Positions 1 through 45,327 of a stretch of DNA of 45,327 nucleotides are shown one piece after another. The stretch lies in the IMG/VR virus record IMGVR_UViG_2737471992_000006; one strand, written 5' to 3'. A program made the position numbers and the translations under genes. This stretch comes from a virus. Its lineage: Duplodnaviria; Heunggongvirae; Uroviricota; Caudoviricetes. The number at the start of each line of letters is the position of its first letter. The stretch's first letter is position 1. The notes under the pieces are model-generated. The model saw nothing but the letters and a program-made list of their open reading frames with translations. It was not told the origin of the DNA and did no database searches.

Positions 1-1038
1 TTAACGCTTATCCGCCACCAGTTTGAGCGCGTGTTCCAGCACATTAATGTCTGCACCCGCTTTATGGGCATTTTCACTTAAATAACGTCGCCACTGCCGC
101 GCGCCAGGAATACCCTGGAACAAGCCCAGCATATGCCGGGTAATATGGCCGAGATACGTCCCCTGGCTGAGTTCACGCTCAATGTACGGATACATGGCGC
201 GCACTACCGCCACCGGATCGGCATCGGTATCCGAGGAACCAAAAATCTCTCGGTCTACCGCCGCCAGAATCCCCGGATTCTGATACGCCTCGCGCCCGAC
301 CATCACGCCATCCATATGTTGCAAATGCGCTTTAGCTTCTTCCAGCGACTTGATACCACCGTTAATCGACATCGTCAGATGCGGAAAGTCACGCTTCAGT
401 TGATACACACGCGGATAATCGAGCGGCGGGATCTCACGGTTTTCTTTCGGACTTAACCCAGAAAGCCAGGCTTTACGTGCGTGGATGATGAACATCTCAC
501 ACTCACCTTTGCCGGAAACGGTGTTGATGAAATCGCAGAGAAATTCATAGCTGTCCTGATCATCGATGCCAATACGCGTTTTCACCGTCACCGGAATCGA
601 CACCACATCGCGCATCGCTTTCACGCAGTCGGCAACCAGCTGCGCATTACCCATCAGACACGCACCAAACATGCCGTTCTGCACCCGGTCAGACGGGCAG
701 CCGACATTCAGGTTGATCTCATCATATCCGCGCGCTTCTGCCAGCTTCGCACACTGTGCCAGCGCCGCCGGATCGCTACCCCCGAGTTGCAACGCTACCG
801 GATGTTCTTCTTCACTGTACGCCAGGTAATCACCTTTACCGTGAATAATCGCCCCTGTGGTCACCATTTCGGTATACAGCAACGTATTGCGGGAAAGCAG
901 ACGCAGGAAATAACGGCAATGTCTGTCCGTCCAGTCAAGCATAGGAGCAATGCTAAACCGAGAATTCCAGTAAACACCATTTTTTTCAGGCATCACGCTG
1001 GTTTGATTAATTTTTTGTGTTTCATGATTATCGTGCAT
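1..1038 (-). CDS. dusA: tRNA-dihydrouridine synthase A (DusA)
   Basis: 345-aa ORF with the TIM-barrel Dus signature and full-length resemblance to E. coli DusA; ATG at 1038..1036, TAA at 3..1. Confidence 0.9.
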
Positions 1039-1126
1039 TTTTGAACATTTCAGGCTATTTTTCTCGCGTTAGGTTCCCGCACAGGTTCCCACGTTTTATG
1101 GGAACCCGAAATAACGAGGTCGTGTA

Positions 1127-2224
1127 ATGGCGTACTATAACATAGAGAAACGACTAAAATCCGATGGCACACCACGCTATCGCTGTAATGTGATTATCAA
1201 AGAAAAAGGGGTTATCACTTACAGGGAAAGCAAAACATTCCCTAAACATGCTCATGCCAAAACATGGGGCACACAGAAAGTGATGGAATTAGATCTACAT
1301 GGCATTCCATCATCAAATGCTGTTGACGGGCTTACAGTCCGTGACTTACTACGCAAATATTTAAATGACCCAAATGCCGGAGGTAAAGCAGGCCGTACTA
1401 AAAGATATGTGCTGGAACTACTTATGGATAGTGACATTTCTGCGATCAGACTATCTGAATTAACAGAAAATGACGTAATAGAACATTGCAGGTTGAGAAA
1501 CAACGCCGGTGCAGGTCCAGCTACTGTTAGCCACGATGTTAGTTATCTTGGCAGTGTTCTGGATGCAGCCAAACCTGTATACGGAATTAATTACACATCA
1601 AACCCAGCAAAAGCCGCTCGTCCATATCTACTTAAACTTGGTTTAATTGGTAAATCAAATCGTCGTAATCGTAGACCAGCATCTGATGAACTAGACATGC
1701 TCATTGAAGGCCTTCAACAACGATCTACTCATAAATGCTCAAAAATTCCGTTCGTTGATATCCTCAAATTTTCTGTGTGGTCCTGTATGCGAATCGGAGA
1801 AGTATGCCGGTTACGATGGGAAGATCTCGACCAGGAACAAAAATCTATACTAGTAAGAGACAGGAAAGATCCACGTAAAAAGGAAGGTAACCATATGAAA
1901 GTGGCCTTGCTTGGGGAAGCCTGGGATATCGTCCAACGACAACCCAAAAAATCTGAATTCATTTTTCCATACAACAGCACTTCTGTTACCGCAGGATTTC
2001 AGAGGGTAAGAAGCAAATTAGGTATTAAAGATCTGCGATACCATGATTTGCGTAGAGAAGGGGCAAGTCGCTTATTTGAGGCTGGTTTTAGTATTGAGGA
2101 AGTCGCCCAGGTTACAGGGCATCGTTCATTAAACGTGCTATGGCAGGTATATACCGAACTGTATCCAAAATCTTTACATAATCGTTTTGAAGAACTCCAA
2201 AGGAGCAGAAATAAGACCTCTTGA
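1127..2224 (+). CDS. int: dusA-associated tyrosine integrase (site-specific recombinase)
   Basis: 365 aa; C-terminal catalytic region with R..H..R..Y pattern (LRYHDLRREGASR ... GHRSLNVLWQVYTELY); GAGG Shine-Dalgarno before the ATG; transcribed divergently from the dusA 5' end. Confidence 0.85.
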   Translation: MAYYNIEKRLKSDGTPRYRCNVIIKEKGVITYRESKTFPKHAHAKTWGTQKVMELDLHGIPSSNAVDGLTVRDLLRKYLNDPNAGGKAGRTKRYVLELLMDSDISAIRLSELTENDVIEHCRLRNNAGAGPATVSHDVSYLGSVLDAAKPVYGINYTSNPAKAARPYLLKLGLIGKSNRRNRRPASDELDMLIEGLQQRSTHKCSKIPFVDILKFSVWSCMRIGEVCRLRWEDLDQEQKSILVRDRKDPRKKEGNHMKVALLGEAWDIVQRQPKKSEFIFPYNSTSVTAGFQRVRSKLGIKDLRYHDLRREGASRLFEAGFSIEEVAQVTGHRSLNVLWQVYTELYPKSLHNRFEELQRSRNKTS

Positions 2225-2249
2225 CACTGTTTATTCATACAGTTAAAAA
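2221..2249 (+). promoter_or_regulatory. sigma70-like promoter for dinI (TTGACA -35, 17-nt spacer, TAAAAA -10)
   Basis: Perfect TTGACA at 2221..2226; A/T-rich -10 candidate at 2244..2249; overlaps the LexA boxes. Confidence 0.35.
2225..2244. promoter_or_regulatory. LexA (SOS) box 1, CTGT-N8-ACAG
   Basis: cactgtttattcatacagtt: CTGT at 2227..2230, 8-nt spacer, ACAG at 2239..2242, inside the promoter spacer. Confidence 0.5.
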
Positions 2250-2252
2250 TAA

Positions 2253-2272
2253 TACTGTATACAAACACAGTA
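2253..2272. promoter_or_regulatory. LexA (SOS) box 2, near-consensus
   Basis: tactgtatacaaacacagta matches the TACTGT-N8-ACAGTA consensus; lies 14 nt upstream of the dinI ATG. Confidence 0.65.
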
Positions 2273-2285
2273 TAGAGGGATTTTT

Positions 2286-2534
2286 ATGCGTATTGAGATC
2301 TGCATAGCCAAAGAGAAAATGACTAAAATGCCAAACGGTGCTGTGGATGCGTTAAAGGAAGAATTAACTCGACGCATCAGTAAGCGTTATGACGATGTAG
2401 AGGTGATCGTAAAAGCCACCAGCAACGATGGCCTTTCTGTTACGCGCACCGCCGATAAAGATTCAGCTAAAACTTTTGTTCAGGAAACTCTGAAAGATAC
2501 CTGGGAGTCTGCTGACGAGTGGTTTGTTCATTAA
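2286..2534 (+). CDS. dinI: DinI-family DNA-damage-inducible protein (RecA modulator)
   Basis: 82 aa, acidic C-terminus typical of DinI; GAGGG Shine-Dalgarno; two LexA boxes upstream. Confidence 0.85.
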
Positions 2535-2600
2535 TTAATACGTAAAATCGATAACGGCTGGAAATCATTCAATACTCGCACTATCGGAAGTTCACCAGCC

Positions 2601-2640
2601 AGCCGCAGTATTCTGCCATGACAAGTTGCTGCGGCTTTTT
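2601..2640 (+). terminator. candidate intrinsic terminator after dinI
   Basis: Inverted repeat agccgcag / ctgcggct followed by TTTTT; the loop is long (20 nt), so the call is weak. Confidence 0.3.
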
Positions 2641-2644
2641 ATGT

Positions 2645-2932
2645 TTAACGGATAAACAGCCAGACCAGCAGACACGCCATCACCGGCACAGCAAAATCCA
2701 TCAGGCTTGCTACATCCCACACGCGCGGATCAAAACCGCCCCACCACGGCATATTCATACGCTTGCCATGTCCGAACATTTCAATCCAGCGATATTCTGC
2801 CTGGGTGTGTTCACGCGCAATGAAGAACGTACAACCGGCTATCGCCCCGTAAGCCCAGTTTCCGGTAAAAAGACCAGCCAGTACCTGCACCGCTATGGCA
2901 CAAAGCGCATGAAGTATCGACGTGATATCCAT
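2645..2932 (-). CDS. small hydrophobic membrane protein at the tail-fibre operon end (unknown function)
   Basis: 95 aa with hydrophobic segments at both ends; same strand and tight spacing after the stf-coupled ORF. Confidence 0.5.
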   Translation of the reverse strand: MDITSILHALCAIAVQVLAGLFTGNWAYGAIAGCTFFIAREHTQAEYRWIEMFGHGKRMNMPWWGGFDPRVWDVASLMDFAVPVMACLLVWLFIR

Positions 2933-2941
2933 CTGCTATCC

Positions 2942-3220
2942 TTAAAACCACTCCCTGAGCGGGCGCTCTGGTGTAACCACCCACTCACGGAACACGGAAT
3001 CATCAAATCCATCGTCAAGAAGACGGATATTAACAAAGTACCCTTCGTTTCGCGTGTATTCTGGTTCTCCGTCATCAGGAACATCTGTCTCCCTGAACGT
3101 AAAACCAATCTCATCAACCAGAACGGCATTCTGCAGCTCTTCGTCCTCTTCCCAGTTAAGTTTCCTGAGAAATGCCCTGAAATCTGCTTTATCACTGAAA
3201 CGCAACGTGAAATCTCTCAC
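2942..3220 (-). CDS. hypothetical acidic protein translationally coupled to stf (possible fibre chaperone or accessory protein)
   Basis: 92 aa; GTG start at 3220 overlaps the stf TGA (GTGA); it sits where lambda has tfa but does not resemble lambda Tfa. Confidence 0.45.
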   Translation of the reverse strand: MRDFTLRFSDKADFRAFLRKLNWEEDEELQNAVLVDEIGFTFRETDVPDDGEPEYTRNEGYFVNIRLLDDGFDDSVFREWVVTPERPLREWF

Positions 3221-5283
3221 TCCACAACCTCCCCAAGCTGCGCATCTGTTAGCTCTTTATGCCAGAGACGAAAATTCCTCACATGCCCAAATAAATGGCG
3301 TAATCCTGCTGTAGTTTGTCCACCAATGCGAATGGTTGCTGTACTCCGGATATATTCCCATTTGGTTTTAGTTTCGCTGCTTAACTTACCGTTACTGACT
3401 ACACATGTGGACCGTTCGGACTTTACCCGCATACCAATAAGCATTTTTTCCAGCCCGGCATTTTCATTTATTCGTCGGTCTGAACCACCTATATCGCAAT
3501 ACGGAAAACCGTCGTACCCACCTGATGAACCAAACCCCATTACGATCCCCGCTCCGGTTTGATGACCGCCGGTATCAAAAACACGCGGCGCTACATTTGG
3601 CGTTTTATACCAGTTCTTATGTACCTCACAAAGAACCGTAAAAGGAAGATTATAAAGGTTATTCTTGATTGGGACTGTCACCATATCGCTTGCCCGCGTT
3701 GCCGGTGTCGTCCCCGTAACAATAAAAGATGATGTGCCTGTACCAGCCTCAATCTGTGGAGTGGTTACATCGAGATAATCCCCTGATGCAACCATCTGCC
3801 CTGTATCCGGAGAATACTGGACAAAACCACCAACCGTATTTTCTGTTGTATCTGCTTTTAATGTAGCCTCAAAAAATATCCAGCCAGTTGCATCATCCTT
3901 AACAGACCTTGCTGTAACACGGCTTGTCTGACCTGTCTTGCTAATTATGCGGGTGGTAAGGTTCAGGTTTGCTGCTCCTATTGATGTCCTTACCTCCCCA
4001 TCATAATGTTCAAATAAAATACGAACGGCGATATTATCAACTTCACTTTTTACCCGACAGGATATAGTTACATGCTTTTCGTCCCCTGAAGTATCAACCC
4101 CTCCGGTACTCGAATACAGTCCGATAATGGTATGCGCTTTACTTGTACCAACAATCGAATCCTGTACGACAAACCGGCCATAATTAAACCCGAAACTATC
4201 TGTGCCTGTTTCTGTAACGTCCAGTGAAGTTGACTTATTCCACTTCGAAGGGTCTGTACTGTTCTGGAAGAAGTTCGTTCTTTGTCCCTCAATAAGCAGG
4301 CCATCACACTCAAATCGCGGCTCATTAATTTCCGCCGTTTTCAGTTCGCCAGATTTGTTGATATATGTTGCCGTTGATGCGCGACTGAAATTAACCTGTT
4401 TATCACTGGCAACCTGAACCACATTATCACCAATCTTCACTTTTTTATAACCCGGAGAATAGCCCGTAATCATATCCAGCGAATCATTAAAGGGTATCCA
4501 CACATCCGGCAGCGGCTGTAAAACATATCTGTACGGCTCTGCTGTCTGGTTTGCGTATTCTCTGGCAGCATCTTCACTTGCTTTTGCTGCCGTCTGGCTT
4601 GCTGCCGATGCTTTCGCCGAGTTCGCCGCCGCTGTTTCGCTCACCTTTGCGTTGGCTTCACTGTCTTTGGCATTCGTCTCACTGGTTTTCGCTGCCGTCT
4701 GGCTGGATTTTGCGTTTTTTTCGCTGGCCTTTGTGGCTGTCTCGCTATTTTTCGCGCTGGTTTCTGATTTTTTGGCTGCTGTCGCGGAGTTTGCCGATGC
4801 AGTCTGCGAGGCCGCTGCCGCCTGTGCGCTGTTAGCTGCATTCGTTTCTGAGGTTTTCGCCGCATTCTTCGATGAGGCTGCTGCCGTTTCGGATTTCTTT
4901 GCCGCCGCTGCACTCTGTGATGACGCTCCGGCATGACGTGCCACTTCATTCACCATCAGCTCAAAACGGCGCAGTGCCTCCGGACGGGCATCATCCTCCG
5001 TCATGGCACCGAGAAAATCATTCAGCGTACCTGGTCTGGAACCTTCATAGACGGTAATGGTCCCGGCATGTGAAGGTGGAAAACCTTCAACCAGCAGGGT
5101 GACGCTGTACTGACCATGCTCAACATCCATGCTGTAACGCCCGGCTTCATCCGGATTTTCAGAGGCCACCGTGTTCACCAGTACCGTGGTGCTGTTACGC
5201 TTTGCCTTCAGTTGAATAGTGCAGTTCTGTATTGGTTTTCCCGCACCATCTTTCAGCACACCTGAGATTTTTACTGCTGCCAT
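3217..5283 (-). CDS. stf: side tail fibre protein (lambda Stf-like N-terminus, divergent C-terminal receptor-binding region)
   Basis: N-terminal ~120 aa closely resemble lambda Stf (MAAVKISGVLKDG...TITVYEGSRPGTLNDFL); ATG at 5283 preceded by GGAG; central Ala/Ser/Thr/Lys repeats; C-terminus resembles a lectin/LamG-like jelly-roll (my reading). Confidence 0.85.
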   Translation of the reverse strand: MAAVKISGVLKDGAGKPIQNCTIQLKAKRNSTTVLVNTVASENPDEAGRYSMDVEHGQYSVTLLVEGFPPSHAGTITVYEGSRPGTLNDFLGAMTEDDARPEALRRFELMVNEVARHAGASSQSAAAAKKSETAAASSKNAAKTSETNAANSAQAAAASQTASANSATAAKKSETSAKNSETATKASEKNAKSSQTAAKTSETNAKDSEANAKVSETAAANSAKASAASQTAAKASEDAAREYANQTAEPYRYVLQPLPDVWIPFNDSLDMITGYSPGYKKVKIGDNVVQVASDKQVNFSRASTATYINKSGELKTAEINEPRFECDGLLIEGQRTNFFQNSTDPSKWNKSTSLDVTETGTDSFGFNYGRFVVQDSIVGTSKAHTIIGLYSSTGGVDTSGDEKHVTISCRVKSEVDNIAVRILFEHYDGEVRTSIGAANLNLTTRIISKTGQTSRVTARSVKDDATGWIFFEATLKADTTENTVGGFVQYSPDTGQMVASGDYLDVTTPQIEAGTGTSSFIVTGTTPATRASDMVTVPIKNNLYNLPFTVLCEVHKNWYKTPNVAPRVFDTGGHQTGAGIVMGFGSSGGYDGFPYCDIGGSDRRINENAGLEKMLIGMRVKSERSTCVVSNGKLSSETKTKWEYIRSTATIRIGGQTTAGLRHLFGHVRNFRLWHKELTDAQLGEVVE
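4560..4950. repeat. in-frame tandem repeats encoding the KxSExxAxxS shaft of Stf
   Basis: Reiterated gc-rich units produce long spurious ORFs in all other frames here. Confidence 0.6.
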
Positions 5284-5347
5284 ATCCACTCCACAAAAAA
5301 GCCCGCCTGAACCGGCGGGCTGTCATAACACTGTGTTACCTGGCTAA

Positions 5348-5947
5348 TCAGAACTTATAACCGACACCCACGATGAAACCGTCAGCGCGCCAGTCGCCAC
5401 TGCCGGAGCCTTCATAAGCAATATCAATGGCCACGGATTCGGTCGGGTTAAACTGCACGCCAGCCCCCCACGCCAGAGACGTGTTGCTGTGGCGATCGTC
5501 ATCACTTCCGGTCAGCACGTCGTGCGTTTTCCCCTTGTTGTCAGTTACGCGGAGATAATCCCCGGAGAACGTCGAAACACGGCTGTAAGCCACACCAGCC
5601 ATCGCATACGCGCTGAACCATTCATTCACGCGCACAGACGGCCCCGCCATTACGCTGAACCAGCGGTTACGCACGGAATCTTCATGCCAGCGGGTATCGC
5701 TGTAGTGCGTTTTTTTCTCATCTTCAGCATTGGCATAACTGAAGGACGTAATCAGCCCCAGCGTGTCCGTAAACTCATAACGGTATTTCACGTTAATCCC
5801 GTTCAGATTATCGCTGCCGGGAGCGTTCGTACGGGCATGAAGATACCCTGTGCTCAGTGTGGACTGATGTTCAGACGCCCATGCAGGCGCACCGGATACG
5901 GACAGACAGATGGCTGCGGACAAAATGGCTGCACAAACTTTACGCAT
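5348..5947 (-). CDS. lom: Lom outer-membrane protein (Ail/Lom family)
   Basis: 199 aa, near-identical in pattern to lambda Lom (signal peptide, ...GFIVGVGYKF end). Confidence 0.9.
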   Translation of the reverse strand: MRKVCAAILSAAICLSVSGAPAWASEHQSTLSTGYLHARTNAPGSDNLNGINVKYRYEFTDTLGLITSFSYANAEDEKKTHYSDTRWHEDSVRNRWFSVMAGPSVRVNEWFSAYAMAGVAYSRVSTFSGDYLRVTDNKGKTHDVLTGSDDDRHSNTSLAWGAGVQFNPTESVAIDIAYEGSGSGDWRADGFIVGVGYKF

Positions 5948-6014
5948 AATTACCTCTCGCTTTTCTGCAATAAAAAAGGCACCATTTCTGGCGCCCGTAT
6001 TGGGGTTATAAAAT

Positions 6015-9000
6015 TCAGCTAATCGTGATGCCTGCAGTGGCTTTCTTCATCACAACAACCAGCAAATCGCTGATACTTGCTGTGGGATACCAGCCATTTA
6101 CCCACCATGCTGATACAGAAAACTCCAGCGTCATGTGGCCGCGACCAGCAGGCATATCAATAACACCACTGTAAACCAGCGTATTATCCAGCGCGGTACG
6201 GTTATAAATTTCAGCACCGTTTTTCTTCACTATCAGGCGGCATGACGAATAAGTATCGCTGTTCTCCTGCTCATGTCTGGCACCGCTGAAAGCCACCGCC
6301 GGAATAACAATCTGCCGGTTAAACGGCTGATCGTCATAAACCCTGACGGTAATGGTTCCTGATGGCCAACGCTTCGGTGCACGGGAGTCACGAGGGAAAG
6401 CCTTACCCACTGTTTTAACGAGATCGCCTTCAATCTGGTTTGCAGACAGTTTCCCTCTGATGACACAGTTCTCGTTAATGGTGACATTATTGAGCGTGCC
6501 GGTATTCGCCGTGATGGCTCCACTGATATCCGCATTGCGGGCTGTCAGCCTGCCATCCGGCGTCAGGGAAAACGTAGGAGGATTGCCGGATGACGTGATG
6601 CTCACCGCAAACAGTCGCTTCAGGAACACGTCGTTCATGAACAGCTGATTCCCCTGCGCCACAAACAGCGGCGTGGTGTTGCCGTTCTCCGGGGTAATCA
6701 TCGCGATACGGTCCGCCTGCAGCAGAATACTGCTCAGCGTCTGACCATCAACATCCTCAATCCCCGCGCCAATCCCGGCCACATAGGGAATACCGTTTTT
6801 TGTTTTCTGCACCTTCAGCATATACATGGCATTCAGCTCATTGCGCGTGTCTGACTGAACCCGCTGGATTTGCTGTATGGTCACGGCCTGGTCACCCAGC
6901 TTTTTATCCGTGGTCGAGGTAATTTCACTCCCTTTTTTATCCACGTACTGGCGGACCTGTGCTATCTGTCGGGCGTTTTCTGACTGCCCCTGGCTGACAG
7001 TCTGTGAGATTTCACTGCTCACCCGGTCCACTTTCTGGCTCACCTGCGCGATGGCCAGTGTCTGGTCCTCATTCTTTTTCGCAACCAGCTGCGTGAGGCT
7101 GTTTTCCGCCTTCCCGATTTTCCGGGTCACTTCTGCGATATCCGTGTCCATCCGCTGACGGATATCTTCTTCCAGTTGCGTGACCTCCGTACGCAGCGCT
7201 GAAGCATCAATGCGCTCTTTCAGTGCCTGGCCCAGAAGCGTCTCATCTATCAGCCCCCGGAAAATTTCCAGATACCCTTCACCATCATTGCTGGGCTGCC
7301 CGCTGGCTTCCACAAAAGCAGATTTTCCCACCAGGTTGACGCTTCGCACGTAAAACCAGAAATCCGTCCCCGGCTTAATCCGGCTCCCCTGGACAGTCCA
7401 CTGACTGCCGGTCCCCAGATAACGGGCAGATTTTTCCACCTGTGCTGTGTTCGTGATGCGTTTTTCTGAGAACCAGAATTCAAACTGTACCGTCGGGTCA
7501 TACACCGCAAGACGCGGGACCGCCGTTATCTGAAAATACCCCGGCGTCAGCTCAATGGTGGCGGGTTTTGCAGGTGCGTTAATCCGGAACGATACCGACG
7601 CCGGATCGCCCTGCTGTCCCCGGGCATTTACCGCCCGGACCGTCAGCGTGTAACGCCCCAGCGCCAGCTGCCTGAAGCGGTAAGTGGTTTCCGCCGTCCG
7701 GGCCGTGCTGACCAGCCGCTCACTGCCGTCATCCGCTGTTACGGTCAGACGGAGCAGGAAGCTCACGCCCTTCACCACCTTCGGCGTGTCCCAGCGCGCC
7801 AGCACCTGATATTCCCCGCTGTCTGCGGTAACTTCGGCGGTCAGGTGCTGCACCGCTGGCGGCGTGACACCATTCACCGTGCCGCTCTGGTCGCCGTCAA
7901 AGTGCGCCCCGTTATCCACGATGGCCTCTTTTGCCGGTACATGCTGCACGGCGGTGATGGCATGCGTACCGTCGTCATTCTCACGGATACTCACACAGCG
8001 GAACAGGCGCTGGCGCAGCGTCGGCAGCTTCAGCCCCCACACGCTGTATCCGGCAACGCCGTCAGGAACACGGCTCACTTTCACCTTCACACCGTCGGTG
8101 ACGGACTGGACCTCCACGCTGACCGGATTCCCACTTCCGTCAACCAGGCTTATCAGCGTGGTGCCGGAGGATGACAGCATGATTTCACGGTCGAGCGTCA
8201 GCGTCCGGGTCTGGCTGTTCACCGCCAGCACGCGACCACCGGTGCTGATACCGGCATAGTCATCATCACAGATTTCAATGACATCGCCCGGCACATGGCG
8301 AAGCCCTTCAGCACCCACGCTGAAGTCCACGGTCTGCGTTTCCAGCAGCTCTGTTTTAATCAGCCACAGCCCGGCGCGGTGTGCCTGCCCCCGGCTGGTA
8401 CAGCCAAAGGCATCCATCTTCGTGACATTACGACCGTAACGGGCAATGGCCCGCGTGTCCTCCACAAGCTCTGTCGCCGTCTCCCAGCCGTTATCCGGAT
8501 CAATCCAGTTCACCTCAACGGCATTATGACGGTCCTTCAGGGCGCTGAAGCTGTAGCGGAACGGCGCGCCATCATCCGGCATCACCACATTACTGCGGTT
8601 ATAGGTCCACACCTTATCCGACGGTCGGTCCTGCACGAACGTCAGCGTCTGCCCGTTCCATACCGGCATACAGCGCATCGCCGAGCAGAAATCACTGAGC
8701 ACATCCCACGCCTTGCGCTGTGTGGTCAGGTAAGCGTTACAGGTGATGCGCGGCTCCGTGCCACCAAAGCCATCCGGCACTGACTGGTCGCAGTACTGGC
8801 CGATGACATACAGCGCCCATTTATCCACATCCGCCGCACCAAGACGTTTCCCCATGCCGTAGCGCGGGTGGGTCAGCATATCCCACAGACACCATGCCAT
8901 GTTGTTGCTGTATGCTGGCTTAAACGTTCCGTCCCAGATACCGCTGTATTGCCGCGTCTGCGGGTTATAGTTCGACGGCACCTGCAGAATGCGCCCGCGA

Positions 9001-9713
9001 AGATGATAATTACGGCTCACCTGCTGGCTGCCGAACTGCTCCGAGTCCACCTGCACGCCGACCAGTGCCGTGTTCGGGTAGCACTGTTTCACATCGATGA
9101 TTTCGGTGTATGACGACCAGAGCGTTTTGTTCTGCAGCTGGTCTGTGGTGCTGTCCGGCGTCATCCTGCGCATCCGGATATTAAACGGGCGCGGCGGCAG
9201 GTTACCCACCACCACCGAGGCCAGATACTGCGAGGTGGTTTTGCCCTTAATGGTGATGTCTTTTTCCGTCACCCAGCCACCGTTACGCTGTATCTGAACC
9301 AGCAGGCGGACTTCCGACGGATTCCTGTCACCCTTTGAGGTGGTTTCCACCAGTGCCTGCACGCCGAAAGTAAAACGCAGTCGGTCAATGTTTGCCGACG
9401 TGATGGCCCGGGTGATCGGCGTGTCATATTTCACTTCCGTACCCAGCACCGTCTCGGAGCCGGAGGATTCAAATCCCTCCGGCGGAGTCTGCTCCTGCTC
9501 ACCTGCCCGGAACACCACCGTGACACCGGAGATGTTGGTATTCCCCTCAGTGTCCAGCACCGGCGTACTGTTCAGCAGCACGCTTTTTAATCCATCCACC
9601 GGACCTTCAATCGGCCCTTCACTGATGGCATCAATCACACTCAGCAACTGCGTAGATTTCAGGTTGTCCTTCGCTTCGCGCGGGGTATGCCCCTTACTGC
9701 TGCCTTTACCCAT
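6015..9713 (-). CDS. J: host-specificity / central tail fibre protein J
   Basis: 1232 aa, collinear with lambda gpJ from [15 protein letters not shown] through the C-terminal receptor-binding region. Confidence 0.9.
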
Positions 9714-9773
9714 TCGTCATGCTCCATAAACGACAAAACCGCCCGGAGGCGGTTTCACATAAAACATTTTGCA

Positions 9774-10421
9774 TCAGCGACCAATCACCACAACCTGACC
9801 ACCGTCCCCTTCGTCTGCCGTGCTGATCTCCTGAGAAACTACCCGCGACCCCACACGCATTTCACCGTACAGAACAGGCAAAACATTGCCCTGAGCAACC
9901 ATGTTATCCAGTGAGGAAAAATAGGTGTTCTGTTTGCCGTTATCTGTACTGGCTGCCGTGGACGTCCTGGCTTTCGGTGCCAGCATCTGCGCCACACCGC
10001 CCAGGATCATACTGGCCCCTGCCGCATACATGCCCGATACAGCCGCGGCACCCAGCCAGCCCACAGGGTTCCACCATGCCACCGCAATCAACGCCGCCCC
10101 CAGCACCACCTGAAACACACCGCCACTTTTAGCTCCCGCCAGACGCGGCACGATATGGATCACGGCACCATTTGCCAGCGGCTCATTAAGACGGGCAGAT
10201 AATTCGGTTTCACCTGCATCACGCCCGGCAATGCGCACCTGATACCAGCCGTCATTCAGTTTCTGACGAAACGCCGGGAGCTGTGTGGCCAGCGCCCGGA
10301 TGGCTTCGGCCCCCGTTTTCACACGAAGGTCGATGCGGCGGCCAAATCGTTGCAAATCCCCGTAAAGGCAGATGCGTGCCATGCCCGGTGACGCCAGAGG
10401 GAGTGTGTGCGTCGCTGCCAT
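9774..10421 (-). CDS. I: tail assembly protein I
   Basis: 215 aa, lambda gpI-like N- and C-termini (MAATHTLPLASPGMARICLYGDLQRF ... GGQVVVIGR). Confidence 0.85.
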   Translation of the reverse strand: MAATHTLPLASPGMARICLYGDLQRFGRRIDLRVKTGAEAIRALATQLPAFRQKLNDGWYQVRIAGRDAGETELSARLNEPLANGAVIHIVPRLAGAKSGGVFQVVLGAALIAVAWWNPVGWLGAAAVSGMYAAGASMILGGVAQMLAPKARTSTAASTDNGKQNTYFSSLDNMVAQGNVLPVLYGEMRVGSRVVSQEISTADEGDGGQVVVIGR

Positions 10422-11062
10422 TTGTCGGTATACCTCTCTCGTTTGCTCAGTTGTTCAGGAATATGGTGCAGCAGCTCGCCGTCACCACAGTAAATGGCGG
10501 CATGATTCGGCACCGATGAACCAAAACAGCACAGCAGCACATCGCCCGGCTGCGCCGCTGACAACGGCACCTGATACAGCCCTGTGGCCTCCAGATTATC
10601 CAGATAGAGATTCTGACCGTTACGCCACCAGTCATCCTCGCGGTGAAAATCCGGCATCTCAATCCCCGCCAGATGGTAAGCATCCCGGAACAGCGTGTAA
10701 CAGTCCGTCACCCCGTGATCAAAGCGCCGCCCGGTAAGATGCGGCACACAGCGGAACTTGTGAATCGCCCTCCGGCAGACCAGCCACCACGGCAAATCAC
10801 TCTGCACCTGCAGCCGCCGGTCGGCCTCACTCAGCCAGGGCAGACCACCGGGGTGGCTGTGGACCAGCGCCACAATCTCACCCTGCATTTCTGCCTGCAG
10901 CCAGTCTTCCGGCGACATCCGGAAATACGCCTCCGGCTCACCGGAGATATTCACGCAGGGAAAATATCTTTCCCCCTCCGGCGTTCTCACCACGAAGCCG
11001 CACGACTCCGCTGGCGCACATCGCCGGGCGTGCGCCAGAATCGCTGATTCTGTCTGTGTCAT
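10319..11062 (-). CDS. K: tail assembly protein K (NlpC/P60 + MPN-like)
   Basis: Lambda gpK-like from MTQTESAILAHARRC; ATG at 11062; the ORF-track start at 11137 is an upstream extension overlapping L. Confidence 0.85.
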   Translation of the reverse strand: MTQTESAILAHARRCAPAESCGFVVRTPEGERYFPCVNISGEPEAYFRMSPEDWLQAEMQGEIVALVHSHPGGLPWLSEADRRLQVQSDLPWWLVCRRAIHKFRCVPHLTGRRFDHGVTDCYTLFRDAYHLAGIEMPDFHREDDWWRNGQNLYLDNLEATGLYQVPLSAAQPGDVLLCCFGSSVPNHAAIYCGDGELLHHIPEQLSKRERYTDKWQRRTHSLWRHRAWHASAFTGICNDLAAASTFV

Positions 11063-11066
11063 GGGA

Positions 11067-11765
11067 TTACTGCGAAAGTTTGTTAATGGAAAGGAAGCCG
11101 CCAAAGTTGCCGACGTTATTGCGAAACTTACAACCACTCAGGCATTTGCTGCATTTATCCTTCGTGATATCGGACGTCGGCTGGTCATATTCATCAGCGA
11201 CAGCCGGACCGTGATAACCGCACTCATCACCGCGATAGGTCCAGGTGCAGGTATTAGCCAGCATGATGCGCCCCGGAAAAACAGCACCGTCCGTTTCCGT
11301 CGGCGTGGACAGTACAAAAGAGGCACTGACCGCGCTCAGTTCGCTGCACTGCTCGATGCGCCAGCGGCTGATCACCTCCTGCTCCGGATCGGCGTCACTG
11401 TTTCCGTTGACGAAGTTCACCGCATCCAGAAAACGGGCGTAAACCTTACGCCTGACCACCGTTCCGCCGACCAGACTCTGCAGGTCTTCCGCCATCCCGG
11501 TGACCATGCCGTGCAGGTTAGAAACCGTCAGTGTCGGACGGGCAGCACTGCCCTTGCCGTTCAGTTCAAATCCCGTCCCCTGAATGGGGTATGCCTGATA
11601 CTGCCACCCCTGCCAGGTAACCGGCTCACCTTTTTCGTTCTGCTCATTACAGAAAAAATAACGTTCACCACCGACCTCTGTCAGATCGATTTCCCAGAGC
11701 ACCACCTGGGCTGACTGAGTGAGGCGTGTCGTCTCATGATGTGTTTCCTGTGGAATATCCTGCAT
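11067..11765 (-). CDS. L: tail tip assembly protein L
   Basis: 232 aa, lambda gpL-like including the C-terminal Cys cluster. Confidence 0.9.
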   Translation of the reverse strand: MQDIPQETHHETTRLTQSAQVVLWEIDLTEVGGERYFFCNEQNEKGEPVTWQGWQYQAYPIQGTGFELNGKGSAARPTLTVSNLHGMVTGMAEDLQSLVGGTVVRRKVYARFLDAVNFVNGNSDADPEQEVISRWRIEQCSELSAVSASFVLSTPTETDGAVFPGRIMLANTCTWTYRGDECGYHGPAVADEYDQPTSDITKDKCSKCLSGCKFRNNVGNFGGFLSINKLSQ

Positions 11766-11774
11766 CAGAGCCTC

Positions 11775-12104
11775 CTATGCCACGACCTGTTCAAAATCTG
11801 CCGTTATGGTTACCCACAACGCTCCCACGCTTGCCGACCATTTACGACAAACCACCCTGATCGGCTTCCAGTCATAAGGTGGCGTCCACTGAAATGCGCG
11901 GACGCCACCGTGCCGTTCCAGAAAGGCTTTTAAAGATGGGTGTTCACATTTACGAACACGTATCGTCACGCTGTAAGTCGACAACTGGTTATTCAGTCCC
12001 GCCGCACGACGCTGTTCATAACCATCGCCCAGCTTCACTGTCACCACTTTCGGCTCTGATACCACATTCATATCCGGGCGCACTTTCCAGTGAAACGTCT
12101 CCAT
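11775..12104 (-). CDS. M: tail tip protein M
   Basis: 109 aa, lambda gpM-like; its start overlaps the H stop. Confidence 0.85.
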   Translation of the reverse strand: METFHWKVRPDMNVVSEPKVVTVKLGDGYEQRRAAGLNNQLSTYSVTIRVRKCEHPSLKAFLERHGGVRAFQWTPPYDWKPIRVVCRKWSASVGALWVTITADFEQVVA

Positions 12105-15100
12105 TACCGATATGCTCCACTTAACCGACCACCATCACGAGCCTGCTGTTGCATAAAGTCCGCTGCCGCTTTTTTCCCAAGGTCATAAACCACCTTCAGG
12201 GCAGCCGGACCTATCTGCCCGTTCGTGCCATCGTTATTGATCTCGATGTTGTACTGCGGGGCAAACATCGCCATACCTGAACCACCAATATCCGCCACAA
12301 CCCCCAGCTTACCGTCAGCACCACGACGCAGTGGCAGAATGGCTTCAGGTCCAGCTTCCCCCATCACACCCGCGCCTTTTGCAAAAGCAAAAAACGTCGG
12401 ACGGTTAACCACCGTGCCACTGTAGCGACTCAAATCAGCCGACTGATAAACACCGCCATCAGCATTGGCTACAAAATCAAAAGGCAGCGCGGAAGCAATG
12501 CCTTTTACCGCTTTCATTAAAGCTATCTGAGCCATGATTCTGGACATATCTGACAGCACAGAAGAAGTAAAAGATTTGAAATTGAGTTTGCCTGTAGTAC
12601 AGAATGTCGCCAGCCAGTCACTCATGCTACTGAACGCAGACGTGAACAACTGTTCCACTGTCCCGGCTGTGTTATCCGCATTCTCAGTGACATTCTGGAG
12701 TGCACGCAGGACTCCGTTTTTCCAGTTACCCTGAGCAATTTCAAGCTGTTGCCAGTAACGGCGATTCTCATTCAGTTGTCGGTTCAGGCTCTCCGTCAGC
12801 GCCTGCTCGGCCTTTCTGTAGTCATCCGTGTTATATGTCCCTTTCTGCTCACTATCCCGCCTCAACTGCTCCAGCTGTTGCTGGTATTTCTGGCGAAGAC
12901 TCAGTTGTACCTGATATCGCTGCCGCTGCTGATCACCCATACCAACCGTGGCGATATCCAGGTCATGTTGCTGACGCTGAGCGCGCTCTTCTTCAGCCAG
13001 TTGACTGGTCAGCTGAATTGTTTTTTTCTTCAGATCGTTGAGTGCCGTCTGTTTCTGAAGCTCCTGCTGTTTTACATCCAGCAGCGTCAGTGCCTGAATC
13101 AGTTCATCTTTACGGGCCAGCACACTCTTTTCATCTGCCGTCAGTTTTTTCCCGTCCAGATCGCTGATGCGCTGCTGCAGAGCCAGAAGCTGTTTATGCG
13201 CTTCTGTCATCTTTTCAGTGGCAATGCCTGCTGACTGTCTTGCAGCAGCAATCTGTCCTTCCACCTGTGCCTGTTGCTGACTGTACTGCAGCAATAACCG
13301 GGTGGCCTCATCATTACGGGTTTCGCGTGTTTTTTTCTTACCGGATGCCAGGGCTTTCTCGTAACGTTCATTTTCACGTTGTATCGCCGCATCCCTGACA
13401 GCCTGATCGGCGTACTGCATGGCATTAATACGCGCAATTTCACGCTGATGTCGTGCAGCTTCCGTTTCATTCATCCGGTTCAGTGCAGCATTTTCAGCAT
13501 TACGGCGTTTCTGTTGCTCCTGATAATTCCGCTCTGCCTGCTCTTTTGCATCCTTCAAATCCTTCTGGCGTTTTTTCTCCTGAAGATCGTTAAGACGCTG
13601 CTGATCGTATTCAACCTGAGAAGATGATGCCGTCCAGGGGAGTCTTTTCGCCCGCGACACTTTCTCCTGCAAAGTGGCAATCTGCGCATCCAGCGAATCT
13701 TCACGACCAATATTCATGGCCGCATCCCAGAACTGCTTCCACCAGTCAGACAAAGTTTGCAGCGTACTGCCCAGCGCATTGAGGTTATTATCAATATCCG
13801 CAGTACGCCGACCGGTTTCCTCTGCCAGTGCAGACATGGCTATCCGTGCCGCATCACTGGACCGCCCCTGCTCTCCAAGGACGCGTATCTGCTCAAGCTG
13901 AGTGGCAGTAAGAAAATGCAGCTCATTGTCCAGAGACTTCGCGGCATTTACAGGATCATCCTTCAGCCGCTTAAACTGATTTATGGTATCGCTGACCGAC
14001 TGGCCAACCGATCGCTCCATCTGTGCGGCAGCTCTCGCCACCATACCGATATCGTTTCCACGAAATGCACCACTCCCCACCACCTGAGCCAGCGCACCGG
14101 CTGCAGCATGTTGCGTGATACCATTCCCGGAAATAGCACGACTGAGCGTCCACAGCTGCCCGGCAGTGACTCCGGCATAATGCCCCGTCAGCGACAGCTG
14201 GCGGTTAAATTCTTCCCCCTCCTTCTGACCGTCATACCAGGCTTTACCCAGACCATAGACAGCCGCGGCAATACCGCCAATAACCCCGCCAAGCATCATG
14301 CCTTTCGGTGACATCAGTGTGTCTATCCACCCGGCACGGTTAGCCAGCGTTATTCCGGATCCCCTCAGCGCACCTAAATTTCCGCGGGCCAGTTCACCTA
14401 TCAGAACGCCTATCTCCTGACGGGCCGCTGCACTTTTCAGCCCCAGCGAATGCGTGGCTTTTCCTGCCTGCTCCATTTTGCGGATATACACTTCTGCAGC
14501 ACTGCTTACCCCCAACTGGGCAGCCTTAGCACGAAGCAACTCAGAAGAAGAAAGATTCTGGCGGGTTGCCTGCTCTTTAAGCTGACGGATAAACGCCACT
14601 TTCTGTCGGGTAGCCTCTTCCTCAGCCTGTGTAAGAACACGGGTTTTCGCCGTAACCTCAGAAATCAGCGCCAGATAATCCTGCTGACCAATCCCGCCAC
14701 TGTTTCTGGCCTGTCGGATCTGCTGCTGAATACGCTGTAATTCCTGCAGACCCGCACTGGCCTGTTTCACACTGTCAATCTGACGATAAAACGCAGCAGC
14801 CGCTTTATCCTGAGCCTCCGCCAGAGCCATGGCCTGCGCCTGTTCCTCGCGCATTTTCTGGCTCAGCGCCTCCATGCGCTGGCGGGTTTTCTCCACCTCG
14901 CGGGCCATGCGTTCATGAGCCTGTGCGTTCTTCTCCACCGTCTGCGCATGGACGGATGCGGCTGTTGCAGCCGAAGACGCCGCCTGCGTTGTCTGCCGGG
15001 CGGCCTGAGTCTGACGCTCCATAAAACGCTGCATACGGGCAGAAGACCGTTCTGCATCGCTGGCTGCACCATTCAGAAGGTTTTTGATACGGGGGATTTC

Positions 15101-15160
15101 ATTTTTAAACTCTGCCGCATCAATCCCCAAATCAATGACCAAGTTGGCTATCTGGTCCAT
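12104..15160 (-). CDS. H: tail tape measure protein H
   Basis: About 1018 aa, long coiled-coil, lambda gpH-like ends; ATG at 15160 with GGAGGTG Shine-Dalgarno (the ORF-track start at 15190 is probably too far upstream). Confidence 0.85.
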   Translation of the reverse strand: MDQIANLVIDLGIDAAEFKNEIPRIKNLLNGAASDAERSSARMQRFMERQTQAARQTTQAASSAATAASVHAQTVEKNAQAHERMAREVEKTRQRMEALSQKMREEQAQAMALAEAQDKAAAAFYRQIDSVKQASAGLQELQRIQQQIRQARNSGGIGQQDYLALISEVTAKTRVLTQAEEEATRQKVAFIRQLKEQATRQNLSSSELLRAKAAQLGVSSAAEVYIRKMEQAGKATHSLGLKSAAARQEIGVLIGELARGNLGALRGSGITLANRAGWIDTLMSPKGMMLGGVIGGIAAAVYGLGKAWYDGQKEGEEFNRQLSLTGHYAGVTAGQLWTLSRAISGNGITQHAAAGALAQVVGSGAFRGNDIGMVARAAAQMERSVGQSVSDTINQFKRLKDDPVNAAKSLDNELHFLTATQLEQIRVLGEQGRSSDAARIAMSALAEETGRRTADIDNNLNALGSTLQTLSDWWKQFWDAAMNIGREDSLDAQIATLQEKVSRAKRLPWTASSSQVEYDQQRLNDLQEKKRQKDLKDAKEQAERNYQEQQKRRNAENAALNRMNETEAARHQREIARINAMQYADQAVRDAAIQRENERYEKALASGKKKTRETRNDEATRLLLQYSQQQAQVEGQIAAARQSAGIATEKMTEAHKQLLALQQRISDLDGKKLTADEKSVLARKDELIQALTLLDVKQQELQKQTALNDLKKKTIQLTSQLAEEERAQRQQHDLDIATVGMGDQQRQRYQVQLSLRQKYQQQLEQLRRDSEQKGTYNTDDYRKAEQALTESLNRQLNENRRYWQQLEIAQGNWKNGVLRALQNVTENADNTAGTVEQLFTSAFSSMSDWLATFCTTGKLNFKSFTSSVLSDMSRIMAQIALMKAVKGIASALPFDFVANADGGVYQSADLSRYSGTVVNRPTFFAFAKGAGVMGEAGPEAILPLRRGADGKLGVVADIGGSGMAMFAPQYNIEINNDGTNGQIGPAALKVVYDLGKKAAADFMQQQARDGGRLSGAYR

Positions 15161-15475
15161 AACGCACACCTCCGGAAATACCTTCCCCAAGATGCATCAG
15201 TTCTTCGTCCGTTCGCTCCGGTATCCCGTTCTCTTCCGGTAAAAGGCTGAAATCAGCCACCGCAGCATCACTGCTGCCGGACACCATTCTCACGATCAAT
15301 GCCTTCAGCGAGGCAAACTGCGCATCCATCCACACATCACTGAAGCTCTGCATCCGGAAATAATCGCCCCACTCACCAAGCTCAGTGGCCGACATTTCCG
15401 ACAGCATCCGCCGCCAGTCTGCCCGCCGGAACTCCCGGGCAAGCCGCATGACAAACTGCATTTCCCGCGTCAGGA
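15132..15475 (-). CDS. T: T segment of the tail assembly chaperone G-T fusion (reached by -1 frameshift from G)
   Basis: The T frame is open from 15494 and is the -1 frame relative to G; lambda gpT-like sequence; it has no strong start of its own. Confidence 0.6.
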
Positions 15476-15859
15476 CTTTTCCGGCGTCAGCGCCTCATGC
15501 TCATCATCCCCGGCATTCTCAATGGCCCCCATACCGCTCAGCGACAGAACCATCTCCGCCCCCGCACCCAGGGCATCATACGACCATGTTGTAATAACGG
15601 ATGCGCAAAGCGTCTCTACATCCTTAGACTGATCCGCATTCCACAGTGAGCGGGAAACCAGCCAGGCATTGATATCCATCCCCATCCGCAGAAAAGCAAT
15701 CTGTCGTTCAGCCTCCGGCAGTTCTCCCTCACCGGCATCAAACTTTGCCGTTCGCTGCTGAACAAACGCCAGATATTCAATTCTCTGCAGCCCGGACAGC
15801 TCACTGAGCACCACGGACTGTTTTTCATAATTAAACGTGCCCTGTTTCAGAAACATCAT
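15470..15859 (-). CDS. G: tail assembly chaperone G
   Basis: 129 aa from the ATG at 15859 (GGTGGAG Shine-Dalgarno); lambda gpG-like (MFLK..., SELS.LQRIE.LA). Confidence 0.8.
   Translation of the reverse strand: MMFLKQGTFNYEKQSVVLSELSGLQRIEYLAFVQQRTAKFDAGEGELPEAERQIAFLRMGMDINAWLVSRSLWNADQSKDVETLCASVITTWSYDALGAGAEMVLSLSGMGAIENAGDDEHEALTPEKS
15476..15482 (-). other. putative -1 programmed ribosomal frameshift site (G GAA AAG in the G frame)
   Basis: Heptamer ggaaaag sits 2 codons before the G stop, in the 22-nt window where both frames are open; it is one base off lambda's G GGA AAG. Confidence 0.5.
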
Positions 15860-15916
15860 GTTCTCCACCTGCAAAAAAGCCCCGGATAGCCGGGGCAAAT
15901 GATGAGTATCGTCCTG

Positions 15917-16660
15917 TTAACCTGCGGCGCTGACAGTCACCGCAGCCACAGCCACAAAATTCCCGTCAGCGGTCATGCCCACAATGCTGACACTGCCCTG
16001 CTTCACGCCTTTCACCGTGGCTACAAGCCCGTTCAGGGTCACCGTGGCAGTCTGTGGATCTGACGAATGCACACTGATCGCTTTGTCACTGGCTCCGTCA
16101 GGTTTTACTGTAAAGGTCAGCGTGGTGGTTGCTCCCACTTTTACACTGGCAGATGCCGGTGTCACCGTCAGCCCGGTAACGCTCACTGTTTCAGTGCCTT
16201 CCTCTGCCAGATACGGACGCCCCACACCGCTGATTTTCACAGTGCGGGTCATCACGTCTTTTGAGGCAATGGTTTTACCCAGTGAACTCAGCCAGCCACG
16301 GAAAACATCAACAGTACCGTTGGGATATTTGATACGAAACGCGCAGACTTCACCGGAGTCGAACAACTGAACCAGTTTTTTCTGCCCGCTGTCACCCGGA
16401 CGCCAGGCCAGCGTCGCCGAAGTATCACCGACTGATTTCTGCCCCTGGGTTGTCGTTTTCCAGTCTGCATCTTCATCATCGAGATAAGTATCATCTTCTG
16501 CATCAGCGGTCATTTCGCCAGGTTGCAGATCCTTCACCATCGCAAGACGCAGCCAGTCAGTGTCCGACAAAGGGTTCGCAAATGCGTCGCCGTTGCCGGT
16601 ATACATCCAGAACGTCGTCCCCGCACCTTTCGTCTTTGCCAGTGGATTTGGTGTGGTCAT
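15917..16660 (-). CDS. V: major tail protein V with C-terminal Ig-like domain
   Basis: 247 aa from the ATG at 16660 (AGGAGGTG Shine-Dalgarno); C-terminal Thr/Val-rich Ig-like segment as in lambda gpV. Confidence 0.85.
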   Translation of the reverse strand: MTTPNPLAKTKGAGTTFWMYTGNGDAFANPLSDTDWLRLAMVKDLQPGEMTADAEDDTYLDDEDADWKTTTQGQKSVGDTSATLAWRPGDSGQKKLVQLFDSGEVCAFRIKYPNGTVDVFRGWLSSLGKTIASKDVMTRTVKISGVGRPYLAEEGTETVSVTGLTVTPASASVKVGATTTLTFTVKPDGASDKAISVHSSDPQTATVTLNGLVATVKGVKQGSVSIVGMTADGNFVAVAAVTVSAAG

Positions 16661-16670
16661 TGCCACCTCC

Positions 16671-17072
16671 TTAATTCGTGTACGTGATCTGGTACGTGAT
16701 TTCCGCCATCGCCCAGGTGGCCATCTCATTATCACGTTGATAGTTAAAACCGAGTGGGATCAGGGTGTCGATGAGTCCGGAAAGTGCCGGTACATCATTC
16801 AGGGCCGGGAAAATGGTGCTCTCCATCCACATATCCAGCTCTGAATCCGGTGCCTGTGCCCGGATGAAGACAGCAATATGCAGAACAGCCTGCCAGTCAT
16901 CTTCATCCGTCATTTTTCCGGTGTACTGAGCATCACTCAGCCACACCGCCACGGCAGGCAGTTCCTGCGCATCAACAAATGCCGGAAGCCCGTCAAAAAA
17001 CGTGGCGCTGTCTCCACACTGTTCCCGAAGGCGTGCCAGTACGACCTGGCGGATTTGTGTATGTCGGTTCAT
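16671..17072 (-). CDS. U: tail terminator protein U
   Basis: Lambda gpU-like (ATFFDG..PAVAV.L...YTG); ATG at 17072 overlaps the Z stop (ATGA); an in-frame upstream ATG at 17084 is also possible. Confidence 0.8.
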   Translation of the reverse strand: MNRHTQIRQVVLARLREQCGDSATFFDGLPAFVDAQELPAVAVWLSDAQYTGKMTDEDDWQAVLHIAVFIRAQAPDSELDMWMESTIFPALNDVPALSGLIDTLIPLGFNYQRDNEMATWAMAEITYQITYTN

Positions 17073-17647
17073 CGGGTCAGCCATAACCTCAGTTGTTGTT
17101 TTAGTGCATACCCCAGCTGTTTCGGCATTTCCGCAGCAATGATGCGGTCGCGGGCATCTTCAAATGCCTGTGTCAGCGGTCCGGACAGCGGGATTTTCAC
17201 CACATCAATGGGGTAACGATTTTTGCCATCAATACGCCGCATCACATGCCAGCGACCATTCGCCAGTTGCTGAATAAACGCATCCCGGAAAAGATATTTA
17301 CCCACCTTCAGCACACTGCCACGGTACTGCAGTTTTCCACCACGCCGGGCCAGTCTGACCCGGGCTGTCCCCAGCTTAATGGCGGGCAGATTGCCCCGGT
17401 TAACGCGGATCCTGGCCGTCATTTTTCCTGACGGACTGGCTTTAAACACCCGGACACGCTGACGTACCAGTTTCAGGGGGATCCCTTTCACCTGGTTATC
17501 TCCCGCAACGGTATTCCCGGCAACCTGCCGGGTGGCAACCGAGACCGCTTTCTGTGCCACACGGTTTATCGCCCATGCGCTGGCCTGTGGCACCATACGG
17601 GTATCAAGGCTGTTCAGATTGCGGATGGCATTCTCAAGCCCCTTCAT
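17069..17647 (-). CDS. Z: tail completion protein Z
   Basis: 192 aa, lambda gpZ-like; position between the head-tail joining genes and U. Confidence 0.8.
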   Translation of the reverse strand: MKGLENAIRNLNSLDTRMVPQASAWAINRVAQKAVSVATRQVAGNTVAGDNQVKGIPLKLVRQRVRVFKASPSGKMTARIRVNRGNLPAIKLGTARVRLARRGGKLQYRGSVLKVGKYLFRDAFIQQLANGRWHVMRRIDGKNRYPIDVVKIPLSGPLTQAFEDARDRIIAAEMPKQLGYALKQQLRLWLTR

Positions 17648-17658
17648 CCCACACCTCT

Positions 17659-17934
17659 TTACTCAATAAAGATCATTGGCTTACCGTTAAAGCGTTCATG
17701 CCGTGTGACCGTCCATTGTTGTCCGTCATAAACAACGCGATCCCCGCGCCGTGGGCGGTATCCCGAAGAAAACACCACCAGAGAGACCGCAGGTCCGGAC
17801 AGAGCATTCAGCTCTGCCAGTGTTTCTCCCGGGATCACAGTCATATCGACATCATTAATCGAGGCTGTCTTTCCCATCTTTCTGACCGTGATAGCATCCA
17901 TACGCGCTGCCAACCGGGAAAAGGGATCAGACAT
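17659..17934 (-). CDS. head-tail joining / adaptor protein (FII-position)
   Basis: 91 aa, called by position between capsid and Z and by tight gene packing; sequence family not recognised. Confidence 0.5.
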   Translation of the reverse strand: MSDPFSRLAARMDAITVRKMGKTASINDVDMTVIPGETLAELNALSGPAVSLVVFSSGYRPRRGDRVVYDGQQWTVTRHERFNGKPMIFIE

Positions 17935-18250
17935 TGAGTTTTACCGGCACTTCTTCTGCACTGGTTCCAGCATCTGCCCAGACAACCCCGACCAGCGGAT
18001 CAGAGCCGCTGTTAGTCAGCTGAACTTTTCCGGACTTCAGATAAACCTTCTTACCCGTTTTCATGTCATCCGTTTTCAGCTTAGGCAGCATAAACACACC
18101 TTCGGTCATGCCGTCGCCTGTTTCACCCTGTGGAATATCGGTCAGCGCCACCGCAAAAACATCGCCCACCTGCACCAGATCTCCGCTGCTGATGGCTGCA
18201 CTGGCAACAATCGCCACCGTTTTTCCTTCTTCTACAAAATTCTTTGCCAT
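17927..18250 (-). CDS. small head-associated protein (decoration or head-completion candidate)
   Basis: 107 aa from the ATG at 18250 (GGAG Shine-Dalgarno); immediately downstream of the capsid gene. Confidence 0.5.
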   Translation of the reverse strand: MAKNFVEEGKTVAIVASAAISSGDLVQVGDVFAVALTDIPQGETGDGMTEGVFMLPKLKTDDMKTGKKVYLKSGKVQLTNSGSDPLVGVVWADAGTSAEEVPVKLNV

Positions 18251-18295
18251 AACTGTCTCCGCACAGCCCCGTTCAGGGGCTGATTTCAGGTACAA

Positions 18296-18330
18296 AAAAA
18301 GCCCTTACGGGCCATCAGAGTTGTTGTCTG
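18296..18330 (-). terminator. stem-loops with U-tract between the capsid gene and the next head gene (partial terminator or mRNA-stabilising hairpin)
   Basis: Minus strand reads GGCCCGTAAGGGC + TTTTTTT, then CAGCCCC-TGAA-CGGGGCTG. Confidence 0.3.
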
Positions 18331-18336
18331 CGACGT

Positions 18337-20295
18337 TTACGCCGTACATTTCACCAGACCGCGGTGATCAACTGGCGCGACACCGGCGTCAATACGCACT
18401 TTCGTTGTCACGCCATCCACACTGAAGCCCTCCATCTGATCAATATATGGCGTATCCACACCGTTGAGATAAGCCACTTCAATCGTATCGGAGCCTTTGG
18501 ACGCAGCCAGGTAGAAAGTGGTCTGGCTGTTATCATCAAGACGAGGCTCTGCAATAACGGTCGCAAAATCTTTCACCGGGTTAATAATACCGGCGTTAAT
18601 GTCAGCCCCCTTGACACTTGAGGAGCGAATGACCTGGTTAGCAACAGACTCCATCGCCGTCGGTACCAGTACGAACGCAGGACGAATATTCAGATGACGC
18701 TCCCCCTCTTTCTGAACACGCATCAACTGGCGGGCTTTATCCAGCGATGCCACGTCCATTGCAGCGCTCTCCAGTACGTTTGCATGTTTCGCTTTATCGA
18801 ACAGACTTACATTATCTGTGGAGATTTTCGGGTTAGACGTCAGAATGGCATAAACCAGATCGGCAATAGTGGATTTCGCCGCACGGCCCAGTTTCATCGG
18901 GACATCGGTCAGCATATTCAGATCATCATTGATAATGGCCTGACGGGTGATACTGAACAGCTCGCCATAGGTCGCCAGTGCAATAGTGGCCTGTTTATCT
19001 CCGGTGGTGACGTATTTATATTCCGCCCCTTCACGCACCTGACGCAGAGCACTGAAGCCCCCCATACCCACACGATGGGCAATTTTAAAATCAGACAACT
19101 GACCTTTCCGCGTCCACTGTTCATAGGTTTCAGGGGCATCTTCCCAGCCCTGCAGAATGGCTTTGTTCGCAACATCCAGCAGAATATTACCGAAGTCAGA
19201 CGTACTGTGTGTGAACGCCGCACCGACCATCTGCATCGGGTTATAACTGGAAACCCCAATCCCCCGTTCAGTCAGTGACATACGAGCATATTCACGCAGG
19301 GTCATCCCGTTGTAGACATTATCACGTTCGGTTTTTTCAAATCCGGCACGCGCCATCAGCGCCTGGCGGATCCCGTCCCCCACAAAATTACCGTTACCGG
19401 CATAAATATGAGCCGGGGTATTTTTATTGGATGGCGTGGACTCGCGCCCCATCTCGTTCAACAGCTTTTCGCGGGCCTGCTCCAGCGAACATTCAGGATC
19501 GGCAAGACACTGAGCCTGCAGCGTCTGATAACGCCCGCCAAACATGGCAAACAAATCATTAATACCGTTTACACGCGCTTTTTGCTCTGCCAGTACCTGC
19601 GCACGGATACTGTTTTCATCCACCACGGGTGCTGCTGCCTGCACTGGCGTCCGGGAGGCTGCAGGTTCATTATCCTGTACGCGTGGAGCACTGTTGCGTG
19701 GCGGAGTAATCATGTTTCGAATGGATTCCGGCATCTTTTTAAATTCCTCTGTACGTTTTGACTGAATACATGCCATTGCCTTAACGGCTGGCGTTACCTG
19801 ATCAGCAAATCCATGTGCCAGACATTCGGCACCGGACATCCAGGTCTCATCCGCCAGCATGGCAGCAATTTCATCGGTGGTTTTCCCGGTTTTCTGTGCA
19901 TAAGCGGGTAACAGAACCGCCTCAACCTTATCGAGCAGGTCGGCATAGGTGCGCATGTCCTCCGCATCACCGCCCGTAAAGCCAAATGGTTTATGAATCA
20001 TCATGAAGGTGTTTTCCGGCATAATGACCGGGTTTCCCACCATCGCAATGACCGACGCCATTGACGCCGCCACACCGTCGACATAAACGGTAATGGACGC
20101 ACCATGTGTTTTCAGCGCATTAAAAATGGCGATGCCTTCAAAAACATCGCCACCCGGTGAATTAATATGGAGATTAATGTGGGTGATATCGCCCAGTGCA
20201 TTCAGATCACTGATAAACTGCTTCGCTGTAACACCCCAGAAACCAATCTCGTCATAAATATAAATATCCGCGTCACTCTGGTGACCAGCCTGCAT
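18337..20295 (-). CDS. prohead protease (ClpP/S49-like) - scaffold - major capsid protein fusion
   Basis: 652 aa from the ATG at 20295, 14 nt after the portal stop; N-terminal ClpP-like protease region (INSPGGDVFEG ... MIHKP), an Ala/Pro/Gln-rich linker, and a C-terminal ~330-aa capsid-like domain. Confidence 0.8.
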   Translation of the reverse strand: MQAGHQSDADIYIYDEIGFWGVTAKQFISDLNALGDITHINLHINSPGGDVFEGIAIFNALKTHGASITVYVDGVAASMASVIAMVGNPVIMPENTFMMIHKPFGFTGGDAEDMRTYADLLDKVEAVLLPAYAQKTGKTTDEIAAMLADETWMSGAECLAHGFADQVTPAVKAMACIQSKRTEEFKKMPESIRNMITPPRNSAPRVQDNEPAASRTPVQAAAPVVDENSIRAQVLAEQKARVNGINDLFAMFGGRYQTLQAQCLADPECSLEQAREKLLNEMGRESTPSNKNTPAHIYAGNGNFVGDGIRQALMARAGFEKTERDNVYNGMTLREYARMSLTERGIGVSSYNPMQMVGAAFTHSTSDFGNILLDVANKAILQGWEDAPETYEQWTRKGQLSDFKIAHRVGMGGFSALRQVREGAEYKYVTTGDKQATIALATYGELFSITRQAIINDDLNMLTDVPMKLGRAAKSTIADLVYAILTSNPKISTDNVSLFDKAKHANVLESAAMDVASLDKARQLMRVQKEGERHLNIRPAFVLVPTAMESVANQVIRSSSVKGADINAGIINPVKDFATVIAEPRLDDNSQTTFYLAASKGSDTIEVAYLNGVDTPYIDQMEGFSVDGVTTKVRIDAGVAPVDHRGLVKCTA

Positions 20296-20308
20296 CCTGA
20301 ACCAGGAA

Positions 20309-21817
20309 TTATTCTTCGGACTGGTCGTCGGTGTGCTGCGGCTCCTGTCGTTTCGTTGCGGCACTGCTGCCTCCTTTATCACTGGCCGGATCGGTATCAA
20401 ATACCAGATCCAGCTTGCGGTTTTCATCAATTTCGGCCTTGCGCCGACGTTTGACATCATCCGGATTACGACCACCAGCACGTACCCAGTCTGATTCTGT
20501 CGCCGCTCCACCACGAATCTGGATTTTCCAGGCCTCAGCCTCCTTAACAGGGTCAATCCACGGCATCACTGGTCCGGAATACACCGCGGTATACAGTGAA
20601 GAACGGTCAAGATCGCGGGGTAGCCTGATAACACCGGATGCCACAGCCTGTTTCAGCCAGGCACGATACATCGGGCGGGTGACGGCACCAATAAACCAGT
20701 CCTGCAGGATCAGGTAGCCATCAGTAGACTCAACCAGTTCCTGACGCTGGGCGCTGTAAGTGCCGTTATAGTTGCGTGCCGTACTGGAAAAACTCAGACG
20801 ACTGCCCGCCGCCACGGCACGCAACTGACCATTACGAAAAGTTTCAAGGTTAGGATTGGGACGATCCGACTTCACCATTCCGATTTCTTCGCCGGGTTTC
20901 AGATCGTCGTAAATAATGCCTGGCTGAATGGTAAGCTCGCGTTCATTCTCCTTGCTGCCATTACCATCCGGTTCATAGCTCTGCCCGTCGCCTTTCCGGA
21001 TGTACATCCCCAGAGCAGCGGCGATCCTTGCTGCAGTCAGCTCAGAATCTTCATACTCTTTCAGGGCACTGAGGCGGATCAGCACACCGGACAACAAAGA
21101 CGTCCCGCGCATCTGGTGCAGACGGCGAACAAATTTAAGATGCAGCATTCGCTCTGCATCCACTTCTTTGGTTTCCATCTGCCGCCCGGATACGGGACGG
21201 CTTTTATACACCAGATATTTTTCGGGACGCCCCCAGTCATCAACAAACACGCCCTGATTCAGCCTGTTGCTCTCATCACTGGTCATGGGAATAAAGTCCG
21301 GCTCGAGCGCCTCCAGCCAGAAATGAACACCGGCAGAAGGCGTCAGGCTGTTTATGCGCCCGGAAACCATCTGGGCAAACACCTCACCATCGCGCAGCCA
21401 GGTACGCAGCATCAGACGTTCCAGCATCGGACGGGTAAACTGCCCGGTGACTTCCGGACTGACAGACCATTCACTCCATCGGGTGCGTATCTCCGCTGCC
21501 AGATCACGGGCAATGGCCCCATTGCGTAATACCGGATGTGGCTCGACAATAATCCCGTTTTTCCCCACCACCCGTTCTTCCAGCTTGTCAAATACACCAA
21601 TAACCAGATCGTGGTTGTTATCAAGGTAACGGGCCTGCTCACGTAACGACACGGCCCCGTACTGGCTTAACTGGTCGGCAGTTCGGTTTTCCCGCCGGGC
21701 TTTGTGTGTCCGCGTCGTTTTTACGGCCTCATAAGCCTGGATCACCGCACGGGAACGCAGCCTTGCCGCTTTCCATCCTGGTGAAAAAACGCCAATCACA
21801 TCATCAAGAATTGCCAT
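20309..21817 (-). CDS. portal protein
   Basis: 502 aa from the ATG at 21817, which overlaps the gpW stop (TGATG); size and position between W and the protease/capsid gene; acidic C-terminus. Confidence 0.8.
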   Translation of the reverse strand: MAILDDVIGVFSPGWKAARLRSRAVIQAYEAVKTTRTHKARRENRTADQLSQYGAVSLREQARYLDNNHDLVIGVFDKLEERVVGKNGIIVEPHPVLRNGAIARDLAAEIRTRWSEWSVSPEVTGQFTRPMLERLMLRTWLRDGEVFAQMVSGRINSLTPSAGVHFWLEALEPDFIPMTSDESNRLNQGVFVDDWGRPEKYLVYKSRPVSGRQMETKEVDAERMLHLKFVRRLHQMRGTSLLSGVLIRLSALKEYEDSELTAARIAAALGMYIRKGDGQSYEPDGNGSKENERELTIQPGIIYDDLKPGEEIGMVKSDRPNPNLETFRNGQLRAVAAGSRLSFSSTARNYNGTYSAQRQELVESTDGYLILQDWFIGAVTRPMYRAWLKQAVASGVIRLPRDLDRSSLYTAVYSGPVMPWIDPVKEAEAWKIQIRGGAATESDWVRAGGRNPDDVKRRRKAEIDENRKLDLVFDTDPASDKGGSSAATKRQEPQHTDDQSEE

Positions 21818-22035
21818 CAGAACCTCGCCAGCCGGTACCCGGGATGCCCCCGTCGTCGTGTAATCAGAGCCGCAAGGCGGCGCTCCCACTCCTGCCGTCC
21901 CTGCCGGATCTCAGATAAGTTTTCCATGGTCATCTGCTGACCATTAAAGGTGACGGATTTTCCGTCCAGCACCGCCATTTCAGCTTCCGTATAACGCTGA
22001 ATCATGGCTTCGATATCATTCTGGTTCATAACCAT
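21817..22035 (-). CDS. W: gpW-like head-tail joining protein
   Basis: 72 aa; C-terminus RRRGHPGYRLARF resembles lambda gpW; its start overlaps the large-terminase stop. Confidence 0.75.
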   Translation of the reverse strand: MVMNQNDIEAMIQRYTEAEMAVLDGKSVTFNGQQMTMENLSEIRQGRQEWERRLAALITRRRGHPGYRLARF

Positions 22036-24128
22036 CCTCCGGAAGTCAGCCAGGGGTTAACATCGTCAGTTACTGTTTTCTTCCGTTTTTGTTTTTTAAC
22101 AGGCGTGGATACCGGTTCCGGTGAGGGTGACGGTTCGGTACTGTCCGGGACACACTCCAGCCAGGTTTCCCGGCTCGCCCACTCCGGTGCATCCGGCCAG
22201 CGGATCTTTTCGTATCCATGCAGAATGACCAGAGCCTCGGCATACACCATCAGGTCAAAAGCTTCATTGGCACCGCGACCCGGCTTACTCCATTTCCCGT
22301 CACTACTCCGCTCTTCATACGTCAGTTCGTCGTAAAACCAGCTCCCCAGCCAGTCAGGGAAATGCACATAGCCGGGACCTGGCGAGTCACGCCATAACGC
22401 GTTATTCACCCGGTCTTTCAGGGCATCCGTCTGAAGAAGCCAGAGCGGCACATCACCTGCGGCCTGCGCCCGTCGGCCCGTTCGTCCGGTGTTATCAGGG
22501 AATGTACGGGTGATCAGTTTTGCGCGCCGGATGCTGTCGCCCTTAAACAGGTAAATACGTTTACCAAGGCCATCACGACGGCAACGACGCCAGAATTTAT
22601 AGGCATTATCAGTGACCCCGTCTTCACCACCGGAGTCCACCGCCATTGCCATCAGTCGCATTTGTTGAGAAGGATCGGAGGCCAGCGGCCAGCTTTTATG
22701 AAAAACATCCGTCAGCAGGACATCCCAGTCTTCCGGATAGCTGGCCGGATCAATTCGCTGGCTCTCCCCGTCGCTGTCACCGCGCAATGACTGCGTGATG
22801 TTGTAACGATCAATAATCCAGCGTTCGCCACGGCTGCCATAGCCCGTTACCTGAACCACAAAACGGCGATGACGTCCCGCCTGCACATCCACTGTCGCCA
22901 CAAGGAAATTAACGCCATCTGGCACACTGCGGGAAGGAACTGGCTCTGCCCGCTGCTCAAGCAGTTCACTTTTTCGTTGCTCCATGCTGGCACGGGGAAG
23001 ATAAGGTAATCCCCAGTCGGTATTGATAACCGTCTTGAGTGTTTCTTCACTTCCGGTTGTCTCGTATTCCTGTTCTGCAGTAAGCAGTTTGTAAACGAGT
23101 TGCGAGAGTGTCTGGTAAGCAGCTGCCGGACCCTCCATCCAGAATGACGCAATACGTGAGCGTCGGGGATCACCATAACGACTGCCATCCGCATTGATGG
23201 ATTCACCATCCCGCAACCAGACCCCACGTCCGTTCAGCTCACGTTTTTGTTCAGGCATAATCCGTCCTGAACAGGAAGGACACTGAATATAAGCCGCCTC
23301 ACTTGCCAGCACGGGATCGGCAATATCACGGAAACCAGCAACCACATCGCCGCAGGGCTGAAAATACTCACCACAGTGTGGACAGGGCCAGTACCAGCGA
23401 CGGCGATCGCCACGGTTATAGAGCGACAGTATCCCCGTGGTTGGTGGAGCCTCATGCGGTGAAGTCCGTCGCCATTTCACATCCTTCACATCCCTGCCGG
23501 GGGAACTCTCCACCAGCGTCATACCACTGGACATAAATGTGGTGGTACGTTTTGAGGCAAGAGAGAAGGCATCCCCCTCGCCATCAATATCTTCCGGAAA
23601 ACGGTCATAATCCGTCAGCGCCACGCATTTATAATCTGATGAGGACATGATATTGACTGACGGCCAGCCGATTTTCAGGTAGTTGCCAGCAAGGAATGTT
23701 CTGTCATAAACGTTGTTGTCATTTTTGTTCGGACTCAGGCGACTGACCACTTCCGGGCTGACGCGAAACGTTCTGGCAAGTCGTTTTTTGGAGTGTTCGC
23801 GGGCTTTTTCCTCCGTCATCTGAATGATCAGCATATCAGCAGGATCGCAAATCACATTGTAAATCACCCAGCCGTCAATCAGGCCGATAGTCTTGCCAGT
23901 TCGTGCCGGGCCAACAAATATCACTGCGTCGTATTCACGCGAGGCCAGGCAGTTCATCGGCTCAATAACATACGGTGCCACCAGCGGATCCCACGGGACT
24001 GAATTCCCGGCCCCCATGGGCACCCGCATATACTGAGCAACGGCATCAGCAACCCGCATTCGTCTCGGTGCGCGAAGGATATAACCTGAATCGGTTCGTG
24101 CTGCCTTTGCGGTTTCCTGATTCAGCAT
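22026..24128 (-). CDS. terminase large subunit (lambda gpA-like)
   Basis: 700 aa; ATPase region (VGPARTGKT) and C-terminal nuclease region collinear with lambda A. Confidence 0.9.
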   Translation of the reverse strand: MLNQETAKAARTDSGYILRAPRRMRVADAVAQYMRVPMGAGNSVPWDPLVAPYVIEPMNCLASREYDAVIFVGPARTGKTIGLIDGWVIYNVICDPADMLIIQMTEEKAREHSKKRLARTFRVSPEVVSRLSPNKNDNNVYDRTFLAGNYLKIGWPSVNIMSSSDYKCVALTDYDRFPEDIDGEGDAFSLASKRTTTFMSSGMTLVESSPGRDVKDVKWRRTSPHEAPPTTGILSLYNRGDRRRWYWPCPHCGEYFQPCGDVVAGFRDIADPVLASEAAYIQCPSCSGRIMPEQKRELNGRGVWLRDGESINADGSRYGDPRRSRIASFWMEGPAAAYQTLSQLVYKLLTAEQEYETTGSEETLKTVINTDWGLPYLPRASMEQRKSELLEQRAEPVPSRSVPDGVNFLVATVDVQAGRHRRFVVQVTGYGSRGERWIIDRYNITQSLRGDSDGESQRIDPASYPEDWDVLLTDVFHKSWPLASDPSQQMRLMAMAVDSGGEDGVTDNAYKFWRRCRRDGLGKRIYLFKGDSIRRAKLITRTFPDNTGRTGRRAQAAGDVPLWLLQTDALKDRVNNALWRDSPGPGYVHFPDWLGSWFYDELTYEERSSDGKWSKPGRGANEAFDLMVYAEALVILHGYEKIRWPDAPEWASRETWLECVPDSTEPSPSPEPVSTPVKKQKRKKTVTDDVNPWLTSGGWL

Positions 24129-24619
24129 TACTCCTCCTGCTGTAATTCCTCCTCATCATCCGCACCTGCTTCGGTCACCCGCAGGGCTATCTGATCGCGC
24201 AGATCATCAATAATGGACTGAACACGGCTCACAGCGGCAGGCTGCAGGCCGCAGTCACGTTCCAGAATATCCGGTAATGTCTCCAGCACCTGCACGACCG
24301 CTTTTGCCCAGATGGCAAACTCCCGTCTGACATCACTGGCCGGAATGAGTTGTGCCGTTTCCTGTTCGAACTTAAGACGCTCACGTTCAGACTGATACCA
24401 GGCTTTGCGTTCATGTGGATCCATTTCGCCCTCAGCAACCGGCGGTGGTAACCCCATAAATTCAGTCAGAATATCGGTCAACCGGTATAGCTTGAGTTTG
24501 TCATGTCCACCAGCGGGACGAATGTTTTTCAGTCTTGCCACGACAGTCTGGCGGTGCAGACCAGATAAAGCCGCCAGTTGATTAATATTCAGCACCAGGT
24601 TTTTCAACTCATGATCCAT
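24128..24619 (-). CDS. terminase small subunit (Nu1-like, winged-helix N-terminus)
   Basis: 163 aa, GGAGGA Shine-Dalgarno, acidic C-terminal tail; directly upstream of the large subunit with a 1-nt overlap. Confidence 0.85.
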   Translation of the reverse strand: MDHELKNLVLNINQLAALSGLHRQTVVARLKNIRPAGGHDKLKLYRLTDILTEFMGLPPPVAEGEMDPHERKAWYQSERERLKFEQETAQLIPASDVRREFAIWAKAVVQVLETLPDILERDCGLQPAAVSRVQSIIDDLRDQIALRVTEAGADDEEELQQEE

Positions 24620-24760
24620 ATTTCCTCCGGAGAGCTTTAAACATGCATCGTGCGAACAACTTTAAGAAAACGCGTTCGATGTCGAACAAAAAACACTCAA
24701 TTCGACATACAAAAAACAAATAATCATTAATAATCAATAAGATGAAAAGATGATGGTGGC
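24620..24760. other. putative cos / terminase-recognition region
   Basis: Immediately upstream of the Nu1-like start; 8-bp inverted repeat ATGTCGAA (24679..24686) / TTCGACAT (24701..24708) within GTTCGA motifs, followed by an A-rich tract. The cosN nick site could not be located. Confidence 0.35.
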
Positions 24761-24861
24761 CGATAAAAATGCAAAAACTAGCCTTTTTCCGCGACGCTCA
24801 CGCCCCGTGGCAGGCCACCCCACCGGGAGGACCCGTCAGCCTGACAGCCATGACGAACGTC

Positions 24862-25137
24862 TTATACAGCCCTTGCATGAATGGCATCGGGATAATCCAG
24901 AAAGGAATAGCATCGACCCACAAGAATCTGTGTGAGTGTCCTGTTTCTTCCACCCCCGCACAGGACTGGCGAGCATGAGGGACAACCCCGCGAACCATAA
25001 CCGCGCTGATGACAGGACTGGCCCGGCTTGTATTGCTTCCAGCCTTCGCTTTTGTGGCTTTTGCAATAGCCTGACGGATCTGTGGTGGTATTGCGGTAGC
25101 CGCGACCACGGCAGGTTTTTGGGGTTCGTGGGGGCAT
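24862..25137 (-). CDS. Cys-rich small ORF, possibly a degenerate HNH-type endonuclease gene
   Basis: ATG at 25137 preceded by GGAG; the 91-aa product is Cys/Arg/Gly-rich. Neighbouring frames carry HNH-tail-like fragments (LSRCHSC), so the gene may be frameshifted. Low confidence. Confidence 0.25.
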   Translation of the reverse strand: MPPRTPKTCRGRGYRNTTTDPSGYCKSHKSEGWKQYKPGQSCHQRGYGSRGCPSCSPVLCGGGRNRTLTQILVGRCYSFLDYPDAIHARAV

Positions 25138-25360
25138 ATGTACTCCAATGAAGAAGCCACCAACATAGCCTCCTCCATTTATCGTGAAACTATTTTCATC
25201 TACCCAGTAATGAATTCTTTGAAGAGTCGAGATCAATACAACTCACTGATGGGAGAGGCTTGTCTCACGCGTAAGGCAAGTTTCCTGTTTGATTTACTGG
25301 ACAGTATAGGGGGGCAGAATGCCTTCCTCACTCGAATCACATCAATTAAGGAGGTTCAAC

Positions 25361-25483
25361 ATGTTTCATTCCACAAGTCATCAGGCTGTAATTATGGCAG
25401 CATCAGTTTGTGCCACAGACCTTTTCCGCTTCACTTTGAGCCTGATTCATTTCTACCTGACCGGCTCGCCTCTATCTTTCTAA
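25361..25483 (+). CDS. 40-aa small ORF with a strong ribosome-binding site (not in the ORF track)
   Basis: TAAGGAGGT, 6-nt spacer, ATG at 25361, TAA at 25481..25483; moderately hydrophobic product. Could be chance. Confidence 0.2.
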   Translation: MFHSTSHQAVIMAASVCATDLFRFTLSLIHFYLTGSPLSF

Positions 25484-25632
25484 TCCCCGATTTATCCAAA
25501 TTTCACTGCCATAATGCCGACATTCTCTGCCATTGTTGGCTCCGTTTATCCGTTAAAAGGGATATCAGTTAAGTTATCCCGTGCAGGGTATAAGCCATTA
25601 TCAAACCCACCCGTAGATAGGCTTTGTAATGG

Positions 25633-26151
25633 CTACTTCTTCAGAAATGATTCGATGAATTCACGTCGAGGATGACGATAGTTCAGAATATCTTCTGGCA
25701 TCCTCATAAAGCGGTTGTTGCCGTCTTTGGCAGTAACAAAACAGCTGTGAACTCCGCAGACATCCGTTTTGATCGTGTCGCTATACTCAAAAAGCAACTG
25801 AGCCATCTTCTCTTGCCATTCTGGAGGCATAGCCTCCATGAATACTCGCGGCATCACGCAGAACGACGCATGCGTAAGACCAAACCACAGTTGCAGGTCT
25901 TTACGATATTCTTCATCCATCGTCTTTACCTTTGTTGCAATAAAAAGCCCCGCGAATGCGAGGCTAAATCCTGGTGTTTGTGATGACTGGCTCTTATCTA
26001 AACGCAGCCCCTTACCGCGCGCCAAATGCTCAACTTTAAGCATCAGCAATGAGATGTTTAATCTGGATTCACTCCAGAAGTGATCACCACCCTGTCTACA
26101 GAACCAGATGTGAAGGATGATGAGTAAAATTATCTCTATCATCGAAGGCAT
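25633..26151 (-). CDS. hypothetical protein between Rz and cos (possible N-terminal transmembrane helix plus cytoplasmic domain)
   Basis: 172-aa ORF directly after Rz/Rz1; an internal start at MDEEYRK (~95 aa) is also possible; family not recognised. Confidence 0.5.
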
Positions 26152-26606
26152 TGCGTCCTGATATATTCCTGAAGCGTTCTCAGTGCTGTCTGGTCTCTGA
26201 TGATTCCGTCCCGGATACCGAGAACGTTTCGTCCAGCAACTGGAGAGAGTTCGACGGTGGCATCATTGCCCATACCGGAGGCGCTGGAGGTTTCGGCTGA
26301 GGATGGCACAGGGCATTTTCCTTTGACGAACACCCGACCACCATTATCAAGCTTGCGCCGAAGAGCATCATTTTTAGCTTTCGCATCAGCTAACTCCTTC
26401 GTGTATTTAGCATCGAGTGCATCAGCAGCACGCTGGCGCTGCTGCATGTCAGTAATGGTGGCGGTCGCCTGCTTCAGCTCACTGACTTTTTTATCACGCT
26501 GTTCTTTATAGGCGATGGCGTTATCACGATAATGATTGACCGCCCACGACAGGCAGACGATGATGCAGATAACCAGAGCATAAATAATCGCGGCGACTCT
26601 GCTCAC
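26139..26606 (-). CDS. Rz: i-spanin Rz
   Basis: Lambda Rz-like ([27 protein letters not shown]...); GTG at 26606 overlaps the endolysin stop (GTGA). Confidence 0.85.
26180..26386 (-). CDS. Rz1: o-spanin Rz1 (lipoprotein embedded in the +1 frame of Rz)
   Basis: 68 aa with a lipobox (VVGC) and Pro-rich segment, nested wholly inside Rz as in lambda. Confidence 0.8.
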
Positions 26607-27136
26607 TGATCTATCCCCCAACAGGCTAATGCGCTTTCCTGGTCACGACGAATAACTTGCCCATAGCAGTTATTTGAACGTATGCGGCAATCGCGCCCAC
26701 CATCTTTTATCCACCAGCGAATCGCCTCGCATGCACCTTTACGATCACCAGCATTCAGCCGCTTATAAAACGTCGACGGAAAACACTTACCGGGGCCAAT
26801 GTTATAGGGACAAAATGACGCGATACCCGCTTTTTGTGGCTCGGTCAGTGGTACTTTAATATTGCGCTCCACCCATGCCAGCGCCTTATCACGCTCAATG
26901 GCGTTGACCTGGTCGCATTTTTCCTTCGACAGTTTCATACCGGGAAAAACGGGTTTTCCATCCACCATCGTGGCACCCCGACAGATGGTCCAGATGCCGG
27001 ACCCATCGCGGTATGCCGTTGTGTGGTTACCTTCTTTTTCATCCAGAAACTGGTCGAGAATATCAGGCGCGGGCGCACCGACGGCAATCAGTGCCAGAAC
27101 GGCAGCCGACAGGCCGTATCTGATTTTTGCGTTCAT
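26603..27136 (-). CDS. R: SAR endolysin (T4-lysozyme-like muramidase with N-terminal signal-anchor-release domain)
   Basis: 177 aa; N-terminal weakly hydrophobic Gly/Ala-rich segment ([16 protein letters not shown]) followed by a lysozyme catalytic region, as in phage 21 and P1 endolysins. Confidence 0.85.
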
Positions 27137-27199
27137 GGATATTTATCAGGATTTATCGGTTTCTGCCCACGGACAGGTTTATCTGTTCCGGTCAGTGAC

Positions 27200-27550
27200 T
27201 TAAGGTTGTGATTCCGGAGGAGTCTTCAGAGAACCAGTAATCCTTCCCGGTAGCTTTCCTTTGTAGGTTATCCATACATTCTGCGCCTCTAAAATTACGG
27301 GGCGCTTTTCCGGCGACTGCTCATCCCCTTCACATAACCCGGCAGCGACATCCAGGAAGACCTGTCTGATGCTCCTTCTGGCCGCTGCCTCATAAAACTC
27401 CAGCGCAGCACCTTCAACACGGTCCAGCGAGATGTCCAGGTCAAAAATTTCACCGTCAAAGCGTTCTTTGTCCTGTAATGCTAAAGTTACCGTAACTTTA
27501 TTCTCAAAATTGCGGATCCCTTTCACAATCAGTTCATAGTTTTGAGTCAT
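27200..27550 (-). CDS. hypothetical soluble acidic protein inserted between holin and endolysin
   Basis: 116 aa; GGGGAG Shine-Dalgarno; the ATG lies 5 nt after the holin stop; no transmembrane segment. Confidence 0.6.
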   Translation of the reverse strand: MTQNYELIVKGIRNFENKVTVTLALQDKERFDGEIFDLDISLDRVEGAALEFYEAAARRSIRQVFLDVAAGLCEGDEQSPEKRPVILEAQNVWITYKGKLPGRITGSLKTPPESQP

Positions 27551-27554
27551 TGAA

Positions 27555-27770
27555 TTACTCTCCCCGTGCAGCCTTACGCTTGTCTTCTTTAATCTTGAAA
27601 TAAAGGTTTGTCAGATACGTCAGCAAGCCAAATACCAGACTACCCAGCACACCTATTGCCGCCCACTGTGAGGGCGTGACTTTATCGAGCAACTGTAAAA
27701 ACCAGTACCCGGCACTACCTGCTGAGGTGCCATAGGCGACACCCGTTGTTAACTTATCCATGGATTTCAT
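27555..27770 (-). CDS. S: class II pinholin (S21-like) with dual-start motif
   Basis: Near-identical in pattern to phage 21 S ([13 protein letters not shown]...[11 protein letters not shown]...NLYFKI.ED.RKAARGE); ATGs at 27770 (M-K-S-M) and 27761 give the antiholin/holin pair; GAGGTGG Shine-Dalgarno. Confidence 0.9.
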
Positions 27771-27802
27771 AACCCCACCTCGCAGATGCGGGTGCTGTGT
27801 AA

Positions 27803-27831
27803 TGGAAATAAAAAGGCCACCTGACGTGGCC
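27803..27831 (-). terminator. intrinsic terminator between the methyltransferase gene and S
   Basis: Minus strand GGCCAC-GTCAG-GTGGCC followed by TTTTTATTT. Confidence 0.6.
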
Positions 27832-27837
27832 ACCAGA

Positions 27838-28890
27838 TTATTTCCCCACCAGCTCGTTTATCTCTTTCACTGTCTGGTTAAACCGCTCTGACTCAAGCTC
27901 AACACCTAAGGCCCGACGCCCCAGCGCCATTGCTGCTTTTATTGTGGAACCGGATCCCATAAAAAAATCAGCAACCAGATCACCAGGTCGACTACTGGCA
28001 TTGATTATTTGCCTGAGCATATCCGCCGGTTTCTCACACGGATGTTTACCCGGGTAGAACTGAACGGGTTTATGCATCCAGACATCGGTATAAGGCACGG
28101 AGACTGATACGGAGAAATAGCGCCGGAGAGATTTAAACTCATCCAGCAATTCAGAATATTTGCGATTCAGTGAATCATAAGATGCCACCAGCTGGTGGTG
28201 TGGTTGTTCCAGTTGTTGTTCCTGAAACTTCTCTGCCGCTATACGGGAAAACAGTGCCTGTAACTTCCGATAGTCAGCCTCATTCGGCAACTGCCACTGA
28301 CTGGCACCAAACCAGTGGGAAACCATATTTTTCTTACCTGTGGCTTCGGCAATTTGTTTTGCCGTTATACCCAGTTCGGCACGAGCATCCCTGAAATACG
28401 ATATCAGCGGTGCCATTATGTGCTGTTTGAGTTCCCTTTCTTTTGCCGCATAGCCGTCACTTTTGCCGCGATATGGCCCCTGGTAATGTTCAGCAAACAG
28501 AACGCGCTCTGTGGCAGGAAAATATGCGCGCAGACTTTCTTTATTACACCCATTCCAACGTCCGGACGGCTTCGCCCAGATGATATGGTTAAGCACGTTG
28601 AAACGTTCACGCATCATGATCTCAATATCAGATGCCAGGCGATGCCCACAGAACAGGTAAAGGCTTCCGGCAGGTTTTAACACCCGCCAGAACTGGGCCA
28701 GACAGTGGTCCAGCCACTTAAGGTAATCTTCGTCCCCTTTCCACTGATTGTCCCAGCCGTTGGGTTTCACCTTGAAGTACGGCGGATCGGTAACAATCAG
28801 GTCAATGGAATCATCAGGCAGGGACTGAATAAAATGCAGGCAATCAGCGTTGATTAAATCAACACTGTTTATTTTTACAGTATTTTTCAT
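27838..28890 (-). CDS. orphan DNA amino-methyltransferase, beta-class (DPPY before FxGxG)
   Basis: 350 aa; motif [10 protein letters not shown] near the N-terminus and AdoMet motif FFMGSGST near the C-terminus; no restriction partner nearby; weak Shine-Dalgarno. Confidence 0.8.
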
Positions 28891-29040
28891 GGATCAGTAA
28901 GCGTAACTCTGGTAGGCTCACTCTGCTTTTGCGCTAAAGCAGTGGGCCGTGGTTCGCTTGTGACCAGTAAGCATGAGCGAATGGCTGGCAGGTGCTACCA
29001 ACACCCACCAGCCGCCCATTTTCACAGCAGGAAACCGCCA

Positions 29041-29268
29041 TTACTGGCAGCGTCTGAATTTATTCCCGTACCCGCCGTTATCCTTCGCCAGACCCGCCAG
29101 AACTAACTGAGTCAGTATTAACTGGCACCGGGCTTCGCTTACTCCGGTAGTTCTCGTCATCATGCGTGGCGTTACCCACTTGTCAGCAGGTAAGAAATGA
29201 AGGACTGCTGCGGCGGTTTCTGTCATATCTTGCTGTTTTAGCATGTCTTTTTCCCTTCTGGTTAACAT
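29041..29268 (-). CDS. small winged-helix-like protein (unknown function)
   Basis: 75 aa; helix-turn-helix-like stretch (TTGVSEARCQLILTQLVLAGLA); weak ribosome-binding site, so only moderately supported. Confidence 0.4.
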   Translation of the reverse strand: MLTRREKDMLKQQDMTETAAAVLHFLPADKWVTPRMMTRTTGVSEARCQLILTQLVLAGLAKDNGGYGNKFRRCQ

Positions 29269-29362
29269 GACATACCAATAACTCTTGTCTAAAAAGCCAG
29301 CAAGATAAAAAGTCAGTATTCACGACCACCAGCGTGTTTACTGTACTGCACCAGGTTTACAG

Positions 29363-29390
29363 GTACAAAAAAACCGCTCAGCGGCGGGTT
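29363..29390 (-). terminator. intrinsic terminator (tR' candidate)
   Basis: Minus strand AACCCGCCGCTGAGCGG hairpin followed by TTTTTTT. Confidence 0.5.
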
Positions 29391-29421
29391 TAAGTTGTGT
29401 GGCGAAGTAACCACTCTTAAC

Positions 29422-29450
29422 AGCATATTTGATTTTTTACGATTGTAAAC
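29422..29450 (-). promoter_or_regulatory. candidate late promoter PR' (TTTACA -35, 16-nt spacer, TATGCT -10)
   Basis: Sigma70-like hexamers on the minus strand between Q and the 29363 terminator; purely sequence-based. Confidence 0.2.
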
Positions 29451-29452
29451 GG

Positions 29453-29480
29453 TTGATTATTCATCTCCAATAAAAATAAT
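29453..29480 (+). promoter_or_regulatory. promoter of the lipoprotein moron (TTGATT -35, 16 nt, AATAAT -10)
   Basis: Hexamers ~35 nt upstream of the lipoprotein ATG. Confidence 0.35.
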
Positions 29481-29514
29481 TGTGTGGGTATGCCCTTAAC
29501 AATGGATAAGAAAC

Positions 29515-29961
29515 ATGAATAAAATGACTGTATTATTACTTAGCGCAACTATCATTTCAGGTTGTACTTCTTCCGTACCATTGATAAAGAAAACTCAATC
29601 AGGAAAACCTGAGGGGGTTTATCAAAATACGACAAAAGATAAAGTCAAAGATGCCCTTGTGAATTACTGCAATAGTAGAGGGTTGATAATTTACAACGCG
29701 GATAACAGCAGTGTTATATGTGGTAAAGAACTGGAAGGCGGGTCTGCTGTTTTTGGACAAATGTTAATCGGCAATGCCTATTCAACAACCCCGGTATCAA
29801 AAGTCAAATTTACTATCGCTCAAGTTAATAACGATACAAAAGTGTGGGCCGATATGTGGATGGAAACTCAAATGGCAATGGGGCAAGTACAACAAATGGC
29901 TATAACAGACAACGCAAGCAAAAACACTATCCAACAACGTCTTGATGAATTAAAACCTTAA
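29515..29961 (+). CDS. lipoprotein moron (signal peptide + lipobox ISGC), unknown function
   Basis: 148 aa, AT-rich codon usage, opposite strand to all flanking phage genes, with its own promoter and a downstream hairpin. Confidence 0.75.
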   Translation: MNKMTVLLLSATIISGCTSSVPLIKKTQSGKPEGVYQNTTKDKVKDALVNYCNSRGLIIYNADNSSVICGKELEGGSAVFGQMLIGNAYSTTPVSKVKFTIAQVNNDTKVWADMWMETQMAMGQVQQMAITDNASKNTIQQRLDELKP

Positions 29962-29982
29962 GTAAATTAATTAAATAAAATG

Positions 29983-30004
29983 GGGAGAATAAATCGACTC
30001 CCCA
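29983..30004. terminator. bidirectional hairpin between the lipoprotein gene and Q
   Basis: GGGGAG-N10-CTCCCC; the T-rich run is on the minus-strand side (after Q), weaker on the plus side. Confidence 0.4.
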
Positions 30005-30045
30005 CACATTAAACTGATTCAATTACCCCCTTAATAAGAGGTCTT

Positions 30046-30411
30046 CTAACGATCCATCTCTAGCTCAATTTCTAACATCATTAACATGCCATCAACTACA
30101 CCTTCAGCCTTTTGCAATAAACGCCCAACCCAGCAATCAGAACGCCCATGTTTACGGGCAAGCGCCATAAACGTCATACCACCTACATAATAATCCACTA
30201 ATAAATCGTGCAAATCGCTGTTGTTCTTTTTCAGGCGAGCCATGCATCCACAAATGATCATCGCGTCATCGTCACAACATTGCGGGCGGGATTTTACTTT
30301 TGAAGGGATTAGTCCTTTAAATCCTGCAGCAATAGACGACCAAGTGACATCCTCGTGATTATTTGCCACCCATGCCCCCCAACGTTCAAGAACCATTTGA
30401 ATATCACGCAT
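30046..30411 (-). CDS. Q: late-gene antiterminator Q (phage 21/82-type small Q)
   Basis: 121 aa from the ATG at 30411 (GGAG Shine-Dalgarno); [14 protein letters not shown]...CGCMARLKK pattern of Q21-family antiterminators. Confidence 0.8.
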
Positions 30412-30428
30412 CAACTTTCTCCACAAAA

Positions 30429-31424
30429 TCAGGCCAGCACGCCAATTGCCAGCGCACGATCGATAAAACGAAATATCAGCTCCAGCTGGGAGCCATACTT
30501 CTCTTCAAATGCCACGGTATCCGCATGCAGCTCGTCGTGATGCTTTCTGCACAAAGGCAACACAAAAAGGTCATGCGCTTTTGTTCCCATTCCACCCTGA
30601 CCGTGACCTATCAGGTGGTGGGGATCATCAGCAGGCTTTCCACAACATGCACACGGCTGTGTCTTAACCCAGCGCGTGTACTTTTCATTAACCCAGCGGC
30701 GGCGTTTTGGGCGTAACATAAAAGACTCCGGCGACTCCGGATCCACTTTCAGCGCCAGCACCTTTTTTGCCTTATCCTGGATGATGCTGGTGGCAGGAAC
30801 CGAAGGCACAAGGTCACTTTCCCGGGTGACAGACGGCACAACAGGCTTTGGTAATCTCAGTGCCTTACGGGCTGCACTTTCCGGTAAGGCATCCGCCAGG
30901 TCATTACGAATCAGCCACCAGCACAGTTCCGGCATTGTCACAACGTGACTATCATCAAAACCGAGATCCCGACGCACAACAGACAACACCCAGCGGGCAC
31001 AGTTATCCGTTGCCATTGATTCCAGCCGTTCCGTGAACTGATCGCGCAGCTGGTTATCGCAGTGCCAGCACAGACGGATTGCGCCCGGAGCGTGTCGCAT
31101 TGTGGTCATGTTCTCGCTGTGCCAGTCGGAATGAGGCCACTGGCAGCCTTTTTCACGAAGTAACCAGCTTTCAAGACATTCCACGCCACCAGCACGACGG
31201 ATCACTGCCTCATTGCGGAACACGGCCCGAACGGCAGGATCATCCGCCAGCGGTTGTGATGCCGCCGGAACGGCACCACTGGCGAAAGATGAATAACGTT
31301 CCGGCTCAGGCTCCAGCAGAACACGCCCCTGCATAAACAGGGGCATCAGCTCTGAACCTGGCCTGAACAATACGATCCCCATACGCGGGGCAATTTCAGG
31401 GGTCAGTAGTGCTCTCACGGTCAC
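30429..31424 (-). CDS. DUF968-family protein with C-terminal HNH-like zinc motif
   Basis: C-terminal CACCGKP..DPHHL...[12 protein letters not shown]; usual position upstream of Q. Start uncertain (GTG at 31424 or ATG at 31382). Confidence 0.7.
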
Positions 31425-31425
31425 C

Positions 31426-32235
31426 TCAATGAACGGTATCGAGCAGCTTTAACAGCTCAGGGAATCGGGATTCGAAGAAATGCGGCTGCGTCTCGCGCGG
31501 ATTTGCAGGACTGGTGATGTTCTTGCCGAACATGCAGCCTTTCGCCGTCAGCGACCAGAATTTTTTGATGTTGTTAATCGCGGTACGGCTGTATCGTTCG
31601 CGTTGTTCAACGATCCCCAGCTTCACCATCTGGTGATATGCCTGATTAGCCGTCAGGCGGATACCATACTGCTTCAGCAGTGCACTCAGCGACAGCGTGG
31701 GGCGACTTGAGCCATCAGGCGCGTCAGCAGGAGCATCAATGGCATAGCGTGGTGCCAGATTCGGTAAGCCAACAGCCTCCTGAAGCTTCTGACAGGCTCC
31801 AAGCACTGATGAGTTAGACAGATTTAATTCCCGGCGCATAAAGTCCAGCAGGATCACGCCAGCCTGCATCTTGTCAGCAGCCTGTCCGGATAATTTTTCC
31901 GGTGCGCTGGTTACCATGTCGAAAGTACGGATCACCTTCAGATGGAATGACGGGCTGATCCACATTGCATAGGCATACACCAGTTCTTTGCAGACATACG
32001 TCCCCTGGTTATTTCCGCCATTAATGACGCTAACTGGTTGATTTTGTTCCAGAGGCGGAATTCCACCCTCGGTGAAAAGTTGTTCAATCAATTCACAGGT
32101 TTGCTTATTGGAGAGCCAGTATTTCGGGCGGTTTTTTTGTTCTCCCCCGGCAGCCCTGTGCAGATCGTTCAGGCTGTAACGCCCATAAGCATCACGACGA
32201 ACTTCAATACCATCAATGACCATCAGATTATTCAT
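31426..32235 (-). CDS. KilA-N domain protein
   Basis: 269 aa from the ATG at 32235 (GAGGAG Shine-Dalgarno); N-terminal KilA-N-like region (VIDGIEVRRDAYGRYSLNDLHRAAG...KYWLSNKQT). Confidence 0.75.
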   Translation of the reverse strand: MNNLMVIDGIEVRRDAYGRYSLNDLHRAAGGEQKNRPKYWLSNKQTCELIEQLFTEGGIPPLEQNQPVSVINGGNNQGTYVCKELVYAYAMWISPSFHLKVIRTFDMVTSAPEKLSGQAADKMQAGVILLDFMRRELNLSNSSVLGACQKLQEAVGLPNLAPRYAIDAPADAPDGSSRPTLSLSALLKQYGIRLTANQAYHQMVKLGIVEQRERYSRTAINNIKKFWSLTAKGCMFGKNITSPANPRETQPHFFESRFPELLKLLDTVH

Positions 32236-32254
32236 ACTTCGTTTCTCCTCTTGA

Positions 32255-32644
32255 TCAGGCGGCTGCACCCGCCGTTTTCTCGTACTTACTGATGGTGATC
32301 TCGACCTTCCCTTTCGGGATAACCGGTCCCCACTCCACCAGCATTCTTTTCACCTGTCTGTCGTCTTCCCACACACCCGCGTGGGTCAACGCGTCAAACA
32401 GCGCCTTGTTATAGTTGTCCAGATCGCGGATCCGGTTATCCGGAGGAAACAACACGATCTCCACTGCAGCAGGTGCCGACGTTGGTTTTGGCAGACGACG
32501 TAACTGCTCAACTATTGCTGCGCACGCCGCGCTCTGAAATTTTCGCCCCGCCGCGCTTATCAGGCTCTTACCAGCAAATGCCCCTTTGTTGGGGTGTCGC
32601 CAGTACGTGTTCACGCTGGGCGGGAAAGGCAGGATCAGCTTCAT
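32255..32644 (-). CDS. rusA: RusA-family Holliday-junction resolvase
   Basis: 129 aa; LPFPPSVNTYWRH ... RDLDNYNKALFDALT pattern. Confidence 0.85.
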   Translation of the reverse strand: MKLILPFPPSVNTYWRHPNKGAFAGKSLISAAGRKFQSAACAAIVEQLRRLPKPTSAPAAVEIVLFPPDNRIRDLDNYNKALFDALTHAGVWEDDRQVKRMLVEWGPVIPKGKVEITISKYEKTAGAAA

Positions 32645-32967
32645 ACTTTCAGGCCTCTCTCATGTAACCAGTGGGCTGCACGCAGCCTGGCGTTTTCCTC
32701 ACCGGCAAGCAGTGAGCGGATAATCCCGACCGCCTCGCTGTCGTCGTCCTTCACCGCGGTATGAAGCGTGATACCCCGGGCCACGCCACGCTTTATCGTG
32801 ATGACGCCTTTTTTCTCCAGTGCGCGAAGATGTTCCACCGCTGCATTCACTGAACGGTATCCCAGCATGGTTGCCACCTCCTGATTGGTTGGCGGGAAGC
32901 CACGTTCTTTCTGGTAAGAAATCAGCATATCCAGCACCTGCTGCTGGCATTGAGTTAACGTCGTCAT
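32641..32967 (-). CDS. LexA N-terminal DNA-binding-domain homologue lacking the S24 peptidase domain
   Basis: 108 aa; strong resemblance to the LexA N-terminal domain (QQ.VLD.I......GFPPT..E.A..LG.RS.NAA.EHL.AL..KGVI.I..G.ARGI.L); no Ser/Lys dyad region. Confidence 0.7.
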   Translation of the reverse strand: MTTLTQCQQQVLDMLISYQKERGFPPTNQEVATMLGYRSVNAAVEHLRALEKKGVITIKRGVARGITLHTAVKDDDSEAVGIIRSLLAGEENARLRAAHWLHERGLKV

Positions 32968-33617
32968 GCCGCCATCTCCCTGACCAGTTTTTCCGCCTGC
33001 TGGCGAACCTGCGCCAGAAACGCCTCACCACATGCCTCAAGTTCATCACGCCCGATGTAGCTGATTGCCGGTCCCTTCCAGGTCTTGTCGAAAACAGCAA
33101 TAGCACCAGCGAAGAAAGCGCCTGTCGGCACCTGCTTCTCGTCCTTCGGTATAAACCAGGCAGGCAGTTCAAAACCAATACGCCCGCGAATAAAAGCAAT
33201 ATGATCTGCATCTTCCGGCCACCACACTTCGCTGGTGGCCGCTTTGATCAGGAAAACATAGCGCCCGCCCTTATCACGCATGGCACTGGCATGTTTCATG
33301 ATGTAACGCATGCCGGTGATGTATTGCCCCTCATGCTGACTGGCGCGGCTGTATGGGGGATTACCAAAGGCAGCACCTTTAAGCTCCGCAAGACGTTCTG
33401 ACCAGTCATGCGCCAGCGCGTTATCTTCCGCCGTGTAATACGCGGCACATTTGGCGTTATCACCGTCAGTAAACAGATCCAGAACAAACGGGCCAAACAG
33501 GGTGTTAATTCCCCAGAAAATGTTGTCCGGCGTGCGCCACTGATCGCCCACTTCCTTCAGTTCATGGGCTGGTTTGTTCCGCAGTTCCACCAGCGCCTGG
33601 CAATATTTATTACTCAT
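32964..33617 (-). CDS. phage Dam-type N6-adenine DNA methyltransferase (NPPY)
   Basis: 217 aa from the ATG at 33617; motif AFGNPPYS. Confidence 0.75.
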   Translation of the reverse strand: MSNKYCQALVELRNKPAHELKEVGDQWRTPDNIFWGINTLFGPFVLDLFTDGDNAKCAAYYTAEDNALAHDWSERLAELKGAAFGNPPYSRASQHEGQYITGMRYIMKHASAMRDKGGRYVFLIKAATSEVWWPEDADHIAFIRGRIGFELPAWFIPKDEKQVPTGAFFAGAIAVFDKTWKGPAISYIGRDELEACGEAFLAQVRQQAEKLVREMAA

Positions 33618-34105
33618 TAAGCCCCCACGTAATTCCCTGAGAGATACCACTCTTCACCTGATGCAGCCCGCTTACTGCTTTTCCGTAAACACCGTTCACG
33701 ACGCGCCAGAAAATTGTTTCGTTCTGGCTGGGAGTGGCTTTCACGGAATGCCGCCATCCACACGGTTGCAGCACGACGGTATAAGCCCCTGGACTCCAGT
33801 TCTTCAGCCTGGCGGGTCAGGCACAAAATCACCCGTGGATCGTTAGTGCCGACATAGAAATTGCGCACAGGTCTGGTTTCTCGAACTGGTTGTGGTTCCG
33901 GTTCCTGCGCTCTCTCAGTCAGGCGTGGGAAATGTCTGCGTGTATCTCCTTCACAACGGTGAGCCACACGCCCACTCTGACGTAACTTGCTTGCTGACTG
34001 CAGAACGCGCTGCCGTGAGTAACCTGCAAAAGCATCCGCAATGTCTCCGGAAGTACACCCCGGATGGGCTTCAATGAATTTCTGAACTTCATTCAAAAGA
34101 CTCAT
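33617..34105 (-). CDS. PerC-like transcriptional activator candidate
   Basis: 162 aa; C-terminal LESRGLYRRAATVWMAAF resembles the PerC/Pch motif as I recall it; provisional. Confidence 0.4.
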   Translation of the reverse strand: MSLLNEVQKFIEAHPGCTSGDIADAFAGYSRQRVLQSASKLRQSGRVAHRCEGDTRRHFPRLTERAQEPEPQPVRETRPVRNFYVGTNDPRVILCLTRQAEELESRGLYRRAATVWMAAFRESHSQPERNNFLARRERCLRKSSKRAASGEEWYLSGNYVGA

Positions 34106-34107
34106 GA

Positions 34108-34926
34108 TCACCCCCTGAATCCTGCCGGGATCTGGCTGTAGTCCACGTTGTCGTAACTGGCTTTGAAGTACGGGTCCTCGCGTCTGGCTGCAGATACCGC
34201 AGGAACTTCCCAGGATTCTTCGAAATGACGATCCGGACCAAAGAACGTGACAGCCTGTTTCACAAATTGTGTGCCGCTGTTACCCATCGCAGATACCCAG
34301 CCCGCGTAGCGTTTCACACCTTCCAGCATGGTTTCGGGGTTTACTCCCTCATTCAAACGGGCTTTCCAGGCTTTGAAGGCTGCAGATTTTGAATTGCCAC
34401 CAGCACGTTTGGGATATGCCAGCCATGCCTGCTCAAACTCCGGAGAGTATTCCGGTCGGTTTGAACGAACTCGCACGGACTCATCAACTGATGCACCAAC
34501 AGCTATTGGTTCATTGACTGGTTCTTTGACTGGTTCAAAAGAGTGACTGGTTCTGGGTGAATCTCCTGCACTACCCCCTGGTGCAACTCCTGCACTACCT
34601 GGTGAATTTGCTGCACCAGATAGTGAATTATTTGCACTACCCCCTAGTGAATCTCCTGCACCATCCAGATGAAGGAGATAGATATTACTTGAGTTACCTT
34701 TTTCACCTTTCCGGGTGACTTTTTTTACCAGCCCGGACTCACAGAGGGCCGCAATATGATTCATCACAGAACGTTTGCTAATCTCGCACTGATCAGCGAT
34801 ATGCTGATAGCTGGGCCAGCACTCACCCTGATCGCTGGCATTATCAGCCAGCTTGATCAGAACTAGTTTTCGCAATGGATTACCCACTCGAATTTTCATC
34901 GCTTTCACCATCAGCTCCATACTCAT
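34108..34926 (-). CDS. replication initiator (lambda O-like, iteron-binding) containing the origin
   Basis: 272 aa; winged-helix N-terminus, Gly/Ser/Ala-rich linker encoded by the iterons, C-terminal domain; GGAGGTG Shine-Dalgarno. Confidence 0.75.
   Translation of the reverse strand: MSMELMVKAMKIRVGNPLRKLVLIKLADNASDQGECWPSYQHIADQCEISKRSVMNHIAALCESGLVKKVTRKGEKGNSSNIYLLHLDGAGDSLGGSANNSLSGAANSPGSAGVAPGGSAGDSPRTSHSFEPVKEPVNEPIAVGASVDESVRVRSNRPEYSPEFEQAWLAYPKRAGGNSKSAAFKAWKARLNEGVNPETMLEGVKRYAGWVSAMGNSGTQFVKQAVTFFGPDRHFEESWEVPAVSAARREDPYFKASYDNVDYSQIPAGFRG
34511..34705. repeat. origin of replication: 3x GACTGGTTC and ~5 iterons (CTGCACTACC..TGGTGAAT at ~22-bp spacing) plus AT-rich tract
   Basis: Direct repeats at 34515..34556 and 34567..34672, then an AT-rich segment at 34673..34705, all inside the O-like gene as in ori-lambda. 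Confidence 0.6.
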
Positions 34927-35159
34927 GCTGCACCTCCGAGATGCTTCATGTTTTTTCCGGAGCGAAAGGTTATAAGCGGCATACTGACGCGGTAATTACG
35001 GCCCAGCGGTTCACAAATCACTTTCTGACATTCACGGTCAACCAGGCTAACACGTAGAACATGCCCTGCAGGCGTGGTGTACCACTGCCCAACTGTAGGA
35101 ATTGATGTTTTTTTACGCTGAAGTAAACGGCGAATATTGAGGCTCAACAGATTAAGCAT
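34923..35159 (-). CDS. small basic protein translationally coupled to the replication initiator (cII position)
   Basis: 78 aa; GGAGGG Shine-Dalgarno; its stop overlaps the O-like ATG (ATGA). Confidence 0.5.
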   Translation of the reverse strand: MLNLLSLNIRRLLQRKKTSIPTVGQWYTTPAGHVLRVSLVDRECQKVICEPLGRNYRVSMPLITFRSGKNMKHLGGAA

Positions 35160-35988
35160 GACGATGCCCTCCGCTGATATTCAGGAGACGGTGAATATGA
35201 AAATTAGCCTTATCCGCCAGACGAATACGTTCAGCCTGCAAGTTAAGAAGGGTTTCTACCAAAACCTGATGCGCCTGCGGATCCGAAAGAGTTACCTTGC
35301 GCAGAGCACGTAGTGCAGTTGTTACATAACTGAGTTTATGTAAGTCTTCATCATTCAGACGAGTGAGGGCTGGGACAGTAGCCATGATGGCAGCCTCCTT
35401 GATCGGTGAAATACTTCCATCACCGGAAACGCCAATTTCGCTGGTGGTGAACTGAACGGGGTTGGCGTAACCGGTGATCAAGGAAACCGGCGCATCTTTC
35501 GATGCCCCCGCCCAGCCCACCATAACTTTGATGTGAGCAAATGCGGACGATAAAAAAGACGCTGGCGCGTCATATATCGCCTTGATCAATTCCAGGACGC
35601 CAATCCCGGCACCCGCTTTATAAGGTGCCTGAACAGTGTAACGTCCCGGAATGGCAGAATCAATGTGCTGGTGGTCCTTCACACTCAACAAAATCACGCC
35701 TGAATTTCCACAAAGGACTAAAGCACTCATGCGGGTAGTCTTTGCGAAGATAGATAACGCGCTGTGTTTCTGGCTCCCAACGAATAACATGAACATAAAG
35801 TCCTCTTCTGTCACGAAACCAGCGGTTAAGTTCCTGCACAACTCGCCCCCCACAGTCAGGTAAAGTTCTCTGTGGTTACTTACAGCCAGGTGATTTGGTA
35901 ATCTGCATTCATGCCGTAACAACAGGTGTTCAGCGACGCTGGCCACCAGCTGTTGCGACAAACGGTTATTTGCCGTTAAACTGTTCAT
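35152..35988 (-). CDS. hypothetical 278-aa protein in the early-right operon
   Basis: ATG overlaps the upstream stop (ATGA); no recognisable motif (no Walker A box). Confidence 0.6.
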   Translation of the reverse strand: MNSLTANNRLSQQLVASVAEHLLLRHECRLPNHLAVSNHRELYLTVGGELCRNLTAGFVTEEDFMFMLFVGSQKHSALSIFAKTTRMSALVLCGNSGVILLSVKDHQHIDSAIPGRYTVQAPYKAGAGIGVLELIKAIYDAPASFLSSAFAHIKVMVGWAGASKDAPVSLITGYANPVQFTTSEIGVSGDGSISPIKEAAIMATVPALTRLNDEDLHKLSYVTTALRALRKVTLSDPQAHQVLVETLLNLQAERIRLADKANFHIHRLLNISGGHRHA

Positions 35989-36548
35989 GCGTTAGTTTCT
36001 CCACAGACACAAAACGCCACGACGCCCGGAGCTGCACACTCGCGGGCGTCACTCTTTTCTGGAGCGCAAAAGATTTTGTAGACCAGTGCTGCATGCTCCT
36101 GGAGCTTCGAAATTGACAGATACAACTCATCATTAATTGCTGTCTGCTCGTGTGGCTCCACTACCCCATCTTCGATTGCCGAACGAATCTGCTTTGAGTA
36201 ACTCCCGATCTGTTCGATGACTTCCAGCAGGCGCTGGTTTATATCGGCGTTCTCTACTTCCTCAATTTCAGGAAGCGATACAAACACCCCACCAGCAGAC
36301 TGTGCGACAGCATCCGCAATGTAGTGAGTGCCAGCCGCGCGCTGTAAAATCATTGCCCATCCCAGCGGGAAAATCTGATCGCCATCGGCACGAAGGCGGT
36401 TAAATAATGCGTTCTCTGTTACATCCAGCCACTCAGCAGCTTCAGCGTAACCCCCCGGCAACGCCGCGATAGTTTTTCTGACAGCTTTCACGTACCACTC
36501 AGGCTGTTTTTCTACTTTCCAGTGATGCTTACCCACGGTTAGCCTCAT
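35985..36548 (-). CDS. hypothetical 187-aa protein, first gene after cro (possible CII-like/YdaT-like regulator)
   Basis: Position and operon coupling only; the YdaT assignment is a guess. Start may be the GTG at 36536. Confidence 0.5.
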   Translation of the reverse strand: MRLTVGKHHWKVEKQPEWYVKAVRKTIAALPGGYAEAAEWLDVTENALFNRLRADGDQIFPLGWAMILQRAAGTHYIADAVAQSAGGVFVSLPEIEEVENADINQRLLEVIEQIGSYSKQIRSAIEDGVVEPHEQTAINDELYLSISKLQEHAALVYKIFCAPEKSDARECAAPGVVAFCVCGETNA

Positions 36549-36579
36549 CGTTCTGTGGTTAAAAATTGAAGGTGTTCTG

Positions 36580-36780
36580 TTAATCTTTCGGATAGATATC
36601 CGGTCTTAAGTCAGATTTCGTAATTGCACCTGACGTGCATTGCTCAAGTTTTTTAGCCAGCACAAAACTGGCTTTTTTATAACCATTGAAAACTAGCCGT
36701 AAGTAGCCTGGTGTTGAGCCAACTTTTCCGGCCAACTCGCCCTGCTGTTCTTTGGTTAAAGAGTCCCAATACGCTTTCAT
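36580..36780 (-). CDS. Cro-like small helix-turn-helix repressor
   Basis: 66 aa from the ATG at 36780 (GGAGGT Shine-Dalgarno); divergent from the repressor gene; the 167-aa ORF-track version is an upstream extension through the operator region. Confidence 0.7.
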   Translation of the reverse strand: MKAYWDSLTKEQQGELAGKVGSTPGYLRLVFNGYKKASFVLAKKLEQCTSGAITKSDLRPDIYPKD

Positions 36781-36870
36781 ACAATATGTACCTCCGATAT
36801 ACATATTACATGATTGAGATGAACCTTCAAGGTACTTGTACCCTATCGGTACAAAGGTTTTAATTTCGTT
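36781..36870. promoter_or_regulatory. divergent immunity promoter/operator region
   Basis: 90 bp between the cro-like and repressor genes with GTAC-centred inverted repeats (GGTAC-TT-GTACC, ATGTACC, CGGTAC). Confidence 0.5.
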
Positions 36871-37545
36871 ATGAAAACAGTCCATGACATCCGGCGGTCT
36901 AACGCCAGAAAACTGAGAGATGGTGTTGGCGGGAATTCTTCCTTTGCCACCATGATTGATCGCGAGCCAACCCAGACCAGCAGGTTTATGGGAGATGGTG
37001 CTACTAAAAATATCGGTGACAGCATGGCACGGCACATCGAAAAATGTTTCGACCTGCCTGTCGGATGGCTTGATCAAGAACACCAGACAACAAACATCAC
37101 AAAAAAACCTGATGTTTCAATTACTAACAAACAAATAACGTTAGTCCCTGTCATATCATGGGTACAGGCCGGAGCATGGAAAGAAGTTGGCTATTCTGAG
37201 GTTGATTTGAGCACAGCAGAAACTTATCCCTGCCCTGTACCCTGTGGCGAAATGACTTATATCTTGCGGGTGATTGGTGATTCAATGATTGATGAGTACC
37301 GCCCGGGAGACATGATTTTTGTAGATCCTGAAGTCCCTGCCTGCCACGGTGACGACGTTATTGCATTGATGCACGATACGGGCGAAACCACCTTTAAGCG
37401 GTTGATAGAAGATGGAACACAGCGTTACCTCAAAGCATTAAACCCAAACTGGCCTGAACCTTACATTAAGATCAACGGTAATTGCTCTATAATTGGTACA
37501 GTAATTTTCTCAGGAAAACCAAGAAGATACAAAATAAAGGCCTAA
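36871..37545 (+). CDS. CI-type prophage repressor with S24 (LexA-like) autopeptidase domain
   Basis: 224 aa; N-terminal helix-turn-helix ending ...IEKCFDLPVGWLD; C-terminal domain with the Ser nucleophile in VIGDSM and a downstream Lys. Confidence 0.85.
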   Translation: MKTVHDIRRSNARKLRDGVGGNSSFATMIDREPTQTSRFMGDGATKNIGDSMARHIEKCFDLPVGWLDQEHQTTNITKKPDVSITNKQITLVPVISWVQAGAWKEVGYSEVDLSTAETYPCPVPCGEMTYILRVIGDSMIDEYRPGDMIFVDPEVPACHGDDVIALMHDTGETTFKRLIEDGTQRYLKALNPNWPEPYIKINGNCSIIGTVIFSGKPRRYKIKA

Positions 37546-37556
37546 TCAATATTTAT

Positions 37557-37580
37557 AACCTGCTTCGGCAGGTTTTTTTA
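37557..37580 (+). terminator. intrinsic terminator after the repressor gene
   Basis: AACCTGC-TTCG-GCAGGTT followed by TTTTTTT. Confidence 0.65.
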
Positions 37581-37583
37581 TAC

Positions 37584-37617
37584 TTGACAATGTACCCTTG
37601 AGATACATAATGTATCT
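37584..37617 (+). promoter_or_regulatory. strong sigma70 promoter (PL analogue) with an overlapping 17-bp perfect palindrome
   Basis: TTGACA (37584..37589), 16-nt spacer, CATAAT (37606..37611); palindrome AGATACAT-A-ATGTATCT at 37601..37617; ATGTACC motif shared with the operator region. Confidence 0.55.
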
Positions 37618-38047
37618 AAAAGAAACATGCCACAGGCAAGATTAAACAAAATTTGGTTGTAACACGGCGTATGGCACATGCGTCGTTAGCGGTCTGGGGA
37701 CGTTAAAGGGGACAATCCACTCCTTGCTCGGGCAAACAAACCAGGTAGCCGGAATGTGCAAGTCAATGAGGATGCTGATAAGACGCCTAACCAGCGTGGC
37801 GATTCGGTTTGACGCCTGGGAAGAGACCAGGGTGCAACGATGAGGGCATTTATGGAACCGCGACAAAGTGTGGTGCCGTAACTGGCTAAGTGCTCTCAGC
37901 GTTGTGGTGAATGCGCAGGCTGATGCGCGAAAGACATTGCAGCTATTGCGGAAAAGAGCTGTTCGGCGGGGCAATTAAACGCCCGTGAGAGTCTGAAATA
38001 ACCGCAAGCCGGAGATCAGCACCGGTCACCACAACAGCCACTGCTTT

Positions 38048-38094
38048 GGCGGTACCAGTTTGTACACTTGCTTCCGGCTGGTACCGCTCTTTTT
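38048..38094 (+). terminator. intrinsic terminator in the early-left leader (tL1-like), overlapping a boxA-like motif
   Basis: 10-bp stem GCGGTACCAG / CTGGTACCGC, then TCTTTTT; CGCTCTTTTTACAAAA resembles boxA. Confidence 0.55.
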
Positions 38095-38231
38095 ACAAAA
38101 CAGAGAAGAGCATCACCGGACGACGGGCTCATAACCCAATCCATCCGGGCGGCAGTCACCGCAGGTGTTCTTCTCTGTTTTGTGGAGAAACCAACCGACC
38201 TTGCAGGGTCGATATGATGAGGAGCAGCAAA

Positions 38232-38594
38232 ATGGCTAGCGAACGCAGTACTGATGTGCAGGCATTTATCGGGGAGCTGGACGGCGGCGTATTTGAAACC
38301 AAAATCGGCGCAGTTCTCAGTGAAGTCGCTTCCGGTGTGATGAACACGAAAACCAAAGGTAAGGTCTCGCTCAACCTGGAAATCGAACCGTTTGATGAGA
38401 ACCGTGTGAAAATAAAACACAAACTCTCATATGTTCGCCCGACTAACCTCGGGAAAATTTCCGAAGAAGACACCACCGAAACGCCGATGTATGTCAATCG
38501 CGGTGGTCGCCTGACTATTCTGCAGGAAGACCAGGGACAATTACTGACTCTTGCCGGTGAACCTGACGGAAAACTCCGCGCAGCAGGTCATTAA
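38232..38594 (+). CDS. hypothetical early-left protein (resembles CPS-53 prophage YfdP by recollection)
   Basis: 120 aa from the ATG at 38232 (GAGGAG Shine-Dalgarno); the ORF-track start at 38046 lies inside the terminator and is rejected. Confidence 0.6.
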   Translation: MASERSTDVQAFIGELDGGVFETKIGAVLSEVASGVMNTKTKGKVSLNLEIEPFDENRVKIKHKLSYVRPTNLGKISEEDTTETPMYVNRGGRLTILQEDQGQLLTLAGEPDGKLRAAGH

Positions 38595-38659
38595 TATCGT
38601 TCTTAATTAACTGATTATTTATCTCATCACTGAATATCTTTATATAGTGAGGACTTATT

Positions 38660-39484
38660 ATGTCTCAGAACTTAGACGCAACCGCAATTAATCAAATCCA
38701 TGCCCTTATTTCTGCTCAGGGTGTTAATGAAATTATCAGTAAGATTGGTGCCGATGCTGTGGCATTGCCTGAGAATTTCCGCATTCATGATCTGGAAAAA
38801 TTTAATTTAAATCGCTTCCGTTTCCGTGGTGCGCTTTCCACTGCCAGCATCGATGACTTTACCCGTTATTCTAAAGATCTTGCAGATGAAGGCACCCGCT
38901 GCTTTATCGATGCCGATAATATGCGAGCCGTCAGTGTGCTTAACCTGGGTACTATTGATGAACCAGGTCACGCAGATAACACCGCCACCCTCAAACTGAA
39001 AAAGACAGCACCGTTTTCTGCTCTGTTGTCTGTTAATGGCGAGCGTAACTCCCAGAAGTCACTGGCAGAATGGATTGAAGACTGGGCCGACTACCTTGTG
39101 GGCTTTGATGCTAATGGTGACACCATTCAGGCAACCAAAGCGGCTGCGGCAGTCCGTAAAATCACAATTGAAGCAAACCAGACCGCTGATTTTGAAGACA
39201 ATGACTTCAGCGGCAAACGCTCTCTGATGGAGTCTGTCGAAGCGAAAACCAAAGACATTATGCCAGTGGCATTTGAATTTAAATGCGTTCCGTTTGAAGG
39301 CCTGAAAGAACGTCCGTTTAAATTACGCCTCAGCATTATCACTGGCGATCGTCCTGTACTGGTTCTGCGCATTATTCAGCTGGAAGCGATGCAGGAAGAA
39401 ATGGCTAACGAATTTCGTGATCTGCTTGTTGAGAAATTCAAAGACAGCAAAGTAGAAACCTTTATTGGTACTTTCACCGCCTGA
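38660..39484 (+). CDS. hypothetical 274-aa early protein (YfdQ-like)
   Basis: Intact ORF with GAGGA Shine-Dalgarno; recalled similarity to the uncharacterised CPS-53 protein YfdQ. Confidence 0.7.
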
Positions 39485-39612
39485 TTTCATTACTGCAAAT
39501 GCCCCTGCGGGGGCATTTATGGAAACGTAATTAACTCAATAATCACCGGATGGTGAGAGCTTCCTTTTAGCAGAATTCAGCGCGGTGCAGCGCATATAAA
39601 GTGGAGAACGAA

Positions 39613-40149
39613 ATGTCATTTATTAAAACTTTTTCCGGGAAGCATTTTTATTATGACAAGATAAATAAAGACGACATCGTGATTAACGATATCGCAGTTT
39701 CCCTTTCAAATATCTGTCGCTTTGCAGGACATCTTTCACACTTCTACAGTGTCGCCCAGCATGCGGTGCTTTGCAGCCAGCTGGTGCCGCAGGAATTTGC
39801 TTTTGAAGCGTTAATGCATGATGCAACAGAAGCATATTGCCAGGACATCCCCGCGCCACTGAAACGACTTCTTCCTGACTATAAACGGATGGAAGAAAAA
39901 ATAGACGCCGTAATCCGTGAGAAATACGGGTTACCTCCTGTTATGAGCACGCCAGTGAAATATGCCGATCTCATTATGCTGGCAACCGAACGCCGTGATC
40001 TCGGGCTTGATGATGGCTCTTTCTGGCCTGTTCTGGAAGGTATCCCGGCAACAGAGATGTTCAAAGTTATTCCACTGTCGCCAGGCCATGCCTATGGGAT
40101 GTTTATGGAACGTTTTAACGAGTTATCGGAGTTACGCAAATGCGCATGA
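39613..40149 (+). CDS. HD-domain phosphohydrolase (YfdR-like 5'-deoxynucleotidase)
   Basis: 178 aa from the ATG at 39613 (GGAG Shine-Dalgarno); HD motif residues (H...H ... MHDATEAY). Confidence 0.75.
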   Translation: MSFIKTFSGKHFYYDKINKDDIVINDIAVSLSNICRFAGHLSHFYSVAQHAVLCSQLVPQEFAFEALMHDATEAYCQDIPAPLKRLLPDYKRMEEKIDAVIREKYGLPPVMSTPVKYADLIMLATERRDLGLDDGSFWPVLEGIPATEMFKVIPLSPGHAYGMFMERFNELSELRKCA

Positions 40150-40490
40150 ATGTTTTCGAAATGGAAGGGTTTCTTCGCGGGAAATGTGTACCGCGAGATC
40201 TGAAAGTGAATGAAACAAATGCTGAGTATCTGGTGCGTAAATTCGATGAAGTACGTGCTGAGGCTCGCAACGAGGGTATTAACTATACCGCAAGCCGTCT
40301 TGCTGCTGCTTTCAATCACGGATTTATCAATAAGCCTTTGGCTGAAGTTTTCGACGTTACACGCATGATTCTGTCAGCAAAAGAAGAGTTAGCTAATGAA
40401 TCGCATCCGATTGATGGCCTGTCCGGTGAATATGCAGAGAAATCCCTTGAAGAATGGGCGGAACGGCTTCTCAAAGGAGGCAGCCAGTGA
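40140..40490 (+). CDS. hypothetical 116-aa early protein (YfdS-like)
   Basis: ORF coupled to the neighbouring genes; start at 40140 or 40146 (ATGA overlap). Confidence 0.6.
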   Translation: MRMNVFEMEGFLRGKCVPRDLKVNETNAEYLVRKFDEVRAEARNEGINYTASRLAAAFNHGFINKPLAEVFDVTRMILSAKEELANESHPIDGLSGEYAEKSLEEWAERLLKGGSQ

Positions 40491-40981
40491 CTGGACATGC
40501 AGCAATCCTCGACATGTGCTGTGGCAGTCGCATGTTCTGGTTCGATAAGAATGACGACCGGGCGATATTTAGCGATATCAGAAAGGAAGAGCACACATTG
40601 TGTGATGGACGACGCCTGATTATCAGTCCTGACCTGATAGCTGATTTTCGTGCACTACCATTTGCAGACGCATCCTTTTCGATGGTTGTATTCGACCCTC
40701 CGCATCTTGAGCGTGTTGGTGATAACGCTTGGATGGGAAAGAAATATGGACGGCTGAATAAAGATACCTGGCGTGATGATTTACGGCAGGGATTCAAAGA
40801 AGCCTTTCGTGTGTTGTGGCCATACGGCGTTCTGATTTTTAAATGGAATGAAACGCAAATACCTGTTCGCCAGATATTGGCACTGACCGACAGAAAGCCT
40901 GTTATCGGTCAACGAACAGGAAAGGGTGACAAGACCCACTGGATTATTTTTATGAAGGAGGCAACCAGTGAGCGAGATTGA
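40487..40981 (+). CDS. small amino-methyltransferase (motif I DMCCGS, motif IV FDPPH)
   Basis: 164 aa from the GTG at 40487, preceded by AAGGAGG and overlapping the upstream stop (GTGA); the target (DNA or other) cannot be told from sequence. Confidence 0.6.
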   Translation: MTGHAAILDMCCGSRMFWFDKNDDRAIFSDIRKEEHTLCDGRRLIISPDLIADFRALPFADASFSMVVFDPPHLERVGDNAWMGKKYGRLNKDTWRDDLRQGFKEAFRVLWPYGVLIFKWNETQIPVRQILALTDRKPVIGQRTGKGDKTHWIIFMKEATSERD

Positions 40982-41567
40982 TTATCAGGCGCTACGGGAA
41001 CGTTATTCACCTAAGCCAGTACCTGAATGCTCTGTTTGTGGCGAGGAAATGTCAATACAGCGTATATCTGGAGCACATGTCACTTATGCCTGCTCCGGTT
41101 ATGGTGGTGATGGAGATTTCAAAATTGGTCGCACACTTGCCGACGAGCATTATGAAAAATCACGCGTAACAGTAGTTGATGACAGTGACCCTGATGTGAT
41201 TGCACTACTGGACGAACTGGAGGCAGCAAAATTAAAACTCAACGAGCAGCGTGAGTATTACGAAGGTGTTATCTCGGATGGGAGTAAGCGTATTGCTGAA
41301 CTGGAAGCACGGGAAATAAAACCAGCCAAAGGCGAAGTTCTTGTCGTTGTCTCTGGTTTTACTGGTTGCGGGAAAAGCGCCATTGCCGGGGAAATAGAAA
41401 TTGCGATGAAAGCTATTGGTGTGCCGGTTCAATGGACTAATGGCGATGCAGAAAAGCATATGACCGGCGCTGACTGGCTGACAGCGATTGAGATGTACAA
41501 ACCAAATGTGCGCATCGTGGAAGTTAATGTGTCACGCGCCGCAGGCATTCGCATCAAAGGAGAGTGA
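40968..41567 (+). CDS. hypothetical protein with N-terminal CxxC zinc-ribbon-like motif, coiled coil and C-terminal Walker-A-like P-loop
   Basis: 199 aa; GTG start after AAGGAGG; CSVCGEE near the N-terminus; GFTGCGKS near the C-terminus. Confidence 0.6.
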   Translation: MSEIDYQALRERYSPKPVPECSVCGEEMSIQRISGAHVTYACSGYGGDGDFKIGRTLADEHYEKSRVTVVDDSDPDVIALLDELEAAKLKLNEQREYYEGVISDGSKRIAELEAREIKPAKGEVLVVVSGFTGCGKSAIAGEIEIAMKAIGVPVQWTNGDAEKHMTGADWLTAIEMYKPNVRIVEVNVSRAAGIRIKGE

Positions 41568-41568
41568 G

Positions 41569-41760
41569 ATGAACGGACAAATATCAATTGTTCGACCGGG
41601 AGCATGTGACGATTGCGAGATACGAATGATTATTCGTCTGGCGAGGGGGAAAACAATAACTGCTCTCATTACTCCTGAAAATCTCGCATTAGCATTAACA
41701 GGAAAGTCAGACCTGCCAGTAGAGCTAAAGCTGCGAAATATTGAGATTAAAGTGAAATAG
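41569..41760 (+). CDS. hypothetical small protein
   Basis: 63 aa; ATG at 41569, 2 nt after the upstream stop, with AAAGGAGAG Shine-Dalgarno. Confidence 0.5.
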   Translation: MNGQISIVRPGACDDCEIRMIIRLARGKTITALITPENLALALTGKSDLPVELKLRNIEIKVK

Positions 41761-41762
41761 TT

Positions 41763-42440
41763 ATGAATACTCTTACCAAAGAATGGTTACAGAACACGAT
41801 TACCGGAATTGAGTCGATAATAGACGATAAATCGTTTGTATGTAGTGAAATAGCATTCGAAATAGGTCAGGTTAACAACATACTTACCGCATTTAAAATT
41901 GCACTGGCATCGCTGGCAGCAAAACCGGTGGTTTACATGTGGGATAGCGAAAGAAAAGATATTGATGCCCCTGGGTATTATCGGACTGAGCATTTAGTGT
42001 TCGCTGAGAGTAGTGTTAAGAAATGGGGAGGACGAGTTGTTCCACTTTACACCGCCCCGCCAGCGACGGTAGTACCGGATGAACGTGCAGCTTTCAATGC
42101 CTGGAACAACGACGAGAACCTACCCATAGCTGGTGTCGGCGCAAAAAACGCTGCCTGGTTAGCTTGGCAAGCCCGCGCTGAGTTGGGCCGCTCGTTAGCC
42201 GTAAACTCTCCGGTAACTCCGGATGGTTGGATAAGCTGTAGTGATCGAATGCCTGAAAAGGGCCAGAACGTGCTTATTTCGGTGAATTTCGATAGCTCTC
42301 TGGTTGAACCGCTAATATGCTCCGCACGCTATACCGGAAGCACCTTTCGGCGCGGAGATGCAACGATTAAGCCGGGTAATGGTATTGAGCAAGCAACTCA
42401 CTGGATGCCGCTACCGGAACCGCCGCAGGAGGTGAAGTGA
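41763..42440 (+). CDS. Ead/Ea22-like protein with C-terminal DUF551-like domain
   Basis: 225 aa; C-terminal ...THWMPLPEPP motif typical of DUF551 as I recall it. Confidence 0.65.
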   Translation: MNTLTKEWLQNTITGIESIIDDKSFVCSEIAFEIGQVNNILTAFKIALASLAAKPVVYMWDSERKDIDAPGYYRTEHLVFAESSVKKWGGRVVPLYTAPPATVVPDERAAFNAWNNDENLPIAGVGAKNAAWLAWQARAELGRSLAVNSPVTPDGWISCSDRMPEKGQNVLISVNFDSSLVEPLICSARYTGSTFRRGDATIKPGNGIEQATHWMPLPEPPQEVK

Positions 42441-43012
42441 TGAACAACTTAATGATCGACCTTGAGACGATGGGGAAAAATAAGGATGCACCGATCGTTT
42501 CCATTGGCGCGGTGTTCTTCACTCCAGAAACCGGAGACATCGGACAAGAATTCTATACGGTGGTTAGCCTGGAAAGTGCTATGGGGCAAGGAGCTACACC
42601 TGACGGCGATACCATCCTGTGGTGGTTGAAACAAAGCCCTGAAGCGCGAGCTGCAATCTGTATTGATGATACTTTGTCGATCAGCGATGCTCTCTCAGAA
42701 CTAAACCATTTCATTAACCGGCACGCAGACAATACGAAATATTTAAAAGTCTGGGGTAACGGGGCCACCTTCGACAACGTAATTTTACGTGGAGCTTATG
42801 AGCGAGCAGGACAAATCTGCCCGTGGGCATACTGGAATGACCACGATGTACGCACGATCGTTACGCTTGGGCGTTCCATCGGATTCGACCCCAAAATGGA
42901 CATGCCTTTCGATGGCGAACGGCACAACGCCCTGGCCGATGCCCGTCATCAGGCAAAATATGTTTCCGCTATCTGGCAGAAATTAATTCCTGCCACCAGC
43001 ACAGAATTATGA
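42440..43012 (+). CDS. DnaQ-like 3'-5' exonuclease (DEDDh)
   Basis: 190 aa; IDLETMG (Asp/Glu motif) near the N-terminus and HNALADA near the C-terminus; GGAGGTG Shine-Dalgarno; ATG overlaps the upstream stop. Confidence 0.75.
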   Translation: MNNLMIDLETMGKNKDAPIVSIGAVFFTPETGDIGQEFYTVVSLESAMGQGATPDGDTILWWLKQSPEARAAICIDDTLSISDALSELNHFINRHADNTKYLKVWGNGATFDNVILRGAYERAGQICPWAYWNDHDVRTIVTLGRSIGFDPKMDMPFDGERHNALADARHQAKYVSAIWQKLIPATSTEL

Positions 43013-43048
43013 TTTTCCCGGGTGCAGCCGGTTTTGATGGAGAAAATT

Positions 43049-43330
43049 ATGAACACCTTGTTTTTACTGATGGCTGAATTCAATACCCCTAACATTGAAC
43101 TCTCAGCAGTTAGCCAAAAGTACTTTGGCATGAGTCCAGCCACGGCAGAAGCAAAAGCAAACGCTTGTAAGTTGCCCGTTCCAACATATCGCATCGGCAC
43201 ATCACAAAAAGCAAAACGTTGCATCAATATTCAGGATCTTGCGGAATACATAGACAAAAGACGAGAAGAAGGACGTATCGAGTGGGAACAGGTCAGAACA
43301 GGCAAACAGAAGGGCAAAGAACATCACTAA
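43049..43330 (+). CDS. PrtN/excisionase-like DNA-binding protein (Xis candidate)
   Basis: 93 aa from the ATG at 43049 (GGAG Shine-Dalgarno); ...LPVPTYRIGTSQKAKRCINIQDLAEYIDKRR pattern of PrtN/AlpA-type excisionases. Confidence 0.6.
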   Translation: MNTLFLLMAEFNTPNIELSAVSQKYFGMSPATAEAKANACKLPVPTYRIGTSQKAKRCINIQDLAEYIDKRREEGRIEWEQVRTGKQKGKEHH

Positions 43331-43332
43331 AG

Positions 43333-43421
43333 AAAAAACGCATAAAGGCCAATGCCGTTCACTTAAGATGAGCGGCTCTGCATTTCACCAGATAATGGTG
43401 TTTTGATATCTTAATTTCCCT
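43333..43421. repeat. left arm of a ~90-bp imperfect inverted repeat flanking the CoiA-like gene
   Basis: Reverse complement of 44585..44674; core tttcaccagataatggtKttttgatatcttaatttccct matches at 38/39, plus cgttcacttaag and aaaaaacgc blocks. Confidence 0.8.
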
Positions 43422-43520
43422 CGGCTCTGATAGTCGTGGGCATTTTGTTATGAACACAATATCCAGAACATCCAGCAGATGTTCCTGTCATTTCGGGATG
43501 GCTACGAGGATAAGACAGCA

Positions 43521-44555
43521 TCAGAAAAACATTTCAGCTTTTTTACCATCAAATATCCACCCGCTGGATAAGATTTTCATATTGCTAGCATAAGTAAAAG
43601 TAAATTCTATCATTATCTTTTGTTTATCATTCGGATAGTCGAAAACCTCTAATAAAAAGCAATCTCCTATAAGTGAATAACAATGTATGCAACCGTTAGA
43701 TAAATAACAATCACTGTCTCTGTCCTTAACAGTACCAATTCCAGCCGCCCAGAGTTTTTTGTTATCCACGTGAGTGGCTATTAGTTCTTTGACATCAGAA
43801 TCACGAAAAGATAAAAACTTGACGAATACTGATTTACTGTAAACAGAAATCCCCCTGATAATTCCAGTTCGTTTTTTACATCTCCAGCATTTTGTAACTC
43901 GCGATTCTATTTTTGCAGTCAGCACATCCCCAACCTTTGGGAACCATAATAGCTTTCTGGCGAAAACACCCGCGATAAACTCCCTGACACTAATCCCAAA
44001 CTGCGGTAGATACAAGTCCCCATTTTCATTCTGACGCACACCAAAAACAGGTAAATCGTAGCTATGGTATATATCCCCACCATGCTCTTTACTTCCTTTA
44101 CGTAACTTTCGCAACCACAGTGCACGGACTCCTGATGCGATATATCGTTTTTGACGTTCTTTAAACTCATCGTCTTTTTGCGGTGATAGCTGTACTTCGA
44201 AAACCAGTTTCGCATTATTTCTGGTACAAAACACATCGGCAATCCATTCTTCTCCTGCTGGGGTCACCCCTTGTTTTTCGGTAGTAACTGACCAGCCAGC
44301 ATCACTGGCTAATTTTGCGATTAAGAATTTGAGATATAAATGTTCTGCGCTTTCTTTCGCATACAGGCAATCGCTTTTGGATTTATGGGAAAAGTAATAG
44401 TTATTAAGTTTACTTGTTTTAGGTATACCAAGCTGGCCACAGCACGACATAAACAAAGACTGGCTTTTATATGTCTGTTTAAGATGTTCCCATTCCTGAG
44501 AGTTAAATTCAAAAGAATGAATTTCTTTTCCGTTAAGTGACGCTTTTAGTGGCAT
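43521..44555 (-). CDS. CoiA-like (competence-protein-CoiA family) predicted nuclease
   Basis: 344 aa; N-terminal zinc-finger pattern F.SCCG...YFSHKSKSDC...KESAEHLYLK characteristic of CoiA proteins, then a PD-(D/E)xK-like core (IADV ... FEVQ); AT-rich gene. Confidence 0.7.
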   Translation of the reverse strand: MPLKASLNGKEIHSFEFNSQEWEHLKQTYKSQSLFMSCCGQLGIPKTSKLNNYYFSHKSKSDCLYAKESAEHLYLKFLIAKLASDAGWSVTTEKQGVTPAGEEWIADVFCTRNNAKLVFEVQLSPQKDDEFKERQKRYIASGVRALWLRKLRKGSKEHGGDIYHSYDLPVFGVRQNENGDLYLPQFGISVREFIAGVFARKLLWFPKVGDVLTAKIESRVTKCWRCKKRTGIIRGISVYSKSVFVKFLSFRDSDVKELIATHVDNKKLWAAGIGTVKDRDSDCYLSNGCIHCYSLIGDCFLLEVFDYPNDKQKIMIEFTFTYASNMKILSSGWIFDGKKAEMFF

Positions 44556-44584
44556 TCATGCTACCTGTATTTACCCTCCCAGCA

Positions 44585-44674
44585 AGGGAAATTAAGATAT
44601 CAAAAAACCATTATCTGGTGAAACGCAGTACCACCACACTTAAGTGAACGACATTATGCCTAAAGGCGTTTTTT
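44585..44674. repeat. right arm of the inverted repeat
   Basis: See left arm; the outer boundary (gcgtttttt) abuts the stop of the 57-aa gene. Confidence 0.8.
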
Positions 44675-44694
44675 AAAAAATCACCACCTATGAA

Positions 44695-44868
44695 TCATAC
44701 TGCTTTGCAACGACGAAGCTTACCCTGCTGCTCTTTACCAGAGACAGTAGCGTGAGTGAACGCATTAGGAGCAGCCTTCATCAGAACTTCAACAGCCGCA
44801 CCCATACCTACGAATGCTTTCATTGTGTCGAACTTAACCTGTGGCTTGGTTGCTTTTTGATCTTCCAT
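44695..44868 (-). CDS. 57-aa small protein, second gene of an AT-rich two-gene operon (not in the ORF track)
   Basis: ATG at 44868 preceded by GGAG (8-nt spacer); TGA at 44697..44695; 39 nt downstream of the 139-aa gene. Confidence 0.45.
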   Translation of the reverse strand: MEDQKATKPQVKFDTMKAFVGMGAAVEVLMKAAPNAFTHATVSGKEQQGKLRRCKAV

Positions 44869-44907
44869 AGAAAACTCCAGAAGCTATACCGAAAAAATTC
44901 CTGTTGT

Positions 44908-45327
44908 TTACTCATCATCAATAGATGATACGCAATATTTATTTTTAAATTTAAGGTTCTTTGGCGTAACTTCATCAGATATATCAAAACCGTCCAGAAT
45001 TCTATTGAATGTAGCTTCTGGCATATCATCATGAACAAAAATCTCACCCGATCGCTGCTTTCTAACCATGTTATCCACTCGCCAAATTATAGCTTCAGCG
45101 TAAACAACATAACTTGGATGCTTGATAAAGCGATGATCACCAGAATTCAAGACGCAAGACGGATCGTGGGGGACACCATCCTTGATACTAGAAATATTAA
45201 CAACTAAAACACAATAACAATCGTTAACGGGGTAATAAACAGGATCATTACAAATCACATGAAGATGATTGCATGGCCCAGTTGGGGCAAGCACAGTTCC
45301 TTTCCTGTATGGCTGATAATCCGTCAT
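44908..45327 (-). CDS. 139-aa hypothetical protein, first gene of the operon (Cys/His/Asp-rich)
   Basis: Complete ORF (ATG is the last three bases of the window, TAA at 44908..44910); AT-rich; no recognised family. Confidence 0.55.
   Translation of the reverse strand: MTDYQPYRKGTVLAPTGPCNHLHVICNDPVYYPVNDCYCVLVVNISSIKDGVPHDPSCVLNSGDHRFIKHPSYVVYAEAIIWRVDNMVRKQRSGEIFVHDDMPEATFNRILDGFDISDEVTPKNLKFKNKYCVSSIDDE

Follow-up and report, generated by a model that had tools for sequence, protein, structure and literature searches.

A lambdoid prophage inserted in Escherichia coli dusA leaves a host–phage chimeric gene

The stretch of DNA analyzed here (the window; 45,327 nucleotides, IMG/VR record IMGVR_UViG_2737471992_000006) is almost certainly the left 45.3 kb of an approximately 46-kb mEp460-like lambdoid prophage, inserted into the 5' end of dusA by a dusA-associated tyrosine integrase. 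The host of the prophage is E. coli. Its dusA gene is chimeric: positions 1–934 are host DNA, and 943–1038, together with everything rightward, are phage DNA. The true left end of the prophage thus falls inside dusA, at 935–942, which is mainly an annotation matter. This end of the window contains the following features.

1–1038, minus strand: dusA, 345 aa (Pfam Dus, E = 7.8e-105)
1–934, minus strand: host-derived dusA body, codons 36–345 and part of codon 35 (99.8% identity to prophage-free strain S4 over 1–951)
935–942, unstranded: att core TCAAGCAT, attL copy (dusA nucleotides 97–104, codons Met33-Leu34-Asp35)
943–1038, minus strand: phage-supplied dusA 5' coding segment, codons 1–32 (also carried beside attP by mEp460 and SKA5 as free phages)
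1039–1126, unstranded: P' arm of attP, the dusA–int intergenic region (88 bp; three GGTTCCC/GGGAACC copies)
1071–1078, 1083–1090, and, inverted, 1099–1106: GGTTCCC/GGGAACC repeats, candidate arm-type integrase sites
1134–1142, minus strand: putative extended -10 TGTTATAGT directed toward dusA, inside int codons 3–6
1127–2224, plus strand: dusA-associated tyrosine integrase of the Int-dusA/DAI family (Pfam Phage_integrase PF00589, E = 9.6e-21)
2286–2534: DinI-like gene
3217–5289: tail fiber gene

The attR of the source strain lies beyond the window, and our statements about this junction therefore rest on two proxy lysogens, NR3736 and R11. NR3736 matches the window at 99.7% identity over 1–9000 and at 100% over 41000–45327. 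R11 is 100% identical over 1–2300 only; BLAST showed the window departing from it after ~2.9 kb and at the far end, and R11 was dropped as the main proxy in favor of NR3736. The window and NR3736 differ in length by 287 bp, for which BLAST indicates an additional adjacent copy in NR3736, and Tandem Repeats Finder returned no repeats around this difference. No stx appears among the gene names annotated in the NR3736 stretch that matches the window. The dusA body of NR3736 is K-12-like, with ~25 differences from that of the window, which ruled out movement of the body between lineages with the prophage.

To delimit the att sites, we compared attL of the window with two empty sites (S4 and HB101), attR in R11 and NR3736, and attP in the virion genomes of mEp460 and SKA5. 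Written as left flank, core, and right flank, the junctions are as follows.

attB, S4 (B2-type empty site): CCAG-TCAAGCAT-CGGGGCAAT
attB, HB101 (K-12-type empty site): CCAG-TCGAGCAT-TGGTGCAAC
attL, window: CCAG-TCAAGCAT-AGGAGCAAT
attR, R11 and NR3736: CCTA-core-native end
attP, mEp460 and SKA5: CCTA-TCGAGCAT-AGGAGCAAT

The core is the sole block common to attL, attR, attB, and attP, and attP is exactly identical to the left side of attR plus the core plus the right side of attL, the dusA-like 5' segment included. The window attL and the proxy attR sites share the pattern C.TCC..TC(A/G)AGCAT.GG.GCAA. With its flank, the core occurs a single time in the window (935–950), no second copy being found, and the junction between the phage P arm and the core is absent from the window even with 3 mismatches allowed. 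The sequence-only reading had placed attR outside the window, and this proved correct: NR3736 has its attR core ~824 bp outside the window, and after the core comes a 105-nt stretch whose annotation reads truncated tRNA-dihydrouridine synthase, and in R11 attR carries a B2-type native dusA end. In both proxies, then, a displaced native 5' end follows the attR core, and the far-end “truncated dihydrouridine synthase” is this displaced native start, not a decaying gene. At core position 937, which varies between A and G, the two lysogens each carry the base of their host allele at attL as well as at attR. Such a match is not expected from simple exchange with a G-core phage and would need either heteroduplex resolution within the overlap or phage sublines with matching cores.

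The integrase starts 88 bp from dusA and 184 bp from the core; as first described from the window alone, it is divergent from dusA and lies beside the dinI and tail fiber genes. It shares 356 of 365 residues (98%) with the integrase of mEp460, which is among the DAI homologues given by Farrugia et al. (2015), and is 55–72% identical to dusA-adjacent integrases of Mixta, Pectobacterium, Morganella, and Xenorhabdus. Taking from Farrugia et al. [quoted passage not shown] At the opposite end of the window lie the candidate excision factor and the cargo.

43022–43330, plus strand: PrtN-family recombination directionality factor, an RdfN homologue (Pfam PyocinActivator PF11112, E = 4.2e-23; RefSeq start 43049)
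43521–45327, minus strand: cargo between rdfN and attP, with a CoiA-like nuclease (43521–44555), a small ORF (44695–44868), a 128/139-aa ORF from 44908, and, at the window end, the last 4 bases of a Panacea-domain gene

The PrtN-family ORF lies 40.8 kb from int, in keeping with the earlier suggestion of an excisionase candidate ~41 kb away. Its mEp460 homologue is annotated as an excisionase and is placed across attP from int. Homologues of prtN occur in 60 of 94 dusA islands (Farrugia et al. 2015), and experiments have established RdfN as the factor with which dusA elements excise (Rivard et al. 2021, PMC8409611); by analogy, the homologue in the window probably serves as the excision factor here. 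NCBIfam gave no match to this ORF, nor did PADLOC or NCBIfam to the cargo ORFs. At the equivalent cargo position, R11 carries a different module comprising a YafO toxin and a hypothetical protein.

The flanks of the core carry candidate control elements. The sequence AGGYTCCC has just two occurrences in the 45-kb window, each within the P' arm, and in the far-end locus (11.8 kb) it has again just two, located 44–62 bp left of the attR core. This distribution suggests that the GGYTCCC repeats are arm-binding sites for Int. The TGTTATAGT motif is the conserved native dusA promoter motif of Enterobacteriaceae, and it also overlaps the int start in related elements of Mixta, Morganella, and Xenorhabdus and in int stubs of other genera. 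The phage-borne extended -10 is thus a candidate promoter for dusA, with a predicted transcript start within ~5 nt of position 1127 on the minus strand. Downstream of it, the phage supplies 32 codons counted from the annotated start, or 17 residues if translation begins at Met16; the initial estimate of ~15 phage residues at the N terminus was too low.

If the prophage instead sat in intergenic DNA ahead of a complete native dusA, the dusA 5' end seen here would be a K-12-like host allele. Such a placement would fit the agreement of the 5' segment with the K-12-type end in length and frame, and Megablast alignments of prophage-free K-12-type genomes do continue to 1041. Yet the distal 98 nt are 81.6% identical to the K-12-type empty site (HB101), with 18 mismatches, against ~4% divergence in the gene body (~96% identity). 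Homology with the B2-type empty site (S4) extends no further than the 9-bp flank of the core (window 951), and the distal 99 nt show only 39% identity, ungapped, so that the 5' end is identical to neither prophage-free allele. Lysogens have the same phage 5' segment whether the host is B2-type or K-12-type, R11 and NR3736 differing at ~25 sites in the dusA body and being identical from 938 onward. The same segment adjoins attP in packaged phage genomes, and the native end is displaced to attR, which supports the phage-supplied 5' end proposed in the sequence-only reading. We give intergenic insertion next to no credence and regard it, on these alignments, as already refuted by the attP and attR comparison.

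Integration into dusA could still have inactivated the gene, the 345-aa ORF being a fortuitous fusion that is unexpressed or nonfunctional. A scan of 850–1300 for consensus sigma-70 promoters and terminators found nothing, and integration of a related element lowered dusA expression (Rivard et al. 2021, PMC8409611). That same element, however, supplies a working promoter, and dusA is expressed after its integration, though at a lower level (Rivard et al. 2021, PMC8409611). In the window, the chimeric ORF is intact, its product is annotated as DusA under one protein accession in two lysogens, and the RFSIAP residues of strand beta-1 are retained in the phage-supplied end, where the alignment places them opposite the beginning of T. 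thermophilus Dus (structure 3B0P), 4 residues after that sequence starts. The 96-nt coding length, the ATGCAY start, and the extended -10 motif are moreover conserved across elements of several genera, and we judge inactivation very unlikely. A further alternative, which concerns present activity and not the identity of the junctions, is that the prophage is locked in and decaying, with excision lost and the att sites historical. In the annotation of the near-identical NR3736 copy, HNH, Rz, capsid, and ead/Ea22 genes appear as fragments; but Int, RdfN, and full sets of head, tail, and lysis genes are present, as are, in the proxies, both att junctions, and close relatives have been isolated as viable phages. 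We consider such decay possible but, on balance, doubtful.

For site-specific integration into dusA, we propose the following model, which draws on the literature and on conservation for catalysis, RdfN dependence, promoter use, arm-site binding, and start-codon choice. The junctions, the composition of attP, the family of the integrase, and the intact chimeric ORF are established by the comparisons above. In the circular phage, the rdfN/cargo end and int flank attP, which runs from a ~64-bp P arm (two GGYTCCC repeats) through the 8-bp core TC(A/G)AGCAT and a 96-nt mimic of the dusA 5' end to the 88-bp P' arm (three more repeats) and the int start. Int would exchange strands with attB at dusA nucleotides 97–104. 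At attL, the dusA body of the host is linked to 32 initial codons and a putative extended -10 from the phage, and dusA therefore remains an intact 345-aa ORF with beta-1 RFSIAP kept; at attR, ~0.8 kb past the window in NR3736, the native 5' end and promoter are orphaned. Excision would require Int and the PrtN-like RdfN, whose genes are ~3 kb apart in the circle and 41 kb apart in the prophage. The source-strain attR is expected to read ...AGGTTCCCAATAGGCTCCCAC-N43-TC(A/G)AGCAT followed by the native dusA 5' end, B2-type given the B2-like body, and the excised attP to read ACATCCTA-core-AGGAGCAATG.

Integration that yields a chimeric dusA is already known biology, and our findings match those of Farrugia et al. 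(2015), Balasubramanian et al. (2019), and Rivard et al. (2021). Phages mEp460 (NC_019716), SKA5, mEp460_4F5, PhiR40_1, and Lys8385Vzw have the same layout of rdfN, cargo, P arm, core, dusA-like 5' end, int, dinI, and tail fiber, and mEp460-type genomes thereby display the circular order of xis, cargo, attP, and int deduced earlier from the window. mEp460 and its relatives have a near-identical P arm and match the window at 92–99% over the 99 nt beyond the core, whereas the rdfN–attP cargo and the tail fiber region of the window differ, and the window is an integrated copy. Over 935–2300, phages including 1720a-02, mEp460, and SKA5 show 95–97% identity to the window. Phage 1720a-02 (Phi-stx2dact; KF030445), 96.6% identical in DNA to the window over the core-to-int region, carries stx2, and its experiments were done in Citrobacter rodentium. 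They demonstrated integration 100 bp into dusA with a 7-base core and int beside attL (Balasubramanian et al. 2019, PMC6328086), along with an in-frame phage dusA' ORF, excision, and regeneration of attP in vivo (PMC6328086); our core at dusA nucleotides 97–104 agrees with this position and core.

The DAI islands of other genera, such as A. baumannii D1279779_RGP05 and P. protegens Pf-5 Prophage 03, carry other cargo and share with the window the target, a semiconserved att repeat, a prtN homologue, and an element-supplied dusA 5' end that includes the beta-1 strand (Farrugia et al. 2015, in which E. coli lysogens appear in Table S1). IMEVchUSA3 and other Vibrio dusA islands also place int and rdfN across attP, as is typical of the family. 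They supply a new promoter and an N terminus of identical length (35 residues) and, unlike the phage in the window, are mobilizable, IncC-plasmid-dependent elements (Rivard et al. 2021, PMC8409611). The int-xis-attP system of lambda likewise comprises a tyrosine integrase, core and arm sites, and a small excision factor. In lambda, however, int and xis lie next to each other on the same side of attP and integration is targeted between genes, whereas in the window attP falls between int and the excision-factor gene, the target is inside a gene, and attP embeds a gene-repair segment.

The phage 5' segment, or attL-type junction, is present in 742 of 5,426 complete E. coli genomes (~14%), and dusA with int over at least 80% of the 1–2300 query in 734 genomes; carriers of the arrangement include O157:H7, O111, and O103 strains. 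DusA of such lysogens is a host–phage chimera. Because the arrangement is well documented and very common, the finding is correct but ordinary.

The K-12-type dusA end may itself derive from a mobile element. In K-12, and in 4,303 of the 5,426 complete E. coli genomes, we think it probable that the dusA 5' region is what a dusA-targeting element left behind, a relic attL. Two 5' types, B2-type (1,123) and K-12-type (4,303), cover all 5,426 genomes, and they break at the att core. In the K-12 type, ATGCAC stands exactly 96 nt from the core and the promoter at 179 nt. The 96-nt spacing is common to the K-12 type, the phage junction of the window, and 13 element-type loci, and the alignment of mEp460 with the window is ungapped across this segment. 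The K-12-type segment is 82–84% identical to the phage segment, and no other match to it was found. By comparison, Salmonella, Enterobacter, Kluyvera, and others have orthologues of the B2-type end and promoter, with the promoter 90–101 nt from the core. In HH97, the K-12-type segment is directly flanked by B2-like native upstream DNA. An element would have integrated at the core, and the whole element, attR, and the native 5' end would later have been deleted, perhaps through a join between the promoter/int-start motif of the element (TATG.TATAGTA) and the native promoter motif, which is identical to it. This would leave the 96-nt coding mimic of the element and ~82 nt of P' arm under the native promoter.

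If this history is true, the first 32 residues of the reference DusA (MHGNSEMQ...) are of mobile-element origin, and the split between ~331-aa and 345-aa annotations among E. coli lineages is explained. Site-specific integration at a 5' end could then permanently rewrite the N terminus and leader of a core gene across most of a species, and studies taking the K-12 dusA 5' end as “native” would be comparing two element-derived ends. The K-12 end has been treated as native (Rivard et al. 2021, PMC8409611), and our literature search found no paper proposing a relic origin for it, which appears to be unreported.

Loci resembling such relics also occur in Photorhabdus, Xenorhabdus, Kosakonia, and further genera, and some of them retain int stubs of 19–92 codons. 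Within 4 kb upstream of dusA, no relic attR (second core copy) was found in 80 species loci. An “MH” start was rejected as a sufficient element signature, since Yersinia has MHEAQ with zur nearby, and the 96-nt spacing and promoter distance were used instead. Adjacency of zur to dusA was likewise rejected as the ancestral state, an outer-membrane-protein gene lying between the two in Enterobacter, Salmonella, and Kosakonia. The variable presence of the DUF2713 gene in E. coli reflects an event other than replacement of the dusA 5' end.

The left end of the window holds dusA, a divergent tyrosine recombinase gene (int), and DinI-like and tail fibre genes beside int, as the sequence-only reading had described, with a candidate excision-factor ORF near the other end. 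The features are:

1–1038, minus strand: dusA (345 aa, Pfam Dus)
1142–1134, minus strand: extended −10 element TGTTATAGT, inside int codons 3–6
1127–2224, divergent from dusA: tyrosine recombinase gene (int)
2286–2534, after int: DinI-like gene
3217–5289, after the DinI-like gene: lambda-type tail fibre gene
43022–43330: PrtN-family ORF, which with an exonuclease gene closes the early-left operon
From the PrtN-family ORF to the window end, minus strand: cargo block

The remainder is a complete-looking lambdoid prophage, running from left to right through tail, head, terminase, lysis, Q, replication, immunity, and early-left operon genes. As the window's exact strain is absent among 5426 complete E. 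coli genomes, sequence past the window end was taken from two proxy lysogens, NR3736 and R11. NR3736 matches the window at 99.7% over 1–9000 and 100% over 41000–45327 and is colinear with it throughout, except for one extra ~287 bp segment; R11 is 100% identical over 1–2300 and divergent beyond. By BLAST, NR3736 has an additional adjacent copy of window segment 25074–25361 (the two regions compared being 27980–28554 of the NR3736 locus L006 and 25074–25361 of the window), and Tandem Repeats Finder reported nothing at this difference. The gap separating the int stop codon from the dinI-like gene has two LexA-box-like sites (CTGT-N8-ACAG; 2227–2242 and 2255–2270); the whole window contains four, against 0.59 expected by chance.

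We aligned attL (window, R11, NR3736), attR (R11, NR3736), the empty sites of S4 and HB101, and attP from the mEp460 and SKA5 virion genomes. The sole block common to all of these is TC(A/G)AGCAT at 935–942, equivalent to dusA nucleotides 97–104 in codons Met33-Leu34-Asp35. To its left, attL is host and attR is phage sequence (ACATCCTA); to its right, attL is phage sequence (AGGAGCAATGCTAAACCG...), unlike either empty site, and attR is host sequence. The mEp460 and SKA5 attP sites are exactly attR-left, core, and attL-right. The dusA 5′ end is thus phage-supplied, as had been proposed. Only one att site lies within the window. The NR3736 attR core is found 824 bp beyond the window end, and the 105-nt fragment following it, annotated in RefSeq as a truncated tRNA-dihydrouridine synthase, is the displaced native dusA start in this proxy genome. 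R11, which equals the window over 1–2300, differs from NR3736 at ~25 positions within the body of dusA and, inside the core, at 937, with identity from 938 on; the end of this polymorphism at 938 marks the boundary independently of the att alignment.

At core position 3 (window 937; 5153 in the NR3736 locus L005; the equivalent in the R11 locus L001), both lysogens carry the host attB allele, A or G, in attL and attR alike, and sequenced free phages carry G. Either the position was converted inside the overlap region, or phage sublines exist with matching cores. The 'circular' record of Escherichia phage Lys8385Vzw (MT225100) contains the 8-bp core twice in tandem (L008 2990–3006, TCGAGCATTCGAGCAT), a duplication that most likely arose artificially when prophage ends were joined with the core still on both.

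Codons 1–32 of dusA are phage DNA. The earlier estimate of ~15 phage-supplied residues is near the 17 counted from the internal Met16 and too low for the annotated ORF, with 32; with this count corrected, the observation is confirmed and its interpretation supported. The T. thermophilus Dus structure 3B0P starts just four residues ahead of the RFSIAPM equivalent, so the structurally required phage-supplied part comprises the beta-1 residues RFSIAP, which the phage encodes identically to the B2-type native sequence. An element-supplied beta-1 segment accords with Farrugia et al. 2015.

The integrase possesses the R-K-H-R-H-Y catalytic set and is 98% identical to mEp460 Int, one of the phage-borne dusA-associated integrases named by Farrugia et al. 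2015. From core to int, the DNA shares 96.6% identity with phage 1720a-02. Experiments on that phage demonstrated integration 100 bp into dusA, a 7-base core, an in-frame phage "dusA'" ORF, and in vivo attP regeneration (Balasubramanian et al. 2019, PMC6328086). The PrtN-family ORF at 43022–43330 is a homologue of RdfN, which has been proven to act as recombination directionality factor in dusA elements, where int and rdfN flank attP on opposite sides (Rivard et al. 2021, PMC8409611). The circular order predicted for the window's phage, xis–cargo–attP–int, matches that work and is seen in mEp460 as rdfN–cargo–attP–int. Among the 5426 genomes, 742 carry the phage-type dusA 5′ segment and 734 have dusA with window-type int, matching the 1–2300 query across 80% or more of its length. 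E. coli dusA lysogens already appear in Table S1 of Farrugia et al. 2015; the phage-in-dusA finding is correct, but already known.

Cargo varies at the position between rdfN and attP. In the window and NR3736 (43521–45327 plus L005 3908–4896), it consists of genes for a CoiA-like nuclease and a Panacea-domain protein together with two small ORFs, among which there may be a toxin-antitoxin pair, versus a YafO-family toxin and a hypothetical protein in R11 (L001 14613–15603). PADLOC and NCBIfam gave no matches on this cargo.

The window has just two copies of the motif AGGYTCCC, both within 1071–1090, plus an inverted one at 1099–1106; the far-end locus, 11.8 kb long, also has just two, both 44–62 bp left of the attR core. 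Judged by sequence, these five repeats, spread over the two arms, make good candidate arm-type Int sites. In related elements of other genera, a repeat group of different sequence is similarly placed. Between the dusA-like start and int, the P′ arms of L056, L062, L078, and L080; L058 and L063; and L067 carry short repeats that differ by integrase lineage (GGGGTGCT, GGTGTCC/GGACACC, or GGTGTAC, versus GGTTCCC in the window), consistent with candidate arm-type sites co-evolving with the integrase. The extended −10 element TGTTATAGT likely serves as the dusA promoter in the lysogen. The motif overlaps the int start in related Mixta, Morganella, and Xenorhabdus loci, and in the int stubs of further genera, at 181–210 nt from the core, and a working promoter has been shown to arrive with a related element (Rivard et al. 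2021, PMC8409611). A plain sigma-70 consensus scan of the dusA–int region (850–1300) found nothing.

E. coli dusA 5′ ends fall into two types that split the 5426 genomes perfectly: 1123 are B2-type (MPAESHTVYPAYRFSIAP), one from an O25b:H4 strain, and 4303 are K-12-type (MHGNSEMQKINQTSAMPEKTDVHWSGRFSVAP). We compared HB101 (L003 4943–5134), HH97 (L091 3492–3680), S4 (L002 3943–4083), and, as outgroup for the native end, Salmonella (L090, AFYI01000007.1, a 501-kb Salmonella Infantis chromosomal contig filed in a 'phages' collection). The B2-type end and, ~90 nt from the core, its promoter (TGCTATAGT) have orthologues in Salmonella (MQPETQSSAFPAYRFSIAP), Enterobacter, Kluyvera, Pseudescherichia, Phytobacter, and others. 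The B2 and K-12 types cease to be homologous at the att core. The K-12-type end is built like that of an element: from the core it is exactly 96 nt to ATGCAC and 179 nt to the promoter motif. The 96-nt spacing recurs at the phage junction of the window and in 13 of 80 species loci; mEp460 and the window align without gaps over this segment. Four of the 13 loci retain an intact integrase, and int stubs of 19–92 codons are present in at least three, a possible fourth being left uncounted as too weak a match. The K-12-type segment is 82–84% identical to the 99-nt phage segment and matched nothing else. In HH97, which lacks the DUF2713 gene, the ~181-nt K-12-type segment is bordered directly by B2-like native upstream DNA.

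We consider it probable that the K-12-type dusA 5′ end is a relic of an integrated dusA element. The HH97/K-12-type structure is precisely what would result from a deletion that joined the promoter/int-start motif of the element to the native promoter motif, which is identical to it. The main alternative, copying of a K-12-type host end by the phage, does not account for why homology breaks at the core, for the element-like spacing, or for the ATGCAC(G)A(A)AAT start conserved with elements of other genera. Rivard et al. 2021 (PMC8409611) treated the K-12 end as native and reported that the N-terminus of their element was of "identical length" and 61% identical, as expected if both ends are element-type. 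A limited literature search found no paper calling the K-12 end element-derived, and the relic reading is the sole part of this analysis that may be new.

Element-type dusA 5′ ends also occur upstream of dusA without an intact integrase (L028, L048, L059, L061, L063, L066, L074, L077, L078, and L080) in Kosakonia, Erwinia, Photorhabdus, Moellerella, Morganella, Xenorhabdus, Yersinia, and other genera. Several of these loci retain only the first 19–92 int codons, and most have an ATGCAY start exactly 96 nt from the core, with poorly conserved intervening sequence.

Follow-up and report, generated by a model that had tools for sequence, protein, structure and literature searches.

A putative LexA-controlled cassette encoding a DinI-family protein at the integrase end of a lambdoid prophage of E. 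coli

The window analysed here is the whole 45,327 nt stretch of the IMG/VR virus record IMGVR_UViG_2737471992_000006, read 5' to 3' on one strand; it holds a lambdoid prophage of E. coli integrated at dusA. Between the integrase gene (int) and the tail-fibre end lies a short cassette (approximately 2218–2642), which from its layout is most likely a self-contained moron in which a single gene, preceded by its promoter and operators, is followed by a hairpin terminator (Table 1). The dinI-like gene is transcribed against the flanking late genes and is enclosed by its own promoter and its own terminator (a hairpin followed by TTTTTAT). The homology to related copies breaks on the left at the −35 hexamer, and on the right side the cassette abuts a separate conserved element of the b region. 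No repeat of at least 13 nt of the dusA/int junction, as expected for attR, was found elsewhere in the window, and the other prophage end therefore lies past position 45327 or the core is shorter. The annotation coordinates of NZ_AP040205.1 are offset by 286 bp from the right-hand part of the window.

Table 1. Features of the dinI-like cassette and the prophage repressor (positions in the window).
Feature	Position	Strand	Description and basis
−35 hexamer TTGACA	2221-2226	+	Promoter scan; same hexamer in subfamily promoters of several genera
LexA box 1	2225-2244	.	CACTGTTTATTCATACAGTT; occupies the whole −35/−10 spacer; CTGT-N8-ACAG at 2227-2242
−10 hexamer AAAAAT	2245-2250	+	18-nt spacer; promoter scan
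LexA box 2	2253-2272	.	TACTGTATACAAACACAGTA; starts 3 nt past −10; overlaps the inferred start site (~2257); CTGT-N8-ACAG at 2255-2270
Shine-Dalgarno AGAGGGA	2274-2280	+	5 nt ahead of ATG; read from sequence
dinI-like gene	2286-2534	+	82-aa DinI-family protein, predicted to bind RecA filaments; Pfam, PHROG and PDB matches
3' hairpin 1	2556-2600	+	Stem GGCTGG/CCAGCC; fold and covariation counts
3' hairpin 2	2602-2642	+	Stem GCCGCAG/CTGCGGC (2602-2635), then TTTTTAT (2636-2642); fold z = −2.8
Prophage repressor, YmfK-like, 224 aa	36871-37545	+	S24 self-cleaving domain (Peptidase_S24, E = 1.5e-26); outside the cassette

A preliminary description of the locus had named the gene product a DinI homologue, and profile searches agreed: Pfam PF06183 was matched with E = 1.2e-19 (70.8 bits, cut-off 24.2) over profile positions 1–63 of 63, DinI in the PDB (1GHH/7YWA) with E = 8e-13 and PHROG 189 ('RecA filament binding protein DinI') with E = 4e-31. 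The identity to K-12 DinI is 46% over the full length. The cut-off of the NCBIfam DinI equivalog NF007893 was missed (72.5 against 111 bits), and the protein is assigned to a paralogous 'DinI-like' subfamily with the motif AKEK..KMP. Across this subfamily and K-12 DinI 24 of the 82 columns are invariant, and the protein is under clear purifying selection. E. coli DinI contacts RecA through a pocket formed by L13, L21, W71, W77 and F78 and through an acidic patch of E24, E69 and D76 (PMC9926225). The pocket residues align with M15, L23, W73, W79 and F80 of the 82-aa protein and the acidic residues with E26, D71 and E78, such that five of the eight contact positions are identical and three are conservative replacements; RecA binding is accordingly predicted for the prophage protein.

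The promoter that had been proposed ahead of the gene was recovered by a promoter scan, with 10 of 12 consensus matches in its two hexamers; an alternative −10 (TAAAAA, 2244–2249) would have a 17-nt spacer. The integrase gene ends within the −35 hexamer, at a TGA stop codon (2222–2224). A matching promoter is annotated at the dinI cassette of phage mEp460, and homologous promoters carry an A/T-rich hexamer, xAxxxT, at the −10 place. The two CTGT-N8-ACAG sites of the preliminary description were found where it had placed them. Each is the centre of a 20-nt palindrome of the LexA type [TACTGT(AT)4ACAGTA] with CTG-N10-CAG cores, and the pair covers the promoter and the transcription start. Box 1 agrees with the LexA consensus TACTGTATATATATACAGTA at 15 of 20 positions and box 2 at 17 of 20, which is what the 'near-perfect consensus' claimed for one of them amounts to. 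The distance of 14 nt to the gene was likewise approximate, there being 13 nt from the end of the box 2 20-mer to the ATG and 15 nt from its ACAG. The operator of K-12 dinI is no better than the boxes described here (15/20), and K-12 dinI is a proven SOS gene (HI 4.8, 49-fold induced; PMC11228462).

The window contains four CTGT-N8-ACAG sites against 0.59 expected, a count reached by one of 100 shuffles. Sites with at least 15 of 20 consensus matches and CTG/CAG cores occurred at a mean of 0.01 per sequence in 300 first-order Markov random 45-kb sequences, and a pair of such sites within 40 nt occurred in none of the 300. Operators were graded by consensus matches and by a home-made matrix, for which 41 LexA boxes ahead of other genes of the DinI family were used. 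Boxes 1 and 2 scored 26.6 and 25.1 bits, respectively; outside these and a third box no position of the window scored above 6.3 bits. The third box (28863–28882; 24.0 bits) is conserved and lies at the start of the first late-region gene, a methylase. The fourth CTGT-N8-ACAG, at 35870, was rejected as a chance match (matrix score −2.2). The sequence evidence thus supports boxes 1 and 2 as real LexA-type operators on a sigma-70 promoter, and LexA would be expected to bind them and the promoter to be SOS-induced. A literature search found no experiment on this promoter or on its 82-aa protein.

Among 20 upstream variants (61 viral contigs) the CTGT/ACAG cores were constant and the spacer of box 1 was variable. 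The order TTGACA, box 1, −10, box 2 is kept in the DinI subfamily in Escherichia, Shigella, Trabulsiella, Mixta and Erwinia with differing spacers, the half-sites being retained while spacer and flanks diverge. In species-representative genomes two boxes were present at 14 of 21 loci of the 82-aa subfamily, whereas among 59 loci from other DinI subfamilies a single one had two. Most of the 14 have the arrangement TTGACACTGT...CAG / −10 / CTG...CAG with a centre-to-centre distance of 24–29 bp; two depart from it, one (L086) having ATTGACA and the other (L100) having its boxes elsewhere without TTGACACTGT. One box has been lost at the remaining seven of the 21 loci, and two operators are therefore not essential. 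In nearly all DinI-family genes a LexA box lies 13–22 nt ahead of the ATG. That the cassette is an inert remnant, its boxes surviving through the youth of the sequence, would fit with the many copies in defective prophages and with one frameshifted copy (L096). This explanation is disfavoured as extremely improbable, since the layout is kept between genera at 56–72% protein identity with diverged spacers and flanks, and since almost every copy of the cassette retains an intact ORF.

Two hairpins follow the gene, the second of which, with its TTTTTAT tract, in this copy probably serves the cassette as its intrinsic terminator. The loop of hairpin 1 contains a conserved 21-mer (CATTCAATACTCGCACTATCG, 2566–2586) which was found in at least 120 viral contigs; no paper printing the loop sequence was found in a literature search, and the 3' region had no Rfam match even at E ≤ 1. 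Compensatory changes were counted in 5 of the 7 stem pairs of hairpin 2 and in 10 of 14 pairs over both hairpins, and double-change cells numbered 61 against 20.6 in shuffles (0 of 500 shuffles reached the observed value); in these counts the structure was named by hand and its pairs then counted, and as it was drawn from the same sequences the contrast with slid controls is inflated. RNAalifold found no structure on the MAFFT alignment because gaps misplace the stems. In the reference lambda genome (NC_001416) the element is absent from 21.5–25.5 kb; several lambda-named records carry it.

The conservation of this element raises the question of whether a structured 3' RNA (2556–2642) is the main payload, the promoter then making an SOS-induced regulatory RNA. 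The compensatory changes speak for it, as do the conservation of the loop as far as Pantoea, the excess, on the dinI-sense strand, of G-U pairs (46) over A-C mismatches (26) and the precedent of the chromosomal dinI of Klebsiella, which yields the sRNA DinR (PMC10907235). In HK97 and E24377A, among others, however, the element has neither a dinI gene nor a LexA promoter upstream, many of its copies are without the U-tract expected for an Hfq-type sRNA, and the protein itself is under clear purifying selection. A DinR-like action on the ftsZ leader was considered and rejected, the duplex being no better than those of shuffles (fraction at or below the observed value 0.90) in a crude test in which the K-12 control gave 0.07. 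We regard this reading as very improbable.

The closest chromosomal counterpart is dinI of K-12 (b1061), which encodes a protein of the same fold family (81 against 82 aa) with the RecA contacts kept and which likewise is a lone gene with a LexA box just ahead of its ribosome-binding site and a hairpin terminator at its end. The prophage gene differs in its divergence (46% identity, below the equivalog cut-off), in being phage-borne and mobile, in its 3' region, in its consensus TTGACA −35 and in having a second operator, placed within the promoter spacer. The Gifsy-1, -2 and -3 prophages of Salmonella also carry a DinI-family gene under a LexA box; these homologues are under LexA control and respond to nalidixic acid with a 5- to 23-fold induction (PMC3121763; PMC8072944). 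There dinI is the first gene of a LexA-controlled dinI-antirepressor-irsA operon; prophage induction is set off by the antirepressor, which the second gene encodes, without cleavage of the repressors (Lemire et al., 2011; PMC3121763). The Gifsy operon follows the replication genes and has one reported box, whereas the present cassette lies at the tail-fibre/int end and has two, and the non-cleavable Gifsy repressor contrasts with the cleavable S24 type found here. A Gifsy-like antirepressor ORF was looked for after the dinI-like gene and is absent: from the stop codon to the U-tract there are only about 100–106 nt, the single open frame lacks any ATG, GTG or TTG, and in related copies indels that are not multiples of three break any frame.

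Tum of coliphage 186 and the split tum of PSP3 and Fels-2 are LexA-controlled phage genes with a DinI-like portion. The window protein aligns to positions 71–149 of 151 of PHROG 189, which fits Tum-sized family members; the antirepressor activity of Tum resides in its non-DinI half, and the 82-aa protein has no such half. Tandem LexA boxes are present at colicin promoters, lexA and recN. They are generally tied to tight repression and to late or strong-damage induction, as for GIL01, the P3 promoter of which also has two LexA operators (PMC6182141). In GIL01, LexA together with gp7 is the lysogeny repressor, whereas here LexA would control an accessory gene only. Unlike at other tandem-box promoters, the operator spacing is not fixed across the present subfamily.

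For DinI of E. coli both a stabilising effect on the RecA filament and, in excess, an inhibition of its co-protease activity have been described, and the sign of its effect can therefore not be read from sequence. The prophage repressor is of the S24 self-cleaving type and has the motifs VQAG/A (the Ala-Gly site), GDSM and FKRL (the Lys motif); it is for this reason plausible that the DinI-like protein tunes RecA-dependent repressor cleavage, and the repressor would compete with DinI for the RecA filament. In the proposed mechanism, host LexA dimers on both operators, over the spacer and the start site, would keep the strong TTGACA promoter shut in the lysogen. After DNA damage, activated RecA (RecA*) would bring about LexA self-cleavage, the promoter would fire and the DinI paralogue would be made. 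The paralogue would stabilise the RecA filament and at the same time block the filament site needed by the slower RecA* substrates, namely UmuD and the S24 repressor of the prophage. The net result would be a damage-timed brake, with which repressor cleavage and SOS mutagenesis would have a higher damage threshold or be delayed. The best explanation of the cassette, and in our judgement a probable one with considerable room for doubt, is a moron under LexA repression that encodes a protein binding to activated RecA and acting as such a brake. Within it a net braking effect is most likely, and the direction and size of any effect on prophage induction are speculative.

Elsewhere in the window (32641–32967, minus strand) there is a 108-aa phage protein which consists of a LexA DNA-binding domain alone and has no S24 domain. 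It matches Pfam LexA_DNA_bind with E = 2.9e-19 and the N-terminal domain of E. coli LexA (1LEA) with E = 7e-16, and its recognition helix (SPNAAEEHLKAL) is identical to that of 1LEA (SVNAAVEHLRAL) at 9 of 12 positions. The boxes might also, or mainly, be read by this uncleavable protein, in which case their re-occupancy after the loss of LexA would turn DinI synthesis into a pulse. Many phages, among them mEp460, cdtI, Stx2c phages and PhiR40_1, carry the dinI cassette together with this gene, and GIL01 gp6, a truncated LexA homologue acting at a promoter with tandem LexA boxes, provides a precedent (PMC6182141). The co-occurrence is, however, mostly among close relatives, with the LexA-domain gene in 61 of the 212 phage records that match the dinI region, and other genera keep the boxes in subfamily promoters without evidence of a LexA-domain gene. 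Full-length LexA dimerises through its C-terminal domain, in place of which the 108-aa protein has only a 43-residue tail. The reading is considered improbable. A wider scheme is held to be just as doubtful: in this prophage SOS sub-circuit LexA would act on the dinI boxes (2225–2272) and on the box at 28863–28882, and the LexA-domain protein of the early operon would then re-occupy these boxes and perhaps host SOS boxes, such that a pulse of DinI would transiently shield the repressor on RecA filaments and host SOS would be shut down after lytic commitment.

The position of the gene, which had been called unusual for an early-type function, proved to be the usual one, the tail-fibre/att end of lambdoid prophages being where the cassette is normally found. 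In mEp460 the same order of int, dinI and tail fibre is present (stf-dinI-int), the order dusA-int-dinI is kept in Rosenbergiella, the Pantoea and Mixta copies adjoin tail-fibre assembly genes and an O157 copy lies at a prophage end beside ssrA. The integrase gene adjoins the tail end only because the att site of a dusA-type integrase is on the opposite side of int compared with lambda. Of 5426 complete E. coli genomes, at least 1512 (≥28%) carry the cassette (at least 80% of the query covered), often in several copies; its contexts vary, with and without int.

This distribution bears on a further reading, in which the moron acts by lysogenic conversion, to the benefit of the host and with no meaningful effect on prophage induction: an extra, tightly repressed copy of DinI would stabilise RecA filaments for repair and limit UmuD processing, and with it SOS mutagenesis, in damaged lysogens. 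Consistent with it are the location in the moron zone beside lom and the tail fibres, the copies at the ends of defective prophages, where neither int nor an immunity region is close by, and the presence of up to eight cassette places per E. coli genome. The known biochemistry of DinI also concerns filament stability and UmuD (PMC9926225), and deletion of the Gifsy dinI genes left induction unchanged (PMC3121763); the latter is no fair test of a brake, because the Gifsy prophages use antirepressors and not cleavable repressors. Against a purely host-side role, a LexA-controlled dinI is already present in the host, such that the gain from a further copy is not obvious, and the conserved linkage to int in distant genera, together with the presence of the cassette in plaque-forming phages, suggests a role on the side of the phage. 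We hold this reading to be unlikely, although it carries real weight; it is compatible with the damage-timed brake and the two are not exclusive.

The DinI cassette is common in coliphages and is of a type already known; it does not represent a new mechanism, and the present copy is a well supported example of an SOS-controlled phage accessory gene of this type. If the brake model is true, the cassette would set the DNA-damage induction threshold of many E. coli prophages. Toxin release after antibiotics would then be affected, as the cassette is carried by Stx1, Stx2 and cdt phages, and there would be cross-talk among co-resident prophages competing for the same RecA filaments.

Because the stop codon of the integrase gene lies inside the -35 hexamer of the next promoter, the boundary of integrase module and dinI cassette is exact to the base. 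The preliminary description had placed two CTGT-N8-ACAG sites at a TTGACA promoter ahead of a DinI homologue, and this was borne out: both palindromes were found at a promoter matching the consensus at 10 of 12 positions. CTGT-N8-ACAG occurs four times in the window against an expectation of 0.59, and a random 45 kb holds on average 0.01 sites that have the CTG/CAG cores and agree with TACTGTATATATATACAGTA at 15 or more of 20 positions; no pair of such sites within 40 nt was obtained in random 45-kb sequences. Scored with a LexA matrix built in-house from 41 boxes upstream of other DinI-family genes, boxes 1 and 2 reached 26.6 and 25.1 bits, followed by a third site at 28863, while the rest of the window did not exceed 6.3 bits; the fourth CTGT-N8-ACAG match, at 35870, scored -2.2 bits and was rejected as a chance match. 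The tandem boxes therefore exceed chance. The proven operator of K-12 dinI (ACCTGTATAAATAACCAGTA; 15/20 to the consensus) is no better than the window boxes, and K-12 dinI has an HI of 4.8 and is induced 49-fold (PMC11228462).

Features discussed in the text (window positions)
Feature	Position	Strand	Remarks
dusA	1-1038	minus	left end of window
Tyrosine integrase gene	1127-2224	plus	after dusA, before the dinI cassette
-35 TTGACA	2221-2226	plus	promoter scan; contains integrase stop codon TGA (2222-2224)
LexA box 1 (20-mer)	2225-2244		fills the -35/-10 spacer
CTGT-N8-ACAG palindrome, box 1	2227-2242		
-10 AAAAAT	2245-2250	plus	18-nt spacer from -35
LexA box 2 (20-mer)	2253-2272		starts 3 nt after -10; covers inferred start site
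CTGT-N8-ACAG palindrome, box 2	2255-2270		
Shine-Dalgarno AGAGGGA	2274-2280	plus	
dinI-like ORF	2286-2534	plus	82 codons; Pfam DinI, E = 1.2e-19
Two-hairpin element	2556-2642	plus	conserved; after dinI stop codon
DNA methylase gene	27838-28890	minus	350 aa
Third LexA box, TACTGTAAAAATAAACAGTG	28863-28882	minus	24.0 bits (LexA matrix)
LexA DNA-binding-domain-only protein	32641-32967	minus	108 aa; Pfam LexA_DNA_bind, E = 3e-19; 1LEA, E = 7e-16
C4 antisense RNA beside isrK	35440-35628	minus	Rfam, 82 and 64 bits
Prophage repressor	36871-37545		Peptidase_S24 domain; motifs VQAG/A, GDSM, FKRL

Conservation of the layout was followed in 61 viral contigs with enough upstream sequence, in all of which the encoded protein is 98-100% identical. 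These contain 20 upstream variants with changes in the N8 spacer of box 1 and in the flanks; the half-sites are unchanged. There are two exceptions: one CTGG, a half-site that is tolerated in LexA boxes, and a 1-nt insertion that precedes box 2 directly in one variant. When one genome per species was surveyed, a LexA box was found 13-22 nt before the ATG in nearly every DinI-family gene. Two boxes are present in 14 of the 21 loci of the 82-aa subfamily (motif AKEK..KMP, 56-99% identity to the window protein) versus only one of 59 loci of the other DinI subfamilies. Most two-box loci, from Escherichia, Shigella, Trabulsiella, Mixta and Erwinia, share the arrangement TTGACACTGT-N8-(A/C)CAG, an A/T-rich -10 and then CTG-N10-CAG; the two exceptions are locus L086, with ATTGACA, and a second Pantoea copy (L100), in which the boxes are placed differently. 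In the closer Pantoea copy (L090) box 1 is retained and box 2 is degenerate. The centre-to-centre spacing of the boxes ranges from 24 to 29 bp across two-box loci, so that their placement seems to follow the promoter elements and not a fixed helical phase.

The product of the downstream ORF was likewise confirmed as a DinI homologue: besides the Pfam domain it matches PHROG 189 ('RecA filament binding protein DinI') and the solved DinI structures 1GHH and 7YWA (E = 8e-13), with 46% identity to K-12 DinI. It scores below the NCBIfam DinI equivalog cut-off and is therefore regarded as a DinI paralogue, not an orthologue. By cryo-EM, RecA F203 enters a DinI pocket formed by L13, L21, W71, W77 and F78, and DinI E24, E69 and D76 face RecA K232, R243 and K245 (PMC9926225). 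The aligned positions in the 82-aa protein are M15, L23, W73, W79, F80, E26, D71 and E78, five of which are identical to E. coli DinI and three conservative; from these retained contacts we infer, on good grounds, that the protein binds in the RecA filament groove. Separately, some E. coli DinI-like proteins from outside the window (P0001-P0003) owe their length of 108-112 aa to a segment of about 30 residues that is duplicated in tandem within the protein; P0001 has it twice.

To the right of the cassette, all on the minus strand, lie two small ORFs of unknown function, the side tail fibre gene, lom, J and the remaining lambdoid late region. Positions 1040-3300 are 100% identical to E. coli NR3736 (NZ_AP040205.1); further right the window is not collinear with this genome, being 286 bp shorter somewhere before ~26 kb, and for the window's right-hand part (~25-45 kb) coordinates taken from the NZ_AP040205.1 annotation exceed the true ones by 286 bp. 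The location of dinI between int and the tail-fibre end had been called unusual, which is refuted by the same order (side tail fibre, dinI, int) in the sequenced phage mEp460, for which the depositors annotated the dinI promoter, by the order in Rosenbergiella and by tail-fibre neighbours elsewhere. Two Rosenbergiella species (Erwiniaceae; L104 and L105) keep dusA (75% protein identity), int (69%) and the dinI-like gene (56-58%), and at the latter a single LexA box overlaps both -35 and spacer; this order points to an old linkage of the dusA-type integrase with the DinI-like gene. The Pantoea and Mixta copies face genes for tail-fibre assembly, and an O157 strain carries the gene next to ssrA, at the end of a prophage. 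The site is thus the normal one, a zone of morons (self-contained accessory cassettes) between tail fibres and att/int, and int adjoins the cassette only because the dusA-type integrase has its attachment site on the other side.

Judged by sequence comparison, the cassette is mobile, with a left edge of homology at the -35 in different contexts: matches in phages such as cdtI, 2H10 and the Stx2c phages start at 2218, three bases before the -35, and in loci with unrelated upstream DNA homology starts exactly at TTGACA. The cassette alone was at least 80% covered in at least 1512 of 5426 complete E. coli genomes, at up to eight places per genome; the region has matches in 212 phage records, Stx1, Stx2 and cdt phages included, and thousands of genomes already carry an annotation of the protein.

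The two-hairpin element is separate from dinI and widely conserved. At least 120 viral contigs contain its loop 21-mer (CATTCAATACTCGCACTATCG); this DinI type lies upstream in only 43 of them, and others have a different dinI-like gene or none. The element itself is present in 195 phage records, HK97, HK633 and some lambda derivatives among them. Compensatory changes were found in 10 of 14 stem pairs, with 61 double-change cells against 20.6 in shuffles (reached in 0 of 500), and G-U pairs favour the dinI-sense strand by 46 to 26. A U-tract is present in the window copy and absent in many others. The element has no Rfam match and its loop sequence was printed in no paper found; it is a candidate for a structured element, as RNA or as DNA, in lambdoid b regions.

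The third LexA box covers codons 3-9 of the DNA methylase gene, which has the Q antiterminator gene on one side and the lysis genes on the other. It is kept (CTGT and CAG) in Citrobacter, Klebsiella, Hafnia and Morganella phages, phiP27 and Stx2a phages, while the spacer and the encoded residues vary; this conservation suggests that LexA acts at the start of the late region too. The gene for the 108-aa protein belongs to the early region, with an adenine methylase gene on one side and rusA on the other, and 61 phage records contain it. The protein has a recognition helix identical to that of E. coli LexA at 9 of 12 positions and no S24 protease domain. By analogy with GIL01 gp6, a characterised precedent for a truncated LexA homologue (PMC6182141), it could compete for LexA boxes as a protein that cannot be cleaved. 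Phage mEp460 (L294) shares the same three boxes and has a fourth (TACTGTTTTTACATACAGTA, 25.9 bits, L294 31970-31989) inside its own prophage repressor gene; the window, with a different immunity region, has no counterpart of this box. The C4/isrK pair, inside or upstream of an Ash-family ORF, is a P1/P7-type antirepressor control module in a lambdoid immunity region with an S24 repressor.

The Salmonella Gifsy prophages have a dinI homologue under LexA control as the first gene of an operon; the second gene is an antirepressor that triggers induction, and the Gifsy repressors are not cleaved (PMC3121763). An operon of this type was rejected for the window, in which the U-tract follows the stop codon after only 106 nt and the sole open frame lacks ATG, GTG and TTG; related copies differ 3' of dinI by indels that break any frame. 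In contrast to the Gifsy genes, the window gene stands alone, at another location and in a phage with a cleavable-type repressor; compared with chromosomal dinI it has a second operator inside the spacer and a consensus -35. In the only related experiment, non-polar deletion of the Gifsy-1 and Gifsy-3 homologues had no effect on induction (PMC3121763), which in Gifsy phages is independent of repressor cleavage. A phage-borne DinI-family gene under SOS control is a type already known and ordinary in kind.

In the lysogen, LexA on two operators most likely keeps the strong promoter off, and its cleavage upon DNA damage would free it. The DinI paralogue would then be made and bind RecA filaments; DinI binds in a ratio of one molecule to two RecA protomers, and a single DinI spans five protomers. 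Filaments would be stabilised, and UmuD and the prophage's own repressor, as slow substrates, would face competition. The observation of the preliminary description is confirmed and its interpretation partly supported; that the prophage tunes RecA-dependent repressor cleavage is plausible. The papers found contain no experimental work on the E. coli cassette; they name it in lists of phage genes or offer speculation, in one case on a limiting effect on the induction of Stx phages (PMC8456039). On the simplest prediction, prophage induction would be delayed or its threshold raised.

Follow-up and report, generated by a model that had tools for sequence, protein, structure and literature searches.

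What serves a lambdoid side tail fibre (Stf) in place of Tfa when its tip is not that of lambda? The question is raised by three genes in a 45,327-nucleotide stretch of viral DNA (the window; IMG/VR record IMGVR_UViG_2737471992_000006, Caudoviricetes), in which stf is followed by genes for an acidic protein of 92 residues and a membrane protein of 95. A sequence-only reading had described a lambda-like Stf N-terminus and a lectin/LamG-type tip of ~250 residues, with the two small genes standing instead of Tfa, and had suggested a different receptor and possibly another fibre-maturation mechanism or an exclusion function. We put roughly 60% on a joint reading in which Stf bears a mosaic tip, the 92-aa protein is an accessory of the tip module, and the 95-aa protein is a membrane factor of the conversion or exclusion kind.

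Reading of the ORFs and of the sequence itself recovered all three genes on the minus strand where they had first been described, together with the GTGA overlap (Table 1). The ATG start of stf is the one chosen by PGAP in a 99.5%-identical genome, NZ_AP040205. The GTG start of the 92-aa gene (3220-3218) overlaps the stf TGA (3219-3217) and has a GGAGG 8 nt upstream; the 95-aa ORF starts 9 nt past the 92-aa stop, with AAGGA as its Shine-Dalgarno sequence. Both small genes are real: each matches a PHROG family (Table 1) and is under purifying selection, with median dN/dS values of 0.36 (92-aa gene) and 0.22 (95-aa gene). Upstream of the 95-aa gene lie lom, stf and the 92-aa gene; on its downstream side are dinI, int and dusA. 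The region forms the 3' end of the late operon, which encodes the tail, in a lambdoid prophage of E. coli inserted at dusA.

Table 1. Coordinates of the genes, Stf domains and signals of the locus in the window.
Feature	Position	Strand	Evidence
stf, side tail fibre, 688 aa	3217..5283	-	ORF; PGAP start; phrog_1419
Stf aa 1-134, lambda-like N-terminal tail-attachment domain	4882..5283	-	Pfam PF08400; lambda orf-401 identity
Stf aa ~115-255, Ala/Ser/Thr/Lys/Glu-rich repetitive shaft	4519..4941	-	AAKxSETxA repeats in translation
Stf aa 256-335, conserved linker opening the C-terminal module	4279..4518	-	allele alignment
Stf aa 336-520, GTA head-spike-fibre-like domain, hypervariable cassette	3724..4278	-	NF048003; PDB 6TB9
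Stf aa 521-688, ConA/LamG (galectin)-like C-terminal domain	3220..3723	-	PF13385 sub-threshold; published homologue
GTGA start/stop overlap of stf and 92-aa gene, translational coupling	3217..3220	-	sequence read directly
92-aa acidic soluble alpha/beta protein, phrog_1361	2942..3220	-	ORF; PHROG match 6.8e-41
95-aa three-helix inner-membrane protein, phrog_1443	2645..2932	-	ORF; PHROG match 1.6e-56
Terminator-like hairpin, lom/stf intergenic	5300..5321	-	hairpin scan
Inverted repeat, 8-bp arms, 20-nt loop, just beyond 95-aa stop	2601..2636	.	read from sequence

The N-terminal part of Stf is that of lambda, as had been proposed. Pfam PF08400 (phage_tail_N) matches aa 5-134 with an E-value of 1.4e-66, and lambda orf-401, which is the Stf N-terminus of that phage, shares 74% identity with aa 3-159 (E 5e-75). 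The shaft matches the lambda Stf shaft at the repeat level; its composition suggests that it is probably a coiled coil, and the underlying DNA has an AT skew of -0.42 to -0.56 and a GC content of 50-57% (overlapping 400-nt windows). The tip differs from lambda's, also as claimed: BLASTP detected no similarity between Stf and lambda orf-314 (E 1.4), and Pfam returned no lambda orf-314 or T4 gp37-type tip domain. Instead, the C-terminal ~430 aa form a conserved module composed of a linker, a GTA-spike-like domain and a ConA/LamG-like end. The phrog_1419 'tail protein' profile matches with E=0, its best stretch being aa 207-689 of the 690-aa ORF that starts at a GTG. The linker has a mean pairwise identity of 0.86 among 53 distinct alleles; it also occurs in Aeromonas and Synechococcus phage fibres.

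Following the linker is a domain (NCBIfam NF048003, GTA_spike_fiber, aa 332-533) that scores 65.9 bits against a curated cut-off of 36. It also matches the head-spike fibre protein of RcGTA, Rcc01080 (PDB 6TB9), with an E-value of 6.6e-4 as a single sequence and 3.4e-16 with a profile, the latter placing Rcc01080 residues 44-281 over Stf aa ~299-541. In alleles that are ~100% identical N-terminally and 70-100% identical C-terminally, this cassette is just 30-53% identical, and clustering of 147 sequences at 80% identity gives 10 groups. We presume that aa 336-520 determine glycan-binding specificity. The terminal domain is basic (pI 9.2) and contains a second variable patch at aa 579-640. We compared the C-terminal 187 aa of this Stf and of 8 diverged homologues with Pfam. 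Laminin_G_3 (PF13385) was sub-threshold in 9/9 proteins (E 6e-6 to 0.12), the sole match in 8/9 and the best in the ninth, always at identical profile positions; this Stf scored 14.8 bits, and the homologues up to 26.8, against a Pfam threshold of 27.6. IrisVonRoten Gp22, 61% identical over the module, is a published fibre with a galectin-like C-terminal domain, and the literature describes the module as a 'proximal' lateral fibre with such a domain. The lectin-like character proposed for the tip is thus upheld by the LamG matches, the RcGTA homology and Gp22, but its proposed extent is not, as the tip is a two-domain module of ~430 aa rather than ~250 aa.

How such a fibre might work can be outlined from these data. 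The lambda-type N-terminus anchors Stf to the tail, with the repetitive shaft leading to the globular module, in which prophages that are nearly identical elsewhere exchange the GTA-head-spike-like beta domain as a cassette. As there is no distal fibre gene in the window, the Stf module itself would be the receptor-binding tip. Rcc01080 binds capsular polysaccharide (PMC7296036; PMC10218006), and we infer from this homology and from the cassette-like hypervariability that the two variable surfaces of Stf bind a surface polysaccharide of the O-antigen or capsule type, and not lambda's OmpC. The settings of the two proteins differ: Rcc01080 decorates the head as a single chain and is attached through its N-terminal peptide, whereas here the domain lies within a tail fibre, precedes a LamG-like domain and has the 92-aa protein alongside.

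The module is by no means restricted to lambdoid prophages. It is found in 221 phage records, 201 of which cover at least 80% of its length. Its carriers include phage 21, Stx phages and virulent phages of the T1-like, T5-like, Dhillonvirus, Nonagvirus and, in part, rV5-like groups. Identity over the whole module is 35-65% among proximal lateral fibres of coliphages (phage 21, 54.5%; AKFV33, 36%), and pairwise comparisons gave values of 39-59%. The N-terminal anchor follows the lineage, being of the lambda type here and of the T5 Ltf type in T5-like phages. Incorporation into virions as a lateral fibre is demonstrated solely for the homologue AKFV33 ORF137, which mass spectrometry found at about or above its predicted size; that proteomic study covered four large proteins, and so confirms the fibre and is silent on the small neighbour, ORF136. 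Two other possible sources of comparison were set aside: rV5 proper lacks the C-terminal module and the small gene, so its virion proteomics was rejected as small-protein evidence, and LtfA/LtfB of DT57C represent a different, S74-bearing fibre type without the small gene.

Compared with lambda Stf/Tfa, the locus occupies the same slot (J - lom - stf - ...), with the same attachment domain, a similar shaft and a coupled downstream gene, but the C-terminal ~430 aa are unrelated to orf-314, Tfa is absent and a membrane-protein gene follows. Phage 21 (CPT_21_22) carries these three genes in the same order, membrane protein included, and the order is widespread, occurring also in VT1-Sakai. The allele group is present in 365 of 5,426 complete E. 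coli genomes (about 7%), and a segment holding both small genes is matched in 34% of such genomes. The earlier suggestion that the small genes stand 'instead of Tfa' is accurate in that Tfa is missing, but this is no unusual substitution; it is a standard arrangement. As a whole the locus is common and unsurprising: it combines known modules in a routine mosaic, and its fibre type is widespread and already described.

The 92-aa protein (phrog_1361) is acidic (pI 4.26), and its AF2 model has a beta-alpha-alpha-beta4-alpha topology (pLDDT 85). That it is not Tfa-like holds true: it has no Pfam match, and hhalign gives a probability of 0.09% against lambda Tfa. A search of the PDB found no relative. 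The family occurs in 194 phage records, compared with 221 for the fibre module. In every annotated phage locus that we opened (n=9: phage 21, PhiR49_2, tinuso, JenP1, EC100, KarlBarth, Gotham, IrisVonRoten and AKFV33), the gene lies directly 3' of the module and meets the fibre stop by a 4-nt overlap, a 1-nt overlap or direct abutment. In IrisVonRoten (Bas32) Gp22, AKFV33 ORF137/'ltpA' and phage 21 CPT_21_22, the combination of phrog_1419 module and overlapping or abutting small gene is as seen here. The module was upstream of the 92-aa gene in 80/80 and 72/72 IMG/VR loci (two partly overlapping sets). The 92-aa gene is an obligate genomic partner of the C-terminal module, and its presence in strictly virulent phages argues that it serves a virion function and not lysogeny.

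We consider it most likely that the 92-aa protein serves this module as a dedicated accessory. Co-translated with Stf, it would act as a folding or assembly chaperone, or as a stoichiometric cap, in the place of Tfa. Pfam searches found no intramolecular chaperone Peptidase_S74 (PF13884) in this Stf; relatives carry that domain on their separate distal fibre. The model of the 92-aa protein places its invariant C-terminal L-R-x-W motif in low-confidence coil, and this PLREW tail, if unstructured, may dock onto a conserved part of the module, possibly its basic LamG-like end. The different maturation mechanism suggested earlier is plausible. Against this, the head-spike fibre of RcGTA could be purified as a recombinant protein from E. 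coli and attached to cells although no comparable partner was present (PMC10218006), so that a chaperone may be unnecessary for the GTA-like domain by itself. An exhaustive HMMER search of 1.84 billion representatives for Rosetta-stone fusions of the 92-aa domain to fibres yielded small stand-alone proteins only; long multi-match proteins were spurious as fusions because they were PKD or TPR repeat proteins.

The charges of the two partners are complementary (pI 4.3 for the 92-aa protein versus 9.2 for the Stf end domain), and a basic domain followed by an overlapping gene for an acidic protein is also what would be expected of a toxin/immunity-like or enzyme/inhibitor pair, in which a harmful domain is neutralised in the producing cell by the product of the adjacent gene. 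We consider this highly improbable. The C-terminal domain matches lectin-type folds, LamG and the GTA spike fibre only, with no catalytic or toxin family match in Pfam, NCBIfam or PADLOC, and the fibre is an abundant virion protein.

A rather unlikely alternative casts the 92-aa protein as a hinge or structural adaptor, a 'knee-cap' like T4 gp35/gp36, which would dock a distal fibre onto the proximal one. Counter to a purely accessory role, many phages have the gene exactly between those for the proximal and the distal fibre, separated by ~10 nt; this is seen in tinuso, JenP1, EC100, KarlBarth, IrisVonRoten, AKFV33, PhiR47_1/PhiR11_1 and one E. coli dusA-prophage allele. The distal fibres carry variable receptor-binding domains and are alike just in their first ~25-40 residues (MVTKTVIPxDITxLK), which is what sharing one docking partner should produce. 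In BASEL the IrisVonRoten homologue is labelled 'tail fiber protein', and this label and the intergenic position fit an adaptor as well as a chaperone. What speaks against an adaptor is that the third gene, present in IrisVonRoten/AKFV33-type virulent phages and some lambdoid alleles, is optional in the family. No homologue was found across the whole 45-kb window, and the gene is also absent from phage 21, from 80/80 of the closest IMG/VR prophage loci and from 63/72 loci of a second, overlapping set; yet the 92-aa gene stays intact where the distal fibre is missing, with a dN/dS of 0.36. As an adaptor, the protein would here be a leftover or a simple end-cap. Conservation of the PLREW tail is the same whether or not a distal fibre is present, so the tail must have a partner that occurs in both cases. 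For Kuravirus-type phages, the T-shaped distal fibre is assigned to Gp10 and its proximal fibre to Gp9, adjacent numbers that suggest no small gene between them.

The 95-aa protein (phrog_1443) had been described as a membrane protein, and this was confirmed: it is hydrophobic (GRAVY 0.59), and its AF2 model (pLDDT 93) contains three helices (4-23, 26-53 and 74-94). The family of 554 clusters shares the invariant motif AREHTQAEYRWI...GKRxNMPWWGGFD in alignment, with the invariant polar residues D2, H8, E41, H42, E46 and D79 at one membrane face in the model. E. coli proteins are 55-60% identical to those of Aeromonas or Comamonas. No match was detected in PADLOC, Pfam, NCBIfam or the PDB, and assignment to a defence system with PADLOC models was rejected in consequence. 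Literature searches found no experiments on any member of phrog_1443 or phrog_1361.

The view that the membrane protein belongs to this fibre system did not survive, as its gene follows many unrelated fibre and tailspike types. It lies directly 3' of receptor-binding protein (RBP) module genes in at least 5 temperate-phage lineages, adjoining them in 10 of the 12 contexts inspected. Besides this fibre module and 92-aa gene, it follows the same module plus distal fibre, S74 fibres and another fibre in P2-like prophages, tfa in Hapunavirus phiHAP-1 (exactly between tfa and the sheath gene FI), the tailspike of a Uetakevirus, and pectate-lyase-type spikes, which it follows or separates; in Comamonas it is near a J-like gene. 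All full-length matches examined were in temperate phages or prophages, with large lytic phages giving partial matches, and the gene was absent from the examined virulent phages that carry the fibre and 92-aa module. We therefore consider a lysogenic-conversion or superinfection-exclusion-type membrane factor most likely, and the exclusion function suggested earlier plausible. The protein would be made from the same transcript as Stf and act at the cytoplasmic face of the inner membrane through its invariant Asp/His/Glu cluster.

Factors of this kind are known next to RBP genes: fun(Z) of P2 lies between G and FI, cor and llp are further examples, and the O-antigen conversion genes of epsilon15 adjoin the tailspike. 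The 95-aa gene shares with them its type of position, just past the genes for fibres or tailspikes, but we detected no relationship to any of them in sequence or fold. Unlike them, it is tightly coupled to late genes, with overlapping codons in several lineages, is far more conserved across genera than is usual for such factors, and has no sigma-70-like promoter that we could find on its strand. A classical moron, expressed autonomously, would not show this coupling without a promoter of its own. Aeromonas chromosomes also carry stand-alone copies, which we count against a conversion or exclusion role.

Expression with the late genes would also suit a role late in the lytic cycle, tied to the RBPs and not to lysogeny, for example the alteration or depletion of a surface polysaccharide receptor, sparing progeny from binding to debris, or the timing of lysis as a holin or antiholin-like protein. 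The gene is always within or at the end of a late operon, its start often overlaps the stop of the upstream RBP-module gene, and it is flanked by structural genes in P2-like prophages and separates two tailspike genes in Salmonella. Class I holins have three transmembrane helices in ~100 aa, a size and layout equal to those of the 95-aa protein, and in phiv142-3 the gene adjoins the lysis cassette. However, the protein ends at its third helix without the charged C-terminal tail typical of holins, its polar loop is conserved to a degree unusual for holins, and in phiv142-3 the phage's own holin genes adjoin it. The S/R/Rz lysis cassette that lambdoid phages normally have is located elsewhere; at this locus there is no endolysin gene beside the 95-aa gene, and the protein has no holin match in PHROG or Pfam. 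Identity as a holin was rejected on these features and context. A late lytic role in general is also at odds with the gene's absence from virulent phages with the same fibre module and with the chromosomal copies, and we judge it unlikely.

More tentatively, with the odds somewhat against it, phrog_1361 and phrog_1443 could together represent two unrecognised classes, a fibre accessory and an envelope or superinfection factor. If so, phrog_1361 would be a non-Tfa, non-S74 accessory that folds or caps the GTA-spike/LamG module in at least 6 phage lineages. By the same token, phrog_1443 would be a highly conserved inner-membrane factor that accompanies polysaccharide-targeting RBP genes in temperate sipho-, myo- and podoviruses, changing the host envelope or blocking superinfection through its membrane-face Asp/His/Glu site. 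Swapping Stf tips is how new targets are given to engineered phages and to delivery particles based on lambda, and transplanting this very common fibre type would probably require the 92-aa gene too; to change specificity, the obvious sites are the cassette (aa 336-520) and the variable patch of the end domain (aa 579-640). Both small families are abundant and have clear, testable genomic associations, for which classical phage 21 and the BASEL phage IrisVonRoten are ready experimental systems; their 92-aa genes are CPT_21_23 and bas32_0023.

Possible transcription signals flank the three genes. Our hairpin scanner was limited to loops of up to 8 nt, and the repeat at 2601..2636 was therefore read by eye. 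It probably marks the end of the late operon, and its T-run on the + strand suggests that it is the dinI terminator. At the other flank, phage 21 has an annotated terminator at the same spot upstream of stf as the hairpin found here.

The DNA comes from a lambdoid prophage of E. coli, located at dusA. The sequence-only reading had described stf, the side tail fibre gene, as followed by a coupled 92-aa ORF and a 95-aa ORF, and this observation was borne out in all details. The GTGA joins the stf stop codon to the GTG start of the 92-aa gene, with GGAGG 8 nt upstream, while the 95-aa gene starts 9 nt past the 92-aa stop and is preceded by AAGGA. Between 2200 and 5500 the minus strand showed no sigma-70-like promoter, and a single terminator-like hairpin lies between lom and stf, as in the annotation of phage 21. 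The operon is closed by an inverted repeat between the convergent dinI and 95-aa genes; its arms are 8 bp long, its loop is 20 nt, and TTTTT comes after it on the plus strand. This repeat, which the terminator scanner did not report because of its long loop, probably serves as terminator for dinI. The prophage is located at the 5' end of dusA, and its integrase gene is divergent from dusA (window 1-2224).

Coordinates of the genes and regions discussed, in the window and in related loci that carry a distal fibre gene
Feature	Sequence	Coordinates	Strand
dusA (apparently intact 345-aa ORF)	window	1-1038	minus
Tyrosine integrase	window	1127-2224	plus
DinI-like gene	window	2286-2534	plus
Inverted repeat	window	2601-2636	
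95-aa ORF	window	2645-2932	minus
92-aa ORF	window	2942-3220	minus
stf (688 aa)	window	3217-5283	minus
Linker (Stf aa 256-335)	window		
GTA-like domain (Stf aa 336-520)	window	3724-4278	
LamG-like domain patch (Stf aa 579-640)	window	3364-3549	
lom	window	5348-5947	minus
J	window	6015-9713	minus
Distal fibre gene	L007	3918-4802	
Distal fibre gene	L008	3918-4958	
Distal fibre gene	L010	4289-5344	
Distal fibre gene	L011	5289-7019	
Distal fibre gene	L094	6087-7811	
Distal fibre gene	L095	4643-5347	

The attachment end of Stf is like that of a lambda side fibre, and its business end is like the proximal lateral fibres of T1-like, T5-like and Dhillonvirus phages. Residues 3-159 share 74% identity with the N-terminal part of lambda Stf and match Pfam PF08400; next comes a repetitive shaft of Ala, Ser, Thr, Lys and Glu. 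The C-terminal ~430 residues show no similarity to the lambda tip and match phrog_1419 from end to end. This module contains the NCBIfam GTA_spike_fiber domain (aa 332-533, score above the cut-off) and is homologous to Rcc01080, the head-spike fibre of RcGTA, with an E-value of 6.6e-4 for the single sequence and 3.4e-16 for a nine-sequence profile. Rcc01080 binds the Rhodobacter capsule (PMC7296036, PMC10218006). The final 187 residues match Pfam Laminin_G_3, a ConA-like lectin family, at constant profile positions in the window Stf and in all eight diverged homologues compared with it; this was the sole match in eight of the nine proteins and the best in the ninth, each being sub-threshold (E-values of 6e-6 to 0.12). 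The GC content of the module (3220-4518) is ~42-48%, against 52-57% in the flanking N-terminal part of stf and the 95-aa gene, which fits acquisition from elsewhere.

In 221 phage records a lateral or side fibre ends in the same module, with 35-65% identity over its whole length. Carriers include phage 21, the T1-like tinuso, the Dhillonvirus KarlBarth, the Nonagvirus JenP1, the T5-like EC100, AKFV33 and IrisVonRoten, and some rV5-like phages such as Gotham. Gp22 of IrisVonRoten, 61% identical here, is described in the BASEL paper as a proximal fibre with a galectin-like domain protruding from its C-terminus, to which the T-shaped distal fibre Gp24 is attached. ORF137 of AKFV33 has been detected by virion mass spectrometry, migrating at about or above its predicted size. 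The suggestion that the Stf C-terminus is a lectin or LamG-type domain was therefore right in kind, given the nine Laminin_G_3 matches and the galectin-like Gp22, although the fibre type was already known. In rV5 itself (L108, DQ832317, 6200-10018) the fibre end at ORF 41 has neither the GTA/LamG module nor the small gene, whereas both are present in Gotham, FFH2 and other rV5-like phages; the module has thus been exchanged within Vequintavirus too.

To locate the variable parts of the module we compared 147 sequences from IMG/VR prophage and phage loci and the window, 53 of them distinct. Mean pairwise identity was 0.86 in the linker (minimum 0.69), 0.53 in the GTA-like domain (minimum 0.22) and 0.45 in the LamG-like patch (minimum 0.11), with 3, 10 and 10 clusters at 80% identity, respectively. 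Several alleles are only 30-53% identical to the window fibre exactly over aa 339-519, but ~100% identical on the N-terminal side of this stretch and 70-100% identical on the C-terminal side. This pattern is cassette exchange, typical of receptor-binding determinants. We infer that a variable surface glycan would be the ligand of these two variable surfaces.

The 92-aa protein (phrog_1361), of ~10.7 kDa, travels with this module; its counterparts are encoded by CPT_21_23 in phage 21 and bas32_0023 in IrisVonRoten. It was found in 194 phage records compared with 221 for the module, in each annotated phage locus examined its start overlaps or directly adjoins the stop codon of a fibre gene that ends with the module, and the module lies upstream in 80 of 80 and 72 of 72 IMG/VR loci (two partly overlapping sets). 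An exhaustive HMMER search gave a family of ~100 clusters at 50% identity, the credible members of which are all small stand-alone proteins, with no fusions of the domain among them. The multi-stretch matches to long PKD- or TPR-repeat proteins (P0284, P0301, P0304, P0317 and P0333) are repeat-driven and false positives according to Pfam, a caution for anyone mining this family. Strictly virulent phages are numerous among the carriers, so the 92-aa protein functions for the virion rather than in lysogeny.

In virulent carriers and some lambdoid alleles a third gene, ~10 nt past the 92-aa gene, encodes a distal fibre. These fibres share a conserved N-terminus, MVTKTVIPxDITxLK, over their first ~25-40 residues only; their C-terminal binding domains are unrelated between phages, and one carries a Peptidase_S74 chaperone domain. 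Examples are XSB41488 of PhiR11_1 and Gp24 of IrisVonRoten. The main rival explanation is that the 92-aa protein is an adaptor for this distal fibre. However, the distal fibre gene is absent from the whole window, from phage 21 and from all 80 of the closest prophage loci, and where it is absent the 92-aa gene is still intact, with a median dN/dS of 0.36 that indicates purifying selection. The invariant C-terminal L-R-x-W tail, a predicted coil, is equally conserved with and without a distal fibre. The partner of the 92-aa protein must therefore occur in both situations; the C-terminal module of the fibre itself, with its basic last domain (pI 9.2), is the evident candidate. For this reason we favour the 92-aa protein as a dedicated accessory of the fibre module, which it would chaperone or cap. 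For the GTA-like domain in particular, a chaperone has one finding against it: the RcGTA head-spike homologue was purified from E. coli and bound cells by itself (PMC10218006).

The 95-aa protein (phrog_1443) is distributed differently. Its family comprises 554 clusters at 90% identity and extends to Salmonella, Citrobacter, Leclercia, Aeromonas and Comamonas at 55-66% identity, with a nearly invariant motif, F-I-A-R-E-H-T-Q-A-E-Y-R-W-I ... G-K-R-x-N-M-P-W-W-G-G-F-D. The predicted structure (pLDDT 93) has three helices (4-23, 26-53 and 74-94) and places the invariant polar residues D2, H8, E41, H42, E46 and D79 at one membrane face, which by the positive-inside rule would be cytoplasmic. There was no Pfam, NCBIfam, PADLOC, PDB-sequence or specific fold match. 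The position of the gene is consistent across loci and independent of fibre type: it follows the stf and 92-aa pair in the window and phage 21, stf with the small gene and a distal fibre gene in other loci, S74-type and other fibres in P2-like prophages of Leclercia and Aeromonas, a tailspike gene in a Uetakevirus, and a J-like gene plus one small gene in Comamonas. It lies after or between pectate-lyase-type spike genes in Citrobacter and Salmonella, and between tfa and the sheath gene in Halomonas phage phiHAP-1. The exceptions are one copy near toxin-antitoxin and IS genes and one stand-alone chromosomal copy in Aeromonas rivipollensis (L005 6001-6309). The latter has no obvious prophage around it; two lipid A acyltransferase genes lie at most 2.5 kb away on the other strand, which may be coincidence.

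Full-length matches examined in the phage collection came from temperate phages and prophages, large lytic phages giving only partial ones, and those virulent phages examined in which the same fibre and 92-aa module occurs lack the protein. In this it differs from the 92-aa protein, and the difference is the strongest reason to read the 95-aa protein as an accessory linked to lifestyle, of conversion or exclusion type, and not as an assembly factor. Its tight coupling to late genes, with no promoter of its own detected, argues against a classical moron. A holin is unlikely, since the charged tail is absent and other holins lie beside the gene in phiv142-3; lambdoid lysis genes, moreover, are normally found elsewhere in the genome.

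In the strict sense the locus does not belong to the Stf/Tfa system, from which it departs in both tip and Tfa, but falls within the phrog_1419/phrog_1361 module family, as the variant that has no distal fibre. This variant is common: the segment with the 95-aa and 92-aa genes, in the window's allele group, is at least 80% covered in 365 of 5,426 complete E. coli genomes, and 1,847 have partial matches. Since identical gene order has also been deposited already, in phage 21, mEp460, ev243 and PhiR49_2, the novelty of the locus is low. VT1-Sakai matches the region as well, where it has one tail fibre gene and two hypothetical ones (H0004, H0003, H0002). Our literature searches turned up no experimental work on either of the two small families.

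The whole 5.4-kb junction arrangement, at least 80% shared, occurs in only 33 of the 5,426 genomes. The nearest match, NZ_AP040205, is 99.5% identical over 5.4 kb, and PGAP calls the identical three genes there. In the genome that is nearly identical to the window PGAP also annotates a tiny 'capsid protein' pseudogene at the place matching window 2531-2611, and in a related dusA prophage two Tfa pseudogene fragments and a SAM-methyltransferase gene lie 3' of the 95-aa gene (L095 3151-3327, 4200-4319). These look like scars of earlier module replacements.

Follow-up and report, generated by a model that had tools for sequence, protein, structure and literature searches.

The tail module in this stretch of viral DNA raises the question of how its genes G and T are joined: whether this occurs by programmed -1 ribosomal frameshifting of the kind that makes the G and GT proteins of phage lambda and, if so, how a heptamer one base different from that of lambda would serve as the slip site. 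The G/GT frameshift as such is a classic and conserved feature of tailed phages, and GGAAAAG is already on record as a slip site in N15 and LLS. We have analysed the locus within the whole stretch of 45,327 nt (the window), together with its relatives in public collections; the features are compiled in Table 1.

The module lies on the minus strand and follows lambda's order Z-U-V-G-T-H-M, with a Pfam match for each gene. The G product falls into the Phage_TAC_2 family, which is that of lambda gpG, and is annotated as gpG in the public record as well; PGAP places its start at 15856, one codon downstream of 15859. Gene V is the upstream neighbour of G, and gene H is the downstream neighbour of T, the start of H (ATG 15160) overlapping the end of the T frame by 29 nt (15132..15160). 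In the mEp460 record, H begins at an alternative GTG, 15169. Upstream of V we identified U, Z, genes for a head-tail protein and a cement protein, and a fusion of ClpP protease and capsid protein; M was found downstream of H. The protease-capsid fusion gene is an ORF of 739 aa (18337..20556, minus strand), which contains a ClpP-type protease domain (residues 95-255) and a phage capsid domain (residues 441-736). The Pfam matches and this synteny bear out the assignment, made previously from the letters of the DNA, of a lambda-type G/GT tail-chaperone pair with -1 frameshift. The predicted GT fusion comprises 242 aa, with the junction ...ALTPEK/VLTREMQF... (the slash marks the point of frame change).

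Table 1 Features of the G/T locus and its neighbours, in coordinates of the window
Feature	Position	Strand	Particulars	Basis
Gene V, major tail tube protein with C-terminal Ig-like domain	15917..16660	minus		Phage_TTP_12 (1e-66), Big_2 (6e-13)
GC-rich hairpin followed by T6 run	15879..15896	minus	between V stop and G start	terminator annotated at this position in mEp460, Ayreon, N15 and HK225
Gene G, tail assembly chaperone	15859..15470	minus	129 aa, then TGA at 15472..15470	Pfam Phage_TAC_2 (2e-39)
Stretch with both frames (G and T) open	15473..15494	minus	22 nt; only here can G be joined to T by a -1 shift	
Slippery heptamer G GAA AAG	15476..15482	minus	0 frame GAA (Glu, P site) and AAG (Lys, A site); -1 frame GGA and AAA	
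T segment, -1 frame after the shift	15132..15476	minus	GTC at 15476..15474 to stop at 15134..15132; 114 aa	Pfam Phage_tail_T (5e-15)
ATG of the annotated free-standing 109-aa 'T'	15459..15461	minus	not conserved in relatives	public annotations
Gene H, tape measure protein	12104..15160	minus		Pfam TMP_2, Tape_meas_lam_C, TMP_4; annotation

The hairpin and T run between V and G look like an intrinsic terminator or attenuator, and a rho-independent terminator or stem-loop is annotated at this position in mEp460, Ayreon, N15 and HK225. This element could attenuate the expression of G, T and H relative to V. In another part of the window, two Rfam matches above the gathering score were found on the minus strand, a C4 antisense RNA (35440..35527, 82 bits) and, adjacent to it, the Hfq-binding small RNA isrK (35552..35628, 64 bits); they are presumably part of a prophage regulatory region.

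Gene G ends with the codons GAG GCG CTG ACG CCG GAA AAG TCC TGA. The -1 frame has stops at 15503..15501 and, for the last time, at 15497..15495; it is open from 15494 onwards and ends at the stop of T. The frame stops therefore define the overlap exactly, and its length of 22 nt agrees with the earlier note, which had also proposed GGAAAAG as the only slip candidate there, one base away from lambda's G GGA AAG and with a middle-position mismatch after re-pairing in the P site. These points stand. The remaining 0-frame codons of the overlap (GCG, CTG, ACG, CCG and TCC) are all unable to re-pair one base back, the difference from lambda is a single transition at the homologous position, and tRNA-Glu on GGA would form a second-position G.U pair. 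The description of the heptamer as non-canonical requires some qualification. It is correct with respect to the strict X XXY YYZ rule, from which the site departs in its first three bases (G G A), the change from GAA to GGA altering the middle codon position; the A-site half of the motif is retained, AAG and AAA being read by the single tRNA-Lys of E. coli. It is not correct for the family, where G GAA AAG is the majority form in our sample and is annotated in N15 and LLS. The heptamer works like a tandem slippery site, though outside the strict motif.

By itself GGAAAAG is not rare: the window has 13 copies on both strands against 6.9 expected. Its signal comes from position and from conservation across relatives; arithmetic from the window count gives a chance of about 1e-3 for an in-register copy inside the 22-nt overlap.

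To follow the heptamer through the family, we surveyed 205 loci from viral-contig and genome-contig collections; the 105 distinct G proteins that they encode fall into 41, 17 and 8 clusters at 90%, 70% and 50% identity, respectively. When viral contigs were scanned with one divergent G protein at a time, few or no loci were returned, so that an alignment-based scan was needed. With the heptamer scored as the G G[A/G]A AAG that stands in register and nearest ahead of the G stop, this pattern was always present. GGAAAAG was found in 36 of the 41 clusters and GGGAAAG in the remaining 5; the corresponding numbers were 14 and 3 at 70% identity, and 6 and 2 at 50%. Across the 41 clusters, heptamer positions 1, 2, 4, 5, 6 and 7 are 100% conserved and position 3 is divided between A (88%) and G (12%), whereas the 30 nt upstream, in an alignment anchored on the heptamer, are poorly conserved.

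The codon ahead of GAA varies among CCG, GCG, ACG, GTG and CTG, i.e., it stands for five amino acids and always ends in G. Using the codon usage of the same genes as the synonymous-site background and the 17 clusters at 70% identity, we estimated P = 4e-8 for the fixed G at position 1 (background G of 0.35-0.37 at four-fold sites), P = 1.4e-4 for the fixed GAA over GAG at position 4 (GAA being 0.53 of Glu codons) and P = 2.6e-8 for the fixed AAG over AAA at position 7 (AAG being 0.36 of Lys codons); these values treat clusters as independent, which they are not entirely, so that significance is somewhat overstated and should be taken as an upper bound.

In Gifsy-1, Gifsy-2 and Fels-1, the DNA is only 68-70% identical here and the acidic C-terminus of G has a different sequence, yet the string CCGGAAAAG(T/C)CCTGA is kept. 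The records of Gifsy-1 and Gifsy-2, which share the same CCGGAAAAGTCCTGA, describe T as a product of translational frameshifting. Lambda has GCG GGA AAG at the aligned position, and in both phages G-K-V comes next in the T frame. A neighbour-joining tree of the predicted GT fusions placed G GGA AAG in two separate clades, one of lambda and E. albertii and the other of Symbiopectobacterium and Serratia, each surrounded by G GAA AAG clades. One heptamer has therefore replaced the other on two or more occasions, and the two are interchangeable. More distant variants occupy the homologous junction in other phages: A AAA AAG (as TCA AAA AAG) in VT1-Sakai and Stx1 phages of the named-phage set, and C CCA AAA (as GAC CCA AAA GGT TAA) in Vibrio phages K245 and Val-yong3. 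These variants indicate that the slip of the A-site tRNA-Lys onto AAA is a constant feature of the family. The G/T overlap of Val-yong3 is only 10 nt long. We also encountered G/T regions identical to lambda or similar to mEp460 in assemblies labelled Bacillota, Pseudomonas, Kitasatospora, Shewanella, Paenibacillus and others; most of the contigs concerned have low coverage, and these sequences look like contamination with lambda or E. coli DNA.

The conservation bears directly on which of the tRNAs would slip. The earlier note had suggested that slippage may rely mainly on the A-site tRNA-Lys, and in its extreme form, a hexanucleotide site of the NNA AAG type, tRNA-Lys alone would re-pair from AAG to AAA while the P-site tRNA-Glu just releases the third base. 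The sequence does fit NNA AAG as GAA AAG; in E. coli no tetramer is more shift-prone than A_AA.G (Sharma 2014), NNA_AAG motifs support -1 shifting (Atkins 2016, summarising Licznar 2003), and the move from GAA to GGA carries a second-position mismatch. However, the base 5' of GAA is G in 41 of 41 clusters, at a position that is four-fold degenerate in all five codons found there. As it is always G at a synonymous site, the 5' base matters, unlike in the NNA AAG hexanucleotide motif. Furthermore, the other heptamers found at this site (G GGA AAG, A AAA AAG and C CCA AAA) all permit re-pairing in the P site, and tetramer motifs stay at background without a strong downstream pseudoknot (Sharma 2014), while no stimulator was found here. 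Slippage of tRNA-Lys alone is thus disfavoured, and we consider it unlikely. Slippage of both tRNAs fits the data better, because the G at position 1 is invariant and this base would matter only if the P-site anticodon re-pairs.

In all relatives the conserved reading frame changes at the heptamer. Upstream, stops in the -1 frame come as near as 9 nt before it, and downstream, 0-frame stops occur from 10 nt past its first base, which leaves for the shift an interval, shared across the family, that extends 9 nt to either side of the heptamer's first base. From the first codon past the heptamer, the relatives share the -1 frame peptide (V/A)-L-x-x-E-L-x-F-x-x-x-L-A-R-E-F. T itself has no conserved start: the first ATG of its frame stands at codon +7, +11, +17 or +25, and the one at +25 sits inside the conserved LAREF..DWR core.

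These observations also weigh on the proposal that no frameshift takes place and that T is a free-standing protein of 109 aa, translated from ATG 15461, perhaps by termination-reinitiation past the G stop 8 nt upstream. Among the records examined, that of mEp460 and the PGAP RefSeq entries of E. coli split the module in this way, into G and a separate T from ATG 15461, and the 109-aa 'T' forms a cluster of 1148 members in a collection of 15 billion protein sequences. Against this, the ATG is not conserved, the first one in relatives being at +11, +17 or +25; the residues of the T frame between heptamer and ATG are conserved (V/A-L-x-x-E-L); a properly spaced Shine-Dalgarno (SD) sequence is absent before ATG 15461, where GGGAA abuts the ATG; and lambda T is known solely as part of gpGT. 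We judge this explanation to be quite improbable as a replacement of the frameshift, although some free T could also arise by reinitiation in the phage's own clade, where the ATG lies 8 nt past the G stop. A fusion by another route, whether by shifting elsewhere or by slippage of RNA polymerase along the A4 run, has nothing specific in its favour beyond the short A run inside the heptamer and is highly improbable, as the fusion is confined to 15494..15473 where no other codon re-pairs in the -1 frame, four A are far fewer than in known transcriptional slippage tracts, and an A-run mechanism leaves the invariant G1 and G7 unexplained.

Among the closest known systems is lambda G/GT itself (Levin, Hendrix & Casjens 1993; Xu, Hendrix & Duda 2004, 2013, 2014). 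Both systems share the Pfam families of G and T, the order V-G-T-H, the homologous position of the shift site (experimentally defined as G GGA AAG in lambda) and the A-site slip of tRNA-Lys from AAG to AAA, and lambda likewise lacks a conserved stimulatory structure. They differ in heptamer position 3, which is G in lambda and A here, and consequently in the P site, where tRNA-Gly on GGA re-pairs on GGG in lambda whereas tRNA-Glu on GAA would re-pair on GGA with a middle G.U. Furthermore, the G stop follows one codon past the heptamer here as opposed to five codons in lambda, and the G proteins are 33% identical.

Identical heptamers are known from other phages. In N15 (genes 14/15, NC_001901), GGAAAAG stands in register and is annotated as a misc_feature at 10027..10033, 'slippery sequence for -1 translational frameshift'; the phi80-like phage LLS (genes 11/12, PQ299149) carries a 'minus-one programmed translational frameshift site GGAAAAG' and a joined CDS. 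As far as we found, both annotations rest on sequence analysis. In N15 and LLS, the G stop lies 15 nt past the heptamer compared with 3 nt here, and the T parts are about 42-45% identical. Phages phi80, HK225 and mEp043 also have GGAAAAG at the homologous site.

The A AAA AAG site of E. coli dnaX uses the same A-site slip of tRNA-Lys from AAG to AAA, and its variant A GAA AAG, with 20% frameshifting, shares the P-site GAA. However, dnaX requires an SD-like element ahead of its heptamer and a stem-loop behind it, and neither is detectable or conserved here. Sites of similar design have been described further afield: G_GA N_NNN 'intermediate' shift sites occur in umbraviruses, dianthoviruses, mesoniviruses and insect flaviviruses (Atkins 2016), PRFect (2024) includes a 'twofour' (two-plus-four) class among its motifs, and tRNA-Glu re-binds GGA via G.U in the GGGGGAA tail-chaperone sites of actinophages (PRFect 2024). 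The umbravirus-type and actinophage sites operate on eukaryotic ribosomes or in actinobacterial hosts and with other A-site codons; they are alike in mechanism and not homologous. In PEMV (G_GAU_UUU_UGG_UAG) a stop also follows one codon downstream (Atkins 2016). As a required element of this kind, the stop one codon past our heptamer was rejected: it is present here, but in most clades the stop lies 15 nt downstream.

Stimulatory elements were sought on both sides of the heptamer. The minimum free energy (MFE) fold of the 106 nt after it is ordinary (z = -1.24), as is that of a 101-nt stretch spanning it (z = -0.80), and for 17 diverse relatives RNAalifold returned a consensus of only -2.25 kcal/mol (covariation term 0.05), i.e., no conserved structure. 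A downstream stimulatory structure was rejected on the basis of these z scores and the alignment fold. A GAGG lies 10 nt upstream of the heptamer, with -5.6 kcal/mol against the anti-SD, a value equalled by 26% of windows of the same gene; for the family as a whole, the anti-SD duplex energies of the upstream windows do not differ significantly from the gene background (p = 0.07). The GAGG is indistinguishable from the background of a gene rich in acidic codons, and an SD-like stimulator is not supported.

How strongly such a site might shift can be approached from published measurements. In the dnaX context in vivo, frameshifting reached 81% for A AAA AAG, 57% for G GGA AAG, 20% for A GAA AAG and 5% for A AGA AAG (data of Tsuchihashi & Brown 1992, tabulated in Supplementary Table 3 of Bock 2019), a set that does not include G GAA AAG but from which some shifting at this heptamer is to be expected. 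The free-energy terms of Bock 2019 are +3.8 kJ/mol for P3 A to G (tRNA-Gly), -4.6 kJ/mol for A3 G to A (tRNA-Lys) and +8.5 kJ/mol for the combined change of P1 G.C to A.C and P2 A.U to G.U; they reproduce the figures of 57% and about 18%. As G GAA AAG is without the P1 mismatch, it would be expected between these two values, roughly 0.3-1 times lambda's heptamer by our own arithmetic. A literature search for GGAAAAG as a slippery sequence returned Peng 2019 only, where AUG GAA AAG, translated with reconstituted E. coli components and no stimulators, was the "less slippery" control. There, whatever the EF-G concentration, G GAA AAG was read mainly in the 0 frame, whereas at low EF-G the -1 product of G GGA AAG exceeded 70%; G GAA AAG shifted more with EF-G domain-4 mutants. 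No stimulatory element that could make up for such a low slipperiness was detected at the present site. In the searchable literature we found no measurement of GGAAAAG in its natural context. Judging from these heptamer measurements, the site is probably weaker than lambda's, and the suggestion that its frameshift efficiency differs from that of lambda is plausible. A weaker site is compatible with a lambda-type system, which needs only about one GT per 30 G.

With the anatomy of the overlap, the homology to lambda, the frame switch at the heptamer and its conservation as described above, we hold with high confidence that the site is a programmed -1 ribosomal frameshift of the lambda G/GT type. 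We infer that the GT fusion is made and that re-pairing involves both tRNAs; the yield of the fusion would be low, probably on a par with the few percent of lambda or lower. Most ribosomes would reach the TGA of G and release the 129-aa chaperone. A small fraction, with GAA (tRNA-Glu) in the P site and AAG (tRNA-Lys) in the A site, would slip back by one base. [quoted passage not shown] Translation would then go on in the T frame and yield the 242-aa G-T fusion (...TPEK/VLTRE...), in which the G part is predicted to bind the tape measure protein and the T part to recruit the tail tube protein. A conserved RNA stimulator would not be involved, as in lambda.

Phages mEp460, cdtI, Tritos and Ayreon share the region at 98-100% identity, as do prophages in the 1846 of 5426 complete E. 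coli genomes in which the module is present. An exact look-up of the predicted 242-aa fusion found it absent from the 15-billion-sequence protein collection. The missing GT annotation looks like a systematic gap, as the module is found in roughly one complete E. coli genome in three. We found no protein-level evidence of the fusion, either for this phage or for any G GAA AAG site; nor did the searchable literature hold a record of the predominance of GGAAAAG in the family or of the synonymous-site evidence at position 1.

The known picture of G/GT frameshifting is left unchanged by these results, and their value lies in annotation and in a simple reporter question. We see the case as evenly balanced that G GAA AAG, rather than the textbook G GGA AAG of lambda, is the prevalent and possibly ancestral slip site of lambda-type G/T modules in Enterobacterales, which is selected as a unit, works with a G.U pair of the P-site tRNA-Glu and may lower the GT:G ratio compared with lambda. 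If this is true, roughly one in three complete E. coli genomes would carry, as a programmed frameshift site of natural origin, the heptamer that has served in biophysics as a "non-slippery" control. Programs that look for frameshift sites by the X XXY YYZ rule alone will overlook the majority slip site of the family sample surveyed. From the comparison of natural sequences, the invariant G at position 1 provides evidence that useful re-pairing of a P-site tRNA through a middle G.U is possible in bacteria, and G GAA AAG and G GGA AAG offer an interchangeable natural pair for the study of how the GT:G ratio is tuned.

Follow-up and report, generated by a model that had tools for sequence, protein, structure and literature searches.

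Among described systems, the closest are the lambda-like cohesive-end group, to which lambda, 21, N15 and Gifsy-1 belong (PMC4669245), and the phages of HK97/SfIV type, with an HNH endonuclease of the HK97 gp74 class (PMC3592412). Lambda-like 12-nt cohesive ends are found in Gifsy-type phages (PMC4669245, PMC12315714), cosQ is a highly conserved 7-bp site (PMC4669245), and variation of the cohesive end is limited to bp 7–12 (PMC4669245, PMC12315714); zinc-ribbon HNH genes, for their part, adjoin cos and the terminase (PMC3592412). A third point of comparison is given by the Escherichia phages PhiR40_1, mEp460, Ayreon and cdtI, which have the same head/terminase module as the prophage considered here and are 86–98% identical to it in Rz, ORF50, terminator T1, hairpin 2, the block upstream of cos, cos, terS and terL. 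They differ from it in having neither the ORF95 cassette nor the block of SfIV type, the place of the latter being taken by 135 bp of DNA related to the bor-lambdap78 spacer of lambda.

Layout of the interval between Rz and the terminase

The interval between Rz and the terminase genes of this E. coli prophage (positions 24620–26151 of the 45,327-nt stretch of DNA analysed, hereafter the window) is an ordinary recombination scar, a mosaic junction, and it contains a predicted cos of lambda type, one small real gene (ORF95) and dead gene fragments from other phages. The boundaries of its blocks were set by blastn against seven annotated relatives, and we consider, with good confidence, that it forms the right-end part of a cos prophage of lambda type, a part built by several recombinations in which three working elements stand among four pieces of debris. 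The late genes are on the minus strand, along which the proposed order would be Rz/Rz1; ORF50, of doubtful coding value, whose TGA-to-TTA mutation would lead to read-through of terminator T1; ORF95, a real small phage gene that would have been inserted as a 302-bp cassette between two hairpins; hairpin 2 and a linker; a 0.53-kb segment that would have been captured from a phage of SfIV/HK97 type; cosQ, cosN and cosB; and finally terS (DUF1441) and terL (gpA). We infer the order and direction of the recombination events, and a 172-aa ORF, a 91-aa ORF, a 40-aa ORF (ORF40) and the piece of spanin would be by-products.

The first-pass annotation of this DNA had called the interval poorly coding, and so it is. 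From 24740 to 25632 the HNH piece is the sole ORF that matches any family; the ORFs that were listed are all present, but most of them are not genes. No promoter was found in a scan of 24500–26300, no ORF of the interval matches a Bor-type moron in Pfam or PHROG, and blastn detects no similarity between the interval and the right end of lambda itself. The relative vB_EcoS-569R6 (569R6) carries Bor, a counterpart of which is absent from the interval. The importance of the locus beyond correct annotation is small.

The predicted cos site

The packaging genes next to the interval are a small terminase subunit of the DUF1441 family (TerS, 24128..24619, minus strand; PF07278, E 4.6e-44; phrog_141, E 2.7e-77), which is not the Nu1 of lambda, and a large subunit that is, as in lambda, of gpA type (TerL, 22026..24128, minus strand; PF05876, E 8.5e-72; PF20454, E 1.1e-85). 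Upstream of them, on the same strand, the 12-mer GGGCGTGAGCGT (24794..24805) is the predicted cosN, with a 12-nt 5′ cohesive end that aligns with the lambda end GGGCGGCGACCT in 7 of the 12 bases, both being flanked by ACG|GGGCG at the left nick and by TCGCGG after the 12-mer. When aligned to the two ends of lambda as recorded, the sequence also shows a cosQ-like heptamer, GGGTCCT (24828..24834, minus strand), 22 nt from the nick as against 23 nt in lambda, and the distance from cosN to the ATG of terS is likewise comparable (about 175 bp here, 190 bp in lambda). In addition, the database records of phages cdtI and Tritos open with GGGCGGGAGCGT and close with ...CCACG, exactly at the predicted nick between 24805 and 24806. 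For mEp460 and Ayreon, too, the record ends were considered as cos ends, and rejected, as both records were opened arbitrarily at terS (PMC5764929). Thus, the earlier proposal of a cos at the terminase end is upheld, and a lambda-like cos is predicted at this nick both by homology and by the opening point of two database records; by extension from lambda, we would expect the gpA-type terminase to introduce nicks at cosN that produce 5′ overhangs of 12 nt.

The segment between cosN and the ATG of terS (24620..24793, minus strand) is cosB-like, in that it is AT-rich, holds repeats of TTGTTCG type at 24653–24659 and 24683–24689 as well as the palindrome GTTCGACATCGAAC, and is conserved in PhiR40_1 and mEp460. 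TTGTTCG occurs at seven sites in the window, two of them these, 30 bp apart; the repeats, which are unrelated to the R sites of lambda, are putative TerS-binding sites, and no clear IHF consensus was found in the segment.

The cohesive end, predicted here from sequence, departs from that of lambda at bp 6–9 and 11, whereas those of the relatives depart at 7, 8, 9 and 11. A literature search for the literal 12-mer returned one unrelated paper and nothing else. The change private to this prophage is a G-to-T at base 6, position 24800 in plus-strand numbering, in that half of the 12-mer which genetic work on lambda marks as sensitive, and it bears on whether the prophage can be packaged; for the prophage group as a whole the likely cos site is fixed and is open to direct check.

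A truncated HNH gene

The slot had been expected to hold the remnant of an HNH endonuclease, and it does. The first 50 codons of such a gene, of packaging type, corresponding to the N-terminal zinc ribbon, lie at 24988..25137 on the minus strand (tblastn; phrog_144, match 1–49), with 41 of 50 residues (82%) identical to the HNH protein of Shigella phage SfIV (gp54; E 6e-30), the same ribosome-binding site and the same place upstream of cos. The Cys-rich ORF of 91 aa led by a Shine-Dalgarno (SD) sequence, also noticed at first reading, is the frame that starts with them (24862–25137, minus strand; ATG at 25137, GGAG 5 nt upstream).

That the gene was decaying by frameshifts, leaving HNH-tail-like fragments in the neighbouring frames, is what the comparison contradicts: in a tblastn with the SfIV and 569R6 HNH proteins as queries (E ≤ 10), residues 1–50 alone match and residues 51–116 do so in no frame, while the three minus-strand frames have no Pfam match and no beta-beta-alpha-metal core with His-Asn-His. 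In the zinc ribbon (CxxxxC ... CxxH), Cys14 has become Tyr, so that three of the four zinc ligands are left, and PGAP labels the piece a pseudogene with a “missing C-terminus.” Since no catalytic part is left in any frame, the gene, judged by its sequence, is truncated rather than frameshift-decayed, with a clean cut after codon 50 and the loss of the catalytic domain.

The cut falls at a recombination junction of 15 bp (24991..25005) that is common to the SfIV-type block and the block upstream of cos, where the blastn alignments overlap; DNA homology to the HNH-bearing phage ends at 24991. The two halves of the junction are joined in only 38 of 5426 complete E. coli genomes, as against 1868 in which they occur separately. 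A packaging module of lambda type would here have replaced one of HK97 type through a crossover inside the HNH gene. The neighbours of the stub are now the DUF1441 TerS and the gpA-type TerL, in contrast to the HK97/P27-type terminase that needs HNH, and its persistence could follow from the fact that a terminase of lambda type would have no use for an HNH partner. For annotation the 50-codon stub is a trap, as it can be mistaken for a Cys-rich gene.

The SfIV-type block and the 40-aa ORF

The HNH piece belongs to a 0.53-kb block that is about 85% identical to SfIV and also includes the last 30 codons of an o-spanin gene and a spacer of 290 bp. The o-spanin remnant (25434..25523, minus strand; internal stop) matches residues 84–113 of SfIV gp53 (80% identity, E 6e-12, tblastn), and the spacer (25138..25430), which in phages of SfIV type separates the o-spanin and HNH genes, is non-coding: indels break its 144-aa plus-strand frame, and neither this frame nor the 91-aa one has a match in Pfam, NCBIfam or PADLOC.

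ORF40 (25361..25483, plus strand) begins in this spacer, which holds its codons 1–23, and its last 17 codons are antisense to the o-spanin remnant. It had been described as an ORF with a textbook SD, possibly a small membrane peptide. The ORF and its SD are there, but the arrangement is TAAGGAGGT-N5-ATG, with a gap of 5 nt and not 6. A perfect and optimally spaced SD of this kind is unusual; the 9-mer occurs once per strand across the 45-kb window.

The improbable alternative that the spacer has been retained for a function, as the source of an antisense micro-protein (ORF40 runs against late transcription) or of a small RNA regulating the HNH or late genes, has to be weighed at this point. 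It would draw on the conservation of the spacer among SfIV, 569R6 and the window (83–93% identity), on the identity of the SD and ATG in all three, and on a plus-strand terminator-like hairpin with a T run at 25255–25284, whose 10-bp stem is perfect in 569R6. However, this hairpin lies upstream of ORF40 and not downstream, the folding z-scores of the spacer (−0.49 and −0.38) indicate no RNA structure, no Rfam family reaches its threshold (the chance matches below threshold being ST7-OT4_3, which scored 28.8 bits where 50 are required, and AbsR28, which scored 17.3 bits), there is a promoter-like site on neither strand, and the HNH gene that would be served is dead here.

As for the peptide, the substitutions are mostly non-synonymous, and the polymorphic sites by codon position (11/11/12 overall, 10/10/5 in codons 2–21) have the same density as in the flanks and no third-position bias; close relatives have 18 peptide variants. 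ORF40 is open in all 104 copies, a figure that is partly one of ascertainment because the copies were gathered by a motif that includes its own SD and ATG. Its Kyte-Doolittle maximum (window of 19) is 1.53, borderline for a membrane segment, its features fall short of those of a type I toxin, and it has no family match in Pfam, NCBIfam, PADLOC or PHROG. The membrane peptide is thus not sustained, and ORF40, which evolves like non-coding DNA, without purifying selection, is probably not a gene.

ORF95 and its cassette

The single real protein gene of the interval is ORF95 (25633..25920, minus strand), which is conserved across Enterobacterales prophages and is a member of an uncharacterised phage domain family. 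Its product matches the C-terminal domain of phrog_3527 (E 2e-63) over the full length of a conserved domain of about 90 residues and retains the R25, W35 and Y81 that are invariant in the alignments. The family comprises at least 1448 clusters and its predicted structure is confident, with no similar solved fold; ORF95 has no match in Pfam, NCBIfam or PADLOC, the family being without a Pfam model.

The gene is carried by a cassette of 302 bp (25635..25936, minus strand) that lies between T1 and a second hairpin. This hairpin 2 (25593..25634; −23.2 kcal/mol) is a long stem-loop with imperfect pairing, recognised as an inverted repeat, and the annotation of phage Ayreon marks it as a terminator; it forms the downstream edge of the slot and donates the G of the TAG stop of ORF95. 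Beyond it, a linker block without a gene (25524..25592; local blastn, 88–94% identity) is part of the DNA common to this and other phages, from 25524 to 25610 with the P22-like phages HK620, HF4s and JEP4, and from 25545 to 25633 with PhiR40_1 and Ayreon. The occupant of the slot changes from one phage to another: HF4s (g00059) has the ORF95 cassette after Rz, with 82% DNA identity, whereas HK620 and JEP4, which have the flanking linkers in common with the window, hold KilA-N plus hkbL and Rha, respectively, Rha being found in relative L013 as well. The slot is empty in some relatives, the cassette is missing from PhiR40_1, Ayreon and strain MS20653, and 72 of the 5426 complete E. coli genomes carry it.

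For its expression ORF95 would rely on late transcripts antiterminated by Q. Its place on an exchangeable cassette, with the lysis genes on one side and cos on the other, gives a hint, tentative and rather doubtful, that this sole live gene represents a large undescribed phage domain family with an accessory role, directed at the host or against its defences, and not a structural one. It offers, in any case, a cheap entry to an uncharacterised and widespread phage domain.

The 172-aa ORF

The most conspicuous ORF of the interval, of 172 aa (25633–26151 in the ORF list, minus strand), had been taken for a membrane-anchored protein with a hydrophobic N-terminus. The ORF exists and so does the hydrophobic N-terminus (Kyte-Doolittle maximum 2.53, window of 15, at residue 4); the single gene and the membrane anchor do not survive. 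PGAP and all of 30 homologues start the 95-aa, soluble-looking gene at an internal Met (25920), and the hydrophobic part is supplied by a separate frame of 50 codons upstream, ORF50 (26002..26151, minus strand; phrog_11822, match 1–50/50, E 2.3e-34). The stop of the latter, at 25999–26001, is TGA in seven relatives (L005, L006, L010–L014) and TTA in the window and in L001–L003. Between ORF50 and ORF95, within the 172-aa ORF, lies the intrinsic terminator T1 (AGCCTCGCATTCGCGGGGCT then TTTTTATT; 25938..25965, minus strand), found in the terminator scan by its T run and its stem of 8 bp, of which 6 are GC pairs (−14.1 kcal/mol), and kept in PhiR40_1, so that the peptide linking the two parts is a translated terminator hairpin. 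Read from these comparisons, the 172-aa ORF is a read-through artefact, in which the loss of a stop codon has fused the doubtful frame of 50 codons to the real gene of 95 aa; in other words, a single stop-codon mutation and the insertion of a cassette have set an annotation trap in the form of a convincing “membrane protein.”

The fusion may nonetheless be translated to some extent, since it is unbroken in a cluster of 65 sequences, as it is in L001–L003, and its ATG at 26151 overlaps the 3′ end of Rz by 13 nt. These same facts, together with the hydrophobic peak, could be taken to mean that the loss of the stop was adaptive, the hydrophobic segment of ORF50 serving as an inner-membrane tether for the ORF95 domain and translation being coupled to Rz, so that a new lysis-associated membrane protein would result. 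We consider this very improbable: the hydrophobic run is of only about 14 residues, the ATG has no good SD upstream, ORF50 has no coding signature (polymorphic sites 6/5/6 by codon position, without third-position excess), HF4s, which has the cassette too, has kept the TGA, and the fusion is limited to a narrow clade of about 98% identity, which has therefore had too little time for selection to be visible.

Least probable of all is a moron slot in which the 172-aa ORF encodes a novel protein anchored in the membrane, frameshifts are breaking down an HNH gene and ORF40 specifies a real membrane peptide, because, although the three ORFs, the hydrophobic N-terminus, the HNH N-terminus and the perfect SD of an ORF40 open in every copy are all there, the claim of an HNH tail is largely refuted, the 172-aa frame exists only where TGA became TTA and spans a terminator, it is the 95-aa gene that is conserved as a unit, and ORF40 has neither the codon-position pattern nor the hydrophobicity required.

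Two other identities suggested for parts of the 172-aa ORF were rejected. PGAP labels its first 50 codons as the Rz i-spanin, and the ORF has no Pfam match, PF03245 included; the label arises because frameshifted Rz proteins run into the ORF50 frame, which recurs as their tail. The C-terminal 140 residues were thought of as a Rha tail, since Rha fills the slot in strain JBEHAAB-19-0176; direct comparison gave no homology, and Rha is merely an alternative occupant of the slot.

A mosaic junction between the lysis and packaging genes

The window represents a lambdoid prophage of E. coli with its late genes on the minus strand, where a DNA methylase (27838-28890), a holin followed by YdfR/DUF1327, lysozyme (26603-27136) and Rz (26139-26621), with Rz1 embedded in it (26180-26386), are separated by the interval 24620-26151 from the small terminase with DUF1441 (24128-24619) and the gpA-type large terminase (22026-24128). 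This interval is an ordinary mosaic junction: besides a single small accessory gene, it contains a predicted cos of the lambda type, two hairpin terminators and debris derived from at least two further phage lineages. A mosaic is suggested because the whole interval is found in one piece (coverage of at least 80%) in 23 of 5426 complete E. coli genomes, whereas parts of it are found in 3789.

Local blastn of the window against the E. coli strains EC9682, R11, E10, MS20653 and JBEHAAB-19-0176, and the phages PhiR40_1, Ayreon, mEp460, SfIV, vB_EcoS-569R6, HK620, HF4s and JEP4, divided the interval into discrete, sharp-edged blocks: 25937-26151 is common to nearly all these relatives, 25635-25936 only to HF4s and close E. 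coli relatives, 25545-25633 to PhiR40_1 and Ayreon, 25524-25610 to P22-like phages, 24991-25522 to SfIV (85%) and 569R6 (92%), and everything below 25005 to PhiR40_1 (98.6%), mEp460 and Ayreon. The first-pass annotation was confirmed in part as to what it observed, and supported in part as to how it was interpreted. That the HNH and "Rz" pieces are pseudogenes is already flagged by PGAP, and the points of interest that are left are the family of the accessory gene and a private change in cosN.

ORF95 and the 172-aa reading frame

The only real gene in the interval is ORF95, of 95 aa (25633-25920, minus strand). The 172-aa protein with a hydrophobic N-terminus that had been proposed here results from read-through that fuses two separate units: in PHROG searches the 50-residue family phrog_11822 matches residues 1-50 over its full length, and the C-terminal part of phrog_3527 matches residues 33-172. 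In protein searches the 172-aa form was confined to one cluster of close relatives, while about 30 standalone ORF95 homologues (94-105 aa) came from Salmonella, Enterobacter, Erwinia, Yersinia, Klebsiella and uncultured phages, all with their start Met at residue 78 of the 172-aa ORF; where gene callers extended other homologues upstream, the added N-terminal parts are unrelated. In the PGAP annotation only the 95-aa gene appears (WP_000343116.1), and the first 50 codons are labelled a pseudogene.

Those codons are ORF50, the frame following Rz (26002-26151, minus strand), whose stop is TGA in PhiR40_1, Ayreon, HK620, HF4s, JEP4 and two E. coli strains, and has become TTA here and in the three relatives closest to the window. 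The 27-residue linker of the fusion includes the translated intrinsic terminator T1 (AGCCTCGCATTCGCGGGGCT and a T run; 25938-25965, minus strand; -14.1 kcal/mol). The hydrophobic stretch (Kyte-Doolittle(15) = 2.53) is real as sequence, but is no part of the conserved protein. ORF50 is not regarded as an established gene; its polymorphic sites are distributed 6/5/6 over the codon positions, and the frame is also seen as the tail of frameshifted Rz proteins.

ORF95 is carried by a 302-bp cassette placed exactly between T1 and a second long hairpin, hairpin 2 (25593-25634; -23.2 kcal/mol); the TAG stop of ORF95 takes its G from the flank. PhiR40_1, Ayreon and strain MS20653 have nothing in this slot, which is occupied by Rha in JBEHAAB-19-0176 and JEP4, and by KilA-N and hkbL in HK620; the ORF95 cassette is present in 72 of the 5426 E. 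coli genomes. An Erwinia prophage likewise has a homologue with the lysis genes on one side and a DUF1441/gpA terminase on the other, and elsewhere homologues adjoin terminase or helicase. ORF95 is a member of a large phage domain family, so far uncharacterised, with 1448 cluster representatives in a profile search (E<=1e-3), its domain of about 90 residues being C-terminal in many proteins of 140-420 aa. The family has no Pfam model, ten of its long members contain no informative Pfam domain, and its AlphaFold model is confident and matches no PDB fold. The slot itself (25634/25937) is a point at which lambdoid and P22-like phages swap cassettes; the same two hairpins always flank it, whether it contains nothing, ORF95, Rha, or KilA-N and hkbL.

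The HNH remnant

A decayed HNH gene had been suspected in a 91-codon frame (ATG at 25137), and an N-terminal remnant is indeed present, but the gene is truncated at a recombination junction and not frameshifted. By tblastn, residues 1-50 match the SfIV HNH endonuclease (41/50 identical, E 6e-30) and nothing beyond them is found in any frame, even at E<=10; the HNH-tail-like fragments reported in neighbouring frames were not confirmed. The part kept is the N-terminal zinc ribbon of packaging-associated HNH enzymes (PMC3592412), with Tyr instead of Cys14. Codons 51-91 are a chance translation of cos-upstream DNA, which is also found in PhiR40_1, mEp460 and Ayreon without any HNH gene.

The SfIV-type and cos-upstream homologies overlap by 15 bp (24991-25005), and the two halves are common separately (1868 E. 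coli genomes with a match) and joined in 38. Upstream of the remnant, the SfIV-type block continues with a 290-bp spacer and the 3′ end of the SfIV o-spanin gene (30 codons, 80% identity, with an internal stop). A crossover within the HNH gene would have linked a lambda-type packaging module to a right end of the SfIV/HK97 type. A gpA-type terminase does not require an HNH partner.

The HNH start and its upstream spacer (25074-25361) form an exact 288-bp tandem duplication, with its junction at the ATG of ORF40, in R11 (L002, 2075-2650) and several other E. coli genomes; JBEHAAB-19-0176 has a second, more diverged copy of the segment.

ORF40

ORF40 (25361-25483, plus strand), of 40 aa, had been noted for a textbook Shine-Dalgarno sequence. 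Both this and the ATG are real (TAAGGAGGT, a 9-mer occurring once per strand in the window, then 5 nt, then ATG at 25361), but the spacing is 5 nt, not 6. Shine-Dalgarno, ATG and length are identical in SfIV and 569R6 and in 104/104 viral-contig copies recovered by a 20-nt motif, a sample biased because the motif contains the first two. In 51 haplotypes the three codon positions have 11/11/12 polymorphic sites (10/10/5 in codons 2-21), at a density equal to or above that of flanking non-coding DNA, and 12 of the first 23 codons differ from SfIV, none purely synonymously. The C-terminal half is invariant and largely antisense to the o-spanin remnant, and its conservation is explained by the constraint on the o-spanin in intact donor phages. 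Searches for a promoter-like site, family match or RNA signal gave no support for expression. ORF40 is probably not a gene, and we would be surprised were it to prove one, although its Shine-Dalgarno then stays without explanation.

Upstream of ORF40, and antisense to late transcription, lies a terminator-like hairpin with a T run (25255-25284, plus strand), which is palindromic in SfIV and in 569R6 forms a perfect stem of 10 bp; no plus-strand gene that it would terminate is known.

The predicted cos site

Homology lends good support to a predicted cos site: minus-strand 24780-24860 can be aligned to the lambda record with its ends joined, placing cosQ (GGGTCCT) at 24828-24834 and the predicted cohesive end, in ACG-GGGCGTGAGCGT-CGCGG, at 24794-24805, both on the minus strand. 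The cdtI and Tritos records start with GGGCGGGAGCGT and finish in CCACG, opened exactly at the predicted nick by the lambda convention; those of mEp460 and Ayreon were opened arbitrarily at terS (PMC5764929). Gifsy-type phages belong to the lambda-like cohesive-end group, in which bp 7-12 vary naturally and the left half and 7-bp cosQ are conserved (PMC4669245), and a 12-nt 5′ overhang has been inferred for mEp213/LLS, phages with Gifsy-2-like heads (PMC12315714).

The 175 bp from cosN to the terS ATG contain an AT-rich tract and TTGTTCG-type repeats, which are probably the "cos-type repeats" of the first-pass annotation and may be TerS sites.

At position 6 of the predicted cohesive end (24800, plus-strand A) the window reads GGGCGTGAGCGT; 22 of 24 related sequences, among them the strains with 98% identity and three functional phages (PhiR40_1, cdtI and Tritos), read GGGCGGGAGCGT. 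The change could make packaging of the prophage less efficient; alternatively, it could be an error in the sequencing.

A 53-bp block (24938-24990) is shared at 98% identity with the lambda-hybrid phages 2B8 and Lambda_4C10; its distance from the right end is about 125 bp in those phages, and from the predicted nick here 132 bp, and it therefore appears to travel with cos.

Other features

Positions 127-411 of Ayreon (L006), annotated as a "putative late gene regulator" CDS, hold cos-upstream DNA together with 72 bp that match the interior of the window's terS (24218-24289) at 98.6% identity; this looks like a remnant of recombination rather than a regulator.

The late-gene strand has 18 Chi sites (GCTGGTGG) and the opposite strand 5, where about 0.7 would be expected on each (whole window); 12 of the sites cluster no further than 12 kb from the predicted right DNA end (26711-36289, minus strand), a pattern that fits the "right-end clustered Chi" class of lambdoid phages (PMC12315714).

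The minus strand also encodes a C4 antisense RNA (35440-35527; 82.3 bits) and an isrK Hfq-binding RNA (35552-35628; 64.2 bits), both above the Rfam threshold; in Gifsy-like and P1-like phages such RNAs typically lie in the immunity/anti-Q region.

Follow-up and report, generated by a model that had tools for sequence, protein, structure and literature searches.

Temperate phages frequently carry orphan methyltransferases, in many cases more than one per genome, as a recognised means of countering restriction. The phage Dam family that is defined by PF05869 and TIGR01712 includes HP1 Dam and T1 Dam. The small phage "DNA methyltransferases" collected in PHROG 954 and in PADLOC are represented by the Listeria A118 putative methyltransferase, Enterococcus phiFL2A gp24 and Gordonia Bosnia gp65. 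The adenine methylases M.EcoGI and M.EcoGII, which reside on prophages of E. coli O104:H4, are non-specific. Homologues of these two enzymes are prophage-borne and, in lysogens, are untranscribed and without methylation signal (PMC5778455, PMC4659465, PMC6602927). The M.EcoGII family is described as lysogen-silent and harmful when expressed (PMC5778455, PMC4659465, PMC12707154), and a review regards methylation of the M.EcoGI/GII type as a protection that is applied on cell exit (PMC12707154). The nearest site-specific relative, M.PflMI, is 27% identical to M.EcoGII; all six ancestors reconstructed between M.EcoGII and this relative are active on both DNA and RNA, and no sequence motif was seen for Anc291 and SUPREM, the ancestors examined (PMC11551740).

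Layout of the prophage

The window considered here, a stretch of 45,327 nucleotides, matches E. coli NR3736 with 100% identity and belongs to a lambdoid prophage that is integrated at dusA in this strain. The prophage is a mosaic that combines an early region of the SfV/e14 type with structural genes resembling those of lambda. Its three methyltransferase genes, denoted MT1 to MT3, and the features around them are as follows.

27555..27770, minus strand: holin essD (PGAP), start of the lysis cassette, immediately downstream of MT1
27815..27831, minus strand: putative terminator-like GC hairpin with a T run (consensus scan only), directly after the MT1 stop codon and before the holin
27838..28890, minus strand: MT1, 350 aa, beta-class methyltransferase of the late operon, in the interval between Q and holin
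30046..30411, minus strand: Q-family antiterminator (PGAP; PHROG 79 at 2.6e-51), upstream of MT1
32964..33617, minus strand: MT2, 217 aa, phage Dam family, in the nin-like region
36871..37545, plus strand: cI-like LexA-family repressor (ymfK; PGAP), with the early-left genes, including MT3, downstream on the same strand
40140..40490, plus strand: chimeric open reading frame of 116 aa, with a 4-base overlap with the start of MT3
40487..40981, plus strand: MT3, 164 aa, minimal class I SAM methyltransferase of the early-left operon

In the RefSeq/PGAP annotation of E. coli NR3736 all three methyltransferase genes are present, with boundaries identical to the open reading frames, and are named "DNA-methyltransferase" (MT1), "phage N-6-adenine-methyltransferase" (MT2) and "class I SAM-dependent methyltransferase" (MT3), respectively. 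The initial annotation had described three reading frames with the motifs DPPY, NPPY and DPPH, placed in the Q-S slot (MT1), the nin region (MT2) and the early-left operon (MT3). Coordinates, strands, motifs and positions are all borne out: the three frames are intact, and they lie between Q and holin (MT1), between the replication genes on one side and RusA/Q on the other (MT2), and downstream of the cI-like repressor on its strand (MT3). The three enzymes had also been called unrelated, which is correct at the level of families only, since MT1, MT2 and MT3 share the Rossmann fold of amino-methyltransferases and a (D/N)PP(Y/H) motif IV. The genes had further been described as lacking cognate restriction genes. 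This is confirmed by the annotation, which contains no restriction endonuclease anywhere in the prophage, and by the open reading frames flanking MT1, MT2 and MT3, which have no nuclease or defence match in Pfam or PADLOC. The arrangement typical of type II restriction-modification, a cognate endonuclease gene beside the methylase, is found at none of the three genes.

MT1 and the M.EcoGII clade

MT1 matches PF01555 with 145.9 bits (2.2e-42, gathering cut-off 26.7) and exhibits the beta-class order of motifs, with DPPY at residues 35-38 followed by FFMGSGST (FxGxG) at residues 309-316. Both this order and the prophage location are shared with M.EcoGII and M.EcoGI. The comparison with M.EcoGII and with the tested ancestor Anc291, whose sequences were taken from Table S1 of PMC11551740, gives full-length identities of 81% and 89%, respectively, and the lengths are nearly the same (350 aa for MT1 versus 349 aa for M.EcoGII). 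Based on these identities, MT1, a gene of the late operon, very probably encodes an adenine methylase without sequence specificity; with ~19% of the residues differing from M.EcoGII, specificity may nonetheless have been lost or gained. The enzyme had initially been listed as a member of the beta class; it is not an ordinary site-specific enzyme of this class, as it lies inside the non-specific M.EcoGII clade.

The Q antiterminator upstream of MT1 places the gene in a putative Q-dependent late transcript. A consensus scan for promoters and terminators in the interval between Q and MT1 returned weak matches only, from which the late promoter could not be placed. The position between Q and holin fits the M.EcoGII clade, with silence in lysogens being reported for the homologues only. 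Since the family is reported to be lysogen-silent and harmful if expressed, MT1 is unlikely to deserve the terms "moron" and "lysogeny" or to have the proposed "epigenetic effects on the host". The idea of three expression times is retained insofar as the genes belong to three transcription units (early-left, nin-like and late), whereas the assignment of MT1 to lysogeny is improbable; the timing of MT1, MT2 and MT3 is read from gene order only.

MT3, a small DPPH enzyme, and MT2, a phage Dam-family enzyme

MT3 contains the motif VVFDPPHL, of which DPPH is invariant across the family, and a recognition domain is absent. The 175-residue translation that was submitted aligns with PHROG 954 at residues 11-173 (8.7e-89), so that MT3 is covered end to end, and matches the PADLOC MTase_II/oMTase models PDLC03288 and PDLC03730 (6.8e-74 and 1e-49). 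At an E-value limit of 0.001, the family comprises 2033 representative relatives. Temperate phages infecting Streptococcus, Listeria, Gordonia, Acinetobacter, Vibrio and Porphyromonas carry such relatives, a range that spans Proteobacteria, Firmicutes, Actinobacteria and Bacteroidetes, and MT3 is 48-64% identical to family members from distant phyla. Literature searches on the DPPH family and on phages with several methylases found no experimental characterisation of MT3 or its relatives; the name "DNA methyltransferase" in PHROG 954 is therefore an annotation only.

The initial annotation had regarded MT3 as a DNA methylase. The DPPH motif is indeed intact, but the best matches in sequence and fold are generic class I methyltransferases. 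In Pfam no family is above its cut-off, with Methyltransf_11 (PF08241) reaching 18.4 of the 21.2 bits needed. We note that some relatives of MT3 do exceed the PF08241 cut-off, for example P0150 at 34 bits. Methyltransf_11 enzymes, such as PH0226 and BioC, share with MT3 the Rossmann frame and the pattern "LPFxDxSFD ... RVLxPxG", whereas the DPPH that MT3 carries at motif IV is absent from them. The structure model obtained with a diverse alignment (pLDDT 93.6) is a confident Rossmann fold in which DPPH ends strand 4; a model from close homologues only was poor (pLDDT 57). No solved DNA methylase was matched by the family profile. The probability assigned by hhalign to the match of this profile with MT1 and YhdJ is 92%, compared to 92.6% for the non-DNA control BioC. 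As the control scores like MT1 and YhdJ, the match to the beta class is judged to be non-specific. The possibility of a permuted beta-class DNA methylase was rejected, given that the BioC control is equal and that a permuted MT1 gave no longer match. A Pfam scan of N-terminally extended relatives gave no informative DNA-binding fusion.

MT3 might modify a substrate other than DNA during early infection, namely RNA (for instance by introducing m2G or m6A into tRNA or rRNA), a glutamine residue of a protein, or some small molecule. We consider this somewhat unlikely. The invariant DPPH is typical of base amino-group methylation, hhalign assigns PrmC and RsmD probabilities of less than 3%, and the labels in PHROG and in the REBASE-derived PADLOC models, which are annotations and not experiments, denote DNA methylases. 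The context of the family is exclusively phage: in the contigs examined, the relatives are found in early or replication modules beside real DNA methylases (PF00145, PF01555), and no nuclease accompanies them. In the sibling Vibrio phages K30 and K18, a single slot harbors an MT3-family gene in one phage and a gene of the PF05869 (Dam) family in the other, with flanks that are 99.7% identical. The DPPH motif, the phage context and this cassette swap suggest that MT3 likely acts on DNA. A more far-reaching and quite doubtful proposal is that the family as a whole consists of uncharacterised minimal DNA amino-methyltransferases of ~155 residues, with invariant DPPH and no recognition domain, which might have very relaxed or no sequence specificity. 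If true, MT3 would constitute a second, much smaller "global" methylase alongside an M.EcoGII-type enzyme in one phage, and might serve as a compact tool for chromatin footprinting.

As judged by its sequence, MT2 is clearly a member of the phage Dam family, with 155.7 bits to PF05869 (1.1e-45, cut-off 28.1) and 255.3 bits to the TIGR01712 equivalog model (cut-off 97.05). The catalytic motif NPPY is present as FGNPPYS. The neighbouring genes are yfdN (PerC-like) on one side and a gene with a LexA DNA-binding domain on the other. MT2 resembles M.EcoVT2Dam, the VT2-Sakai Dam, in its small size, its NPPY motif and its nin-like position, which corresponds to that of VT2-Sakai orf32. It differs in being 42 residues longer and in belonging to a separate subfamily that is common to SfV-, SfII- and cdtI-like phages; copies that are 99-100% identical are found in phages PhiR40_1 and SfII and in Stx2c phages. 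A literature search on the specificity of PF05869 enzymes found nothing for this subfamily. Hia5/Hin1523 were also considered as members of the phage Dam family and were dropped, as they are Dam-like but belong to a different class (PMC3299994). The earlier designation of MT2 as Dam-type stands with respect to the family, whereas GATC specificity is inferred because MT2 is only 31% identical to the VT2 Dam, the nearest characterised enzyme compared. The most likely target of MT2 would be GATC or another site of comparable length.

MT2, and perhaps MT3, could alternatively serve the phage cycle itself instead of anti-restriction, by ensuring that rapidly replicating phage DNA is completely methylated, with a view to packaging, the control of replication or an escape from mismatch-repair nicking. 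Precedents exist: P1 requires its own Dam at the pac sites (PMC12707154), and in lambda DNA the host Dam methylates only about one GATC site in two (PMC3299994). The Dam name of the MT2 family points in the same direction. However, no methylation-dependent site was identified in the prophage, and the depletion of GATC is mild (observed/expected 0.71); we regard such a role as unlikely. Roles in the phage cycle and in anti-restriction are compatible with each other.

Origin and role of the three genes

Each of the three genes is widespread. Among 5426 complete E. coli genomes, MT1 is found in ~23%, MT2 in ~39% and MT3 in ~17%, and identical or near-identical copies of all three occur in many other strains and phage genome records. 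The pair of MT1 and MT2 is standard in SfV-like phages. SfV, cdtI and mEp460-type lambdoid phages share the early and nin regions, including this pair, with 97-98% DNA identity; their similarity to the window ends at ~40248, short of MT3. The Stx2c phage EH0430, in contrast, harbors MT1 and MT3 but not MT2. The chimeric open reading frame that precedes MT3 matches PHROG 583 with its N-terminal 42 residues and the end of PHROG 614 with residues 36-116. Going by these two partial matches and by the end of the similarity at ~40248, it is the junction at which recombination introduced the MT3 module. The trio has the appearance of a mosaic assortment. With each gene present in 17-39% of the complete E. 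coli genomes, and with phages carrying multiple methyltransferases being well known, the combination is not remarkable. The finding is mostly ordinary, because each family is common in E. coli prophages and MT1 is a close relative of M.EcoGII.

The best reading of the locus is anti-restriction methylation of the "Trojan horse" type; the self-protection suggested in the initial annotation is supported as the accepted role of such genes. Once Q has acted as antiterminator, MT1 would be transcribed along with the late genes; in the lysogen it would be silent. The enzyme would methylate most adenines of the replicated phage DNA prior to packaging, such that the packaged DNA reaches the next host already protected against many restriction systems. 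MT2 would be made from the rightward delayed-early transcript, as an adenine methylase for GATC or a similar short site, and MT3 from the leftward early transcript, methylating DNA with short or relaxed specificity. Taken together, we are fairly confident in describing a mosaic prophage with three independent orphan amino-methyltransferases of families common in enterobacterial prophages: MT1 as a late, lysogen-silent "Trojan horse" enzyme, MT2 as a probable GATC-like enzyme and MT3 as an enzyme that probably acts on DNA.

The alternative of three site-specific orphan methylases, which widen the protection and reprogram the host epigenetically in the lysogen, would be in keeping with three families in three transcription units. 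Prophage-borne methylases can also alter host expression, as is the case for M.EcoGIII (there part of a restriction-modification pair). Nonetheless, this alternative is improbable, given that MT1 sits in the non-specific M.EcoGII clade and that the methylomes of lysogens with several prophage methylases contain Dam and restriction-linked motifs only. The prophage also contains several annotated pseudogenes (Rz, an HNH gene, Ea22 and a capsid fragment), and completion of the lytic cycle may therefore fail; that the methylases are likewise inert relics of a decaying prophage is very improbable, as all three open reading frames are full length with intact motifs and recur as identical or near-identical copies in many strains and phage records.

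Compared with the described systems, the small DPPH enzyme stands out: no experimental description was found, although phages of many phyla carry it and ~17% of the complete E. coli genomes contain the gene. Two of the three genes belong to described families, one of them with a well-studied close relative. For the latter, a correction of the annotation is suggested: the "DNA-methyltransferase" between Q and holin in ~23% of complete E. coli genomes is very probably not a lysogenic conversion gene; it is better interpreted as a global adenine methylase of the M.EcoGII type, acting when the phage leaves the cell.

Prophage layout and the three methyltransferase genes

The prophage comprises about 45 kb and occupies a site at the dusA 5' end, its modules following a lambda-like arrangement (RefSeq annotation). 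An intact dusA adjoins the integrase (window 1-1938), and a dusA fragment lies at the far prophage end, just beyond 45327; the integrase is located at the tail-gene end, distant from the excisionase-like gene.

Features of the prophage (layout from the RefSeq annotation)
Left window end: integrase
Minus strand: lambda-like tail, head and terminase genes
After the structural genes: lysis cassette, Q antiterminator, nin-like region, replication genes, immunity region
Immunity region, e14/SfV-type: ymfK, ymfT, ymfL
Plus strand: early-left operon
27838-28890, minus strand: MT1, methyltransferase with DPPY motif, 350 aa
32964-33617, minus strand: MT2, methyltransferase with NPPY motif, 217 aa
40487-40981, plus strand: MT3, methyltransferase with DPPH motif, 164 aa

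The initial annotation had proposed three orphan amino-methyltransferases. All three open reading frames are present with the respective motifs, and the PGAP gene calls have identical boundaries. The described lack of cognate restriction genes also holds, as not a single restriction endonuclease is annotated in the whole prophage; the ORFs adjoining MT1, MT2 and MT3 gave no nuclease or defence match. Over the 14.5-kb region around the three genes, the sequence matches the E. coli NR3736 chromosome at 100% identity. A defective prophage is possible, given that the annotation lists a number of pseudogenes: at window about 24700-26150 the Rz i-spanin, a capsid fragment and an HNH endonuclease gene close to the terminase, and at window 40968-41567 an Ea22-like gene broken into two parts directly after MT3. 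Past the excisionase-like gene, the right prophage end holds a cargo block (43521-45327, minus strand) that encodes a 344-aa protein with a CoiA-like nuclease domain (PF06054, 1.5e-08) and two small hypothetical genes, with a Panacea-domain gene just past the window end. The block may constitute a defence or toxin-antitoxin module; searches of PADLOC and PHROG returned no match.

MT1 and MT2

MT1 matches PF01555 (2.2e-42) and has the motif order of beta-class enzymes, with DPPY close to the N-terminus and FxGxG close to the C-terminus. It shares 81% identity over its full length with M.EcoGII (reference sequence from Supplementary Table S1 of PMC11551740) and 89% with Anc291, the first reconstructed ancestor of the M.EcoGII clade. 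Six reconstructed ancestors lie between M.EcoGII and M.PflMI, the closest site-specific relative (27% identity to M.EcoGII); all of them are active on DNA and RNA, and those examined for a sequence motif, Anc291 and SUPREM, showed none (PMC11551740). Bracketed by M.EcoGII and active ancestors, MT1 is therefore, judged by its sequence, very probably a non-specific adenine methylase.

According to its original description, the M.EcoGII family is very large in E. coli prophages; M.EcoGII itself is unexpressed in the lysogen, and constitutive expression harms the cell (PMC5778455). Transcription of an ST131 homologue was not detected by RT-PCR under the conditions tested (PMC4659465), and the methylomes of O111 lysogens that carry two homologues lack a corresponding signal (PMC6602927). 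A recent review describes a 'Trojan horse' strategy, applied when the phage exits the cell (PMC12707154). MT1 is located 3' of Q with the holin directly downstream, and this gene order most naturally suggests late expression under Q; a scan between Q and MT1 located no late promoter. The interpretation initially suggested is right in part: anti-restriction protection has the best support among the roles, and an epigenetic effect on the host is improbable for MT1.

Between Q and MT1, on the opposite strand, lies a 148-aa ORF without assigned function (29515-29961, plus strand; PHROG 3152 at 6.3e-104). The surrounding stretch is low in GC (0.41), and this ORF, rather than MT1, looks like a true moron.

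MT2 scores above the curated cut-offs of both PF05869 and the equivalog model TIGR01712. It is flanked by replication genes on one side and RusA/Q on the other, the counterpart of a nin region, and copies with 99-100% identity occur in phages PhiR40_1, SfII and several Stx2c phages. A GATC specificity is putative, since the characterised enzyme compared, VT2-Sakai orf32, shares only 31% identity; orf32 is likewise located in the nin region. Across the window the observed/expected ratio of GATC is 0.71. The longest GATC-free stretch (2046 bases, 40197-42243) spans MT3 and the Ea22 region, and a second (1159 bases, 28892-30051) spans the Q-to-MT1 spacer.

The MT3 family and its substrate

The start codon of MT3 at 40487 is consistent with the N-termini of homologues. 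A Pfam scan gave no family above cut-off (Methyltransf_11 at 18.4 of the 21.2 bits needed); strong matches come from PHROG 954 and from a pair of PADLOC models derived from REBASE, all of which are labels rather than experiments. The family numbers at least 7984 clusters when grouped at 90% identity, and 2033 representatives when grouped at 50%. Invariant among 52 aligned relatives are D9, D30, R32, P48, D70-P71-P72-H73, E105, R108, K119, W120 and P138, and the confidently predicted model (pLDDT 93.6) is a compact Rossmann fold with DPPH following strand 4. An hhalign link to beta-class enzymes (92% to MT1 and YhdJ) was discarded as non-specific, because BioC, a non-DNA methyltransferase, scored alike.

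DNA is the fairly likely substrate of MT3, as suggested indirectly by the DPPH motif, phage spread, methylase neighbours and a cassette swap in Vibrio phages. Relatives with 48-64% identity occur in temperate phages from many phyla, and in phage contigs relatives adjoin PF00145 or PF01555 methylases. The nearly identical sibling Vibrio phages K30 and K18 (flanks 99.7% identical) differ by a clean exchange of a cassette of about 660 bases.

Swapped cassettes, between replication genes and ninB
K30, 2486-3007: MT3-family gene
K18, 2468-3013: PF05869-family gene

MT3 lacks a C-terminal extension of about 85 residues found in many Enterobacteriaceae homologues (P0014, P0106, P0120 and others; 248 aa); the added part presumably arose by fusion with the Ea22-like gene downstream. 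The early-left operon also encodes, two genes ahead of MT3, YfdR, an HD-domain 5'-deoxynucleotidase (39613-40149, plus strand; PHROG 318 at 4.2e-110); a nucleotide-pool enzyme and a methylase sharing one early operon is possibly of interest.

Occurrence of the three genes

With the exception of the uncharacterised MT3 family, the finding is ordinary. DNA similar to MT1, MT2 and MT3 is found in 1265, 2120 and 943 of 5426 complete E. coli genomes, respectively; strain A1 alone, among the best E. coli matches, has all three genes in one place. The trio is a rare assembly of modules that are each common, in line with lambdoid mosaicism. SfV, cdtI, mEp460 and PhiR40_1 carry the MT1-MT2 pair with 97-98% DNA identity to the window, but their similarity stops at about 40248, just short of MT3. 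The ORF that precedes MT3 combines two PHROG families, a chimera that marks a recombination junction at this point. The Stx2c phage EH0430, in turn, harbors MT1 (85%) and MT3 (96%) without MT2.
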